A stretch of DNA of 49,482 nucleotides, taken from NCBI GenBank assembly GCA_002269645.1, contig NIVC01004342.1, forward strand, positions 1-49,482. The letters are read 5' to 3'. Shown piece by piece: positions 1 to 49,482 of the stretch. Source of the DNA: Macrostomum lignano. Taxonomy: Eukaryota. The notes under the pieces were generated by a model. The model was not told the origin of the DNA. It saw only the letters and a program-made list of their open reading frames with translations, and made no database searches. The position numbers were made by a program, and so were the translations under genes. Each line of letters starts with the position of its first letter. Within the stretch, counting starts at the first letter, position 1.

Positions 1-29
1 CCAGAAGGAAATCCTGGCTTACGCCACTG
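1..29 (-). mobile_element. Terminal inverted-repeat end of a CAGTGGCGTA-type MITE/DNA transposon (partial)
   Basis: AAATCCTGGCTTACGCCACTG at 9-29 is the reverse complement of CAGTGGCGTAAGCCAGG. The same terminus (CAGTGGCGTA) occurs forward at 43629. Confidence 0.45.
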
Positions 30-1309
30 CATGTCAATAAACTTTGCTTTTTTGATATCTGTTCAATGCAAAGTAACGAAATTATTTCAATTGATCTGTT
101 GCATAACAATCGAAAGCAAGAAATTTTGGACAGTGCATTAATGATATTTTAGTACTTTCGATTGCTTGCAGATATTATTTTTTATAGCTAACATAGTTTT
201 TGGTAGACATTGCTCATTAATGTTATTATTTAATGTACCTATACATTGTGTCAAGATTATGAAATAAAGATTTCGGTTGGGCTTTGAACAAATTCTATTT
301 ATGTAGTTATGTTAAATTATAAGCATGTGGCTTTCAACTTTGAAAGCATAGGTTAGACTAACTAAACTAGAATATAAAGCCCTTTTCACATTTTTACCAT
401 TGTATTTTACATATTTATATCAAATATAGGTTTAAATTATCTATATACTTAACTGTGAAATGTTGAATTATTTATTCCATTCTTTTTTGCAATTATTATA
501 ATTTCTTAAAGGATTTTACTTTAGCTTAAAATAAGGTAATAAAAGGTTCAATTTTGGTTTCTAACTAGGTCCTAAAACAAAATAAAGCAAGCAAAATATA
601 TCTTATAAACTAAACTTAACTTAGACTTAGTATACTAGATTCAATCTATATCAAAAACTAGAAACCAAGTCTATATTTAGTTTATTTACAGTGGTCTGGG
701 TCTTTTACTCAAGGTATTCTAAGTATAGGCAAAAACATTTGCAACATGCTTGTCTAAATGAACTATCTATAATATACTCTCTTTGGACAATCAGCACTTT
801 GATTTGCCCTTTGGACTATATATTCATAGAAATGTTTTCTTATATAATCTGATATATGCATGAAAAATATATCTTAGACCCTAAGACCCAGAAGATGGCC
901 CTTGACAAACCAAAATATGAGCTATATTGCTGATGGATTTAACTATTAAAGCAAACTTTATTGGTTTTCTTTTTTATACTTTTATGCTTACTTACAAGCT
1001 GCTATACCTAAATATCCTACTATATATGGGCTAAAGGTTGAATAGGATTAAATTTTTAGGCAAGATTTGGATTTCAATTTTTGCTCAGATCCTGTCCTTC
1101 TTCTAATATAGCACATCTTTAAAATTCTTGTTTTTACTAGAGGATTCTTTGTTTTGTCGAATAGAAACTTATATAAGAAAGCATTGCTAATATAATCTAT
1201 AAATGGCTAGGTGGATAAAACAATTTAAACCATTGCTTGTTATTTTTCCCTTTTGTTTTCTTTCCAATAGAATTATTGACATTGGCAATCAAAATATGAA
1301 CTTCTGCAG

Positions 1310-2046
1310 GCGTCCCACATTTTGCCTCGTGTGATCCTTCTTGGTGACTCACTGACCCAGTTTGGCTGGTCCAGCACCTCTGGCTGGGTTGCTCGCATAG
1401 CTGACTCCCTGGCCCGCCGCTGCGACATCGTCAACCGTGGCTTCTCGGGCTACAACAGTCGCTGGTGCAGGCTGATCGCGCCAGATCTGTTCCCAGCCGA
1501 CAGTCTGAAGACTGCAGTTGCTGCTTTTGTCATCTTCCTGGGCGCTAACGACTCGAACCGTGCCGGCAGCACCACCCAGCACCTGCCGACCGCCGACTAC
1601 GAGGCCGAGCTCGTCCGCCTCGCTGACTACCTGACTGGGCCAGCCGGGCTCAGCCGCGATGCGTTGATTTTCTGCTCCCCGCCGCCAGTTGACGGCGACG
1701 CGTGGGACCGCTGCTGCCAGGAGCGGTTCGGCACGCCCGGCACCAAGACGCTGGAAGACGTGCCGCCTTATCGAGACGCTTGCAGGCGGGCAGCCGAGGC
1801 TGCTGGCGCCACTTTCTGCAACACCTACGACGGCTTTCTGGAGCACGGGCGGACGGCGATTGGCGGGGCCTGTTCTGCGACGGGCTGCACTTTGGCCCGG
1901 CCGGGGCTGAGCGAATGTTCGACCTGCTGTGGCCGGAGATTCACAGGCGGACCGAGCGCCTGCCACAGCTGGCGCCGGAGTGGCGGACGGTCGATCCTGG
2001 CGATCTGGATGCGTCTCTTGTCAGCTTGATGAACTCTCGGGAATAA
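1310..2046 (+). CDS. IAH1: Isoamyl acetate-hydrolysing esterase 1-like SGNH/GDSL hydrolase; frameshift near 1847-1851; start unresolved
   Basis: SGNH blocks GDSL, NRGFSGYN and FLGAND are in the 1322 frame; block V DGLH and LWPEI...PEW are in the 1702..2046 frame. One extra G in the GGG at 1847-1849 joins them (EHG-A-DGDWRGLFCDGLH). Acceptor ctgcag ends at 1309; stop TAA at 2044-2046. Confidence 0.85.
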
Positions 2047-2615
2047 TTATTGGCTTTAGTGTGGGCGGTGGGAACTTTGGATTACACAGGGATATTCAAC
2101 ACAAAGAAGCCTGTGAGCAGCAGAAATATCGCGAATGATGCCTTGGGAACTCCTTCAATATGACGCATTGCATTTAAAATTCGAATGGTTGATTATAGTA
2201 AGAATATAACCAGTTTTCATGCCTCATGAGGTTTATAAAATGCTCACGTTTGCCTATAAAGCGTATAATTGAAAAAAATTAAATAAACTGTTGTAATTCT
2301 ACACATTGTGGACAGTTACGCTCGTGCACAGTTTTCAAAAGGCAGACTGTATGTACTCTTGTATTGTAGGCATGCCTAATCTAGGCCTTAAAATCAAAAT
2401 CATTACCGCATCCATCTCCACCTTCAGTTTGCTTTTAAAAGACGTTTTCAAACAAAGTTAGGAGAACTTAGTTGATTTTACTATGGTGCTTCATGCATAT
2501 ACTTCCACTCCTCCGTTTTAATGAAGATAAATCGTAGCTTGATTTTCTGCTCTGTTGCTTTTACGCCATATTAAAATATTTCACTATTCTTCCGCTTTCC
2601 AGAAAGTAGTCTCTG

Positions 2616-4685
2616 ATGGCCGATGCCGGCGACAATGTACGCGTGGTGGTGCGCTGTCGCCCCATCAATCAGAAGGAGAAGGACGCCGGCAACAAGGTGA
2701 TTGTGAAAGTTGATGAGCTGCGCGGCTCCATCGAGATCACCAATCCGGCCGGGCCGCCTAGTGAGCCACCGAAAACATTCACTTTTGACATCGTTTTCGG
2801 CATGACCTGCAAACAGGTGGACATTTATAACAAAGTGGCCAGGCCCATTGTTGATTGTGTTATTGAAGGCTACAATGGCACGATATTCGCGTATGGCCAG
2901 ACCGGAACGGGCAAGACTTTCACGATGGAAGGCGTCAGGACCGTACCTGAGCTCCGTGGCATCATCCCGAACTCGTTTGCTCACATCTTCGGCGCCATCA
3001 GCAAGGCGACAGCCAATGTGACCTTTCTTGTGCGGGTCTCGTATCTAGAGATCTACAACGAGGAGGTGCGCGACCTGCTGGGCAAGGATCAGACAGCCAG
3101 ACTAGAAGTGAAAGAGCGGCCCGATGTGGGAGTGTACGTGAAGGATCTGTGCAGCTTTGTGTGTCACAATCCGGACGAAATGGACAAGCTGATGACCGTC
3201 GGAAACAAGAATCGTGTTGTAGGAGCCACGAACATGAACGAGCATAGCTCACGTTCTCATGCAATTTACACTGTGACGGTGGAATGTTCCGAAAAAGCAG
3301 TGACTGGTAAAACGATGCTCCGACAAGGCAAGCTGCATCTTGTAGACTTGGCTGGCAGCGAGCGTCAGGCAAAGACCGGAGCCACTGGTGTGAGGCTGAA
3401 GGAAGCCACAAAGATCAACTTGTCGCTGAGTACTCTTGGCAACGTGATTTCTGCACTTGTCGATGGAAAGAGTACCCACATTCCATACCGCAACAGCAAG
3501 CTCACTCGACTTCTTCAGGACTCACTTGGAGGCAACAGCAAGACCGTAATGTGCGCCAACTTTGGTCCAGCTGACTACAACTTTGATGAAACAATCAGTA
3601 CTTTGAGATACGCAAATCGGGCGAAGAACATCAAGAACAATGCTAAGATCAATGAGGATCCTAAAGATGCAATGCTGAGACAGTTCCAGAAAGAGATTGA
3701 GGATCTGAAGAAGCAGTTGGAGGATGGTGGCGGCATTCCAGAGGGAGACGAAGATGATGAAGATGACGAGGATGATGAGGACGTCGTTGTTGGCGAAGAC
3801 GGGCAAGAACGTCGAGTTCGCAAGCGGCGCGCCCTTAAAAGCCTTTCTAAAGACCAGATGCAGGAAATCGAGCAGCGCATTGCCGCAGATCGCCGTCGAT
3901 TAGAAAAAGATCAAAACATGGCTGAAGAGGAGCGCGACCGCGTTCGCCAGCAGCTGGAATCGCAGGAGCGCGAGCTCACGCGTCACCGTCAAGAGCAGCG
4001 GGCACTTGAACAGAAGCTGTCGGACCTGGAGAAGCGTCTTATCGTTGGTGGCGAGAACCTGTTGGAGAAGGCGACTGAACAGGAGCGGCTTCTTGAACAG
4101 AATGCAAAAGAGTTGGAGGCTAGGCGCCGGGAGGAAGAGCGACTTCGAACGCAGTTAAAAGAGAAGGAGCAAGCAAAGGTCGAGATTGAAGATCGCTACC
4201 GCAGTCTGGACGAAGAAGCCACTGCTAAGACGCGGAAGCTAAAGCGTCTTTGGCAGGTGTACATGGAAGCAAAGTCTGAGCTAGCCGACGTGCAAGAAGA
4301 GCACCAGCGCGAGATGGAAGGCTTGCTAGAAAACGTGCGACAACTGAGCAGAGATCTGCGCCTGCAGATGCTCGCTATTGACCAATGCATCCCGCGCGAA
4401 TATCAGGAACTCATCGAGAGCAACGTTGTATACAATGATGCCATCGGCGAGTGGCAACTCAAGGGTGTGGCCTACTCAGGCAATAACATGCGCAAGCGAG
4501 CCGCTGAAGCGGAGGAGAAAGAGAAGAAAGAGTTGGAGGAGAAGTTTGCGGAGCCGCCGCTGGAGACGGTGTACTTGCGCTATAGTGAGCGGCTGGACAG
4601 TGCCGTGTTCAAGCCAAGCGCTCGGTCCGCCAAAGGCAAAAAGTCGGCTAAAAGTGGCGGTAGGAAAAAGAAATCTGCTGCATAA
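2616..4685 (+). CDS. KIF3A: Kinesin-2 motor subunit KIF3A-like, copy 1 (689 aa, intronless)
   Basis: P-loop GQTGTGKT, switch I NEHSSRSH, switch II DLAGSE, neck INEDPKD, acidic hinge then GED..RKRR, coiled-coil stalk with LIVGGENLL, and tail AYSGNNMRK, all typical of KIF3A. Confidence 0.95.
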
Positions 4686-5698
4686 AATTGTGGCCTTTTC
4701 TGCATGTTGAGTAACAGTTAATTTGCTGTTTTGGACATCAACAAGTCTTTATTTGTCTATCGTTCTATTGACAAGAGTTTCCTAACAATCTCAGTTTCTA
4801 ATGAAGCAATTGTTTTTTAAAGAAAAAAGTATCCCAGGTAAATTTATCAGTAATCAATGTTTCTTTAGGTCACTACTTAGTAATCTTGTTACTCTAGTCA
4901 CTGTTTTACCTGTTTTATTATGTATGCAGTGTCATGCCTGTTTCTGACTGCTTTTGTTCTCTAGGCAATTACTTGAGCTCTACTGCCTTTCTCAATGTCG
5001 GTTTGCGTCTTTTATGTCACAGATTCGTTCTATTTTTTATATTCAACTTAGTATGGTTATACAGACGTGCAATTTTTGGTTTTTCTCACAAATCTTATGA
5101 TGTTTATAATATTATCTCTAATCATTGCAATATTTGACTTTAGTATATTTTCACAGTTACCCTAAATATCTCTTCAGTAGTCTCTGAGAATCTCTGACAA
5201 CTTTAATTGCCTAGCACCTGTTTTCTTATGTCTTATTGTTTTTATTTAAATATATATACTGTAGGCTAAAAAATGATCCCTAAAGTCACAACGTCTTTAT
5301 TTATTTTAAATGTATGTGTACAATACTACTTCGAACTTTAGCTAATGCTACAGCTTTACTTTAAATTTGTTTAACTTTTTTACTTTCAGTGTTCAAATTG
5401 TAATACGCACATATACTTAAGTATGTCACTAGCTACTACGCACGTATTTTAAGTCATGGGTCAAAAGCTAACAATTTTCTTAACTCTTTGCTTTAGCCTT
5501 AGACTGTCTAGAGACGAGTCCAATTGATGCTCCGTGAAAGTAGTTCTAGAATAGTTGTTCATTAGAAACCCTGAGCTAGGGTTTCCGAGACTTCAGTTTT
5601 TCTACGAAACCATAATATTAGCGTTTGGAATAAGTAGGTTGATCTCGTTAACCTTAATTATTTTTTAAAATTTCCTTTACTTCTGCAAGAAGCTTCCA

Positions 5699-7132
5699 AT
5701 GTCGGAAGAAGAAAATAATTTTATTGTGGCGGTGAGGTGCCGGCCACTCAGTCAAAAAGAGATCACCGAAGGCAACAAGGTGACTGTGAAAATTGACGAG
5801 CTCAGAGGAACAGTTGAAATCACGGAGCCAAATGTTGTTCGCCAAGAAGGAATGGCCAGTCACGCGGGAGAGCCTAAGACATTTACATTCGATCACGTGT
5901 TCGGCATGCAGAGCAAGCAGGTGGACATTTATAACAAAGTGGCCAGACGAATTGTCGATTTCGTTTTGGAAGGCTACAATGGCACGATATTCGCGTATGG
6001 CCAGACCGGAACGGGCAAGACTTTCACGATGGAAGGTGTCAGGACCGTACCTGAGCTTCGTGGCATCATCCCGAACTCGTTTGCTCACATCTTCGGCGCC
6101 ATCAGCAAGGCGACGGCGAATGTGACCTTTCTTGTGCGAGTCTCGTATCTGGAGATCTACAACGAGGAGGTGCGCGACCTGCTGGGCAAGGATCAGACAG
6201 CCAAACTAGAAGTGAAAGAGCGGCCCGATGTGGGAGTGTACGTGAAGGATCTGTGCAGCTTTGTGTGTCCCAGTCCGGACGAAATTAACCAACTTTTAAT
6301 CGATGGCGCAAGGAATCGAATGTTTCATGCGACACGCATGGGCAGGCTAAGCTCTAGATCCAACAGGGTGTTAACAGTAACAATCGAGTGTTTAGAGCAA
6401 GGCCAAAATGGTAAAATAGTGGTGCGTCAAGGCAAACTGCATCTTGTAGTTTTTGCTGGTAGCGAGCGTCAGTCAAACGCTGGAGTCACTGGCGTGCGGC
6501 TGAAGGAGGCCTCTAAGATAGGCATGTCTATGAGTCCTTTTGGCAAAGTGATATCAGCACTCGTTGATGGGAAAAGTGTCCACATCCCTTACCGCGACAG
6601 CAAGCTCACTCGTATACTTAAGGATTCACTAGGTGGTAACAGCAAGACATTAATGTGCGCCAACTTCAGTCCAGCTGACTGTAACTATAAGGAGACTATA
6701 AGTACGTTAAGATTGGCCTGTAGAGCAAAGAGAGTCACTAATAGTGCCAAGATTAACGAGGATCCAAAAGACGCGATGCTGAGGCAGTTCCAAAAGGAGA
6801 TTGAACAGTTAAAAAGTCAACTGGAGTGTTGCGACAGAATTTCAGGCACGAACTGCGATGTTACAGACGCTGCTGCTACGAGTAAAGAAGACAGACACGG
6901 GCGTTCTGTTTGTAAGCAGCATGCGTTTAAGAGCCTCTCTAATGAGCAGATGCTGGAAATTGAGCGTCACTTCGCTGGCCGTCTCCGACCAGAACACGAT
7001 CCAAACATACCTGAACGGGAGCTTGACCAGTTTCACCATCAGTTGGTTTGGAGAAGCTCAGACTGTCTCCATTGGAGATTGTGTGCCATTCCAGCTGCAA
7101 TCAGCCAGGCAGTGCTGTTTTTAAATCCGTGA
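5699..7132 (+). CDS. Divergent, C-terminally truncated KIF3A paralog, copy 2 (477 aa; pseudo-motor or young pseudogene)
   Basis: P-loop intact. Switch I reads GRLSSRSN, switch II VFAGSE and helix 4 [12 protein letters not shown]. Stalk homology ends near ELDQFHHQL (~7045), followed by an unrelated tail. Confidence 0.8.
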
Positions 7133-8034
7133 TTCAGTTGTATTTATCCTGGGTAAAATCGCGGCGGTTTCGATATAGAAATACTGATCAACGCACTAGC
7201 GTTTTGTTTTGATAGGTTATTTTCTCTTTATTGTAGTTCGTTTTGTGTCTGTTTTTTAAAAATTACATCATTGGAAAATTGTTCACTCGATTTGTAATAC
7301 TAATATACTTTTGAGGAAGCTTCGTATCTCCAACTCACTCTGGTATTCTCTGTTTTTCTCTGCCACGATACTTTACATGTATAAGTACGATTGTTTACAA
7401 ATCTTACGCTACTGTGTTCAACTTTGGATTTAAAGCCAGCAAAATAACCATTTTAATACCTATTTTGCTTTTGAGATTATCGCAATTAAGCGATACATGT
7501 AGAATTACTTGGCTATACTTTCTAGCTTTCAGGCAATTAAGTACTATGCTATTTGTACTGATTGGCCTTCAGAACATCACAAGGATTTGAAACTGCGCCT
7601 TAAGAAGTGCTTGAAAACTTTTACTGATTCCGTATTTGATTGTTCCGAAATGTGCTTTCTGCTTTTTATCCAGCCTATCTAGTGAGGCCTAATCGAACTA
7701 TCTCATATTTTTAATGCATTTGTGAACTTTGAAGATGACAAACTCTTTTACAACAGATACTTTTTAATATTACTAGTATACAATTCATGAGTTTATATTG
7801 TAGTAAGAAAATTTACTTGCAAAAAAATTCAAATCAATAAGTTAATAATCTTCTCTATGTATAATTTTCGATTTCCGTTTGGCTAAATTTGTAAACAATG
7901 TAAAAATAGGTCATTCTGTGTATTAGGCTATTAGCATTAGAACTTTCAAACAATTTGCATTTAGAGTTTCTCCTAAACAACTATTAAAGTAGCAGCCATA
8001 TTTTACTATAAGAACGCCTTTTCTCTTTCATGCA

Positions 8035-10113
8035 ATGTCGGAAGAAAAGGAAGACAACGTCAAGGTGGTGGTGAGGTGCCGGCCACTCAGTCAAAAAGAG
8101 ATCACCGAAGGCAACAAGGTGACTGTGAAGATTGACGAGCTCAGAGGAACAGTTGAAATCACGGAGCCGAATGTTGTTCGCCAAGAAGGGATGGCCAGTC
8201 ACGTGGGAGAGCCTAAGACATTTACATTCGATCACGTGTTCGGCATGCAGAGCAAGCAGGTGGACATTTATAACAAAGTGGCCAGACGAATTGTCGATTT
8301 CGTTCTGGAAGGCTACAATGGCACGATATTCGCGTATGGCCAGACCGGAACGGGCAAGACTTTCACGATGGAAGGCGTCAGGACCGTTCCTGAGCTTCGT
8401 GGCATCATCCCGAACTCGTTTGCTCACATCTTCGGCGCCATCAGCAAGGCGACAGCCAATGTGACCTTTCTTGTGCGAGTCTCGTATCTGGAGATCTACA
8501 ACGAGGAGGTGCGCGACCTGCTGGGCAAGGATCAGACAGCCAAACTAGATGTGAAAGAGCGGCCCGATGTGGGAGTGTACGTGAAGGATCTGTGCAGCTT
8601 TGTGTGTCACAGTCCGGACGAAATGGACAAGCTGATGACCGTCGGAAACAAGAACCGTGTTGTAGGAGCCACGAACATGAACGAGCATAGCTCACGTTCT
8701 CATGCAATTTACACTGTGACTGTGGAATGTTCCGAAAAAGCAGTGACTGGTAAAACGATGCTCCGACAAGGCAAGCTGCATCTTGTAGACTTGGCTGGCA
8801 GCGAGCGTCAGGCAAAGACCGGAGCCACTGGTGTGAGACTGAAGGAAGCCACAAAGATCAACTTGTCGCTGAGTACCCTTGGCAACGTGATTTCTGCACT
8901 TGTCGATGGAAAGAGTACCCACATTCCATACCGCAACAGTAAGCTCACTCGACTTCTTCAGGACTCACTTGGAGGCAACAGCAAGACCGTAATGTGCGCC
9001 AACTTTGGTCCAGCTGACTACAATTTTGACGAAACTATGAGCACGTTACGATACGCAAATCGGGCAAAGAACATCAAGAACAATGCTAAGATCAATGAGG
9101 ATCCGAAAGACGCAATGCTGAGACAGTTCCAGAAGGAGATTGAGGATCTGAAGAAGCAGTTGGAGGATGGTGGTGGCATTCCAGAGGGAGACGAAGATGA
9201 TGAAGATGACGAGGATGATGAAGACGTTGTCGTTGGAGAAGGCAAGGAGAGGAAAAAGCGCAATCAATTCCGTGGCTTGTCTGACGAAGAGATAAAAAAA
9301 ATTGAGATTAATCTTCAGTCTGATTTGAAGAAACTCGAAAGCGACTCTCGCTTGTCAGAAAAAGAAAAGAATGACGCTCTTAAAAGACTTCAAGCGAAGC
9401 AACAGGAGCTGGACGAGCACATGAAGGATCGCCTTGCACTGCAGCGTAAGATGGAGAACCTCATGGGTCGGCTTATTGTTGGCGGTGAAAACTTGCTGGA
9501 GAAATCTGAGGCGCAGGAGAAGCTACTTGAAAAGACAAATCTGGAGCTGCAACAGCGCAAGAAGGAAGAGGAGCGACTCCGCGCTCAGCTGAAAGAGAAA
9601 GAGCAGGCCAAAGTTGAGATTGAGGATCGCTATCGCAGTCTTGGCGAAGAGGAAGAAGGAAAGACGCGTAAGCTAAAAAAGGTTTGGGAACTTTACACAA
9701 AGACGAAGGATGAGCTTGTAGAAATCAACGAGGTTCACCAACGCGAGATGGAAGGCCTGCTGGAAAATGTGCGCCAACTAAGCAAAGATCTGCGCCAGCA
9801 GTTGCTGATCATTGACCAATGCATTCCTCGGGAGTATCAGGAGCTCATTGAGCGGAACATTATTTGGAACGAATCCACAGGCGAGTGGCAGCTGAAGGGT
9901 ATAGCCTACTCAGGCAACAACATGCGCAAGCGGGCCGCCGAAGCCGAGGAGAAAGAGAAGAAGGAGATGGAAGATAAGTTTGCCGAGCTGCCGCTGGAGT
10001 CGGTGTACCTGTCATATAGCGAGCAGTTGGATCATCAGGTGTTCAAGCAGAGTGGCGGAAAATCCAAAAAGTCGAGTAAGCGTAACAAGCGCAGAGCGGC
10101 GAACCATGATTAA
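8035..10113 (+). CDS. KIF3A: Kinesin-2 motor subunit KIF3A-like, copy 3 (692 aa, intronless)
   Basis: All motor motifs intact; motor core nearly identical to copy 1; N-terminus and first coil diverged; full stalk and tail present. Confidence 0.95.
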
Positions 10114-10455
10114 CTCCGTTAGAGAAAAGATTTTCTTATTCACTCGAAATTTTCGCTTATCTGTACTTCATAATCATATTGGTTGAAAGTGCTGAGCTTT
10201 TTTACTTCAGATATAATTTATAGTTTTACTTGGAAGTAGATCTCCAAAACTTTTATTTCAATCTGACGCCTGCTTCTCGGGGGTTGCATATATACGTGCT
10301 GCCAAGACCGGGAAACTTAAGCGTTTTTGTATATAGGATGCCAGATGAGACTACTCAATAATAACAGAAATTTTGAATTCCTGGAGTAGAAAGAACGACT
10401 CTCTAGTGACTTTTCAGAAATTTAGCAGTACTGTATAGTCACTTTTTACCACTTT

Positions 10456-10703
10456 AGTGACCCTGGTAGCTCTGTAGTGACTGCTGTACTGCTGTAGTGA
10501 CTCTGGTAGCACTGTAGTGACTGCGGTACTGCTGTAGTGACTCTGGTAGCACTGTAGTGACTGCGGTACTGCTGTAGTGACTCTGGTAGCACTGCAGTGA
10601 CTGCGGTACTGCTGTAGTGACTCTGGTAGCACTGTAATGACTGCAGTACTGCTGTAGTGACTCTGGTAGCACTGTAATTACTCCGGTCCTTTTGTAGTGA
10701 CCC
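10456..10703. repeat. 40-bp tandem repeat (two related 20-mers), ~6 units
   Basis: Unit CTCTGGTAGCACTGTAGTGACTGCGGTACTGCTGTAGTGA. Confidence 0.95.
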
Positions 10704-10811
10704 TTAGAAATCCTGTTCTGTAAGCCAGCTGTAACAACCCCTGTAATATTTCCAAGGGGTTTTAAAGTTTGACTTTCTGTCGTATTTCAGCGAAAAAGTA
10801 ATATCAATTTG

Positions 10812-10883
10812 AACTGTCCTGCTCTGGCTTATCAGGCCGTGAATTCGGTTCGGAAAGGAAAGAAGGGCTTGTTTTGCTTAGCG
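10812..10883 (+). repeat. 72-bp dispersed direct repeat, copy 1
   Basis: AACTGTCCTGCTCTGG...GTTTTGCTTAGCG is identical to 12209-12280. Confidence 0.9.
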
Positions 10884-11738
10884 ATAGCGTACATGAATTA
10901 ATTAGGTATACTGTTTTGTGTTTCCCCGAATTTTGTGTTGTTTGTGTCTTCCTATGCTTTTATTGGTTTATAATCGAATATTAAACGATCGGTACGGATG
11001 GAAGTGAAGTAATTTTGTAAGCTTTTTATTTCGCTTCGCATATTCTATTTGAAATTGAGATGCAAGCTACGCAAGTTTTTTATCTAGATCTGTAACAAAT
11101 AACCATTGTGCATAAGTATTTAATGCATTCCATTTTATTGATTATTCAGACATTTTGTAGCGACAGTGTAATTGTCTTAATTTTTTCTTAAGTTCTTCCA
11201 TTCCGTCCACTGTGTTACCTGTTGTGGTTGGAAGCTTTTGACTTTAGTGCTTCGTAGTTTTTTAATCCAACAAACAAATATTTTCCTGAACTTATTTTCC
11301 ATTTATAATGAAACATTTTTTGTTTTTCTACATCGCATTCACATAAAGCGAGGGGAACTTGTAAAAATTTTGCAAAATTACGGCAGATGTTTTAAAATAC
11401 AGTTAAATACATGCTTTTCTACTTACGTAAGTAGACAGTATGGCATATGGAAATTGCCTATAATTATTGAACTTGTGAAATTTTCAAAAATAACTAAAGC
11501 CTCGATTTGAATCTAATGCTTTATTCTTATGATTTTTTTCTCTACCTGTACATAATTAATTGATAAAAATGTCATTAAATGAAGTACTGCAAAATGCTGG
11601 CTCCTAGTAATGTATACCATTTAGAAATTTCCCATCAAAACATTTTCCAATTTAAGCTACTCAGTCGTAGCATATCAGATAGACAATGCACTCTTAACAT
11701 TTATTGACAGGCAGTCTGCAAATGGCAATACGAATTCC

Positions 11739-12190
11739 GGGGGGGGGCTTGATTAAGCGCGCGCATTTTGAAACTGCTCTACGTGACACAAGCGGGCATT
11801 TCAAATGCAGGCGTCTGGAACAAGCGCACATTTTTAACACTGATTGACTCTGGTGCAAGAGCGCATTTCAAATGTACCTTTCTGGCACAGGCCCGCATCT
11901 GAATGCCACTTGAGCTCGGTTGATTTATGGTGTGGATGTTTTACACTTTTAAGGTTATTTTGATGATTTGGCCCCTCCCCTCAAGTGAGTGCAGCTCAAG
12001 CGAAAAGGGGTGGAAAGTGTGAGACAAAGAGGGGCGCTAGTCTGTCAGGTGATGTACATCTTTTGTGGTCCTAAATGTACAATCACAATGGGTCACAGAA
12101 TTATCTGTGAGGTGACTGCCGTCAAAATTGTCTGCGCGCTTGTGTCACAGCCGCGTCTGCGCGCTTGTGCGCGCTTATTCAGCCCTCCCC
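11739..12190. mobile_element. MITE-like element with imperfect terminal inverted repeats
   Basis: The left end GGGGGGCTTGATTAAGCGCGC...GTGACACAAGCG matches the reverse complement of the right end GCGCTTGTGTCAC...GCGCGCTTATTCAGCCCTCCCC. Five ~33-bp degenerate subterminal units (CAAGCGCGCATTTCAAATG-like) lie at 11755-11905. No clear TSD. Confidence 0.5.
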
Positions 12191-12208
12191 TTTGGTCTTT
12201 GTTTTTCA

Positions 12209-12280
12209 AACTGTCCTGCTCTGGCTTATCAGGCCGTGAATTCGGTTCGGAAAGGAAAGAAGGGCTTGTTTTGCTTAGCG
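12209..12280 (+). repeat. 72-bp dispersed direct repeat, copy 2
   Basis: Identical to 10812-10883. Confidence 0.9.
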
Positions 12281-15200
12281 TACAAACTATAACCCCTGGT
12301 CCGTGGCCTGGCCTAGTGAGTCACCGAAATCGCTCACTCCCGCCCGTCTCTCACCCGACCCCAAACTCTCTTATTTGCCTGCCCTATCCTGCCTGCCCCC
12401 CCCATTCACATCGGAATCGGAAATAAAGCGACGGTAGCGGTGGGCGGGTGCGGTTCCCCCCACACCCCACCCCCTTGAAGCTTGGCTAAGAAGTGCATTC
12501 GCATTTCCTTTATTCTTAATATCCACAAATTTGCTTCATCGTAACACTTAATTTTTTGAATCGTTTAAGAAATTCACATTTACAAAAAAACTTCAAAGAT
12601 TTTTTAATATAATACTTATTTGGGTGGGAATCGTTCGACGACTTGGGAATTAGAATAAGGATTGTTAAAGCTCTGTAAGCTAGGAAGGAATCCCCTAGGA
12701 TCTTTGGGGGCGCCACGTAGTGGCGCCAGCAAGCACCAAGGGGAGCGTTGGCGCCAAGTAGTTGTTCGTTGAGGAACTGCTAAAATTTGGGTTGGGATTT
12801 GGGAACAATGCTGCTACTTTTTTAAACCTAAACCTGCTGTGAGTGAAAGTGACCATTTTTGTCAGCCTGTTGATAAGGCCACGGCCCCCAGGCCCTGTCT
12901 GGACTGGACTGTGGACTATCGCTAGACTTTAATTATTAAATAATTGTTTGGCTGACCCACTTTCGGCAATTAACTAATGCAGACACGGCAAAGCTATCAG
13001 TATCATCGATCGTCTCGGGCCCTCGCCCGTGGTCACGTGATTCAGTCATTGTCGAGAATTGTAAAATTTGACTCGACTTTATCTAGCCCTAAGCCCAGGT
13101 CTGTCTGTTAGCAATTAGCAAACCTGTGTATAATGTCAACTTCAGCTAATGCAGACGGTTATGCAGTGGAATAAATTGTCAAATTGTAAATCGACAATTG
13201 TAAGTTGTAAATTGTAAAGTTGCGTAATGCACTTTACACAACGGACACAACTTTACAGATCATAAGAAGGTCGTGGTGCCATGCCTTTCAAAGTCGATTT
13301 TATAACATGCAAAAATTGTTTCTTTTAACTTTGATGCCAAAAAATGATTTTAAACTTTCTGCTCATTTTCCAATATGAAACTCGTGCCAGTTGTGTGAAG
13401 ACTGAAGAGTAAAGATTGTCATAAAAATCATAAATTTTCGGGGGCGTTCATTTTCAATTTCAAGTCTCTCAGTGCTCCGGTGCTCCCTGCTCAAGGCCAC
13501 TCCCTATTTTCTCGTCCCCGTTCCTCTCCAGACGGGGTCGTTAAGTTGATAAAACAAAGTTCAAATTCGAGACACACGCCAGACAAAAACAAGCCCAGTC
13601 CTCGTGTGATGCCGAGCGAGACAAAGACCTCCATTTACGTTACTGCTTACTTATTTTGTGTTTAGCAATAAGGTTCAGGAATTTAGTAGAGACTGTAAAC
13701 AGCCGCCTTATCTATATTTTTATGTTCGTCCTTTATGGAATTGTGCTTACTATATAATAAGTTCTCCCTGTCCTCACTCCCAGTCCACAGTAGTCATATT
13801 GGGTATGTGGAATGGAATGTGTCGGGCCTGGCGTTCCCATCTATCCTCTTTATTTGTTTCTTAAAAGAATTCTTAAATCTAAGATTCTAAGAATGAAATA
13901 TGGTTCAATCTTAATCTCAGTGTTTGAGTTTGAGATCTCAACAATTCAATGCTTTCTAGCAATGGACATTAACAAATATATTGAGCAGAGTAAACTATAT
14001 AACCTATACTCGGCTATAGTAAATCTTGGCTCTCAAATTGGCATCAATTTTGGACATTTCCGCATCAAAATAACCAGTATAAAAGTACTGGTGCAATACT
14101 TGATACTAGCATTATGTTGTTGTCGTGTTGTGTACTTTAGTTAAAAATGCATATTAGCCTGTTAAATTATCAGTGCTGTACCTGTATGTCAATATGCATG
14201 CATACGCAGAAATCGCTGACAAACGATACTTAACGTTAAACAAACAGGATACTTGAGCATTGTTGCACAATCGACTTTCGAGCAAGCTAGTGAGGTGCCC
14301 AGCAGATTTTGAGGAGCCATCATGCCACTGCATCCGTATTCTAATAATGAGCTACATAAAAGTAACTTACTATTAGAACGTATGATGCAGAGTTAGAGGG
14401 ACACATTTGCCGTGTTCCGTTGCTGAACAACCCACTACCTCACCGGCTTAAGATAATGCTTTGTCGATTAACTCACTCAGTTTGAGGGTTTATTACTTAC
14501 CGCTGCATTACTATCAATTTAGAATTAGGTGGCAGAGTGGCTGTTAGGTAAAAGTGGTGAATGGAAAATGCGGCAAGGGCAAACTACAAGCGCATATATG
14601 GCAAAGGAACAAGCCAGAAAGGAAGGGCGCAGCTTTACCTAAATTGCTAAGGGCGCGCTTATTGAAGATTCTCTCGGGGCCGAGGGGGGTTGGGGTGGAG
14701 GCTTGACGAAGGGGTGGGACTGACGTCAGTTGCTATAAATAGGCCATGGATATAGGAAATTTACCCGAAACTTGCGGGGCTTGAACTGGGGGGGGGGGGG
14801 GGTGGACCAAGCCAGCCAATAGAATTCAAGTAGGAAAGGCAAGCCTTGAGGAATGGACTGAGGGTTTGACAGTGAATTTTGTATTAAAAAAGTGACTCCC
14901 AAACTGAGGCCTGCTGGGGAAAAAGCTTTTTGTAGCATAATGCCTTTAGATTGGTTCGCTTTTTGTTGTTAAACAGCTATTGAAAAATTAGAATAAATAA
15001 ATTTGGAAATTTGTCTTTCTCTATAGTTCACATTAAAGTGCTATTGTATTAATGAGATTGCACTGTGGTCTTTAGCCTTCTCAAAAATATAATGAGCCCT
15101 TGCCATCCCGGAAACAGCTTTTATCTGCTCCACGCGGCAGCTCCGGTCTGGTGGTCAATTAGAAATTATAATTCTATTGCTAAAATTTATATTAGTTCGT

Positions 15201-15371
15201 CTTGCAGTTAGTCGGATCCATATTGATTCTTACACATTATTCTTATTAGTAAACCGTATGCCCAACTAGCAGGCAATTAATGAGCATTTTCTGTCTGTGT
15301 ACTCGTACATCTTTGTTTCTACAAAGATAGAGTCGACAAAGTGAGGTGCAATCATTTCAATCTCGCATCTC

Positions 15372-16547
15372 GTGAACTCTGAACTCATCAACTTATGAAT
15401 ATGAACTCACTTATGAACTCATGAACCCAGAAACCCAGGATCAGGAACTTATGAACTCACTCATGAACTCACTCATGAACTCATGAACTCACTCATGAAC
15501 TCACTCATGAACTCACTCATGAACTCACTCATGAACTCACTCATGAACTCACTCATGAACTCACTCATGAACTCACTCATGAACTCACTCATGAACTCAC
15601 GAACTCACTCATCAACTCATGAACTCACTTATGAACTCATGAACTCACTCATGAACTCATGAACTCACTCATGAACTCATGAACTCACTCATGAACTCAT
15701 GAACTCACTCATCAACTCACTCATCAACTCATGAACTCACTCATCAACTCATGAACTCACTCATGAACTCATGAACTCATGAACTCATGAGCTCACTCAT
15801 GAACTCATGAACTCACTCATGAACTCACTCATCAACTCATGAACTCACTCATCAACTCATGAACTCACTCATGAACTCATGAACTCATGAACTCATGAAC
15901 TCACTCATCAACTCATGAACTCACTCATGAACTCATGAACTCATGAACTCACTCATGAACTCACTCATGAACTCATGAACTCACTCATGAACTCATGAAC
16001 TCACTCATGAACTCATGAACTCACTCATGAACTCATGAACTCACTCATGAACTCATGAACTCACTCATGAACTCATGAACTCACTCATGAACTCATGAAC
16101 TCACTCATGAAATCACTCATGAACTCATTGAACTCACTCATGAAATCACTCATGAACTCACTCATGAACTCATTGAACTCACTCATGAAATCACTCATGA
16201 ACTCACTCATGAACTCATGAACTCACTCATGAACTCATGAACTCACTCATGAACTCATGAACTCACTCATGAAATCACTCATGAACTCATTGAACTCACT
16301 CATGAAATCACTCATGAACACACTCATGAACTCACTCATGAACTCATTGAATTCACTCATGAAATCACTCATGAACTCACTCATGAAATCACTCATGAAC
16401 TCACTCATGAAATCACTCATGAACTCACTCATGAAATCACTCATGAACTCACTCATGAAATCACTCATTAAATCACTCATGAACTCACTCATGAACTCAC
16501 TCATTAAATCACTCATGAACTCATGAACTCATGAACTCATGAACTCA
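15372..16547. repeat. Composite satellite of 8-mer ATGAACTC and 12-mer ATGAACTCACTC
   Basis: Directly visible; variants ATCAACTC in the left-middle part and ATGAAATC in the right part. Confidence 0.97.
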
Positions 16548-17461
16548 GGGGGGAGGGGCCACGCGCCAGAGCCACAGCAGACAGCACCCAATACACAGTC
16601 GATGCCATTGTTGTAACATAATCATCCAGATCAGGTGCCACTTTTTGTCAGAGGGCCTAGATTCGAACGCACTATCTCAATATCACACTTTTTGTTGACA
16701 ATTGTAAAAATTAAGATTCAAAATTTTTAATTTTCGGCTGTCTGGGGATCTGCTTGATTATTTCACCTCTCATATCTCACGACGAATGTCTTTTCTCTCA
16801 CTCAATGCCGCTTCTCCACTCCTCTTGGTCTCGCCTCTTGGTCACAAAATCATCCCAGGTGCACTTGGACTGGCAATGCATAAGAGACAAAGCAGGCAAA
16901 TAAATGCGCTAGAGGGATGAAGTTAGTAACCCATTGACACGCTGGTGCAGGCTCACTCTCGGTGAATTCTGACTCATTTACCTACAGTATGCACTCCGGC
17001 TGACGTGACATTTGACAGCTGCTGAATAAGGCTGGCCTGTGTGTGCGTGACTGCTAATCTCTCTCCTCACACATATAAGTACTTGTACGGTGTACCTGAA
17101 CCTCAATAGTGTATATTCTGAGGTAAAATAAAATGCGCAATATATGCTACTCACAAGCAGTAGAAGTGCGACGGCATTTTCTGAAAACTTTCAGTAAAAA
17201 ATTATATTTTTATAGTATTCCATAGAGTATAGTTTAATAGCTCTGCAATTATATATTAGACTTGGACTCTTATATTCCTGTCGCGAACCCACCTGGTGAT
17301 TAATTGGATGGAGGGAGGCTGGGGAGAGTTTCCTGGGAATAAATCTCGGTGGCTGGTCTGAGACCCGAGACTCAACCCTCGTGTATTTAGAACTAAAGCA
17401 AGTCACAGCTGGCCCGAGTCATGGGAGCCAGAATTAAGACTCAATTAAGAGTGCTAACGTT

Positions 17462-17561
<100 letters not shown>

Positions 17562-17686
17562 CGTTGTCATTCCTCATGCTCGAGCACGCATCTCTTTTTG
17601 GCCCATAAATAAATCAGAACTATTAAAATGCTATCCTACTATAACTTACCTAGAAGGAGAGAGAGAAAATAGCGCAAAAAATTCGG

Positions 17687-17700
17687 ATCTCCATGGCAAC
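17687..17700. promoter_or_regulatory. RFX X-box candidate upstream of the CNBD gene
   Basis: ATCTCCATGGCAAC fits RTHNYY-WT-RRNRAC exactly and lies ~355 bp upstream of the ATG at 18056. Confidence 0.5.
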
Positions 17701-18055
17701 CGAAATTGAGCCCAAAAGTCGAGTCCTGAGCGGGTGAGCCGACCAAGATAATAATGTGAGCACAACTCAAACCTTGACGCCATGCACGCAGGCTGCCTGG
17801 CCGAGCCATATGGCAGAGATGAGATAGCGAATAACGATATGCCGAAGATCAAGCCTTAATCTGAAGCACTGTGCTTGCGCCTGTGCTTTTTGTGTATTTA
17901 AACCGCTCGTAAAGTTGACTTGGCCAAGGCGAGTGAAGCGCGAGAGGTAAGGGCAGCTCAAAAAAGACATGTTTGCGCTACTTATTTAATTAAGCTTTGC
18001 GAATTCACCCCGGGTCGTGACCCAACTGACTTGACCTGCCAAGAAGAACTCAGCA

Positions 18056-21000
18056 ATGAGTTTCACGGACCGCGTCATCAGCCTGTGCGAGACTGCGCCA
18101 GAGGGGCGCAACGAGGAGGAGATCGAGTTCTTGGCCAGGTGGATCGAATCCAGCAGCTCGTATTTTCGGAAGCTGCGCAACAAAGGTACGCTGGTCCCTG
18201 AGTTCGGTGTTGTTGCTAGCCAATTGCGTTCTAGCGTTTGCACCTATTGAAGTGAATCTCAATGAGACAGAAGTGAATCTCAACGAGACAGAAGTGAATC
18301 TCAGTGAGACAGAAGTGAGTCTCAGTCAGACAGAAGCGAATCTCAATGAGACAGAAGTGAATCTTAATGAGACAGAAGTGATTCTCAATGAGACAGAAGT
18401 GAATCTCAATGAGACAGAAGTGAATCTCAATGAGACAGAAGTGAATCTCAATGAGACAGAAGTGAATCTCAGTGAGACAGAAGTGAATCTCAGTCAGACA
18501 GAAGCGAATCTCAATGAGACAGAAGTGAATCTTAATGACAGAAGTGAATCTCAATGAGTTGGAAACTAATGTCAATGGGAGGGAAACTAATCTCAATGAG
18601 AGGGAAACTAATCTCACTGAGAGGAAACTAATCTCACTGAGAGGAAACTAATCTCACTAAGAGGAAACTAATCTCACTAAGAGGAAACTAATCTCAGTGG
18701 GGGAGCCCACTTGTGTTTCAAGAAGTCTGAGAGTTCATGTACCGACTGTGCAGGCATTGTAAAGAAAAGAAATCAGTGCGAAAAGTTTGCATTGTCGGTT
18801 GAAATCTATCGCCATGTAGAAAAAATACAGAGAGGCTTTGGTCATGTGCCGCAACTCAATGGCGAAAGTCGACAAGCAGCCAGCCAGGAGGCAAGCAGTC
18901 ATTCCGAGTTTGCTGACCCTTTGAGCACGAACTCGGATATGTACGCAGGCACACGCTCACACAGGGTGGGTGTACGGCGGTCCTGCCTTTTTATGCGCAC
19001 TTTCAGCTAGGCATGAGTGCCCGACGTGACAAACTCCAGCTATTGCGCATCTGAAAGCTGCTTACGGCTGTTCAGTCCAAGGACTGGGGGGTCGCCACAC
19101 ACACTCCCAATTACCCCAGCTAATGCTGGCACCCATTTTACAGCTGGGTGAACTGAAGCAATGCAGAGTTGAGTGTCTTGCTCAAGGACACAATTGTTCC
19201 GAGTGGGTCAAGAATCGAACCCCCGACCTTTCAGTCGCGAGTCCGACGCTCTGACCACTAGTCTGCAACCCCTTTTGAAAAGTAACTTCAAACAAAATCG
19301 ACTGTAGCGTCCTACTTACTTCAGTTGTTTATGAATCGAACTCGGGGTCTCGAACTCAATTTCAACCTCAGATACTAGAATATGACTCGATTGGCCACTC
19401 AGGCATAAATACCTAGCAAAACAGCTTTCTACTTTCAGTTCAGTAGCAATGAAGAATACCTAAGCTATTTTATAAGAATAAAGGCAGCTGAGATGACTTT
19501 GATAAGTTCAGAAGCCCAAGCTTGCAGACGTAAACAGCTTGCTGATTGGTTCAACCATAATGTACATGATAAGCCACTGAAATGTACATGGCAGATTTAG
19601 GCTCGAACAACCGGGGAAAGTAATAAAAATTGGGTGGCGGGGCAGGGGTAGAGGTTCTGTTTGGAGTTTGAATGTTTAAAATGGGGGGTATAGCCAATAA
19701 CTCGTAAATACGCAGCCTGTAATCCTTGTCTTTAAAAATACATTAAAATGCTTCAGTTTAACTTGCTACTGAACTGAAAGTAGCTTACACGCAAATGTGT
19801 TGAGTGGCCCATCTAGTTATTCTAGCATTTGTGATTTCAACTCGTTAAAAAATCTTTCCAGACGCTATTCGAGAAATCGTTCGCGACTGCCACCTGCAGC
19901 GTTTCCATGCCAACGAGCTGATCATTCGGCAGGGCGAGAAGGGCCACAGTTTCTACCTGGTGATCACCGGACGCGTCTCCGTGTATGTCAACAGCGATGC
20001 CGAGCAGGCCTCGGAGCCTGTCACTGCTGCCGACGCCTCGGCTTCAGGCGCAGGGGGTTCCAACCAAGCGGATCGGGACCCAGAGGCGGATGCGGACGAT
20101 GCCGACGAGGATGTGGACTTGGCCTTCCTCGATGATGCTAATAAATTAGCCAGTCACGGCGAGGACGCAGAAGAGTTGCGCAGCCGCTTGCTAGGCGCTC
20201 ACGTGCTGCAGATGGGCGAGGGCTACGCATTCGGCGAGATCGCCCTCACCAGTCCTAACAGCATCCGTAAGGCGTCCGTCATCTGCGATGAGGATGTCGC
20301 AGTGCTAGTAATTCACCAGGTGTCATTTGCTAGAACTCTTAAAGCCTACCAGCTGCAGGAGTACCAGATGATCGAGAGCTTCATAGACACCTGCCCTGTG
20401 TTCGTCAACTGGCGACCGAAGCAGCGGCAGAGCCTGCGCAACAGCCTGCACAAGGAGGTGTACGGATACGGCGAGCCGATTGTGCAGCAGGGCCAGAAGA
20501 GCGGAGGCCTGTTCTTTATTGTTGGGTGAGGAAGCGAGTCCATCCACTTAATAGCTATAATATTGTAATATATGATAATTTTATGGCTGCGGGCACCTGG
20601 CGCAAAGCCTTCGGTGACATGACATCGTCCCATTTTCGAGGAGGGCGTTTCAAAATCTACAAAATTCACAAACCCGAATTACACCCGGCTTCACGTACGG
20701 CATACTCAAACTTTAAATACTCGGATATTAATTTTGAAGCATCTCCACTTAGGAACTGACAGCTGCGAGGTAGTTGAATTTCAGAGTAATCATGCCAGGT
20801 TTAGGATGCAGAAGTGTGCTTCAATAAATGGACGTGAGAAACGTGAAGTTGTCACGTGTTTCCAATGCGTGCATGGTTAGCAAGTGTAGGTATATCCTCG
20901 TATCCCAAGCATTGCTGCTGCAAGACAATGCTTGCTCCGGTTGCTTCCACCACCTCAGCTGAAATTTCCCGGCTCCCAAAAACTGCCTCTACTGTTGCTG

Positions 21001-24000
21001 ATACCTGGCTGCATGATCCCCAGTAAGGGGCGGGGGTGGTGGAGGCCGCACTGCTGACCACCCGACCATTCAGACACTGCTATGGGTTTGGGGTGAGCCT
21101 CCCAGTGCATAGAGAAAGCCTGCTCCAGTTATCATCGATCCAAGCAGGCTCAGAGGCAAGGGGTGAAAGAAAGCCAAGAGCGAGAGAGGGGAGAGAGGAA
21201 AAATAGTAGACCTGTTGAATTTTTTCGTCTACGGGGGCCTTGATAGACAACCGGTAGTTGCCATGACAATAAGTCCAAATTCAGGTGCAACTTTGCCTTC
21301 AAACTCAAGTCTCGTTAAAATATGCTTTTATGTAGGGAAACAAACGTAAAAATAAAACCGAGAAATTTGCTTCTAGGAGCGAACCAGAATAAAGCAAAGT
21401 GCTTTCATTTCCCATCTGTCAAGAGGATCCGTGAAGCTGCTCGCCGATCCAATCAGGTGGCCGGCGAGCATCCAGAAGTCAGAGAAGGACGAACAATCTT
21501 CAGCGGCGCCGGCAGCGACTCCGGCTCCGGCTGCAGCGGCCGTGCAGGCGGGACTGCTTCGACATCGTCAGGGCTACCAGGCTGCTGAGCAGAGGCAGCG
21601 CAGTCGTCAGGTCGAGATCGCCTTGCTAGGCGAGGGCGAGATTCTCGGGCAAGTGGAGCTGCTCGCAAGTTTAGGCGAGAGTCTCACAACTGCGATAAGC
21701 GTCGACAACACCTACGGCTACTGGCTGAATCGCGCCAATTGTCGCCGACTGCTGTCTCGCAACCGCGGCGCTCTGGCCCAGCTGCGCCAAACGATCCTGC
21801 TCCGTCTGCAGTCTCGTTCACGTCGGGCCCCTTTGATGCGTCGACTCGGCCAGGATCCTCGAATTGCGGGCGGTGCCGCGGCGGCAGCGGCAGTAGCCGC
21901 GGCTGCAGCCGCAGCAACCGCGGCTTCCACAGATCCCGTGGCAGCAGGCGAGGAGCAGCGCCAGCTGCAGCAGCAACAACGCCAGGCTTGGCTGATGCAC
22001 ACGCGCAAGCAGCCGCCGCCTGGCGACCTGCTCTGGCAGCACATGCTGGCCATGTACGTGGAGGGCCGCAGCCAGCTGGGTCCAGCTCCGGCCGATGCGT
22101 CGCTCTACTATCGCCACCTGTGCCGGGTGAATGCGGAGCGCAGGCGGCATCTTCGAGAGCGATCGAGGCCGGCTAAACTGGTCGCGTCGCTTCAGAACGA
22201 AGATGAGGAAGAGGCCAGGGAGTCTGAGCTGGACAGCGGGCAGCCGCAGTTGAAGATGTGGCAGCAGCAGCAGCAGCAGCGGCGGCGCACGGTCCCTAGG
22301 AGTCGCCGGCTGTTGCAACGCGAACTGGAAGCATCCGAGAAAGGAATAGTCTCGGGTCTGGGTGAGCGGCCTGATTTTGATTTCTGTTGAAAAATGGAGC
22401 TCTGAGTGGATAAAATATTTGGATAAAATTCCTGGAAGGCTGATTGATCAACAGTTAGATGCTTTAAAAATCTTTTTCGACTGGCTTTCATCGCGTAACC
22501 CGGATGGAGCAAAGACGATACACCAAATCAGCACTATTTTTTTCGCAGTTAAGTAGAACTCATACCCAACTTTGAAGGAGGAATAGCCCGCAACATTTCC
22601 TACTCTTCAAACAAAAAGAAATGTCTTCTTTGTCTCGTCTAAGATAATGGGTGAACTTGAAAAGAAACAACTGTAAAGGTATCAAAGCATCAGTGATATG
22701 CTGTTTGGCTAGCGTAGCTTGTATTTTTTGGCAATTAATTTTGGTGAAAAATCGGACGCTCAATTCCACAATTCTACAAAATTGTCTCGATTTTTGCGAG
22801 CAAGTTTTTTAACTCGGCGATATTCGAGGCCGTCGAGATATTTAACAGTTTCTTAGTAGAAACATAAAACGCAAGATTTTTTGGCATCTTTGGCTCGCAA
22901 ATATCCTGAAGGGGTGGAGAATTTTGGCAGCGAGACGTTTGCCCCGCCGACGTTTGTACACCGTAGTAGCTGAAAATTCATCTGGTCGGAGTGATTGGTG
23001 CAGCTTTTTGTACGCGTCTATCAGATGTAGCTTGTAGATTCGCTTGTACTTGTATTGTTGTGGATCCTCTTAATGCAAGTGGGAATGATTATTCGCAATT
23101 TCAGCAGGTATAGTATCGAATTTCGTCTGTCTCATGCAGTAAATAGTTTCGTTTCAAGCTTCTTTGATGATTAAATCTTTCTAGAATCGTTTGAATCTTA
23201 CACTGAGTTTAAAATTAAGAACAATTTTAAGTCGGTGTCAAACTTAAATTATTTGAATATTTATTTGCACAAAAGTGACTGTGTACTGAAAATCGCATAA
23301 AACATACAGTAAAAAATCTTCAAGAGCAAAGTATTCTCGTGTTAAGGAAGCAAATTAAGGGAAGGCTAGGCTGGGCTAAACTTGAACTATTGAAGAATAT
23401 TGTAGCTGGGAAATGTGCGGCGGGCAAACATGCGATGGGCGAACACCCAACGGGAAAGCATCCGACGGGCGAACACCCAACGGGCAAACATCCGATGGGC
23501 GAACACCCAACGGGAAAGCAATCGACGGGCGAACACCCAACGGGAAAGCATCCGACGGGCGAACACCCAACGGGAAAGCATCCGACGGGCGAACACCCAA
23601 CGGGCAAACATCCGATGGGCGAACACCCAACGGGAAAGCAATCGACGGGCGAACACCCAACGGGAAAGCATCCGACGGGCGAACACCCAACGGGAAAGCA
23701 ATCGACGGGCGAACACCCAACGGGAAAGCATCCGACGGGCGAACACCCAACGGGAAAGCATCCGACGGGCGAACACCCAACGGGAAAGCATCCGCCGGGC
23801 AAAACATCTACATTTTTTAGAGAAACAAAAAAATTAATTCCAAATTTTAAATTTTAAGATTGAATACTTGTCCTTGCCTCCACTCAGAATATCGACAGCC
23901 TGCTGCTGCTTTCGCTGCCAACGAGGCCAACAGAGCGGCCTTCCGCCCGACTGATGCTGGCAAAGGGCCTGGTGACTCAGCAGGCGCCGCCAATGCACCT

Positions 24001-24718
24001 CCGAGTGCCGCCTGGACAACCTCGAACTCTGGCGTGCCCCGACTGCTGACGGATTTCGAATTGTCCAAAGCGCACCTGCGCCTGATTGAGCGTCGCATTG
24101 AAGCCTTCTGCACGGATACAGCAGGTGTTGTTTATCGTAGACCCGGCGTCGGCGCGGTTGGCGGCGGCATTGGCGGCAACGTCAAAGGTCAAAAGCCGCA
24201 TGTGGAGCCTCTTCTGCGACTGCCCGTAAGAAATGGACAGTGCGTCTGATTGGACTGGGAACTTTTACTTTCGATAGCGGAAAACTCGAATTGAGTTGAG
24301 GGGAAGATACTGAGTATCACGGATTGAGTTGAGGGGAGATACTGAGTATCACGGATTGAGTTGAGGGGAGATACTGAGTATCACAGATTGAGTAGAGGGG
24401 AGATACTGAGTATCACGGTTTGAGTTGAGGGGATAATTTTAAGTTAATTTCTATAAATTTATTGCACCAACTGAATTCCATTCTACCCGCCTGCTTCGAA
24501 TCCGAAAGGACGTGGAGATACAGAAGCCGCGTCTCCGAGGCAGTCGCGTTCTCGTTAAAACCAAGCAGTGCCCCGCCAGCAACGCCAATGGCCAGATGGT
24601 CCTGGGGCACAGTCACGTGACCAACCACCTGGTGCAGAGTCTGCCTGACTGGGACCAGAAGGTGCTGCGTACCCGGCGCGAGCGGCTGAGGCAGCTGGAG
24701 CAGATGAGCTCCGCTTAG
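18056..24718 (+). CDS. Protein with two cyclic-nucleotide-binding domains, CNBD2-like (5 exons, 759 aa)
   Basis: Exons 18056-18185, 19862-20525, 21424-22361, 23888-24225 and 24509-24718. All introns are GT-AG with matching phases (1,2,1,0); total 2280 nt. CNB-A has IIRQGEKGHSFYLVITG and FGEIAL...RKASV; CNB-B has IVQQGQKSGGLFFIVGG. Confidence 0.85.
18248..18697. repeat. Intronic 21-bp tandem repeat grading into a related ~20-bp repeat
   Basis: GAAGTGAATCTCAATGAGACA (18248-18557), then GGAAACTAATCTCACTGAGA-type units (to 18697). Confidence 0.93.
18899..19016 (-). mobile_element. SINE family B, internal fragment
   Basis: Shares CATGCCTA and CCTGTGTGAG(C/T)GTGTGCCTGCGTAC.TATCCG with the full copy at 30565-30927. 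Confidence 0.65.
19038..19271 (-). mobile_element. tRNA-derived CORE-type SINE, family A copy 1
   Basis: Minus strand: A box TAGTGGTCAGAGC, B box GGTTCGATTC, then TGTCCTTGAGCAAGACACTCAAC...CAGCTGTAAAATGGG resembling the CORE domain. Second copy at 46322-46567. Confidence 0.8.
22931..23811. mobile_element. Putative inverted-repeat element whose right arm is expanded into a 30-bp tandem array
   Basis: AGACGTTTGCCCCGCCGACGTTT (22933-22955) is an imperfect inverted copy of AAAGCATCCGCCGGGCAAAACATCT (23785-23809). Confidence 0.45.
23417..23810. repeat. 30-bp tandem repeat (two 15-bp halves), ~13 units
   Basis: Unit GAACACCCAACGGGAAAGCATCCGACGGGC. Confidence 0.96.
24291..24432. repeat. 32-bp tandem repeat in intron 4 of the CNBD gene, ~4.4 units
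   Basis: GATACTGAGT recurs at 24306, 24338, 24370 and 24402. Confidence 0.92.
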
Positions 24719-24856
24719 ACGGCTCGGTGTCCAGAGTTGCTAACTTCAAATATTGAAAATATCGTTTTCGAATTTCTTGTTTGCAATGACACTGCTTCGC
24801 AGACGTTATTAACAGAGTCAGATAACAACTTTCGATGAAATCGCCTGCCTGCCTGC

Positions 24857-25945
<1,089 letters not shown>

Positions 25946-26521
25946 CCACTTTTTAATACACGAATAAGTCTATTTAAATTATAATTGCAATTAGCTATCA
26001 AATGCACTATTTCTGTATTTTTATATCATAATTATGAAATAATTATTTTTCAAGACATTTTTAAACGAAAGTAAAGAATCCATTTCAGTGCAATCCCTGC
26101 CATTATTTCATTCATGGCTTGATGCCAGACAATTTCAACTGCGCACTCCGTAAAGAAAAGACAAAATAATTTCATAACCATCCAAGAATATTTGTTAATC
26201 AGATCAATGGTCAAATTACCATAAGCCTTTGATCATGTTCAAATTTATGCAATATATCGAGATTTTGGAGAGCTATAGAAACCAACAATCTCCTAGCAAC
26301 TCAAACGCACTGTATATCAAAGGCGTTCGTCACAGGCACAAAAAAATCCCTTTGACAAAACTCTATTGTGAATAATCAACTCCTCAAAACTTTAGCGCCT
26401 CGTTCTTATCAAAAAATTTAGTACACTGCTTTTGATTGCCTGCTGTTGCTGTAACTGTGGCTGTATAAAAGTCCCACATATTTCTCTTGATTCTACCTAT
26501 AGTAGAGAAATAGGAATGCTG

Positions 26522-27473
26522 TATTCCCCCTGACGCTGCTCATATTCCCTGAAGTAACCCATATTCCCCTGAAGCTACCCGTAATACCCTGAAGCTACCC
26601 GTAATACCCTGAAGCTACCCTTATTCCCCTGAAGCTACCCATATTTCCCTAAAGCTACCCATATTCCACTGACACTACCCATATTACCCTGAAGCTACCC
26701 ATAGTACCCTGAAACTACCCGTATTACCCTGAAGCTATCCATATTTCCCTGAAGCTACCCGTAATACCCTGAAGCTACCCGTAATACCCTGAAGCTATCC
26801 ATATCACCCTGAAGCTACCCGTAATACCCTGAAGCTACCCGTAATACCCTAAAGCTACCCATAGTACCCTGAAGCTACCCGTAATACCCTAAAGGTACCC
26901 ATAGTACCCTGAAGCTACCCGTAATACCCTAAAGCTACCCATAGTACCCTGAAGCTACCCATATTACTCTGAAGCTACCCTTGTTACCCCAAAGCTACCC
27001 ATATTACCCTGAAGCTACCCATATTACCCCGTAGCTATCCATATTACCCTGAAGCTACCCATATTTCCCTGAAGCTACCCATATTACCCTGAAGCTACCC
27101 ATATTACCCCGTAGCTATCCATATTACCCTGAAGCTATCCATATTACCCTGAAGCTACCCATATTTCCCTGAAGCTACCCATATTACCCTGAAGCTACCC
27201 ATATTACCCCGTAGCTATCCATATTACCCTGAAGCTATCCATATTACCCTGAAGCTACCCATATTTCCCTGAAGCTACCCATATTACCCTGAAGCTACCC
27301 ATATTACCCTGAAGCTACCCATATTACCCTGAAGCTACCCATATTTCCCTGTAGCTACCCATATTACCCTGAAGCTACCCATATTACCCTGAAGCTACCC
27401 ATATTACCCTGAAGCTACCCATATTACCCTGAAGCTACCCATATTACCCTGAAGCTACCCATATTACCCTGAA
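26522..27473. repeat. 20-bp tandem repeat, ~47 units
   Basis: Consensus ATATTACCCTGAAGCTACCC; units are more degenerate at the left end. Confidence 0.97.
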
Positions 27474-28530
27474 CAATTTCGCATCGAGGTATTAGAACTT
27501 TAAGCTTAGATAAGTTTCTGCTAAGTTGATATCCGATCCCAGACCAGAGGATTCAGAGCATGCATGGCCTGAGCTTGCAATCGTACAGTTAAAAACAGGT
27601 AACTAAGGCTTCTCTCGCCCTTCAAGTTGAGCAGGGGGGTGGCTGACTGGCCATAGCAACGGACGTGCCCGACAGGCTTTGACTCAACAAAGCAACAAAC
27701 AATGCCCGTTGCCGAGTCCTCAGCAGCCCGGCCAGCCACCCCATCGCTCTCCTCCTCCAAGTGTTGCCAAAATGAGCCGAATAAGCAGTTTGAGTCCCTT
27801 TAAGTACCACCCCCTGCTCTGCGCTGACACTGGCAGTCGCTCCGCATTCTCGTATTTTCTAATCAAATATTCAGCCTGCTGGAAGTTCTAATAATTGAAT
27901 GTCTGAGTTGCAGCGTCCGGCAGCGGACAAACCCTTCCTACTCACCTTACGCTGTGTTTTTTAATTTGCAGCCATGCTGCTCTCCAGCTTCCCGTGCCGC
28001 TTCATGACGAAGGAGGAAGAGATAGGGCAGAAAATTTTGGAAGGAAATAGAGGAGGTCCTGCAGGCTGACGGAGGCAGAAGAACAATGAACAGGTTGCTT
28101 AGTGAGAGGGGTGGCTGTCCGGTCTCCCGCGGCCTTCAAAACTCCATCGCCCCCCCCTTTTGCGACGTGCAGCAACCGCAGAGTTGGCTGGCCTGCAGCA
28201 GCTCCGCCTGTCGCTCCCATAGAGTCCTGGGAGCTCCCTCCTCAAAGACAAGGGGACGCTGGGACGATGGGGGAGAGTTTTTCCCCTTTAACCCCCTCCC
28301 GCCATGCCCGTCTCTCTGCTGCATGGGGAAGGAAAGCAATTTGCCTGAGCAGAGTGGAATTCTCGGCTTGGGGAACGGTGGCTTGCTGGTGGGGACGCGG
28401 GGTTGGCCTATTTCAAGTCGGTGTAGGCAGCCGCTCCCCAGTTAAGTCACGGAGATGTGAGCAGAAACCCGTAGTGATTCGATAGCCCCTCTCGCTCACG
28501 CTTGTTTCTCAATTCGGCAATCGAGAAGGC

Positions 28531-29145
28531 ATGGCGGACAAGAAAACTGACGCTGCAAAGAAGACCAAAGAAGAGGACAGCAAGAAAATAGAGCCGCCGC
28601 CGCCAGTGCAAAAAGAGGAAGATGAAGAAGACGACGAGGACGAAGAGGACGAAGAAGAAGAAGAAGAGCAGAAAACGGACGCTAAGAAGCCCGCTGCTGA
28701 CCAGGATGCTGATGAGGACGATGAGGATGAGGAAGACGACGAAGATGAAGAAGAGAAACCGGCCGCTGCCACCGCCGCTAAAAAGGAGGAAGACGAAGAT
28801 GAAGAAGAAGATGAAGAAGATGAGGAGGATGAAGCTGAGCCAGCCAAGCCAGCGGCAGCGGCAGCTGATGACGAGGATGAGGATGAGGATGAGGATGAAG
28901 ATGATGAAGAGGAAGAAGAGAAAGCTGAGCCGGCCAAGCCAGCGGCAGCTGAGGATGATGATGAAGATGAGGATGAAGAAGATGAAGACGAAGACGAAGA
29001 AGAGCCGGCTAAGCCAGCAGCAGCAGCGGCTGAGGATGAGGACGAGGATGAAGACGAAGACGAAGACGAAGAAGAAGAAGAACAAGCGTCCGGGGTGCCA
29101 GCAAAAGTCGACGAGGAAGATGAAGACGAAGAAGAAGACGAGGAT

Positions 29146-29178
<33 letters not shown>

Positions 29179-29469
29179 AAGAAAGCGGAAGAGGATGGAG
29201 ACGAAGATGAGGACGAAGAAGAAGAGGAAGACGATGGCATGGACACACTGGACAAAATGGCGGCGGACATGAAGAAGTGGCTAGCGGAGTCCGGAGTGGA
29301 GCTGGACGCAGAGGAAACGGAGGGCATGTTGGCCGGATCCATGGACGTTGAAAAGTTCATGGAAGGCATGTCGGACGAAGACAAAGCGTTCGTAAACCAG
29401 GAGATCGAGGATATGAAGTCGATGTCGTTGCAGCAGATCATGGACCGGCTTGTGTCTGGGGCGGCGTGA
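28531..29469 (+). CDS. Hyper-acidic (Asp/Glu-rich) protein of unknown function, 312 aa, single exon
   Basis: ATG-to-TGA ORF with eight D/E blocks separated by K/P/A linkers and a non-repetitive Met-rich C-terminal ~76 aa. Mixed GAA/GAG/GAT/GAC usage is unlike a pure microsatellite. No signal peptide. Confidence 0.8.
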
Positions 29470-30564
29470 ACGCGGCTACTGAGGTCTGAACGATGTTGGT
29501 CTTTCAGCCCGACTGGAGTGTAGCTATACATGTGTTTTTATAGGGAATGCAAAGCTAATTTTAGGTAGATGAAATGTAGGTTTAGTTGGGAAACGAATTG
29601 TCGTTTATTAGATGGGTGTCAAGTTTTGATTAAATTTGATTTTGTTAAAAGGTCTGTTTGTCAGATTTGTATTTTAGCGACGCGTTTCAACTAATACTTT
29701 TACGAGGAATATTTTCTTTTAATACGAAGTTATGTAGAAGATTTAACCTGCTTTTGTTGGGGGGAAGGTATTTGCATAATAGTTCGTATAAGATATATAG
29801 ACAAACGATTTCCCGGCATTAACTCGCTGTTATATTGAATATAACCGAATAAAATCCCTGAATGGAACTAATACCCTGGAAATCACAACACAGTACTCGT
29901 AAGATCCCAAGGTTTGGCTCAGACAGAATTTAGTAGTTAAGTCCAAAATAAATAAGCAGAACTGTCTCGCACTCTATTTTCTTGATCCCGTATTTTCTAG
30001 ATGAAGAAAACAATGTACTGTTGAATCGAAACTTCGATGTCGAAATTTTCTCATGTCGGTATAGCGTATCTTTATGCCTTATAAGCTCCTCTGAACCTGA
30101 CACTGCTGAAGGACTCAAGTGCGTGTTGAAAACATCTTTTTTTGTTTGTATCTGTGCATGTACTACGTGCACTAAATTATTCGCACGCGCACGCATTTTA
30201 ACAATAGATGTGAGTGTAAAATTCAGATTCATTATTTAATATAGCAAAATTTGTATGAATTTCTGATCAATGAAACAATTGTTGACGATGTTTTTTATGC
30301 CTTTAGTTTTTTTTATTAAACCGATTATTATACGAGCGTACACACGTGCAAAGGTATGCTTGCACTTGTACACTAGTATCTCGGAAAATCGTATTTGCCG
30401 TTGAGAAAAGTGCATGCATGGGCAAGGAATTTTCGGTGTTTCATTAAAAGTGCAATTAGCAATTTTTAGAGCGGCCCTTGTCAGACAGATTAGACTAGAC
30501 TAGACTGTCTAGAGTCCCATGACCATTTGCAATTATATATAATTCTTACATGTTTAAAAACAGA

Positions 30565-30927
30565 TTTTTTTATTTTATTAGAGGCAGGGGGTTGTGTGCA
30601 CCCTGGCGCACTTTAAGCGACATTGGCACGCAACCGGCGAGAGGCATTACTGCCCATTCCGCCGACTCCCCTGAGCAGGCATACAAGCGCGCGGATACGT
30701 ACGCAGGCACACACTCACACAGGAGTGTACAGCGGCGCTAACTTTATATTATTGTTAGGCATGTACACTTCACTGCGCCTTGGGGGTTGGCCCTCAAGGC
30801 CGTTAATTGCACGAGCAGAGCCAAGCCGAGATTCCAATTCAGCCCCAAATTAATGTGACTGCACTTGGAATCGAGACTGGGTCGCTGGCACACCAGAGCA
30901 GCTGCGCTACCGCTGGGCTACGGCCCC
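30565..30927 (-). mobile_element. tRNA-derived SINE family B, apparently full length
   Basis: Minus strand head GGGGCCGTAGCCCAGCGGTAGCGC (A box) ... GTCTCGATTCC (B-box-like). Body shared with 18899-19016 and 46884-47056. A-rich tail at 30565-30580. Confidence 0.7.
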
Positions 30928-32078
30928 AACAGGATTTTGATTGTTTTAATTCTTATAATACTATACCTTCTAATTGCGCTCTATTTGGTGAAATCCGTGT
31001 TGAATTTGGTGCGAATTCGCCAGCAGGCTGACGTGTCAGCCAGTTAGAGTTTGGCGATAGACTTAGCAGAAAGCAGAAAGCATGCAATTTGGAAATAGCT
31101 GCGTTCAGTTTGGTCTGCCCAAGAACAGCTCGTACATGTACAAGAGAAATTGAGACATGGCACTTATCGTGATGAGAGAGGTCAGAGCAGCATCACGGCA
31201 GCGAAGTATCTGCAGTGGGTGATCCACACACAGATGTACGTTCAGCGCTGCCTAAATCTGGACGAAATTCACTTTTAATACATGTACATGCAGGTGTAAC
31301 AAATCATATTAACATTGATACTGACACCGATTTACTGTGCTTCGACTGTTTTGTTTAATGTGGTTTTCATGTTTGAGAGCGTTTATGACAGTGCATTGCT
31401 CGTGGTGAAAGTATATGGAAAGCTTTGATTTTCCGTCTTTTGAGTTTAGCCCATGCAAATAGAACGCGCAGTTTATACCAAATTGGTTGCTGGTTTTCTG
31501 CATATGTCTATGGCAAATCAATTTCTTGATGGCTTCGGACTTTTCAAGCCTGTAGCTTCGGACCTCAGAACTCAGAAATGAATCTCTAAGAGCTCTGGCC
31601 TCTCGCTCCTGTCAGATGGTCAGTCCCGAGGTGGCTAGATTTTGGGCGAGCAGCAAGGTCCTATAGCTAAGAGAAGACAGCGAGAGACAAGCTGGGAGAA
31701 TTTGAAAGGTAGAAGAAATTAGCTAACCGGCAGGCTAACTTAACCCGCTGCCACCAGTCCGTGCGCCCCGGCTCACCAAACCGGAGCTTTCGAAATCGGA
31801 CTTTCGACTAGAAGGGCACTGCACTTACCTGCCATCTATAGTGAGTGTCTTTTAGCTGTCTATCTCGAAGTCATAGCCGAATAGAAGGGACACTGCTGGG
31901 ACTAAAGTTCGCATTGGCCATGCAGGGACTGAGAGAGGACTTCTGCAGGGGGTTCTTGTGGTGGCGAGCTTTCAAGCACCGCCCAATGTACTACCTCATT
32001 ACCAAATTCCCAGAAGTACATGTACAAGTACACGTAACTGCACGCTTTTGGCACTAAATGTGTTAACACGTCGACAGA

Positions 32079-33530
32079 TAGCGATAATGTAGGTGTATTG
32101 TCACCTTTGGAGATCTTTAGACTAACATTTAACTCGTTTTAGCCGCTTAGCTGCCTGAGACTGCACGAAGGCACCAGTCTGGCCCTTATAGTTTGCATGT
32201 TTATCATGATTGCTTAGATCGACTGGTTGACTGGGACCTGTGTCGCTTCCGGTCCACTGTGACCTCTGCCCCTAGATCTAGTCGCTCATCTCAGTTGGCA
32301 TTGCGAAAAAGAAAGAAAACGTTAAGTATTTAACTTGTTGTTAAACGGGGATGGGAAGCTGGGCTTACCCGCGGATCAGCCCTAAAGGGGGCTCTGCCGC
32401 TGCGGGGCACTTTCCAAGGGCACGGGGAATTCCGTGAACCCGAGATACCCTCCTCGGAAGTCCGAGGACCAATTTAGTTGGGCCCTGACTAAGGCCAGGG
32501 GAGGCGAGGGACTTCAAACCTATGGTACAAGGCACCGCCAACCCAAAAAGTGGAATCAGGGACGGTGCTAGGACCGAGTCCACCCAGGCTACCCCCAGCA
32601 GACAAGTCCTCGGGAGTGCGCTTCAGAAATAGAATTAAAAATCGAAAAGTTTTGGATATGCTACTTAAAGCGGTCCGAGAGCGGGGATACCCCGAAGTCA
32701 ACGGAAATGGCTTATCAATTGGAGTGAGTCTGGAAGGCTTGTTTCCGAGTGGGAGACTCCAGGCGGGAAGACCGACCGCCTCTATTGCTACCAACCCAAG
32801 GGTATCGCAAAGGGATAAAACCGCGCTGGGATGCCAGCCCAGAAAAAAAGAAAGGCAGAAGGGAGGAGCACCTGAACCCTACAAGCAGGCGGGAGAGAGA
32901 CCTGCAACCCGGGGCTCAGCCTCAGGGCTGGCATCAACTGGGCTCTACCGTACACTTTTGTGAATGGTCGTCTGTCTTTGCTGCAGGGCGGGTGCGACCG
33001 GGGGGCTCAAGTCCCGTTCTAGCCACACTGCAGTCCAGATCTCCAACTCAATCCAGGTACACCACCCCTAACCCAGGGCCGATGGCCAAATAATTGGAAT
33101 GTACGAAAAAAAAGAATTGGGTTATTTTTAGAACAGGCACAGCCCCTCCGGGGCGAACCCTTAGTTAATTGGGCTAGCCGAAGCCAGGCCAATCGGATTG
33201 CGCACAACCCTTAGACAAGCTACCAGAGAGGCAGCCAGGGTAAAAACAGTCGGAGACCGTCTTTATTATTAATAAATTATTAAGTATTTAACTTACAGGT
33301 TAAACTTTCTAACTTAATTCACAATTCTAAACGCCTTAGATTGAGTCGGTGCGAATTGCTACTTTTAGTATTATACGGAACTTCTGCCTTGAGTTTGGCA
33401 CACAAAAACAAGTAAGCAAAAGTGCAAATCCTATCAGACTACCTAGGAAGGGGTCAGACAAGGGGCGCACCCAGTTAAGCAGGTCAAGAAAGTCTCTCAC
33501 CCTACCAATCAGAGGACCTAACCGCCGGTA
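32079..33530 (+). mobile_element. Possible LTR-retroelement 5' fragment (LTR-like segment, PBS-like TGG, GC-rich leader)
   Basis: A TG...CA segment ends at 32293, followed after 2 nt by TGGCATTGCGAA (32296), then a GC-rich block. No second LTR and no recognisable gag or pol motifs. Confidence 0.25.
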
Positions 33531-33654
33531 GCCAAGGATTAAACAGAGACCGAAACGCTCGGGCGGGATGCTGCTGCTGATTTTAGTTGATGAGCGCCGC
33601 AGTTGTTCTCCACTGGCCGGTTGCTGTCGCTACTACTACTACTGCTGTCGTTAG

Positions 33655-33926
<272 letters not shown>

Positions 33927-36900
33927 AGTTTGGCTCAGGCAAATAGCTTGCTGTTTGGCCAGTATAAGCCAATGTTTAATAATAATTAAAAAATGAAGGG
34001 ACTTTTTTGATGTGTAAGTATATGCATGTGTTACGATCGTTTTGTAAAAAATGTAAAAAAAATTTTTGAAAGAGTGCCAAACTTTTTTCTACGAATTATT
34101 CGAACTGTATATCCTTTTAATAAGTTTCGAAATCCGAACTATCTTTGTGTATTTGTATCTTTGATTAGTTCGAGCGACCAGAGATCCCAACTTATGACTC
34201 GAAAAATATCAAAATCGTCATGCAATTGAAGTTATAACAGCCGCAGACTAATAATTAATGCGGCGATCGTATATTGATCCATAGTAGTTCAGACCGATAA
34301 GATGTGCTTGACACGAGGAGAATCGTATATTAAGCGTATATTAGTAGTGATAGCAACTCAACGCAGCAGTTATAGCTCTTAGAATTCCTGGTTTTTGCTA
34401 CCGTACGTTTTGCATGGTGTTTCTAATAGACTCCGGGGTGTGCGGGAGAAGTGTCTATATTCATTGAACACCGTCATATCTGGAGAGAGCGTAGTATTAC
34501 ATTTATATTTATGTACATGCACAATCAATTTTTAAGAATGCATATATCCGCGGCTGATACTTTAATCAATTTAGTCAATCTATTTTTTCTAGGATCCACG
34601 CCTAAGAGAAAACAATATGCAATAAAAATGAAATGAAGTTCTCTTTGTTGCGCTTTTTTTATGGTCTGAAATGGTAAACTTACACATGCTGTTAAAATTA
34701 AGCTAAAATTCAAATTCAGACCGGACGCCAGAATCGTAATCTAAATATACTAAATCTTCCATATACTAAAAATGATGTTTGTTTGTACCAAATCGATTAT
34801 TTGCTTACTCTAGTTTTGCTGTAGCTCCGCTGTATATGCAACAAACAAGCCTTATATATTATAGATGCATTGAAGCTTTTTTAGGGTTTTTTAGTAAGGA
34901 ATAGATATTTTGTAAAGGACAATAAGATATTATACTGCCTTCGCTATTTAATTTTTATTTTGTCCCCTTATTCACTCAATATCATTAGGGCCTGGCCTAC
35001 CCATCCCAGTTAGTCTATAGGGCGATCTTCCAGTTTGTTTCACGATATTATTCGCTTGTTTATTTTAGTTTGAAATTGTGCGTCAATGTAGTGAAACATC
35101 TGAAGACGATACCTACGGCCAAAAGGGATGTGAAATAGAAGCAGACGAGTAACAGTAACAGATGGGGGGGGGCGGAAAACAGAGGAACTGTTTACAGAGG
35201 ATAATAATGCAACACCCAATACAGCACAGCGCCAAATGCTGTGCCAGGGTATATGCGGCGCCACAGAAATTCCTCAGACAGCCAGTGAAATCAGAATGTC
35301 TTTAACAGTGCTATTTTGCATCCCTTTTGGCCATAGAGATTATTTTCTGACGTGTCATTACGTTGCAGCACCAATTCAAACTTGAGAATAGACTCATAGA
35401 CAGAGTACTCTACTGAGTCTACTCTAGGCTTGCATGCAATGTGGTACCACTGGTATGGAGCTATTTCTACTGACACTTAGGGCCTAGTATCAGTATGTAT
35501 AACAAATTGCATGTTGCTACATAGCATACAAGATTGTGCAGCTCATAAAACATAACCAAATTGAAAATTCACTAAACCAAATGAACACTTTTGTTAATGA
35601 AAACAAGTTTCTGTTTTTTTAATAAAAGTAATATTTTTTATGTTTGAGCAAATTTATATCAATGTTTATAATGTAATAAACAAACAAATACTAGACCTAA
35701 CAAGTATTTTTTTAATATATTAATCTTTTGACAAAGTTTTTTAAGTTTGTCAATCTTAACAAAACCATAGTTTGGATTGTGTATTAGTGTACACCAGGTC
35801 TAATAGGGGAAATATGGGACTATATTTGTATGGTGAGACTAAAAAATATTTTTTATTATGTATACTATGTTATACCCTTTTTCATTTTTTAATTCATTAT
35901 TCATGCAAATAACAAACTTAAAAATTATATACTTTTGAAACATGCACTAAGAAAAAATAATAAAAAAATACTTGAAATACTTTTAATTTTCTAAAAATAA
36001 GAAAAACATTTTTAGGGCATACAGTTTAAAATTGTTTTATTATTATTCATAATTGTTCCATGTTGATGACATTGTATATAGCATATTTTATATAAAGTTG
36101 CTTCATATATACATTAAGTGATCCTAATATATGCAGTTATGTCATAGTCATAGAAATATATAAGCTGATAATTTTCCACTGTCATGTATGCTAGGATGTA
36201 TACTAATGTATACTGAATAATGGCAAGCACTCTTGTATGCCAAGAAATCCTAGTATACATGTTGCCTTCTAAACTATGATAATAAAATAACTACAAACTG
36301 ATATTATAAAATGCTTCTTGTTTCAAATGATTATATTTTTACCTAATCTTTAATTTTTTTCACCAAAAGAATAGTGTGTCTATTGCAAAAGCAATTTGTT
36401 ACCAAAACAACTGGCATGCAACTGCAAAAAGGTCCTTTATTATTGCAATGCCTCTAGGCCATACATATAAAGTTGACTACTGCCTACACACCATGGACAA
36501 CTTCTGTAGCAGTTAAAAGGTGTTCTGCATGGCTGGCATATCCACGAGACAATGGTATCTAGAATACCTAGAAGATAAAATAGATTTTATTTTAAATAAT
36601 TCTAATAATTTCAATATTCCTAAACAATTAAGGCAGAGAAGAATATCTGCTTAGTATTTTTATAAAGAGGCTTATAGAAAGGAACCAATCAGATACAATG
36701 TTTATTTTCCTTGCTAGTAGCTCATGTATTTAGGTTTATCATTTATAGTTTTTTGCATCAATCTAAATCTCCTAAAGTATACAAAAACATGTCTGAATTA
36801 TTTTTGTCTTTTATTTCTAAAAAGCTTTCTTTCTAAATGCATTTTTGTAGGAAATTAATTAATATATATATAATGTTATTCTAATTTGTTACTAAAGTGG

Positions 36901-37461
36901 CTGTTACCAAAAATGGTTATCATTTTTTACCAAAGGGACTATTATTAAATTGGACTGTTTTTTCATTTTCTAATTTTTTTTCCTTTAAAAAAAAGTCTCC
37001 TAAGTTTTGCTATCTTGCTGTGGCTACATCTATCAAAAATAATCTTGTTTTTTAATTATTGTTGTTTTTATGCTTTTGAACTTTGATTAGACATTTAATA
37101 ATAATATATTAGAGCATTTCAAGAAGATAAGTTTTGCAATAAGGCTTAAATTGTCAAAATGTTTAGATATTGCTTTGCATTCTTAGTAAATTGTAGTAAT
37201 ATCTTCTTAGTAAAACAAAATTCTATAGTTTTGAGACTGCCTAGATAGAAATTTATTGCTTAAGACACTATTATGTAGAAGTTGTATGAAATGAATGAGC
37301 TTCATTATATGAATTATATGAATTAGACTACAAGAAAATGTAGATATGGCTACAGATATAGATATGGGAAAATTTTGCTATTAATTTCAAGTTAATTATG
37401 CATGTATTAATCTTTCATATTCGATGCCATAAAATTTTGTCATACATTTCACTGGCTGCAG

Positions 37462-39701
37462 GCTCCACCAAAGCGCCAAGCAAAGCAGACAGCTCAGAAC
37501 AGACTGGGCATTTCAGCAGCCAATGGCGGCATTTCCAAGCCCGCTTCGTCGCCTCTAGCAGCAAAGGCTGATGTGCAAAACCGGCGACCACCATCAAGGC
37601 GACAGGCTGCGGTTCAGGCAATTGCTGCGTTGCCTGGATTGGCTAGCCAGGACCGCAGAAGGCAGTCTGCTCCGCCTGTTGCCAAGTTCTCTGCTACCAA
37701 GGATGCTGCCACCAAGAGTTCTGCCACCAAAGTTGATGCCACCAAGAGTTCTGTTACCAAGGATGCTGCCACCAAGAGTTCTGCTACCAAAGATGCTGCC
37801 ACCAAGAGTTCTGCTACCAAAGATGCTGCCACCAAGAGTTCTGCCACCAAAGTTGATGGAGTTAAAAAGGCAGCACAGGTGTCGAACAAGGCTTCAGGTG
37901 AGTGACGTGCCATAATACACATTGGGAAGAGGTGCCTAACCTACACGGGGCGGGTAGTTGCTCAGCCTACAGTAGGGGGTGGGTAGGTGGCCAGCCTACA
38001 GTAGGGAGTGGGTAGGTGGCCAGTCTACAGTAGGGAGTGTGTAGGTGGTCAGCCTACAGTAGGGGGTGGGTAGGTGCCCAGCCTACAGTAGGGGGTGAGT
38101 AGGTGGCCAGCCTACAGTAGGGGGTGGGTAGGTGCCCAGCCTACAGTAGGGGGTGGGTAGGTGCCCAGCCTACAGTAGGGAGTGGGTAGGTGGCCAGCCT
38201 ACAGTAGGCGGTGGGTAGGTGCCCAGCCTACAGTAGGGGTGGGTAGGTGCCCAGCCTACAGTAGGGGGTGGGTAGGTGCCCAGCCTACAGTAGAGAGTGG
38301 GTAGGTGGCCAGCCTACAGTAGGCGGTGGGTAGGTGGCCAGCCTACAGTAGGCGGTGGGTAGGTCCCCAGCCTACAGTAGGGGGTGGGTAGGTGGCCAGC
38401 CTACAGTAGGGAGTGTGTAGGTTGCCAGCCTACAGTAGGGAGTGTGTAGGTTGCCAGCCTACAGTAGGGGGTGGGTAGGTGCCCAGCCTACAGTAGAGGG
38501 TGGGTAGGTGCCCAGCCTACAGTAGGGGGTGAGTAGGTGGCCAGCCTACAGTAGGGGGTGGGTAGGTGCCCAGCCTACAGTAGGGGGTGGGTAGGTGCCC
38601 AGCCTACAGTAGGGGGTGGGTAGGTGCCCAGCCTACAGTAGGGAGTGTGTAGGTTGCCAGCCTACAGTAGGGAGTGTGTAGGTGGCCAGCCTACAGTAGG
38701 GAGTGGGTAGGTGGCTAGCCTACAGTAGGGAGTGGGTAGGTGGCCAGCCTACAGTAGGGAGTGGGTAGGTGGCCAGCCTACAGTAGGGGTGGGTAGGTGG
38801 CCAGCCTACAGTAGGGAGTGGGTAGGTGGCCAGCCTACAGTAGGGAGTGGGTAGGTGCCCAGCCTACAGTAGAGGGTGGGTAGGTGCCCAGCCTAAAGTA
38901 GGGGGTGGGTAGGTGGCCAGCCTACAGTAGGGGGTGGGTAGGTGCCCAGCCTACAGTAGGGGGTGGGTAGGTGGCCAGCCTACAGTAGGGGGTGGGTAGG
39001 TGCCCAGCCTACAGTAGGGGTGTGGTAGGTGCCCAGCCTACAGTAGGGGGTGGGTAGGTGGCCAGCCTACAGTAGGGAGTGGGTAGGTGGCCTACAGCCT
39101 ACAGTACAGAGGGGGGTATCGGCCCAGCCTGCAGAGCCTGACCTTCCTCCGTTTGATTTCTCAATGTTCCACAGGCGCCAAGCGGCAGCCGAGGAAGCCA
39201 GAAGCGGAAAAGAAGCAGAGCAAAATGGCGCCAAAGCAGAAAAGAAGCGGCGCCGGCGGCGGCAGCAGGAAGTCGGCAGCGCCCCGAGACCCATTCGACA
39301 TCAGCGGCCTGGATGTCGATGTCGACGAGGACGATAGTGTCGCGACCAGCGTTCGACCGAAGTCGAAAGGTCGCAAATCTTCAACAACGCCAGCTCCAGC
39401 GCCAGCATCGGCGCCAGCGACTAGCGCTGTCGGGCATTCCCAGCGCCAACTGCTGCTGTGCCACAGGCACGCCTATCAGTTTTTTACACCGGCGCGCCGG
39501 CGCCAACAGAGCGGCGCTGGCAGACAGTTGGTCAAGTCGGCTAAGGAGAACCAATCCGCCGCGTCTGGCGCCAGCGGTAGCGGCGCCGATTCTGACGTAG
39601 ACAGCGCCGAAGAGGAGGAGACCGCGCCGGCGTCGCCGCGTTTTGACCGACAACGACAGTCGGCGTCGGCAACTGCACCCGCGACGGATGCGTGGCGTTA
39701 G
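37462..39701 (+). CDS. Two 3' exons of a Lys/Ala/Ser-rich low-complexity protein (5' exon not located)
   Basis: Exon 37462-37897 (ctgcag|GCT...TCA G|gtgagt) joins exon 39175-39701 (ccacag|GC) in phase 1. Contains 10-aa repeats DAATKSSATK and RDPFDISGLDVDVDEDD; stop TAG at 39699-39701. Confidence 0.65.
37963..39105. repeat. 29-bp G-rich intronic tandem repeat, ~39 units
   Basis: Unit CAGCCTACAGTAGGG(A/G)GTGGGTAGGTG(G/C)C; period 29 (37963, 37992). Confidence 0.97.
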
Positions 39702-39727
39702 GGGAGGAGGACATCTGGTGTATCTAA

Positions 39728-39977
39728 TGCTTATCCAATAGGAAAGTACATATCTGAGGGGAGATAGTGCGTATCCAAGGGAAAAGTACATATCTGAGCT
39801 GAGAAAGTGCTTATCCAAGGGAAAGTACATATCTGAGGGTAGAAAGTGCTTTTACAAGGGAAAGTACATAGCTAAGAGAAAAAAGTTCTTATCCAAAGGA
39901 AAAGTACATATCTAAGAGGAGAAAGTGCTTATCAAAGGTAAAAGTACACATCTAAGGGGGCAACTGCGTATCCAAGG
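39728..39977. repeat. ~40-bp degenerate tandem repeat, ~6 units
   Basis: AAAGTACATATCTGAG...AGAAAGTGCTTATCCAAGG recurs at 39743, 39783, 39822 and onward. Confidence 0.9.
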
Positions 39978-40361
39978 TTGCATTTTGCGGGTCATTTGTT
40001 CGGCTTATATTTAACTCATGGTGCTAAGAACCTTAATCCTTTGCCCAATAAAAAAGTGTTCTTCATTTTTACCCTGTAATTCCAGTCTTTGTACATGCTA
40101 AAAATAATTTGTACATAAAAATTATACTTTAAGTGTGGATATTAACAAATTTTACTATTTTTGCTTGACTCAGTCTAATAATCAATGTAAGCTTTGTGCC
40201 ATGTGTTTTAATTTCTAACAGTTTTATAAATATACGAGTGTGTACCTGTACTGTCAGGTCGGCCTGGCTAGATTACTAACAATTTTGTTAAAATAATTGA
40301 TGCTCATTTTTCACTTCTGTGTTTGCCGGATATTTGTTGGGGTTCAGACCTTCTCTAAGTA

Positions 40362-40568
40362 TGTTAGATCAGTGGCATCATGGGTTAGATCAGTGACATA
40401 TCAGTGGGTTAGATCAGTGACATATCAGTGGGTTAGATCAGTGACATATCAGAGGGTTAGATCAGTGACATATCAGAGGGTTAGATCAGTGACATATCAG
40501 AGGGTTAGATCAGTGACATATCAGAGGGTTAGATCAGTGACATATCAGTGGGTTAGATCAGTGACATA
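40362..40568. repeat. 24-bp tandem repeat, ~8.5 units
   Basis: Unit GTTAGATCAGTGACATATCAG(A/T)GG. Confidence 0.96.
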
Positions 40569-41008
40569 AATGCATTAGGTCAGTGTAAACTAACCACATG
40601 TATTTATAATGAACAACTACATGTGGTGCCTAACAGAGTTTAAATACTGGAGCATTGTGATTCGGTAACTTCGGAATTATTGTATAAAAGATGCTTGAAG
40701 TATATTAATATTAGAAAGTCCAGTAGGAGTGTCAACTATCAAAGAAGAACATGTATATTTGTATCCACTCAGTAATGTTAAAATTTGTTTTGCGATTTGG
40801 TCGGTGTACAAGCGTACAAAATACATGTACACTAATAAGTATCAGAATAATAATAGTAAAAGGAAAACTGATATTAACTAATTTGATTAACTGTAGTGCT
40901 TAGCGATAGTTTTCTGTTAGCAGCGTTATAACAATATTCATGTGATGAAGGTTGAAACTGGCATGTAATTTTTAGATAGAGAAGTCACCAGAGCACTCAG
41001 TAAACCTC

Positions 41009-42661
41009 CTACTCAGCGCTGTAGTCGTTGACAGCCTCTTCCACTGCCTCGGGCGACCGAGACTCAGCCTCAATCGGAGCCGTTGAGTTCTTCCGCGGCA
41101 GCAGGAAGGGCTTCAGCCGGCGGGCCCAGCGGCCCAGACTGCGGCGCTGGCTCTCGTCGACGGTGCTGCAGCCGACGGTGGTCCGGTTCAGGCCGTCCAG
41201 CAGGTCTGCCAGACTGCGCAGACGGCGGATCAGCCGACCACGGAAGCGACGTCCGCGGCGGCGACGCCACTCGGCGGCGGAGTCCGACATTGCAGTCGAC
41301 TTGCTGCCGCTACCGCGGCGGCTTCTCCAGCTGGCGCGTCGAAAGAAGCTCCGGATGCGGCGCAAGCGACTCGACCTCACTCTGCGCTTCGGGCTGGCAG
41401 TCGGCTCTCGATCTGGGGCAGGACTCCGCTTGGTTTCGAGCTCCTCCGATTCCTTCAAATACAAAAAATACTAGAAATACAAAAAGGCGCTTCGATTGTG
41501 GAAATCTTTCATTTGCAGTAGTAACGTTTGTGCATTCTATGAGAGATTGACTACTGAAGAGTAGCAAGAAAAGAATTTCAAGCGAATCTCTTATAGGACA
41601 CAAGTATAGCTCACAATTCCTATTTGTACATGATTTATTTGCCCAACAATCCGTTCGCCCTCTACTCAAACACGCATACGAGCTACGTACGGGCGCGTAT
41701 TCGCTCTTCTCCAGCTCATCGGGATTGTCGACGCTTTCAAGTTCGTTGGCGATCTCTTCTGTAGCTTCAGAATCCTCAACGGGAGCAGCTGGTGAGGCGG
41801 CCGAGTTACTCGGCTTCACTCTCCGCTGCGGGCGGGCGATCGGCTCTCGATCTGGAGCAGGACTCCGTTTGGCTTCGAGCTCCTCCGATTCCTTCAATAG
41901 AAACACAATAAGCGCTCCGATTGTGGAAATCTTGAAATTGCAATACTAATTCGTGTGTGTGCATTCTATCGAAATCAACTACTGAAGAGTAGCATGACAA
42001 GACTCTCTCATGAAAGCGAATCTCTTATTGTACATGTGGAGGCTCACAATTCATATTTGTACATGTATATAGCGTATTAAACACGCATACTTACGGGCGC
42101 GTACTCGCTCTCCTCCAGCTCATTGGGCTTATCGACGCTGCCAAGGTCGTTGCCGATCTCCTCCGTAGCTGCAGAGTCCTCAGCGGCAGCAGGTGAGGCG
42201 TCCAATATGCGTTGAAGGAATCGCCGGGTACGGCGCGATCGACTCGAACTCTCGATTCTGCGCTGCCGGCTGGCGGTTGGCTCTAGATCTGGAGCAGGAC
42301 TCCGTTTGGTTTCGAGCTCCTCCTCCGATTCCTTCAATAGAAATCCAGAAGCGTCAACTTTGTTAGTTTTACAATTAGCTCGTAGTAAGTCACGTGTGTG
42401 CATTCTATAGGAGATTGGCTACTGAAGAAGAGTAGCAAGAAAAGAATACACAACATGTATTAGCGTATTTCCCTAAAAATAATTGCTTACGGGCGCGTAC
42501 TCGCTCTTCTCCAGCTCGTCGGGATTGTCAACGCTTTCAAGATCGTTGGCGATCTCCTCCGTAGCTGCAGAGCCCTCAGCGTCAGCAGGTGAGGCGGCGA
42601 ATGCGGAGGCGGCCGCCGCGAGGCCCAGCAAGAGGAGCGCAGTCAGCAGCAGAGGTTTCAT
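41009..42661 (-). CDS. Secreted modular peptide precursor (4 exons, 350 aa): signal peptide, acidic spacers, KR-SPAP sites, Arg-rich segments
   Basis: Exons 42661-42491 (57 aa, MKPLLLTALLLLGLAAAASA), 42331-42095 (79 aa), 41891-41691 (67 aa) and 41452-41009 (147 aa + TAG). All introns are GT-AG, phase 0, and mutually homologous. Confidence 0.85.
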
Positions 42662-42738
42662 GTTTGCAAGAACAGATTTTAGACCTTAGGCTTATATGGA
42701 GATACTGGATTCTGTAATAAGCTAATACTGACGCTGTC

Positions 42739-42744
42739 TTTATA
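42739..42744 (-). promoter_or_regulatory. TATA box candidate for the secreted precursor gene
   Basis: TATAAA on the minus strand, 78 nt upstream of the ATG at 42661. Confidence 0.4.
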
Positions 42745-43628
42745 GACGATGGAATATCCTAGATAAGGCCTCTCAAATCCGGGCTAAGAGTTGCAATGCC
42801 ATATCCGCAGCGGCGCAGCACAGGGCCGTAAGGCAGTTTTGAATAGAATGAAAACAATGCAGAATAGAGACACTTCATGGATTCTCGAGACACAGCGAGT
42901 CCGCGTCTTTGCCAGAGAGAACTAAAACGAGAGTCTGGATAGAGTTTCTTGGATGCGTGGCTTGCAAAGCTATGCATAGTCTTTTGGTTGAAGATCTCCT
43001 TGGCTTTGCCCGCTAATAAACAGGTCTATAAATACATTTGCACTGCCGTGGTTAAAGTTTAACAACAATAAGAGCGGAGAATGATAAATCCGGATTTCAA
43101 CAAAATTCAAAGGCAAAACCTTTATAAAATATAGTTAATGGTAGGTAAAGATGTGAATTATATTTTATAACATTGCACAAATACGTCCAATTTTGTTCTT
43201 TCGCGCTCGAAAATACTAATGAAGTTAGTCTATACGAAGAATTAGTATTGCAATTCATAGGAAATAGTAAATATATAGTAGTTTTGTGTAATATTATAGA
43301 GCATTGAATTGCAGGCAGTATCGAGGATTTGACCAGAACTTTATATACGAGTATAGCAAATCTAAAACTAGAAAAACGCACAACAAAGCAGGCAAGCGTG
43401 GATTTAATAAATACTTTGAAAAGTCTCGACATCTTGAACTAGATTTAAGCCTGATAAAGCCAGTTTAAGCCAGTTGACAGGTAAATATGGCGTCTCAATC
43501 ATTAGTAAACTGAAAGCTATATAAAACGAATTTGCACATGCAGCAGAGTATTGCGGTACAGTTGGGGACATGCAGAATGTTTGATGTCAAGGGTTTTTCA
43601 GACAAGGTTCTGAGATGTAGGAGAGAGC

Positions 43629-43670
43629 CAGTGGCGTACTCAGGGGGGGGGGCACCCCCCCCCCCCCAAT
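43629..43670 (+). mobile_element. Left terminus of a CAGTGGCGTA-type MITE-like element
   Basis: CAGTGGCGTACTCAGGGGGGGGGGCACCCCCC; partner terminus not found downstream in the window. Confidence 0.4.
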
Positions 43671-43734
43671 TGCCCATACATAAAAAAGGTGACTAAGCTC
43701 GACGAATGACAGGAGCTGACCAACTTTTGCCAAG

Positions 43735-44065
43735 GAGACAGGGCGCCTATATCTAGGAGACAGGGCGCCTATATCTAGGAGACAGGGGCGCCTATATCAA
43801 GGAGACAGGGGCGCCTATATCTAGGAGACAGGGGCGCCTATATCTAGGAGACAGGGGCGCCTATATCTAGGAGACAGGGGCACCTATATCTAGGAGACAG
43901 GGGCACCTATATCTAGGAGACAGGGGCACCCATCTAGGAGACAGGGGCGCCTATATCTAGGAGACAGGGGCGCCTATATCTAGGAGACAGGGGCGCCTAT
44001 ATCTAGGAGACAGGGGCGCCTATATCTAGGAGACAGGGGCGCCCATCTAGAAGACAGAGGCGCCA
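43735..44065. repeat. 23-bp tandem repeat, ~14 units
   Basis: Unit GAGACAGGGGCGCCTATATCTAG. Confidence 0.96.
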
Positions 44066-44577
44066 CCATTGGAGACAGCATTTAGGCCAGATACTAAGAT
44101 AGACGCTAACACAGACAGAAGTGAAAAGAAAGACGATGATACTTAAAGCACACAAAAAACTACAAACACAGTTGGATCGATAATACAAAACCACGAAGAG
44201 GTCCAAGAAAATGACTTTTTATGAGGAGGGTTGCTTGATAAAATCGGGATGCAGGATCGGGATCGGGATCATTTTAACATTTATTAAGTAATAACAAACG
44301 CTTGCATTTGAAATACACCAGCTGCAGTTCGATAAATTTTTCACAAAACATAACTTAAAAATATAGAAACAATTTCCTAACACTATCCAATGACGAATGC
44401 AAAATGAGTAAAATGGCAAAACCTAAAAATTGACACGAAAAAATAATTGACATACTTACAGCAGAAAATAAATTTAAGCAACTGAAATAGGGGGGTGTTA
44501 ACTGCTTTTTGCAGGCGTTAAAAGTAATCTGAAAAAACCACACGTTTGGAAGTAAAGTTAACTGGGTAGTTACCTAC

Positions 44578-45152
44578 GGGCTACCCAGGTAGCTCAGGTT
44601 TCCAGGTAGCCCAGGTTCCCAGGTTTTCCTGGTAGCCCAGGTTCCCAGGTTTTCCTGGTAGCCCAGGTTCCCAGGTTTTCCTGGTAGCCCAAGTTCCCTG
44701 GGTTTCCCGGTAGCCCAGGTTTCCTGGTAGCCCAAGTTCCCTGGGTTTCCCGGTAGCCCAGGTTTCCTGGTAGCCCAAGTTCCCTGGGTTTCCCGGTAGC
44801 CCAGGTTTCCCGGTAGTCCAGGTTCCCAGGTTTTCCCGGTAGCCCAGGTTAACAGGGTTTCCCGGTAGCCCAAATTCCCAGGGTTTCCCGGTAGTCGAGG
44901 TTCCCAGGTTTTCCCGGTAGCCCAGGTTAACAGGGTTTCCCGGTAGCCCAAATTCCCAGGGTTTCCCGGTAGTCCAGGTTCCCAGGTTTTCCCGGTAGCC
45001 CAGGTTAACAGGGTTTCCCGGTAGCCCAAATTCCAGGGTTTCCCGGTAGTCCAGGTTCCAGGTTTTCCCGGTAGTCCAGGTTCCCAGGTTTTCCCGGTAG
45101 CCCAGGTTAACAGGGTTTCCCGGTAGCCTAGGTTTCCAGTTTTTCCCGGTAG
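44578..45152. repeat. Complex tandem repeat (10-30-bp subunits, 78-bp higher-order unit)
   Basis: Subunits such as TTCCCGGTAGCCCAGGTT; marker AACAGGG at 44851, 44929 and 45007. Confidence 0.93.
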
Positions 45153-45302
45153 CATTCAGGCTTCTTAGATCCTTAGATATCCCAGATTATCCATTTGGAA
45201 AATGATAAATTCAACCACTGTTATAGTTTGTCTCAGAGCAGCCAGGCCCAGCAACAGTTGTTTCCCCTAACAGACTCAGCCGAAATAGGCCAGCTGAAGC
45301 CC

Positions 45303-48300
45303 TCAAAGCCGGGTCTCTTGGCCGCCAGCCGGAAATCCGTCGGGCAACGGCAGTGCTGAGTACTGGCTGCGCCGCCGCCTGTCGGCCCGGCCGCCGCCGA
45401 CTCCGCACAGGCAGCAAATGCACAGCGACATCACTATTGTGAGCAGCTGCGGGCGCGGTCATTGGGGGCGGGCAATCTGTCAGTACTTGAATTGTTACAC
45501 TTTATTATACGCTATTAGATATATATTCGTATTTTAGGGCAAAAGTCGTTTTATTAACCCTCTTACACCTCCCCCAGCTGAACCCTCCGACCGCTTCTTG
45601 CCGCACAAAACCTCTACCCTGCCCGCCTCCATTTAATTGCCTTTCTCGGTGTTCTATATCTAAAGCTGCTATGTACATTAAAAAGACTCATTTATTGGCC
45701 CTCTTAACTCCCCCCGGTTGAATTCCCCGACCGCGTCTTGCCGCACGAAACGTCTACCCCCCCCCGCCGGCCTCCATTTAATTGCCTTTCTCGGTGTTCT
45801 ATATCTAAAGCTGCTATGTACATTAAAAAGACTCATTTATTGGCCCTCTTAACCCCCCCCCCCGGTTGACTTCCCCGACCGCGTCTTGCCGCACGAAACG
45901 TCTACCCCCCCCGCCCGCCTCCATTTAATTGCCTTTCTCGGTGTTTCAGCCAAATGCTGACTGCCATGTACATTATCAGTGGCGCTGGCAAATGTACATT
46001 ATGCCTTATAAGTCACTCTCAACTACCTTTCGTGTCGTGAAATAGCTTACGCATGCTTCCTTACTACTGAACTGAAAGTAGAAAAACTGTCAAGAAAACT
46101 GATAAAAAATCCACAGCCACAATTATTATGGTTCTGAGAACTGGCAGAGACTATTCAAATATGCTTTGCCAATTAGCCTACTTATTATATAGTAGCGTGA
46201 AATGTTGCTCATTATGTGATACCAGTTCTAATTAAAGTCGTCCCTGGATATGGCTAATAATATTATAAATTAATTACAATCTGCCCTATTTGGGCCAGAT
46301 GTGCAACCGACAGCTCAGCCGCAGCTATTGCGCGGCGCATCTGAAGGCTGCGTACGGCTGTTCAGTCCAAGGACTGGGGGGGGGGGGTCGCCACACCTCA
46401 ATTACCCCCATCTAATGCTGGCACCCATTTTACAGCTGGGTGAACTGAAGCAATGCAGAGTTAGGCGTCTTGCTCAAGGACACAAATTGTTCCGAGTGGG
46501 TCACGAATCAAACCCTCGACCTCGTCGTGAGTCTGACGCTCTAAGTCAAACCACTAGGCTACAACCCGCCCTTACTTGGCTATCAAACACACCGCTAAAA
46601 CATTTTACATTACTATAAGTAGAATAATCGGAAAACTAGCGAATTAATTCACCTCTAGCGCTGTCAGGCCAACAGAAACGAATAGGCCGATGCGGATCGC
46701 GCGCCAGGTAGTTTCCATGACAACGGAACGGCAGCCCTGGAATAAAGCGATTGAGGATAGCCATGTCGCATCTGAGCTTATATACTATTTAAGCTCGCGT
46801 CTACAACCCCATTTGAAGTTTAGCAATTGCCACAGGTTTTGGATAAAAAATCTACTATTAGCAACAAGTGGCGATTCACACCATGAGGGCCAACCCCAAG
46901 GCACAGAGTGTACATGGCCTTACGATTAGAAAGTCAGGGGGCTGCTGTACACCATGTGGGAGCGAGTGCGCGCCTGCGTACAGCATTGGCGCGCTTGTGT
47001 GCCCAGGAGTCAGATGAGGAATAGGCAGAATCAGCGCCAGTTGTGGGACAATGTCATCTACAGCACCTTAAGCTAATGCTCACCCTATCATAGGCCAGCT
47101 CAAACGGCAGCGAGTACGGCTTGGGCTCGCACTCTGTAGGGCCCAGCTTCTCTGAGTTGCAGCAGGACCAAGGAATCTGCAGGGTATCGCCGCCTGCGGC
47201 ACCTCTGTAGTCCCTGTAGGACTGACCGCCGCAGCAGTAAAACTGAAAAATAAGAGATTTTCTTGATTGTCAAACTTTTGACCCCGTGTGCAGAAATCAG
47301 AATAAGAAACAAGAAATAACAGAACCAACCCGCTTGTGAAGGATGTCCATTAGGCCAGCATTGCCATCATTACTATACTGATAGTTGCGCTGCCAGGTAT
47401 CGAAGGACTCGCCAATCGTCTCTTTAACCTGAATTTGTATTTTTAGTATGATAGAAGATAAGCTACTTACACTGTTCAGTAGTATTTTCTGTGTGTTAAA
47501 TTAAATAAAAACATTTGTCCAGAAAAAATATGACCCGTAGAAGGGAATTTTCTAACGTCAGATACTAGCATCCCCTTTGACCCTTGGCATCTCAGCAACT
47601 TCACCCGTGAGCATTGGCATCGCAGTAACTCCAGCCGTGAGCATTGGCATCAGCAACTTCACCCGTGAGCCTTGGCATCTCAGCAACTCCAGCCGTGAGC
47701 ATTGGCATCTCAGCAACTTCACCCGTGAGCATTGGCATCTCAGCAACTTCACCCGTGAGCATTGGCATCTCAGCAACTCCAGCCGTGAGCATTGGCATCT
47801 CAGCAACTCCAGCCGTGAGCATTGGCATCTCAGCAACTTCACCTGTGAGCATTGGCATCTCAGCAACTTCACCTGGGAGCATTGGCATCTCAGCAACTCC
47901 AGCCGTGAGCATTGGCATCTCAGCAACTTCACCCGTGAGCATTGGCATCTCAGCAACTTCACCTGTGAGCATTGGCATCTCAGTAACTTCACCTGTGAGC
48001 ATTGGCATCTCAGCAACTCCACCTGTGAGCATTGGCATCTCAGCAACTTCACCTGTGAGCATTGGCATCTCAGCAACTTCACCTGTGAGCATTGGCATCT
48101 CAGCAACTCCACCTGTGAGCATTGGCATCTCAGCAACTCCACCTGTGAGCATTGGCATCTCAGCAACTTCACCTGTGAGCATTGGCATCTCAGCAACTCC
48201 ACCTGTGAGCATTGGCATCTCAGCAACTCCACCTGTGAGCATTGGCATCTCAGCAACTCCACCTGTGAGCATTGGCATCTCAGCAACTCCACCTGTGAGC

Positions 48301-48698
48301 AGTGCTAAAAAGCTCAGCAAGAAGCCACTGGGTAATGTCCCCAGCTATTTTCCCAGGCACAGACAGAAAAGACAAATGCTAATAAATTAATAATAATAAT
48401 AATAATAATAATAATTAATAATAATAGACAAATGCATTACCAAGAGCAGAATTGACTATCAGGGAAGCGGCCAGTGCCAGGTGGCTGGCATAGGTGGCGA
48501 TCATGATTGGCACAAAGCTTGCCAGCATGCATTTCTTAGGCCAGACAGCAGTGCAGACTCCCAACAGGCCAGCCAGTCCAAGGCAGCCGTGCCAGGCCAA
48601 TGCACACATACTTGGCTATAGCTGGCACTCTCTTTGCTGAATGGTGGTTCAGCCAGCACCACATAGATTGCTGCACCACACAGGCCACTGCTGATTAC
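45303..48698 (-). CDS. Tetraspanin (5 exons seen; first exon not found; TM1-TM3 exon frameshifted)
   Basis: Exons ~48698-48441, 47428-47330, 47242-47084, 46736-46653 and 45446-45303. The last four join in phase 0: ...MDILHKR|FYCCGGQSY...IPWSCC...TEC...YDR|GC...GLFVSVGLTALE|LLTIVMSLCICC...ETRL*. CCG, PxSCC and GC motifs give a 6-Cys EC2. Confidence 0.92.
45551..45945. repeat. ~145-bp tandem triplication in the last tetraspanin intron
   Basis: CCGCAC(A/G)AAAC at ~45601, 45741 and 45888; CCTCCATTTAATTGCCTTTCTCGGTGTT occurs three times. Confidence 0.92.
46322..46567 (-). mobile_element. tRNA-derived CORE-type SINE, family A copy 2
   Basis: Colinear with 19038-19271 and ends at the same 3' boundary (GCGCAATAGCTG). 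Confidence 0.8.
46884..47056 (+). mobile_element. SINE family B, 5'-truncated fragment in a tetraspanin intron
   Basis: TGAGGGCCAACCCCAAGGC, AGTGTACATG, GCTGTACAC, GCCTGCGTAC, GCGCGCTTGT and CAATGTC are colinear with the 30.6-30.9 kb copy. Confidence 0.7.
47575..48300. repeat. 30-bp intronic tandem repeat, ~24 units
   Basis: Unit ATTGGCATCTCAGCAACT(T/C)CACC(C/T)GTGAGC. Confidence 0.97.
48385..48426. repeat. (AAT)n microsatellite
   Basis: Directly visible, just downstream of the tetraspanin splice donor. Confidence 0.9.
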
Positions 48699-49482
48699 CT
48701 ATGAATAGAGGTTAGGTTTAACAAATTAAAACCAATGATATTAAAGCAAATAAAAAACATAATTTCATTTTTAATTATGCTCATGTATGTAAAATTATTT
48801 TACTATACAAGAATTTGTACTTATTATATTATATTTCCAATTTTTCTATGGGTTTCTACGACTTTTTATATAATATACTAAAAAAAAAATATAGAAATCA
48901 TTAAAATAAAAAATATTAGATTTTTTATAATATAAAGTATAATATATAAATAGGTAGATAAAAATTTATTAAAAATAAACTATTTAAAAGTTAAAAATTA
49001 AAATGAAATGTTATATTTTGCATGACTATGAGGTATCTTAATTACAAACTAATTGCATAATCTATATTCTAGCCTTTGACTTTTGCCAAAAATTTTATAG
49101 ATTAGTTACAAAACTATAAAATATAACCAAATATTAGGCATTTATCAATTTTTAAAAAAATTTATTTTTATTTTTATAATTTATATTTGAAGATTACTGT
49201 TTAATTAGCAACAGTTCCTAAGTCACTAAAATCTTTATAAATGTGTTGCAAATTTTTTGTAAAGAAAACATCAGAAAAAAGAAAATAATAATTTTGAACT
49301 TTTATTTATTATATTAACTAGAAATGGCTAAAAATTGTAAATGGAAAAAAAAAAAAAAACAAACTATTAAACAAATAAGTTTTTGTTTTTATGCAAATTA
49401 TTTAGTAGCAAAATAACATTTCATATTATAAAAATGAGTTAAAGTATAAACAAAAACTTAAATTTGTATACAAATTATTAAA

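What the first reader, a model, noticed from the sequence alone, without database searches (positions are those of the whole stretch)
5699..7132. Putative catalytically dead pseudo-kinesin with a preserved ORF
Copy 2 keeps the P-loop, the microtubule-binding L12/helix 5 ([19 protein letters not shown]) and the neck coil, with many synonymous changes. It has altered switch I (NEHSSRSH to GRLSSRSN, 6341-6364), switch II (DLAGSE to VFAGSE, 6449-6466) and the helix-4 Asn (INLSL to IGMSM, plus a Pro). That Asn appears equivalent to the residue whose substitution uncouples microtubule-stimulated ATPase in Kar3/Ncd (established). The distal stalk and tail needed for KIF3B/KAP3 assembly are missing. 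It could be a non-motile microtubule binder or regulator, analogous to Vik1/Cik1 or Smy1 (inference).
Basis: partly seen in the sequence, partly recalled or inferred. Interest (0 to 1): 0.75.

Follow-up and report, generated by a model that had tools for sequence, protein, structure and literature searches.

The report
Truncated, catalytically degenerate KIF3A-like kinesin copy
The middle of three tandem intronless KIF3A-like kinesin genes has lost its stalk and tail and the residues needed to burn ATP. The rest of its motor has still been kept by selection, so it is probably a lineage-specific non-motor kinesin, though a recently dead pseudogene is not excluded.

Summary
The ORF at 5699-7132 (477 aa, "c2") is a KIF3A-type kinesin motor (Pfam 342 bits). 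It lies between two full-length paralogs, c1 (2616-4685) and c3 (8035-10113). Switch I (GRLSSRSN), switch II (VFAGSE) and helix 4 ([11 protein letters not shown]) each replace residues that are invariant in 118 KIF3A orthologs and 41 environmental kinesin-2 sequences.

- **P-loop half:** codons 1-196 are a recent gene-conversion copy of c3 (3% divergence). The intact P-loop therefore says little about selection.
- **Missing stalk and tail:** a net 577-nt, out-of-frame deletion removed them. The last 27 codons read the old tail end in the wrong frame.
- **Selection on the motor:** in codons 186-376, dN is 0.21 and dS is 1.35 (ratio 0.16). Constraint is strongest over helix 4 to the neck (0.095) and weakest around the nucleotide pocket (0.26). 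Beyond the neck the sequence is about neutral.
- **Timing:** the out-of-frame remnant is about as diverged as neutral sites, so the truncated form seems to have been maintained for a long time.

No orthologs were found, and expression and activity are untested. My reading is a probable head-plus-neck pseudo-motor (about 0.5), against a recently dead pseudogene (about 0.35). It would be a new member of a known kind, of moderate interest.

The parts
5699..7132 (+). c2: 477-codon intronless KIF3A-like ORF (the finding)
   Evidence: ORF list. Pfam kinesin motor at 342 bits. Best PDB match is the KIF3B motor 3b6u, 1.9e-123. Best database relatives are KIF3A orthologs at about 65% identity.
5699..6286 (+). 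Recent gene-conversion tract shared with c3 (8035-8625). It includes the P-loop at 5999-6022.
   Evidence: There are 19 differences in 587 nt here, against 169 in the next 557 nt. The maximum chi-square breakpoint is at c2 6286. Codons 13-185 give dS 0.069 and dN 0.005.
6341..6364 (+). Degenerate switch I: GRLSSRSN in place of [12 protein letters not shown] is kept; the invariant N215 and H222 are lost.
   Evidence: N215 and H222 are 41/41 invariant in environmental kinesin-2. This segment has the lowest nucleotide identity to c1/c3, 50-53%.
6449..6466 (+). Degenerate switch II: VFAGSE in place of DLAGSE. The Mg-water-coordinating Asp is lost; G and E are kept.
   Evidence: D251 and L252 are 41/41 invariant.
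6515..6547 (+). Start of helix 4: [11 protein letters not shown] in place of [11 protein letters not shown] (N275G, T280P, L281F, N283K)
   Evidence: N275 aligns with KIF5A N256, Kar3 N650 and Ncd N600 (PMC3000839).
6509..6826 (+). Best-conserved block of the divergent half: helix 4, L12, helix 5, helix 6, neck linker and neck coil (codons 271-376)
   Evidence: dN 0.147, dS 1.54, omega 0.095. Replacements are more conservative than random nonsynonymous mutations, p about 0.01.
6827..7046 (+). Post-neck stub, in the ancestral frame, closer to c1 than to c3. It evolves nearly neutrally and the acidic run is lost.
   Evidence: Against c1, codons 377-455 give dS 1.04, dN 0.53 and omega 0.5. P(no stop) is 0.045 under random placement of the observed differences. 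Replacements are radical. DNA homology to c1 runs up to c2 7046 = c1 3957. Nucleotide identity over 6887-7046 is 71%.
7040..7053 (+). Deletion junction CAGTTGG-TTT-GGAG. The net loss is 577 nt of the parental stalk and tail (c1 about 3958-4537), flanked by the microhomology AGYTGGA.
7050..7132 (+). Remnant of the ancestral tail end (= c1 4538-4616, c3 9972-10050), read in a shifted frame as the last 27 codons plus the stop
   Evidence: 43 of 79 ungapped matches. This is the best of all placements on the c1 tail, and 0 of 300 shuffles reach it (maximum 38). The homologous site is also the best placement in c3. Codon phase is 2 in c1 and c3 but 1 in c2 (coordinates).
2616..4685 (+). c1: full-length 689-aa KIF3A-like paralog with canonical motifs
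8035..10113 (+). c3: full-length 692-aa KIF3A-like paralog with canonical motifs. It shares the recent conversion tract with c2; the direction of transfer was not determined.

Best explanation
c2 is an old tandem duplicate of a c1-like, intronless KIF3A-type kinesin-2 gene.

**History.** Early on it lost about 193 codons of coiled-coil stalk and conserved tail through a microhomology-flanked deletion. The net loss is 577 nt, so the remaining tail end is out of frame. Since then it has persisted as a gene for a motor head plus neck linker and neck coil, followed by an unconstrained extension of about 100 aa. Much later, gene conversion from c3 rewrote codons 1-196, including the P-loop.

**Selection.** Selection has kept the frame open. 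It has conserved helix 4 through L12, helix 5, helix 6 and the neck. Constraint on the nucleotide-pocket elements collapsed.

**Predicted protein (inferred, not shown).**
- It folds as a kinesin head and may still bind nucleotide.
- It cannot perform normal microtubule-stimulated ATP hydrolysis or stepping.
- It cannot join the KIF3/KAP heterotrimer.
- It would therefore act, if at all, as a monomeric non-motile microtubule-binding or competing factor, possibly on ciliary microtubules.
For: **Shown**
- Kinesin motor homology and KIF3A affinity.
- Loss of invariant catalytic residues.
- In the unconverted motor half, pN is 0.18 and pS is 0.63, giving dN 0.21, dS 1.35 and omega 0.16.
- Randomly placing the observed differences predicts 99 +/- 4.5 amino-acid changes; 60 are seen. 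The same simulation gives P(no stop) = 0.012.
- Constraint forms a gradient: omega 0.26 for codons 186-270, 0.095 for 271-376, and 0.5 beyond the neck.
- Replacements in 271-376 are conservative (p about 0.01) but not in 186-270 or in the stub.
- Polarised with outgroups, 43 changes fall on the c2 lineage and 4 on c1/c3.
- Gene conversion cannot mimic omega below 1, because it erases synonymous and nonsynonymous differences alike.
- The flanking intergenic DNA of the three copies is unalignable, so a copy that was never constrained would not be recognisable.

**Order of events (inferred)**
- The out-of-frame remnant differs from c1 at 46% of sites (JC d about 0.7). c1 and c3, an older pair, differ at only 23% there.
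- The remnant has therefore decayed neutrally for about as long as the motor half has been diverging under constraint.

**Suggestive of ongoing constraint**
- Within the recent conversion tract, the c2-specific changes are 3-4 synonymous and 0 nonsynonymous.
Against: - An out-of-frame 577-nt deletion and 36 replaced invariant sites are what a decaying pseudogene looks like.
- Protein evolution on the c2 lineage is about 10-fold faster than in c1/c3.
- GC3 has dropped from about 0.57 to 0.48.
- Helix 4, central to microtubule binding, carries a Pro and other radical changes.
- No ortholog was found in any collection.
- No expression data exist, and no promoter or poly(A) signal distinguishes c2.
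- The timing argument rests on 79 nt and a molecular-clock assumption.
- The mosaic of conversion tracts of different ages makes every dS estimate local and noisy.
- Structure prediction was uninformative.
Confidence: 0.5

Rival explanations
1. c2 is now a non-functional pseudogene. It served for a long time as a diverging, possibly redundant KIF3A paralog. It has since died, and the remaining signal of constraint is historical. Gene conversion from c3 keeps part of it looking intact.
For: - Out-of-frame 577-nt deletion of the stalk and tail, with a frameshifted C-terminus.
- Loss of catalytic invariants.
- Near-neutral evolution beyond the neck (omega 0.5, radical replacements).
- A documented conversion tract that restores the N-terminal half.
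- Lower GC3.
Against: - There is no stop or frameshift in the 270 unconverted in-frame codons.
- By my own estimate (about 4.5% of substitutions creating stops, plus indels), any neutral phase must be no more than about 0.03 substitutions per site.
- That is too short to produce most of the roughly 150 nonsynonymous differences, so the catalytic losses must mostly predate death.
- The remnant's divergence suggests the deletion is old, not the recent killing event.
- c2-specific changes in the young conversion tract are all synonymous.
Confidence: 0.35
2. c2 is still an active, if unusual, ATPase or motor head. The motif changes are tolerated or compensated, with SSRS, G254, E256 and the P-loop retained.
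For: - P-loop, RCRP, SSR, GxE, L12/helix 5 and the neck linker are intact.
- Purifying selection acts on the motor.
Against: - The switch II Asp, the switch I Asn and His, and the helix-4 Asn are invariant in every kinesin-2 sampled (159 sequences).
- Substitution of the helix-4 Asn alone abolishes microtubule activation or processive motility in Kar3, Ncd and KIF5A (PMC3000839).
- A monomeric head without a stalk cannot walk processively (established kinesin mechanism).
Confidence: 0.05
3. The divergent half of c2 did not evolve in place. It was copied by gene conversion from a fourth, unseen paralog elsewhere in the genome, into what is otherwise a dead locus.
For: - The cluster is demonstrably mosaic, with tracts of different ages and donors: 5' like c3, stub like c1.
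- Nucleotide identity to c1/c3 varies sharply, from 50-53% at 6296-6416 to 70-80% at 6417-6826.
Against: - No fourth copy exists in the 49-kb window (tblastn).
- The idea only moves the degenerate but constrained sequence to another locus, so it does not remove the pseudo-kinesin.
Confidence: 0.07

Closest known systems
KIF3A (kinesin-2 heterotrimeric motor subunit); nearest solved structure is the KIF3B motor domain, PDB 3b6u
   Same: Motor domain, neck linker and neck coil are clearly KIF3A-type. Identity to KIF3A orthologs is 57-66% over the motor, and the flanking c1/c3 are full-length KIF3A-like genes.
   Different: c2 lacks the coiled-coil stalk and tail and the acidic post-neck run. It has non-canonical switch I, switch II and helix 4. 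It is intronless and lies in a tandem triplet.
Non-motor kinesins of the kinesin-11 type (KIF26A/B, Smy1p, VAB-8)
   Same: These are kinesin-fold proteins retained by selection although they lack motor activity (KIF26A: PMC10585591; Smy1p: PMC2141741, both listed). That is the functional class proposed for c2.
   Different: They are ancient, long, multi-domain proteins of a different subfamily. c2 is a young, lineage-specific, truncated KIF3A derivative, and its N-terminal half is still canonical because of gene conversion.
Vik1/Cik1, non-catalytic motor-homology partners of Kar3
   Same: A non-catalytic kinesin-like head that could bind microtubules without hydrolysis (PMC4338441 and PMC3384419, listed).
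   Different: Vik1/Cik1 lack a nucleotide site altogether and work through a long coiled coil that pairs them with Kar3. c2 keeps a P-loop but has lost the stalk needed for stable dimerisation.
Rigor and uncoupling point mutants: Kar3 N650K, Ncd N600K, KIF5A N256S
   Same: c2 N275G is at the homologous Asn at the start of helix 4 (alignment).
   Different: Those are single laboratory or disease substitutions in otherwise intact dimeric motors. c2 combines this change with losses in switch I and II and with truncation, and the replacement is Gly rather than Lys or Ser.
Unprocessed (duplicated) pseudogene kept similar by gene conversion
   Same: Tandem copy, large out-of-frame deletion, and a conversion tract from a functional neighbour.
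   Different: pN is far below pS, and there is no stop or frameshift across 455 homologous codons.

Membership tests
Kinesin superfamily (motor-domain fold) | Significant full-length match to the kinesin motor-domain profile PF00225 | tested here: met
   342 bits, E 3.9e-102, profile positions 1-327 of 327. 162 PDB kinesin chains match.
Catalytically competent kinesin motor | P-loop GxxxxGK(T/S) | tested here: met
   GQTGTGKT at residues 101-108. It lies inside the recent conversion tract from c3.
Catalytically competent kinesin motor | Switch I NxxSSRSH | tested here: not met
   GRLSSRSN: N215G and H222N at positions that are 41/41 invariant.
Catalytically competent kinesin motor | Switch II DxxGxE | tested here: not met
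   VFAGSE: D251V at a position that is 41/41 invariant and at least 98% conserved in 118 KIF3A orthologs.
Catalytically competent kinesin motor | Microtubule-stimulated ATPase and motility | not testable with these tools
   This needs a recombinant protein assay.
Kinesin-2 / KIF3A subunit of the heterotrimeric motor | Closest relatives are KIF3A orthologs; KIF3A-type neck | tested here: met
   The top hits, after two artefactual double-motor entries, are all KIF3A. The neck has 26 of 29 residues identical to c3.
Kinesin-2 / KIF3A subunit of the heterotrimeric motor | Coiled-coil stalk and C-terminal tail for KIF3B pairing and KAP3 binding | tested here: not met
   A net 577 nt is deleted (c1 about 3958-4537) and the tail end is out of frame.
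Non-motor kinesin / pseudo-enzyme (functional class: KIF26, Smy1, Vik1/Cik1) | Catalytic residues lost while the coding sequence stays under purifying selection | tested here: met
   omega is 0.16 over codons 186-376 and 0.095 over 271-376, with no stops, while invariant catalytic residues are replaced. This shows selection over the history of the lineage, not necessarily today.
Non-motor kinesin / pseudo-enzyme (functional class: KIF26, Smy1, Vik1/Cik1) | Expressed protein with a demonstrable non-motor role | not testable with these tools
   No transcript, proteome or ortholog data were reachable.
Pseudogene | Disabling lesion relative to the parent gene | tested here: met
   Out-of-frame internal deletion, with the last 27 codons frameshifted.
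Pseudogene | Neutral evolution (omega about 1) and accumulation of stops and frameshifts across the former coding sequence | tested here: not met
   This fails for the motor and neck: omega is 0.16 and there are no stops or frameshifts in 455 codons. It is approximately met only for the post-neck stub (omega 0.5) and the tail remnant.

The most novel reading that the evidence does not exclude
A head-only, ATPase-dead derivative of the ciliary transport motor KIF3A has been kept by selection for a long time. Its canonical N-terminal half is periodically rewritten by gene conversion from a working neighbour. It would act as a monomeric microtubule-binding brake or competitor that tunes kinesin-2 traffic, for example in cilia or sperm flagella. 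This would be a pseudo-enzyme born from a deletion that would normally be scored as a pseudogene lesion.
Probability: 0.25. Interest if true: 0.6.

Novelty: new member of a known kind. Interest (0 to 1): 0.4.

Why it matters
Non-catalytic kinesin-like proteins are known (KIF26A/B, Smy1p, Vik1/Cik1, Cos2). To my knowledge none derives from the intraflagellar-transport motor KIF3A, and none is a bare head plus neck. If c2 is expressed, it would be a natural experiment on what a rigor-like or hydrolysis-dead kinesin-2 head does in vivo. It would also show how a pseudo-enzyme can arise from a lesion that annotation pipelines call a pseudogene.

The locus is also a clean example of mosaic gene conversion in a small tandem family. 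It is a caution that 'conserved motifs' in a paralog can be conversion artefacts rather than evidence of selection. If c2 is simply a dying copy, the finding is ordinary.

Tried and rejected
  - The 5.8-billion-protein search found nothing closer than about 65% (generic KIF3A). The two top scores were artefacts of duplicated motor domains.
  - Exact-sequence look-ups of c2 and c3 found nothing on record.
  - The metagenome scan's best hit was 66%.
  - No per-branch dN/dS against orthologs was therefore possible. The source organism could not be named, and its KIF3A is closest to spiralian and vertebrate orthologs at 63-68%.
- **Structure prediction.** AlphaFold2 on c2 with a 25-sequence alignment gave mean pLDDT 44.7. 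The control with canonical c3 and the same alignment also left the motor (residues 93-357) below 50. The result is limited by the method and says nothing about c2.
- **Stringent local DNA alignment (+2/-3).** It missed the tail remnant (score 19; 80 of 500 shuffles reached it). tblastn was also only marginal (E 0.49 and 0.96). An ungapped match count with shuffles showed the remnant is real.
- **Regulatory signals.** There is no shared upstream k-mer motif and no AATAAA or ATTAAA within 500 nt downstream of any of the three copies. This does not discriminate.
- **Other searches.** Rfam and tRNA scans of the window found nothing.
- **Readings rejected.**
  - The antisense ORFs opposite the 5' ends of all three motors (for example 5654-6088) are by-products of codon composition, not genes.
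  - A micro-intron cannot restore the old frame at the junction. The only GT..AG there spans 12 nt.
  - The divergent half is not KIF3B-like. Its derived residues match no kinesin-2 subfamily sampled.

Full report
**What is in the sequence**

The first 10 kb of the window carry three same-strand, uninterrupted ORFs that encode KIF3A-type kinesin-2 proteins:
- c1, 2616-4685, 689 aa
- c2, 5699-7132, 477 aa (the finding)
- c3, 8035-10113, 692 aa

All three match the Pfam kinesin motor profile end to end, at 402, 342 and 399 bits. The nearest solved structure to c2 is the human KIF3B motor 3b6u (1.9e-123). The nearest database proteins are KIF3A orthologs from across Bilateria at about 57-66% identity. 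The two highest-scoring hits were artefacts, being gene models with a duplicated motor. c1 and c3 span the whole length of KIF3A without interruption, so the genes are intronless.

- 6341-6364 reads GRLSSRSN, where c1/c3 read NEHSSRSH.
- 6449-6466 reads VFAGSE, where c1/c3 read DLAGSE.
- Residues 273-283 read [11 protein letters not shown], where c1/c3 read [11 protein letters not shown].

I compared c2 with 118 KIF3A orthologs over codons 186-376. c2 replaces 36 of 142 sites that are at least 98% conserved; c1 and c3 jointly replace 3. With the orthologs as outgroup, 43 changes fall on the c2 lineage and 4 on the c1/c3 lineage.

I also extracted 41 much more diverse kinesin-2 sequences from environmental contigs (50-66% identity). 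In these, N215, H222, D251, L252, N275, L278 and L281 are invariant in 41 of 41, and N283 in 38 of 41. c2 has changed every one.

N275 is the homolog of KIF5A N256, Kar3 N650 and Ncd N600. Substitution of that residue prevents microtubule activation of the ATPase or processive motility (PMC3000839, read).

**c2 is a mosaic, which changes how the 'kept' motifs should be read**

A codon-by-codon comparison and a maximum chi-square breakpoint scan give four segments:
- **c2 5699-6286.** It differs from c3 8035-8625 at 19 of 587 sites, while the next 557 sites differ at 169. Codons 13-185 have dS 0.069. This is a recent gene-conversion tract and it contains the P-loop, so the intact GQTGTGKT is a copy of c3's, not evidence that c2 has preserved it.
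- **About 6296-6416 (around switch I).** Only 50-53% identical to c1/c3.
- **6417-6826.** 70-80% identical to c1/c3.
- **The post-neck stub.** Closer to c1 than to c3.

c1 and c3 are themselves old paralogs with saturated synonymous divergence in the tails. Their motor cores are homogenised over c1 2809-3785 = c3 8252-9228, at about 97-98% identity.

**How the stalk and tail were lost**

In-frame homology between c2 and c1 runs to c2 7046 = c1 3957. The 79 nt at c2 7050-7128 find their best ungapped placement on the whole c1 tail at its very end, 4538-4616. That placement has 43 of 79 matches, and none of 300 shuffles exceeded 38. The best placement on c3 is the homologous site, 9972-10050 (alignment).

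The codon phase there is 2 in c1 and c3 but 1 in c2. The last 27 codons of the c2 ORF therefore read the ancestral tail end out of frame. The net loss is 577 nt.

The junction (CAGTTGG-TTT-GGAG) sits in a microhomology, AGYTGGA, present at both c1 break points. One reading is a 579-nt in-frame deletion followed by an A-to-TTT change. A micro-intron cannot restore the frame.

**Is the ORF preserved beyond chance?**

For the motor and neck, yes:

| Region (c2 codons) | dN | dS | omega | Replacements vs random nonsynonymous mutation |
|---|---|---|---|---|
| 186-376 (whole unconverted motor half) | 0.21 | 1.35 | 0.16 | more conservative, p = 0.012 |
| 186-270 (switch I to switch II) | 0.30 | 1.18 | 0.26 | no more conservative than random |
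| 271-376 (helix 4 to neck coil) | 0.147 | 1.54 | 0.095 | more conservative, p about 0.01 |
| 377-455 (post-neck stub, vs c1) | 0.53 | 1.04 | 0.5 | radical |

- Over codons 186-376 there are 78.5 synonymous differences in 125 sites and 82.5 nonsynonymous in 448.
- Placing the 161 observed differences at random predicts 99 +/- 4.5 amino-acid changes, against 60 observed (0 of 5000 simulations as low). An open frame results in only 1.2% of trials.
- Nearly all amino-acid change is on the c2 lineage. A clock split of dS therefore gives a c2-lineage omega near 0.3. This figure is an inference.
- In the stub, an open frame is only marginally unlikely (P 0.045).
- Gene conversion cannot produce omega below 1, because it removes both kinds of difference together.
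- The intergenic flanks of the three copies are unalignable. An unconstrained copy of this age would be unrecognisable.

**Order of events (inference)**

The out-of-frame remnant differs from c1 at 46% of sites (JC distance about 0.7). The older pair c1-c3 differ at only 23% in the same segment. The remnant has therefore drifted for roughly as long as the motor half has been diverging under constraint. That implies the truncated form was maintained by selection after the stalk was lost.

If c2 is dead now, the neutral phase must be short. I estimate no more than about 0.03 substitutions per site, from the absence of any stop or frameshift in 270 unconverted codons. That is too short to account for most of the catalytic-site replacements.

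Within the young conversion tract, c2-specific changes that can be polarised are 3-4 synonymous and 0 nonsynonymous. This suggests constraint continues, but the counts are small.

**Most likely mechanism**

Shown:
- a KIF3A-derived head plus neck;
- loss of the hydrolysis and coupling invariants;
- loss of the stalk and tail;
- purifying selection concentrated on helix 4 through the neck.

Inferred: the product is a monomeric kinesin head that may bind nucleotide but cannot carry out microtubule-activated hydrolysis or stepping, and cannot enter the KIF3/KAP complex. If functional, it would be a static microtubule binder or a competitor of kinesin-2.

Weak points:
- Helix 4 itself carries T280P, L281F and N283K, so microtubule affinity is uncertain.
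- Nothing is known about expression.
- No orthologs could be found.
- Structure prediction was uninformative. c2 had mean pLDDT 44.7, and the canonical c3 control also left the motor below 50 with the same shallow alignment.

**Comparison with what is known**

By descent c2 is a kinesin-2/KIF3A family member. It fails the features that define a working KIF3A subunit: switch I, switch II, stalk and tail.

Functionally it resembles the known non-motor kinesins. [quoted passage not shown] It belongs to none of those families. Unlike Vik1/Cik1, it has no coiled coil to pair with a partner. It also meets one pseudogene criterion (a disabling lesion) and fails another (neutral evolution of the motor).

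**Verdict**

Confidence is about 0.5 for a selectively maintained pseudo-motor, about 0.35 for a recently dead pseudogene, and small for an active enzyme or an imported segment. The finding is a new member of a known kind, with interest 0.4.

Noticed in passing
window 2809-3785 and 8252-9228: c1 and c3 are old KIF3A-like paralogs: their tails are 44-88% identical at nucleotide level and synonymous sites are saturated. Their motor cores are about 97-98% identical over roughly 976 nt with sharp breakpoints. This is a second, independent gene-conversion tract in the cluster.
   Followed up: partly
window 2616-4685, 5699-7132, 8035-10113: All three kinesin-2 genes are intronless, which is unusual for metazoan KIF3A. 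This suggests a retrogene origin followed by tandem duplication, or an intron-poor genome. The source organism could not be identified, and no relative closer than about 68% exists in the protein collection.
   Followed up: partly
window 1322-2046 (+): This is an IAH1-like GDSL esterase (Pfam Lipase_GDSL_2; PDB 3mil, isoamyl acetate-hydrolyzing esterase). Its reading frame switches near 1846-1860. The C-terminal DGLHF motif lies in the second frame and there is no room for an intron. It is either a frameshifted gene or an indel error in the assembly.
   Followed up: partly
window 7040-7053; c1 3950-3958 and 4530-4538: The c2 deletion junction lies in a 7-8 nt microhomology (AGYTGGA) present at both parental break points. 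This is consistent with slippage or microhomology-mediated deletion.
   Followed up: yes
window 2571-2984, 5654-6088, 7984-8427 (-): Homologous antisense ORFs of 137-147 aa lie opposite the 5' end of each kinesin gene. They are most likely a by-product of codon composition, not genes.
   Followed up: no
window 15447-16547, 23421-23800, 24845-25945, 26528-27473, 37947-39106, 43733-44064, 44597-45153, 47584-48301: The window has an unusually high density of long minisatellite and microsatellite arrays. Examples are (CTGT)x275, a 20-mer x47, a 29-mer x40 and a 30-mer x24. They generate long spurious ORFs in several frames.
   Followed up: no
window 19960-20529 and 21431-22390 (+): The first of these long ORFs has a cyclic-nucleotide-binding domain (PF00027, 28.6 bits). 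The second is low-complexity and rich in Ala and Gln. They are possibly exons of one gene.
   Followed up: no
window 28531-29469 (+): A 312-aa ORF encodes an extremely acidic (Asp/Glu-rich) repetitive protein with a non-repetitive C-terminal segment. It has no Pfam match.
   Followed up: no

What the first reader, a model, noticed from the sequence alone, without database searches (positions are those of the whole stretch)
41452..42490. Precursor grown by duplicating a ~440-bp exon+intron cassette with all phase-0 junctions
Exon starts are 440 and 439 bp apart (42331, 41891, 41452), every junction reads SEYAP|ESEE, and all three introns share sequence (ACTGAAGAGTAGCA..., GTGTGCATTCTAT on the plus strand). 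Symmetric exons allow cassette gain, loss or skipping without frameshift, a built-in diversification mechanism. Spacers are conserved while payloads diverge.
Basis: partly seen in the sequence, partly recalled or inferred. Interest (0 to 1): 0.7.

Follow-up and report, generated by a model that had tools for sequence, protein, structure and literature searches.

The report
Flatworm secreted-protein gene with triplicated cassette
An uncharacterised gene found only in the flatworm Macrostomum lignano grew by copying a ~400-440-bp stretch spanning one intron three times, an ordinary way for secreted repeat proteins to grow, and I found no sign that cassette number varies or that exons are skipped.

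Summary
On the minus strand lies a 4-exon, 350-aa gene (exons 42661-42491, 42331-42095, 41891-41691, 41452-41009). All three introns are GT..AG and phase 0, and every junction reads SEYAP|ESEE. Copies align across exon-intron-exon (self-BLAST E 1e-111).

The window is the whole contig NIVC01004342.1 of Macrostomum lignano. The gene is Mlig021339 (g3/g4), an unnamed "hypothetical protein" with no Pfam domain. No relative outside this species turned up among 1.84 billion cluster representatives.

- The 440/439 period is a coincidence of compensating indels (237+203 against 201+238). The acidic blocks sit 404 and 396 bp apart.
- The uniform phase 0 is inherited from one ancestral intron.
- The internal exons are chimeras of the last exon's head and the first exon's tail, so at least the first duplication broke within coding sequence.
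- The cassettes are old (silent divergence 0.17-0.33). All four genomic copies carry the same number, and the RNA-seq-based annotation shows no exon-skipped isoform.
- The acidic modules are under constraint (dN/dS 0.2-0.6). The arginine-rich segments drift (about 0.8-1.2), and the middle one is nearly deleted.

The protein looks like a secreted, disordered, charge-block pro-protein with conserved KR and RR sites. Its function is unknown. This is an ordinary example of a known kind.

The parts
42491..42661 (-). Exon 1 (171 nt). It encodes the ATG, a 22-aa signal-peptide-like N-terminus (MKPLLLTALLLLGLAAAASAFA) and the first acidic 'tail', ASPADAEGS...SEYAP.
   Evidence: The spliced product is identical to the NCBI protein P0003, Mlig021339g3/g4.
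42332..42490 (-). Intron 1: 159 nt, GTAAGC...TTGAAG, phase 0.
42095..42331 (-). Exon 2 (237 nt, 79 codons). Parts in order: head ESEEELETKR-SPAPDLEPTASRQ-RR, basic segment IESSSRSRRTRRFLQRILD, acidic tail ASPAAAEDS...SEYAP.
41892..42094 (-). Intron 2: 203 nt, GTAAGT...TTGAAG, phase 0.
41691..41891 (-). Exon 3 (201 nt, 67 codons). Parts in order: head ESEELEAKR-SPAPDREPIARPQ-RR, a 7-residue remnant VKPSNSA in place of a basic segment, acidic tail ASPAAPVEDS...SEYAP.
41453..41690 (-). Intron 3: 238 nt, GTACGT...TTGAAG, phase 0. It is the most variable segment among the four genomic copies.
41009..41452 (-). Exon 4 (444 nt including the TAG stop). Parts in order: head ESEELETKR-SPAPDREPTASPK-RR, an arginine-rich 55-aa block (net +20), a region predicted helical with one Cys and two N-x-S/T sequons, and an acidic C-terminal tail.
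41336..42602 (-). The full tandemly triplicated tract. Three units each run acidic tail, intron, head plus the start of the basic segment. Approximate unit boundaries are 42602, 42206, 41802 and 41336.
   Evidence: Self-BLAST E 1e-111 and 1e-41; repeat families D1 and D2; alignment A1.
42383..42447 (-). Best-conserved block of intron 1: small hairpin GCTACT-CTTCTTC-AGTAGC followed by ATAGAATGCACAC. The counterparts are 41944-42007 in intron 2 and 41520-41579 in intron 3.
   Evidence: There is no Rfam match. Conservation is below that of the exons, so residual common ancestry is enough to explain it.
42738..42744 (-). TATAAAG, 77-83 nt upstream of the ATG. This is a candidate core promoter element, seen by inspection only.
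   Evidence: Sequence; inference, not tested.

Best explanation

Origin (inferred from the alignments). A two-exon ancestor had a signal peptide plus acidic tail, one phase-0 intron, and then a head plus basic C-terminus. It underwent two rounds of in-frame tandem duplication of a ~400-440-bp segment spanning that intron. The first duplication had its breakpoints in coding sequence, near the signal-peptidase site of exon 1 and about 39 codons into the last exon. That created chimeric internal exons (head, basic stub, tail). Identical junctions and uniform phase 0 follow automatically. The array then froze, and the copies have since diverged by 17-33% at silent sites.

Product (shown from sequence and model). 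The product looks secreted and largely disordered, and it is a block polyampholyte. It has three conserved acidic modules of about 44 aa (net -12 to -14). Each ends in KR, then a 13-residue Pro-rich peptide SPAPD(R/L)EP(T/I)A(S/R)(P/R)(Q/K), then RR. Arginine-rich segments of very unequal length follow (19, about 0 and 55+ aa).

Function (inferred, unproven). I take it to be a pro-protein cleaved by proprotein convertases at the conserved KR and RR sites. The acidic modules would act as charge-neutralising pro-pieces for the arginine-rich peptides in the secretory pathway. This is the layout of host-defence or secretory-granule peptide precursors. I cannot tell which fragment is the active one.
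For: Gene structure and identity:
- Structure and translation.
- Identity to NCBI Mlig021339g3/g4, and the window equals contig NIVC01004342.1.
- The annotation derives from RNA-seq transcript assemblies: PMC5730564.

Duplication:
- Cassette-to-cassette alignment across exon-intron-exon: E 1e-111, alignment A1, repeat families.
- Intron JC distance of 0.19-0.29 is similar to the coding dS of 0.17-0.33.
- Homology of exon 2 to exon 4 runs through codon ~39 (RSFFRR). Homology to exon 1 starts at about codon 20.

Constraint:
- Module dN/dS is 0.21-0.57. Fisher p is 0.001 and 0.02 for two of three pairs.
- The basic segment has dN/dS of about 0.8-1.2.
- Among four genomic copies, 7 of 1053 exon sites vary, against 51 of 600 intron columns. 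None of the 5 amino-acid changes falls in an acidic block.

Protein features:
- Charge blocks of -14, -12 and -13 against +6, +20 and +4. KR/RR positions are conserved in all three modules. There are seven R-x-[KR]-R motifs and two N-x-S/T sequons.
- AlphaFold2 (single sequence) gives mean pLDDT 54. Acidic modules are coil. Helices fall in the signal peptide and the basic segments at 87-101, 231-245, 260-295 and 303-320.

Orphan status.
Against: - I could retrieve no expression site, peptidomic or functional data. Gene-ID and peptide-string searches of the literature and of six papers' supplements found nothing.
- Cleavage is inferred from motifs only. No signal-peptide or cleavage predictor was available.
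- The basic segments are riddled with furin-type sites, so they might be chopped rather than released intact.
- Their amphipathicity does not exceed composition-matched shuffles for three of four segments (p 0.12-0.25; only 303-320 reaches p 0.009).
- The middle cassette has no basic peptide at all.
- The 13-mer has no amidation Gly, and 5 of its 13 positions vary.
- The order of the two duplications is unresolved. Exon and intron distances disagree on which units are closest.
- The structure model is low-confidence and has no alignment depth.
Confidence: 0.5

Rival explanations
1. The symmetric cassettes form a diversification device. Cassette number varies between individuals or species, or exons 2 and 3 are skipped, to generate a repertoire of products with different payloads.
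For: - Exons 2 and 3 are phase 0-0, so skipping or loss would stay in frame.
- The payload diverges faster than the spacer.
- Multi-unit peptide precursors with variable unit number are known elsewhere, for example honeybee apidaecin (from my own knowledge, not tested here).
Against: - All four genomic copies have the same four exons and 350 aa.
- Cassettes are 17-33% diverged at silent and intronic sites, so there has been no recent gain, loss or homogenisation.
- Only 350-aa CDS forms exist in an RNA-seq-based annotation that retains alternative CDS.
- The one 'variant' (P0005, +13 aa) is a model from the older ML2 assembly that uses an upstream AG. It is not an exon-skipped form.
- Payload 2 is nearly deleted rather than diversified.
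Confidence: 0.1
2. The protein is not cleaved. It works as an intact secreted block polyampholyte. Alternating polyanionic and polycationic blocks would drive self-association or condensation, for example as secretory-granule matrix, mucus or rhabdite material, gland secretion or seminal fluid. Duplication would simply tune the acid-to-base ratio.
For: - The charges are almost balanced: 67 D+E against 60 K+R, net -8, arranged in long blocks.
- Disorder is predicted across the modules.
- The whole acidic module is conserved, not just the peptides flanked by cleavage sites.
- S-x-E and acidic Tyr contexts (ESEE, SEYAP) resemble secretory-pathway phosphorylation and sulfation sites. This is by inspection and my own knowledge.
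Against: - KR and RR sit at exactly conserved positions in all three modules and bracket a constant-length 13-mer. An uncleaved scaffold would not need this.
- No homology to any known structural or adhesive protein.
- The gene ID is absent from the held supplements of the M. lignano adhesion paper.
Confidence: 0.25
3. The conserved 13-mers (SPAPD...), and perhaps the acidic peptides, are the real products of a multi-copy peptide-hormone or neuropeptide-like precursor. The arginine-rich stretches would be processing linkers or leftovers.
For: - Three copies of a constant-length peptide are bracketed by KR and RR after a signal peptide. This is the classical signature of a multi-copy neuropeptide precursor.
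- The basic stretches tolerate deletion and evolve near-neutrally.
Against: - There is no amidation Gly.
- 5 of 13 positions vary between copies, which is more than in the flanking acidic sequence.
- No similarity to any known peptide family.
- The long structured-looking C-terminal region with sequons is unexplained.
Confidence: 0.15
4. A young orphan gene of little or no function, whose internal repeats are a neutral by-product of a tandem-repeat-rich genome.
For: - No relatives outside the species.
- The sequence is low-complexity and disordered.
- The contig is packed with minisatellites.
- Between genomic copies there are 5 non-synonymous and 2 synonymous changes.
Against: - Module dN/dS is significantly below 1 for two of three pairs.
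- The reading frame, splice sites and KR/RR sites are intact in all cassettes and in all four copies, despite 17-33% silent divergence.
- The gene model comes from transcript evidence.
Confidence: 0.1

Closest known systems
Internal tandem exon duplication in secreted repeat proteins and polyprotein precursors (general mechanism)
   Same: A tandem unit containing an intron is copied in frame. The introns remain homologous, all junctions share one phase, and the protein gains repeated modules.
   Different: The internal exons are head/tail chimeras, so the first breakpoints lay in coding sequence rather than in introns. The array is old and fixed at three units.
Amphibian skin host-defence peptide precursors (dermaseptin/magainin type), with signal peptide, conserved acidic pro-piece, KR, then a variable cationic peptide (from my own knowledge)
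   Same: The layout is shared: signal peptide, strongly acidic spacer ending in KR, then cationic segments. The pattern of conserved pro-piece and faster-evolving cationic part is also shared.
   Different: - No sequence homology.
- An extra 13-mer plus RR sits between the spacer and the cationic part.
- One cassette lacks a cationic peptide.
- The cationic parts are Arg-rich with internal furin-type sites, and their amphipathicity is not significant.
- Activity is untested.
Honeybee apidaecin-type multipeptide precursors (from my own knowledge)
   Same: Repeated units of a conserved acidic spacer, a dibasic site and a peptide lie within one precursor.
   Different: Apidaecin repeats lie within one exon, are near-identical and vary in number between genes and alleles. 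Here each unit carries an intron, the units are 17-33% diverged at silent sites, and the number is the same in all four copies.
Multi-copy neuropeptide precursors with acidic spacers (for example molluscan FMRFamide precursors) and granins (from my own knowledge)
   Same: Shared features are a signal peptide, Glu-rich disordered spacers and repeated short peptides bracketed by dibasic sites.
   Different: There is no amidation signal and no family homology. The spacer is more conserved than the bracketed peptide. The long poly-Arg blocks are atypical.

Membership tests
Tandem internal (exon-intron) duplication | Adjacent copies homologous across both coding and intronic sequence | tested here: met
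   Self-BLAST E 1e-111 across exon-intron-exon. Intron pairs are 76-83% identical. See also alignment A1.
Tandem internal (exon-intron) duplication | Reading frame preserved: duplicated exons are multiples of 3 and share one intron phase | tested here: met
   Exons are 237 and 201 nt, all introns are phase 0, and the ORF is intact at 350 aa.
Alternatively spliced or copy-number-variable cassette array | Different cassette numbers among gene copies, individuals or species | tested here: not met
   The four genomic copies (g1-g4) all encode 350 aa with identical exon lengths. They all come from one inbred line. Other strains and species were not available.
Alternatively spliced or copy-number-variable cassette array | Transcript isoforms lacking exon 2 and/or exon 3 | tested here: inconclusive
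   No shorter CDS is present in the RNA-seq-based annotation or the protein databases. However, the assembly filtered out minor isoforms, and raw reads could not be examined.
Proprotein-convertase-processed secreted peptide precursor | N-terminal signal peptide | tested here: inconclusive
   There is a positively charged n-region, a 16-residue hydrophobic core and A-F-A before the predicted cleavage site, by inspection. AlphaFold2 models residues 2-21 as a helix. No dedicated predictor was available.
Proprotein-convertase-processed secreted peptide precursor | Conserved dibasic sites bracketing repeated peptides | tested here: met
   KR, a 13-mer and RR are present at the same position in all three modules, and there are seven R-x-[KR]-R motifs.
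Proprotein-convertase-processed secreted peptide precursor | Cleavage products actually detected | not testable with these tools
   This needs peptidomics or a western blot.
Anionic pro-piece / cationic host-defence peptide precursor | Cationic amphipathic mature peptide | tested here: inconclusive
   The segments carry net +6 and +20 and are modelled as helices at pLDDT 50-73. Their hydrophobic moment exceeds composition-matched shuffles only for 303-320 (p 0.009). The other segments give p 0.12-0.25.
Anionic pro-piece / cationic host-defence peptide precursor | Conserved pro-piece with a faster-evolving mature part | tested here: met
   Spacer dN is 0.07-0.11 (dN/dS 0.21-0.57), against payload dN of 0.28-0.53 (dN/dS 0.8-1.2). 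The payload estimate rests on only 15-18 codons.
Anionic pro-piece / cationic host-defence peptide precursor | Sequence homology to a described antimicrobial-peptide family, or measured antimicrobial activity | tested here: not met
   No Pfam hit and no homologue among 1.84 billion representatives. Activity cannot be tested with these tools.
Known neuropeptide families | Homology to a family, or a C-terminal amidation signal (Gly before the dibasic site) | tested here: not met
   The 13-mers end in Q, Q and P(K) before RR, with no Gly. No homologues were found.

The most novel reading that the evidence does not exclude
Mlig021339 might found a flatworm-specific class of self-neutralising secreted precursors. 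Polyanionic modules would hold poly-arginine peptides inert, or co-condense with them, until convertase cleavage. The number of in-frame cassettes, or their occasional skipping, would set the acid-to-base ratio and hence the release or activity of a host-defence, glandular or reproductive secretion.
Probability: 0.1. Interest if true: 0.5.

Novelty: new member of a known kind. Interest (0 to 1): 0.22.

Why it matters
This is a clean, datable example of how a lineage-restricted secreted gene grows by in-frame duplication across an intron. It creates chimeric internal exons without any pre-existing exon cassette being shuffled. It also flags an uncharacterised M. lignano secreted protein with conserved convertase sites and extreme charge blocks. 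M. lignano supports in situ hybridisation, RNAi and transgenesis, so its role could be tested directly. Nothing here challenges current understanding, and the proposed diversification mechanism has no support so far.

Tried and rejected
- Homology searches. The word-indexed search of 5.8 billion clusters returned only the same gene. The exhaustive HMMER search of 1.84 billion representatives returned only two older models of the same gene. Pfam gave only sub-threshold noise. A metagenome scan confirmed no relative. A 78-aa module query returned nothing, not even the source protein, probably because of compositional filtering.

- Literature. The gene ID, accession numbers and peptide strings are absent from 8.3 million full texts. 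The gene ID is absent from the held supplements of six M. lignano papers. Searches on Macrostomum neuropeptides and antimicrobial peptides found nothing relevant.

- Intronic RNA or mobile element. Rejected. There is no Rfam match. The motif occurs only in these introns within the window. The cassette occurs nowhere else in the window. Intron conservation (59% invariant columns) is below exon conservation (78%).

- P0002, P0005 and P0006 as cassette-number variants. Rejected. They are partial, alternative-acceptor or frameshifted models from the older assembly.

- Bacterial promoter and terminator scan. Irrelevant for a eukaryote.

- Amphipathic-helix argument for the payloads. Mostly not significant.

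- Tandem Repeats Finder did not report the ~440-bp repeat.

Full report
**1. What is there**

Reading the minus strand of 40800-43200 and translating it gives a four-exon gene.
- Exon 1: 42661-42491, 171 nt.
- Exon 2: 42331-42095, 237 nt.
- Exon 3: 41891-41691, 201 nt.
- Exon 4: 41452-41009, 444 nt including the TAG stop.
- Introns of 159, 203 and 238 nt. All are GT..AG and all are phase 0.
- Every junction reads ...SEYAP|ESEE....

The spliced product is 350 aa.

**2. Is it more than chance?**

Yes.
- Self-BLAST of the region aligns 42602-41794 with 42206-41354 (E 1e-111) and 42447-42209 with 41576-41336 (E 1e-41).
- The repeat finder gives three copies of a 117-nt and of a 90-nt coding block at 71-89% identity, plus several intronic blocks.
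- A three-way alignment is colinear across tail, intron and head.
- The cassette occurs nowhere else in the window.

Two corrections apply.
- The equal 440/439 spacing is accidental (237+203 against 201+238). The acidic blocks themselves are 404 and 396 bp apart.
- The two quoted intron motifs each carry one insertion or mismatch in one of the three introns.

**3. Identity of the locus**

- The protein is 99-100% identical to M. lignano 'hypothetical protein BOX15_Mlig021339' g1-g4.
- The window is the complete 49,482-bp contig NIVC01004342.1 of assembly GCA_002269645.1. Locus L003 is base-identical to the window over the gene ±300 bp.
- That annotation derives from genome-guided RNA-seq transcript assemblies. 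IDs that share a prefix denote transcripts at least 95% identical, arising from the redundant, hidden-polyploid genome of the DV1 line (PMC5730564).
- No Pfam family matches.
- An exhaustive HMMER pass over 1.84 billion cluster representatives found only two older models of the same gene. A metagenome scan found nothing.
- Within what these databases hold, this is an orphan gene, and the searchable literature does not mention it.

**4. How the array arose**

This section is inference from the alignments.
- Exons 2 and 3 each consist of a head homologous to the start of exon 4 (ESEELExKR-SPAPD...-RR plus the first residues of the basic segment) and a tail homologous to the mature part of exon 1 (ASPA...SEYAP).
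- Homology to exon 1 begins at about codon 20, at the predicted signal-peptidase site. Homology to exon 4 runs to about codon 39.
- The simplest history starts from a two-exon ancestor with one phase-0 intron. A tandem duplication with both breakpoints in coding sequence created a chimeric internal exon. A second duplication then occurred by unequal exchange between the repeats.
- Identical junctions and uniform phase follow from this history. They are not an independent design feature.
- Exon 3 is shorter mainly because about 11 codons of the basic segment are missing.

**5. Age and stability**

- Between cassettes, the spacer-plus-head coding sequence has dS 0.17-0.33, and the introns have JC distances of 0.19-0.29.
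- Between the four genomic copies, only 7 of 1053 exon sites vary, and 51 of 600 intron columns vary. Most of the intron differences are in one copy's introns 2 and 3.
- The duplications therefore long predate the divergence of the four copies. There is no sign of recent homogenisation.
- All four copies retain exactly the same exon lengths.
- The apparent variants are not cassette-number variants. P0002 starts inside intron 2. P0005 adds 13 aa by using an in-frame AG 39 nt upstream of exon 3. P0006 is frameshifted. All three come from the older ML2 assembly.

**6. Constraint**

- Acidic tail plus head: dN 0.07-0.11 and dN/dS 0.21-0.57. The excess of silent change gives Fisher p = 0.001, 0.02 and 0.23 for the three pairs.
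- Basic segment, exon 2 against exon 4: 8 of 18 residues are identical, dN is 0.28-0.53 and dN/dS is about 0.8-1.2. This rests on very few sites.
- Of the 5 amino-acid differences among genomic copies, none lies in an acidic block.
- 'Spacer conserved, payload diverging' is therefore true as a description. It could equally mean that the conserved module is the functional part.

**7. The protein**

- After a signal-peptide-like N-terminus (MKPLLLTALLLLGLAAAASAFA|A, by inspection), the chain alternates three acidic blocks with basic blocks. The acidic blocks carry net -14, -12 and -13. The basic blocks carry +6, about +1, +20 and +4.
- In total there are 67 D+E against 60 K+R.
- Each acidic block ends in KR, followed by a constant-length 13-mer (SPAPDLEPTASRQ, SPAPDREPIARPQ or SPAPDREPTASPK) and then RR.
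- There are seven R-x-[KR]-R motifs, mostly inside the basic segments, and two N-x-S/T sequons. The single Cys lies in the C-terminal region.
- Single-sequence AlphaFold2 gives mean pLDDT 54. The acidic modules are coil. Helices fall at 87-101, 231-245, 260-295, 303-320 and 337-347.
- The hydrophobic moment of the basic helices does not beat composition-matched shuffles, except for 303-320.

**8. Most likely mechanism, and rivals**

I commit to a secreted pro-protein cleaved at the conserved KR and RR sites. The acidic modules would act as charge-neutralising pro-pieces for the arginine-rich peptides. This is the layout of host-defence or secretory-granule precursors. My confidence is about 0.5 for the package, but above 0.95 for the duplication itself.

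The rivals are listed here, each with my confidence.
- An uncleaved block-polyampholyte secretion (0.25).
- A multi-copy hormone-like precursor whose products are the 13-mers (0.15).
- A near-functionless young orphan gene (0.1).

None can be settled without data on expression, peptides or other species, and I could not reach any of these.

**9. Comparison with known systems**

- Mechanistically this is ordinary internal tandem duplication.
- Architecturally it resembles amphibian skin-peptide precursors, apidaecin-type multipeptide precursors, and acidic-spacer neuropeptide precursors or granins. These comparisons come from my own knowledge.
- It is not a member of any of them, since homology was tested and not found.

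**10. Verdict**

- The 'built-in diversification' reading is unsupported, and what could be tested partly contradicts it.
- This is a new member of a known kind, of modest interest.

Noticed in passing
window 2616-4685, 5699-7132, 8035-10113 (+ strand): Three tandem, apparently intronless kinesin-motor ORFs of 689, 477 and 692 aa (Pfam Kinesin, E 1e-102 to 1e-120). The middle copy loses similarity after about 400 aa and ends early, so it may be a decaying duplicate.
   Followed up: partly
window-wide, e.g. 24845-25945, 26528-27473, 37947-39106, 47584-48301, 15447-16547: The contig is packed with long micro- and minisatellite arrays: (CTGT)n of about 276 copies, a 20-mer x47, a 29-mer x40 and a 30-mer x24. 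This fits the genome paper's figure of 15% simple and tandem repeats. They create many spurious long ORFs.
   Followed up: no
window 42383-42447, 41944-42007, 41520-41579 (- strand): Each of the three introns keeps a small hairpin GCTACT-CTTC(TTC)-AGTAG(C/T) followed by ATAGAATGCACA, about 85-110 nt upstream of the acceptor. There is no covariation and no Rfam hit, and conservation is below exon level. It is probably residual ancestry, though an intronic splicing element is not excluded.
   Followed up: partly
L001 against L002/L003/L004, gene region (window 41009-42661): Divergence among the four genomic copies is very uneven. Exon 1 and intron 1 are identical in all four. Intron 3 of L001 differs at 40 of 238 columns, including a 13-nt indel next to the acceptor. 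This may reflect gene conversion or mosaic ancestry of the copies.
   Followed up: no
window 41892-41932 (- strand): An in-frame AG sits 39 nt upstream of exon 3. A UniProt model from the older ML2 assembly (P0005, 363 aa) uses it and so adds ISTIGALIVFLLK. Whether it is a real alternative acceptor is untested.
   Followed up: partly
window 28531-29469 (+), 1322-2029 (+), 19960-20529 (+): Other coding-looking ORFs on the contig. One is a 312-aa Asp/Glu-rich ORF with no Pfam hit. One is GDSL-lipase-like. One is a fragment carrying a cyclic-nucleotide-binding domain. The related locus L001 also shows a tetraspanin gene upstream of Mlig021339.
   Followed up: no
(tool behaviour): A 78-aa query taken verbatim from the protein returned no hit in the word-indexed protein search, not even the source protein. 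Highly charged, low-complexity queries seem to be filtered out, so negative results for such sequences from that tool are weak.
   Followed up: no
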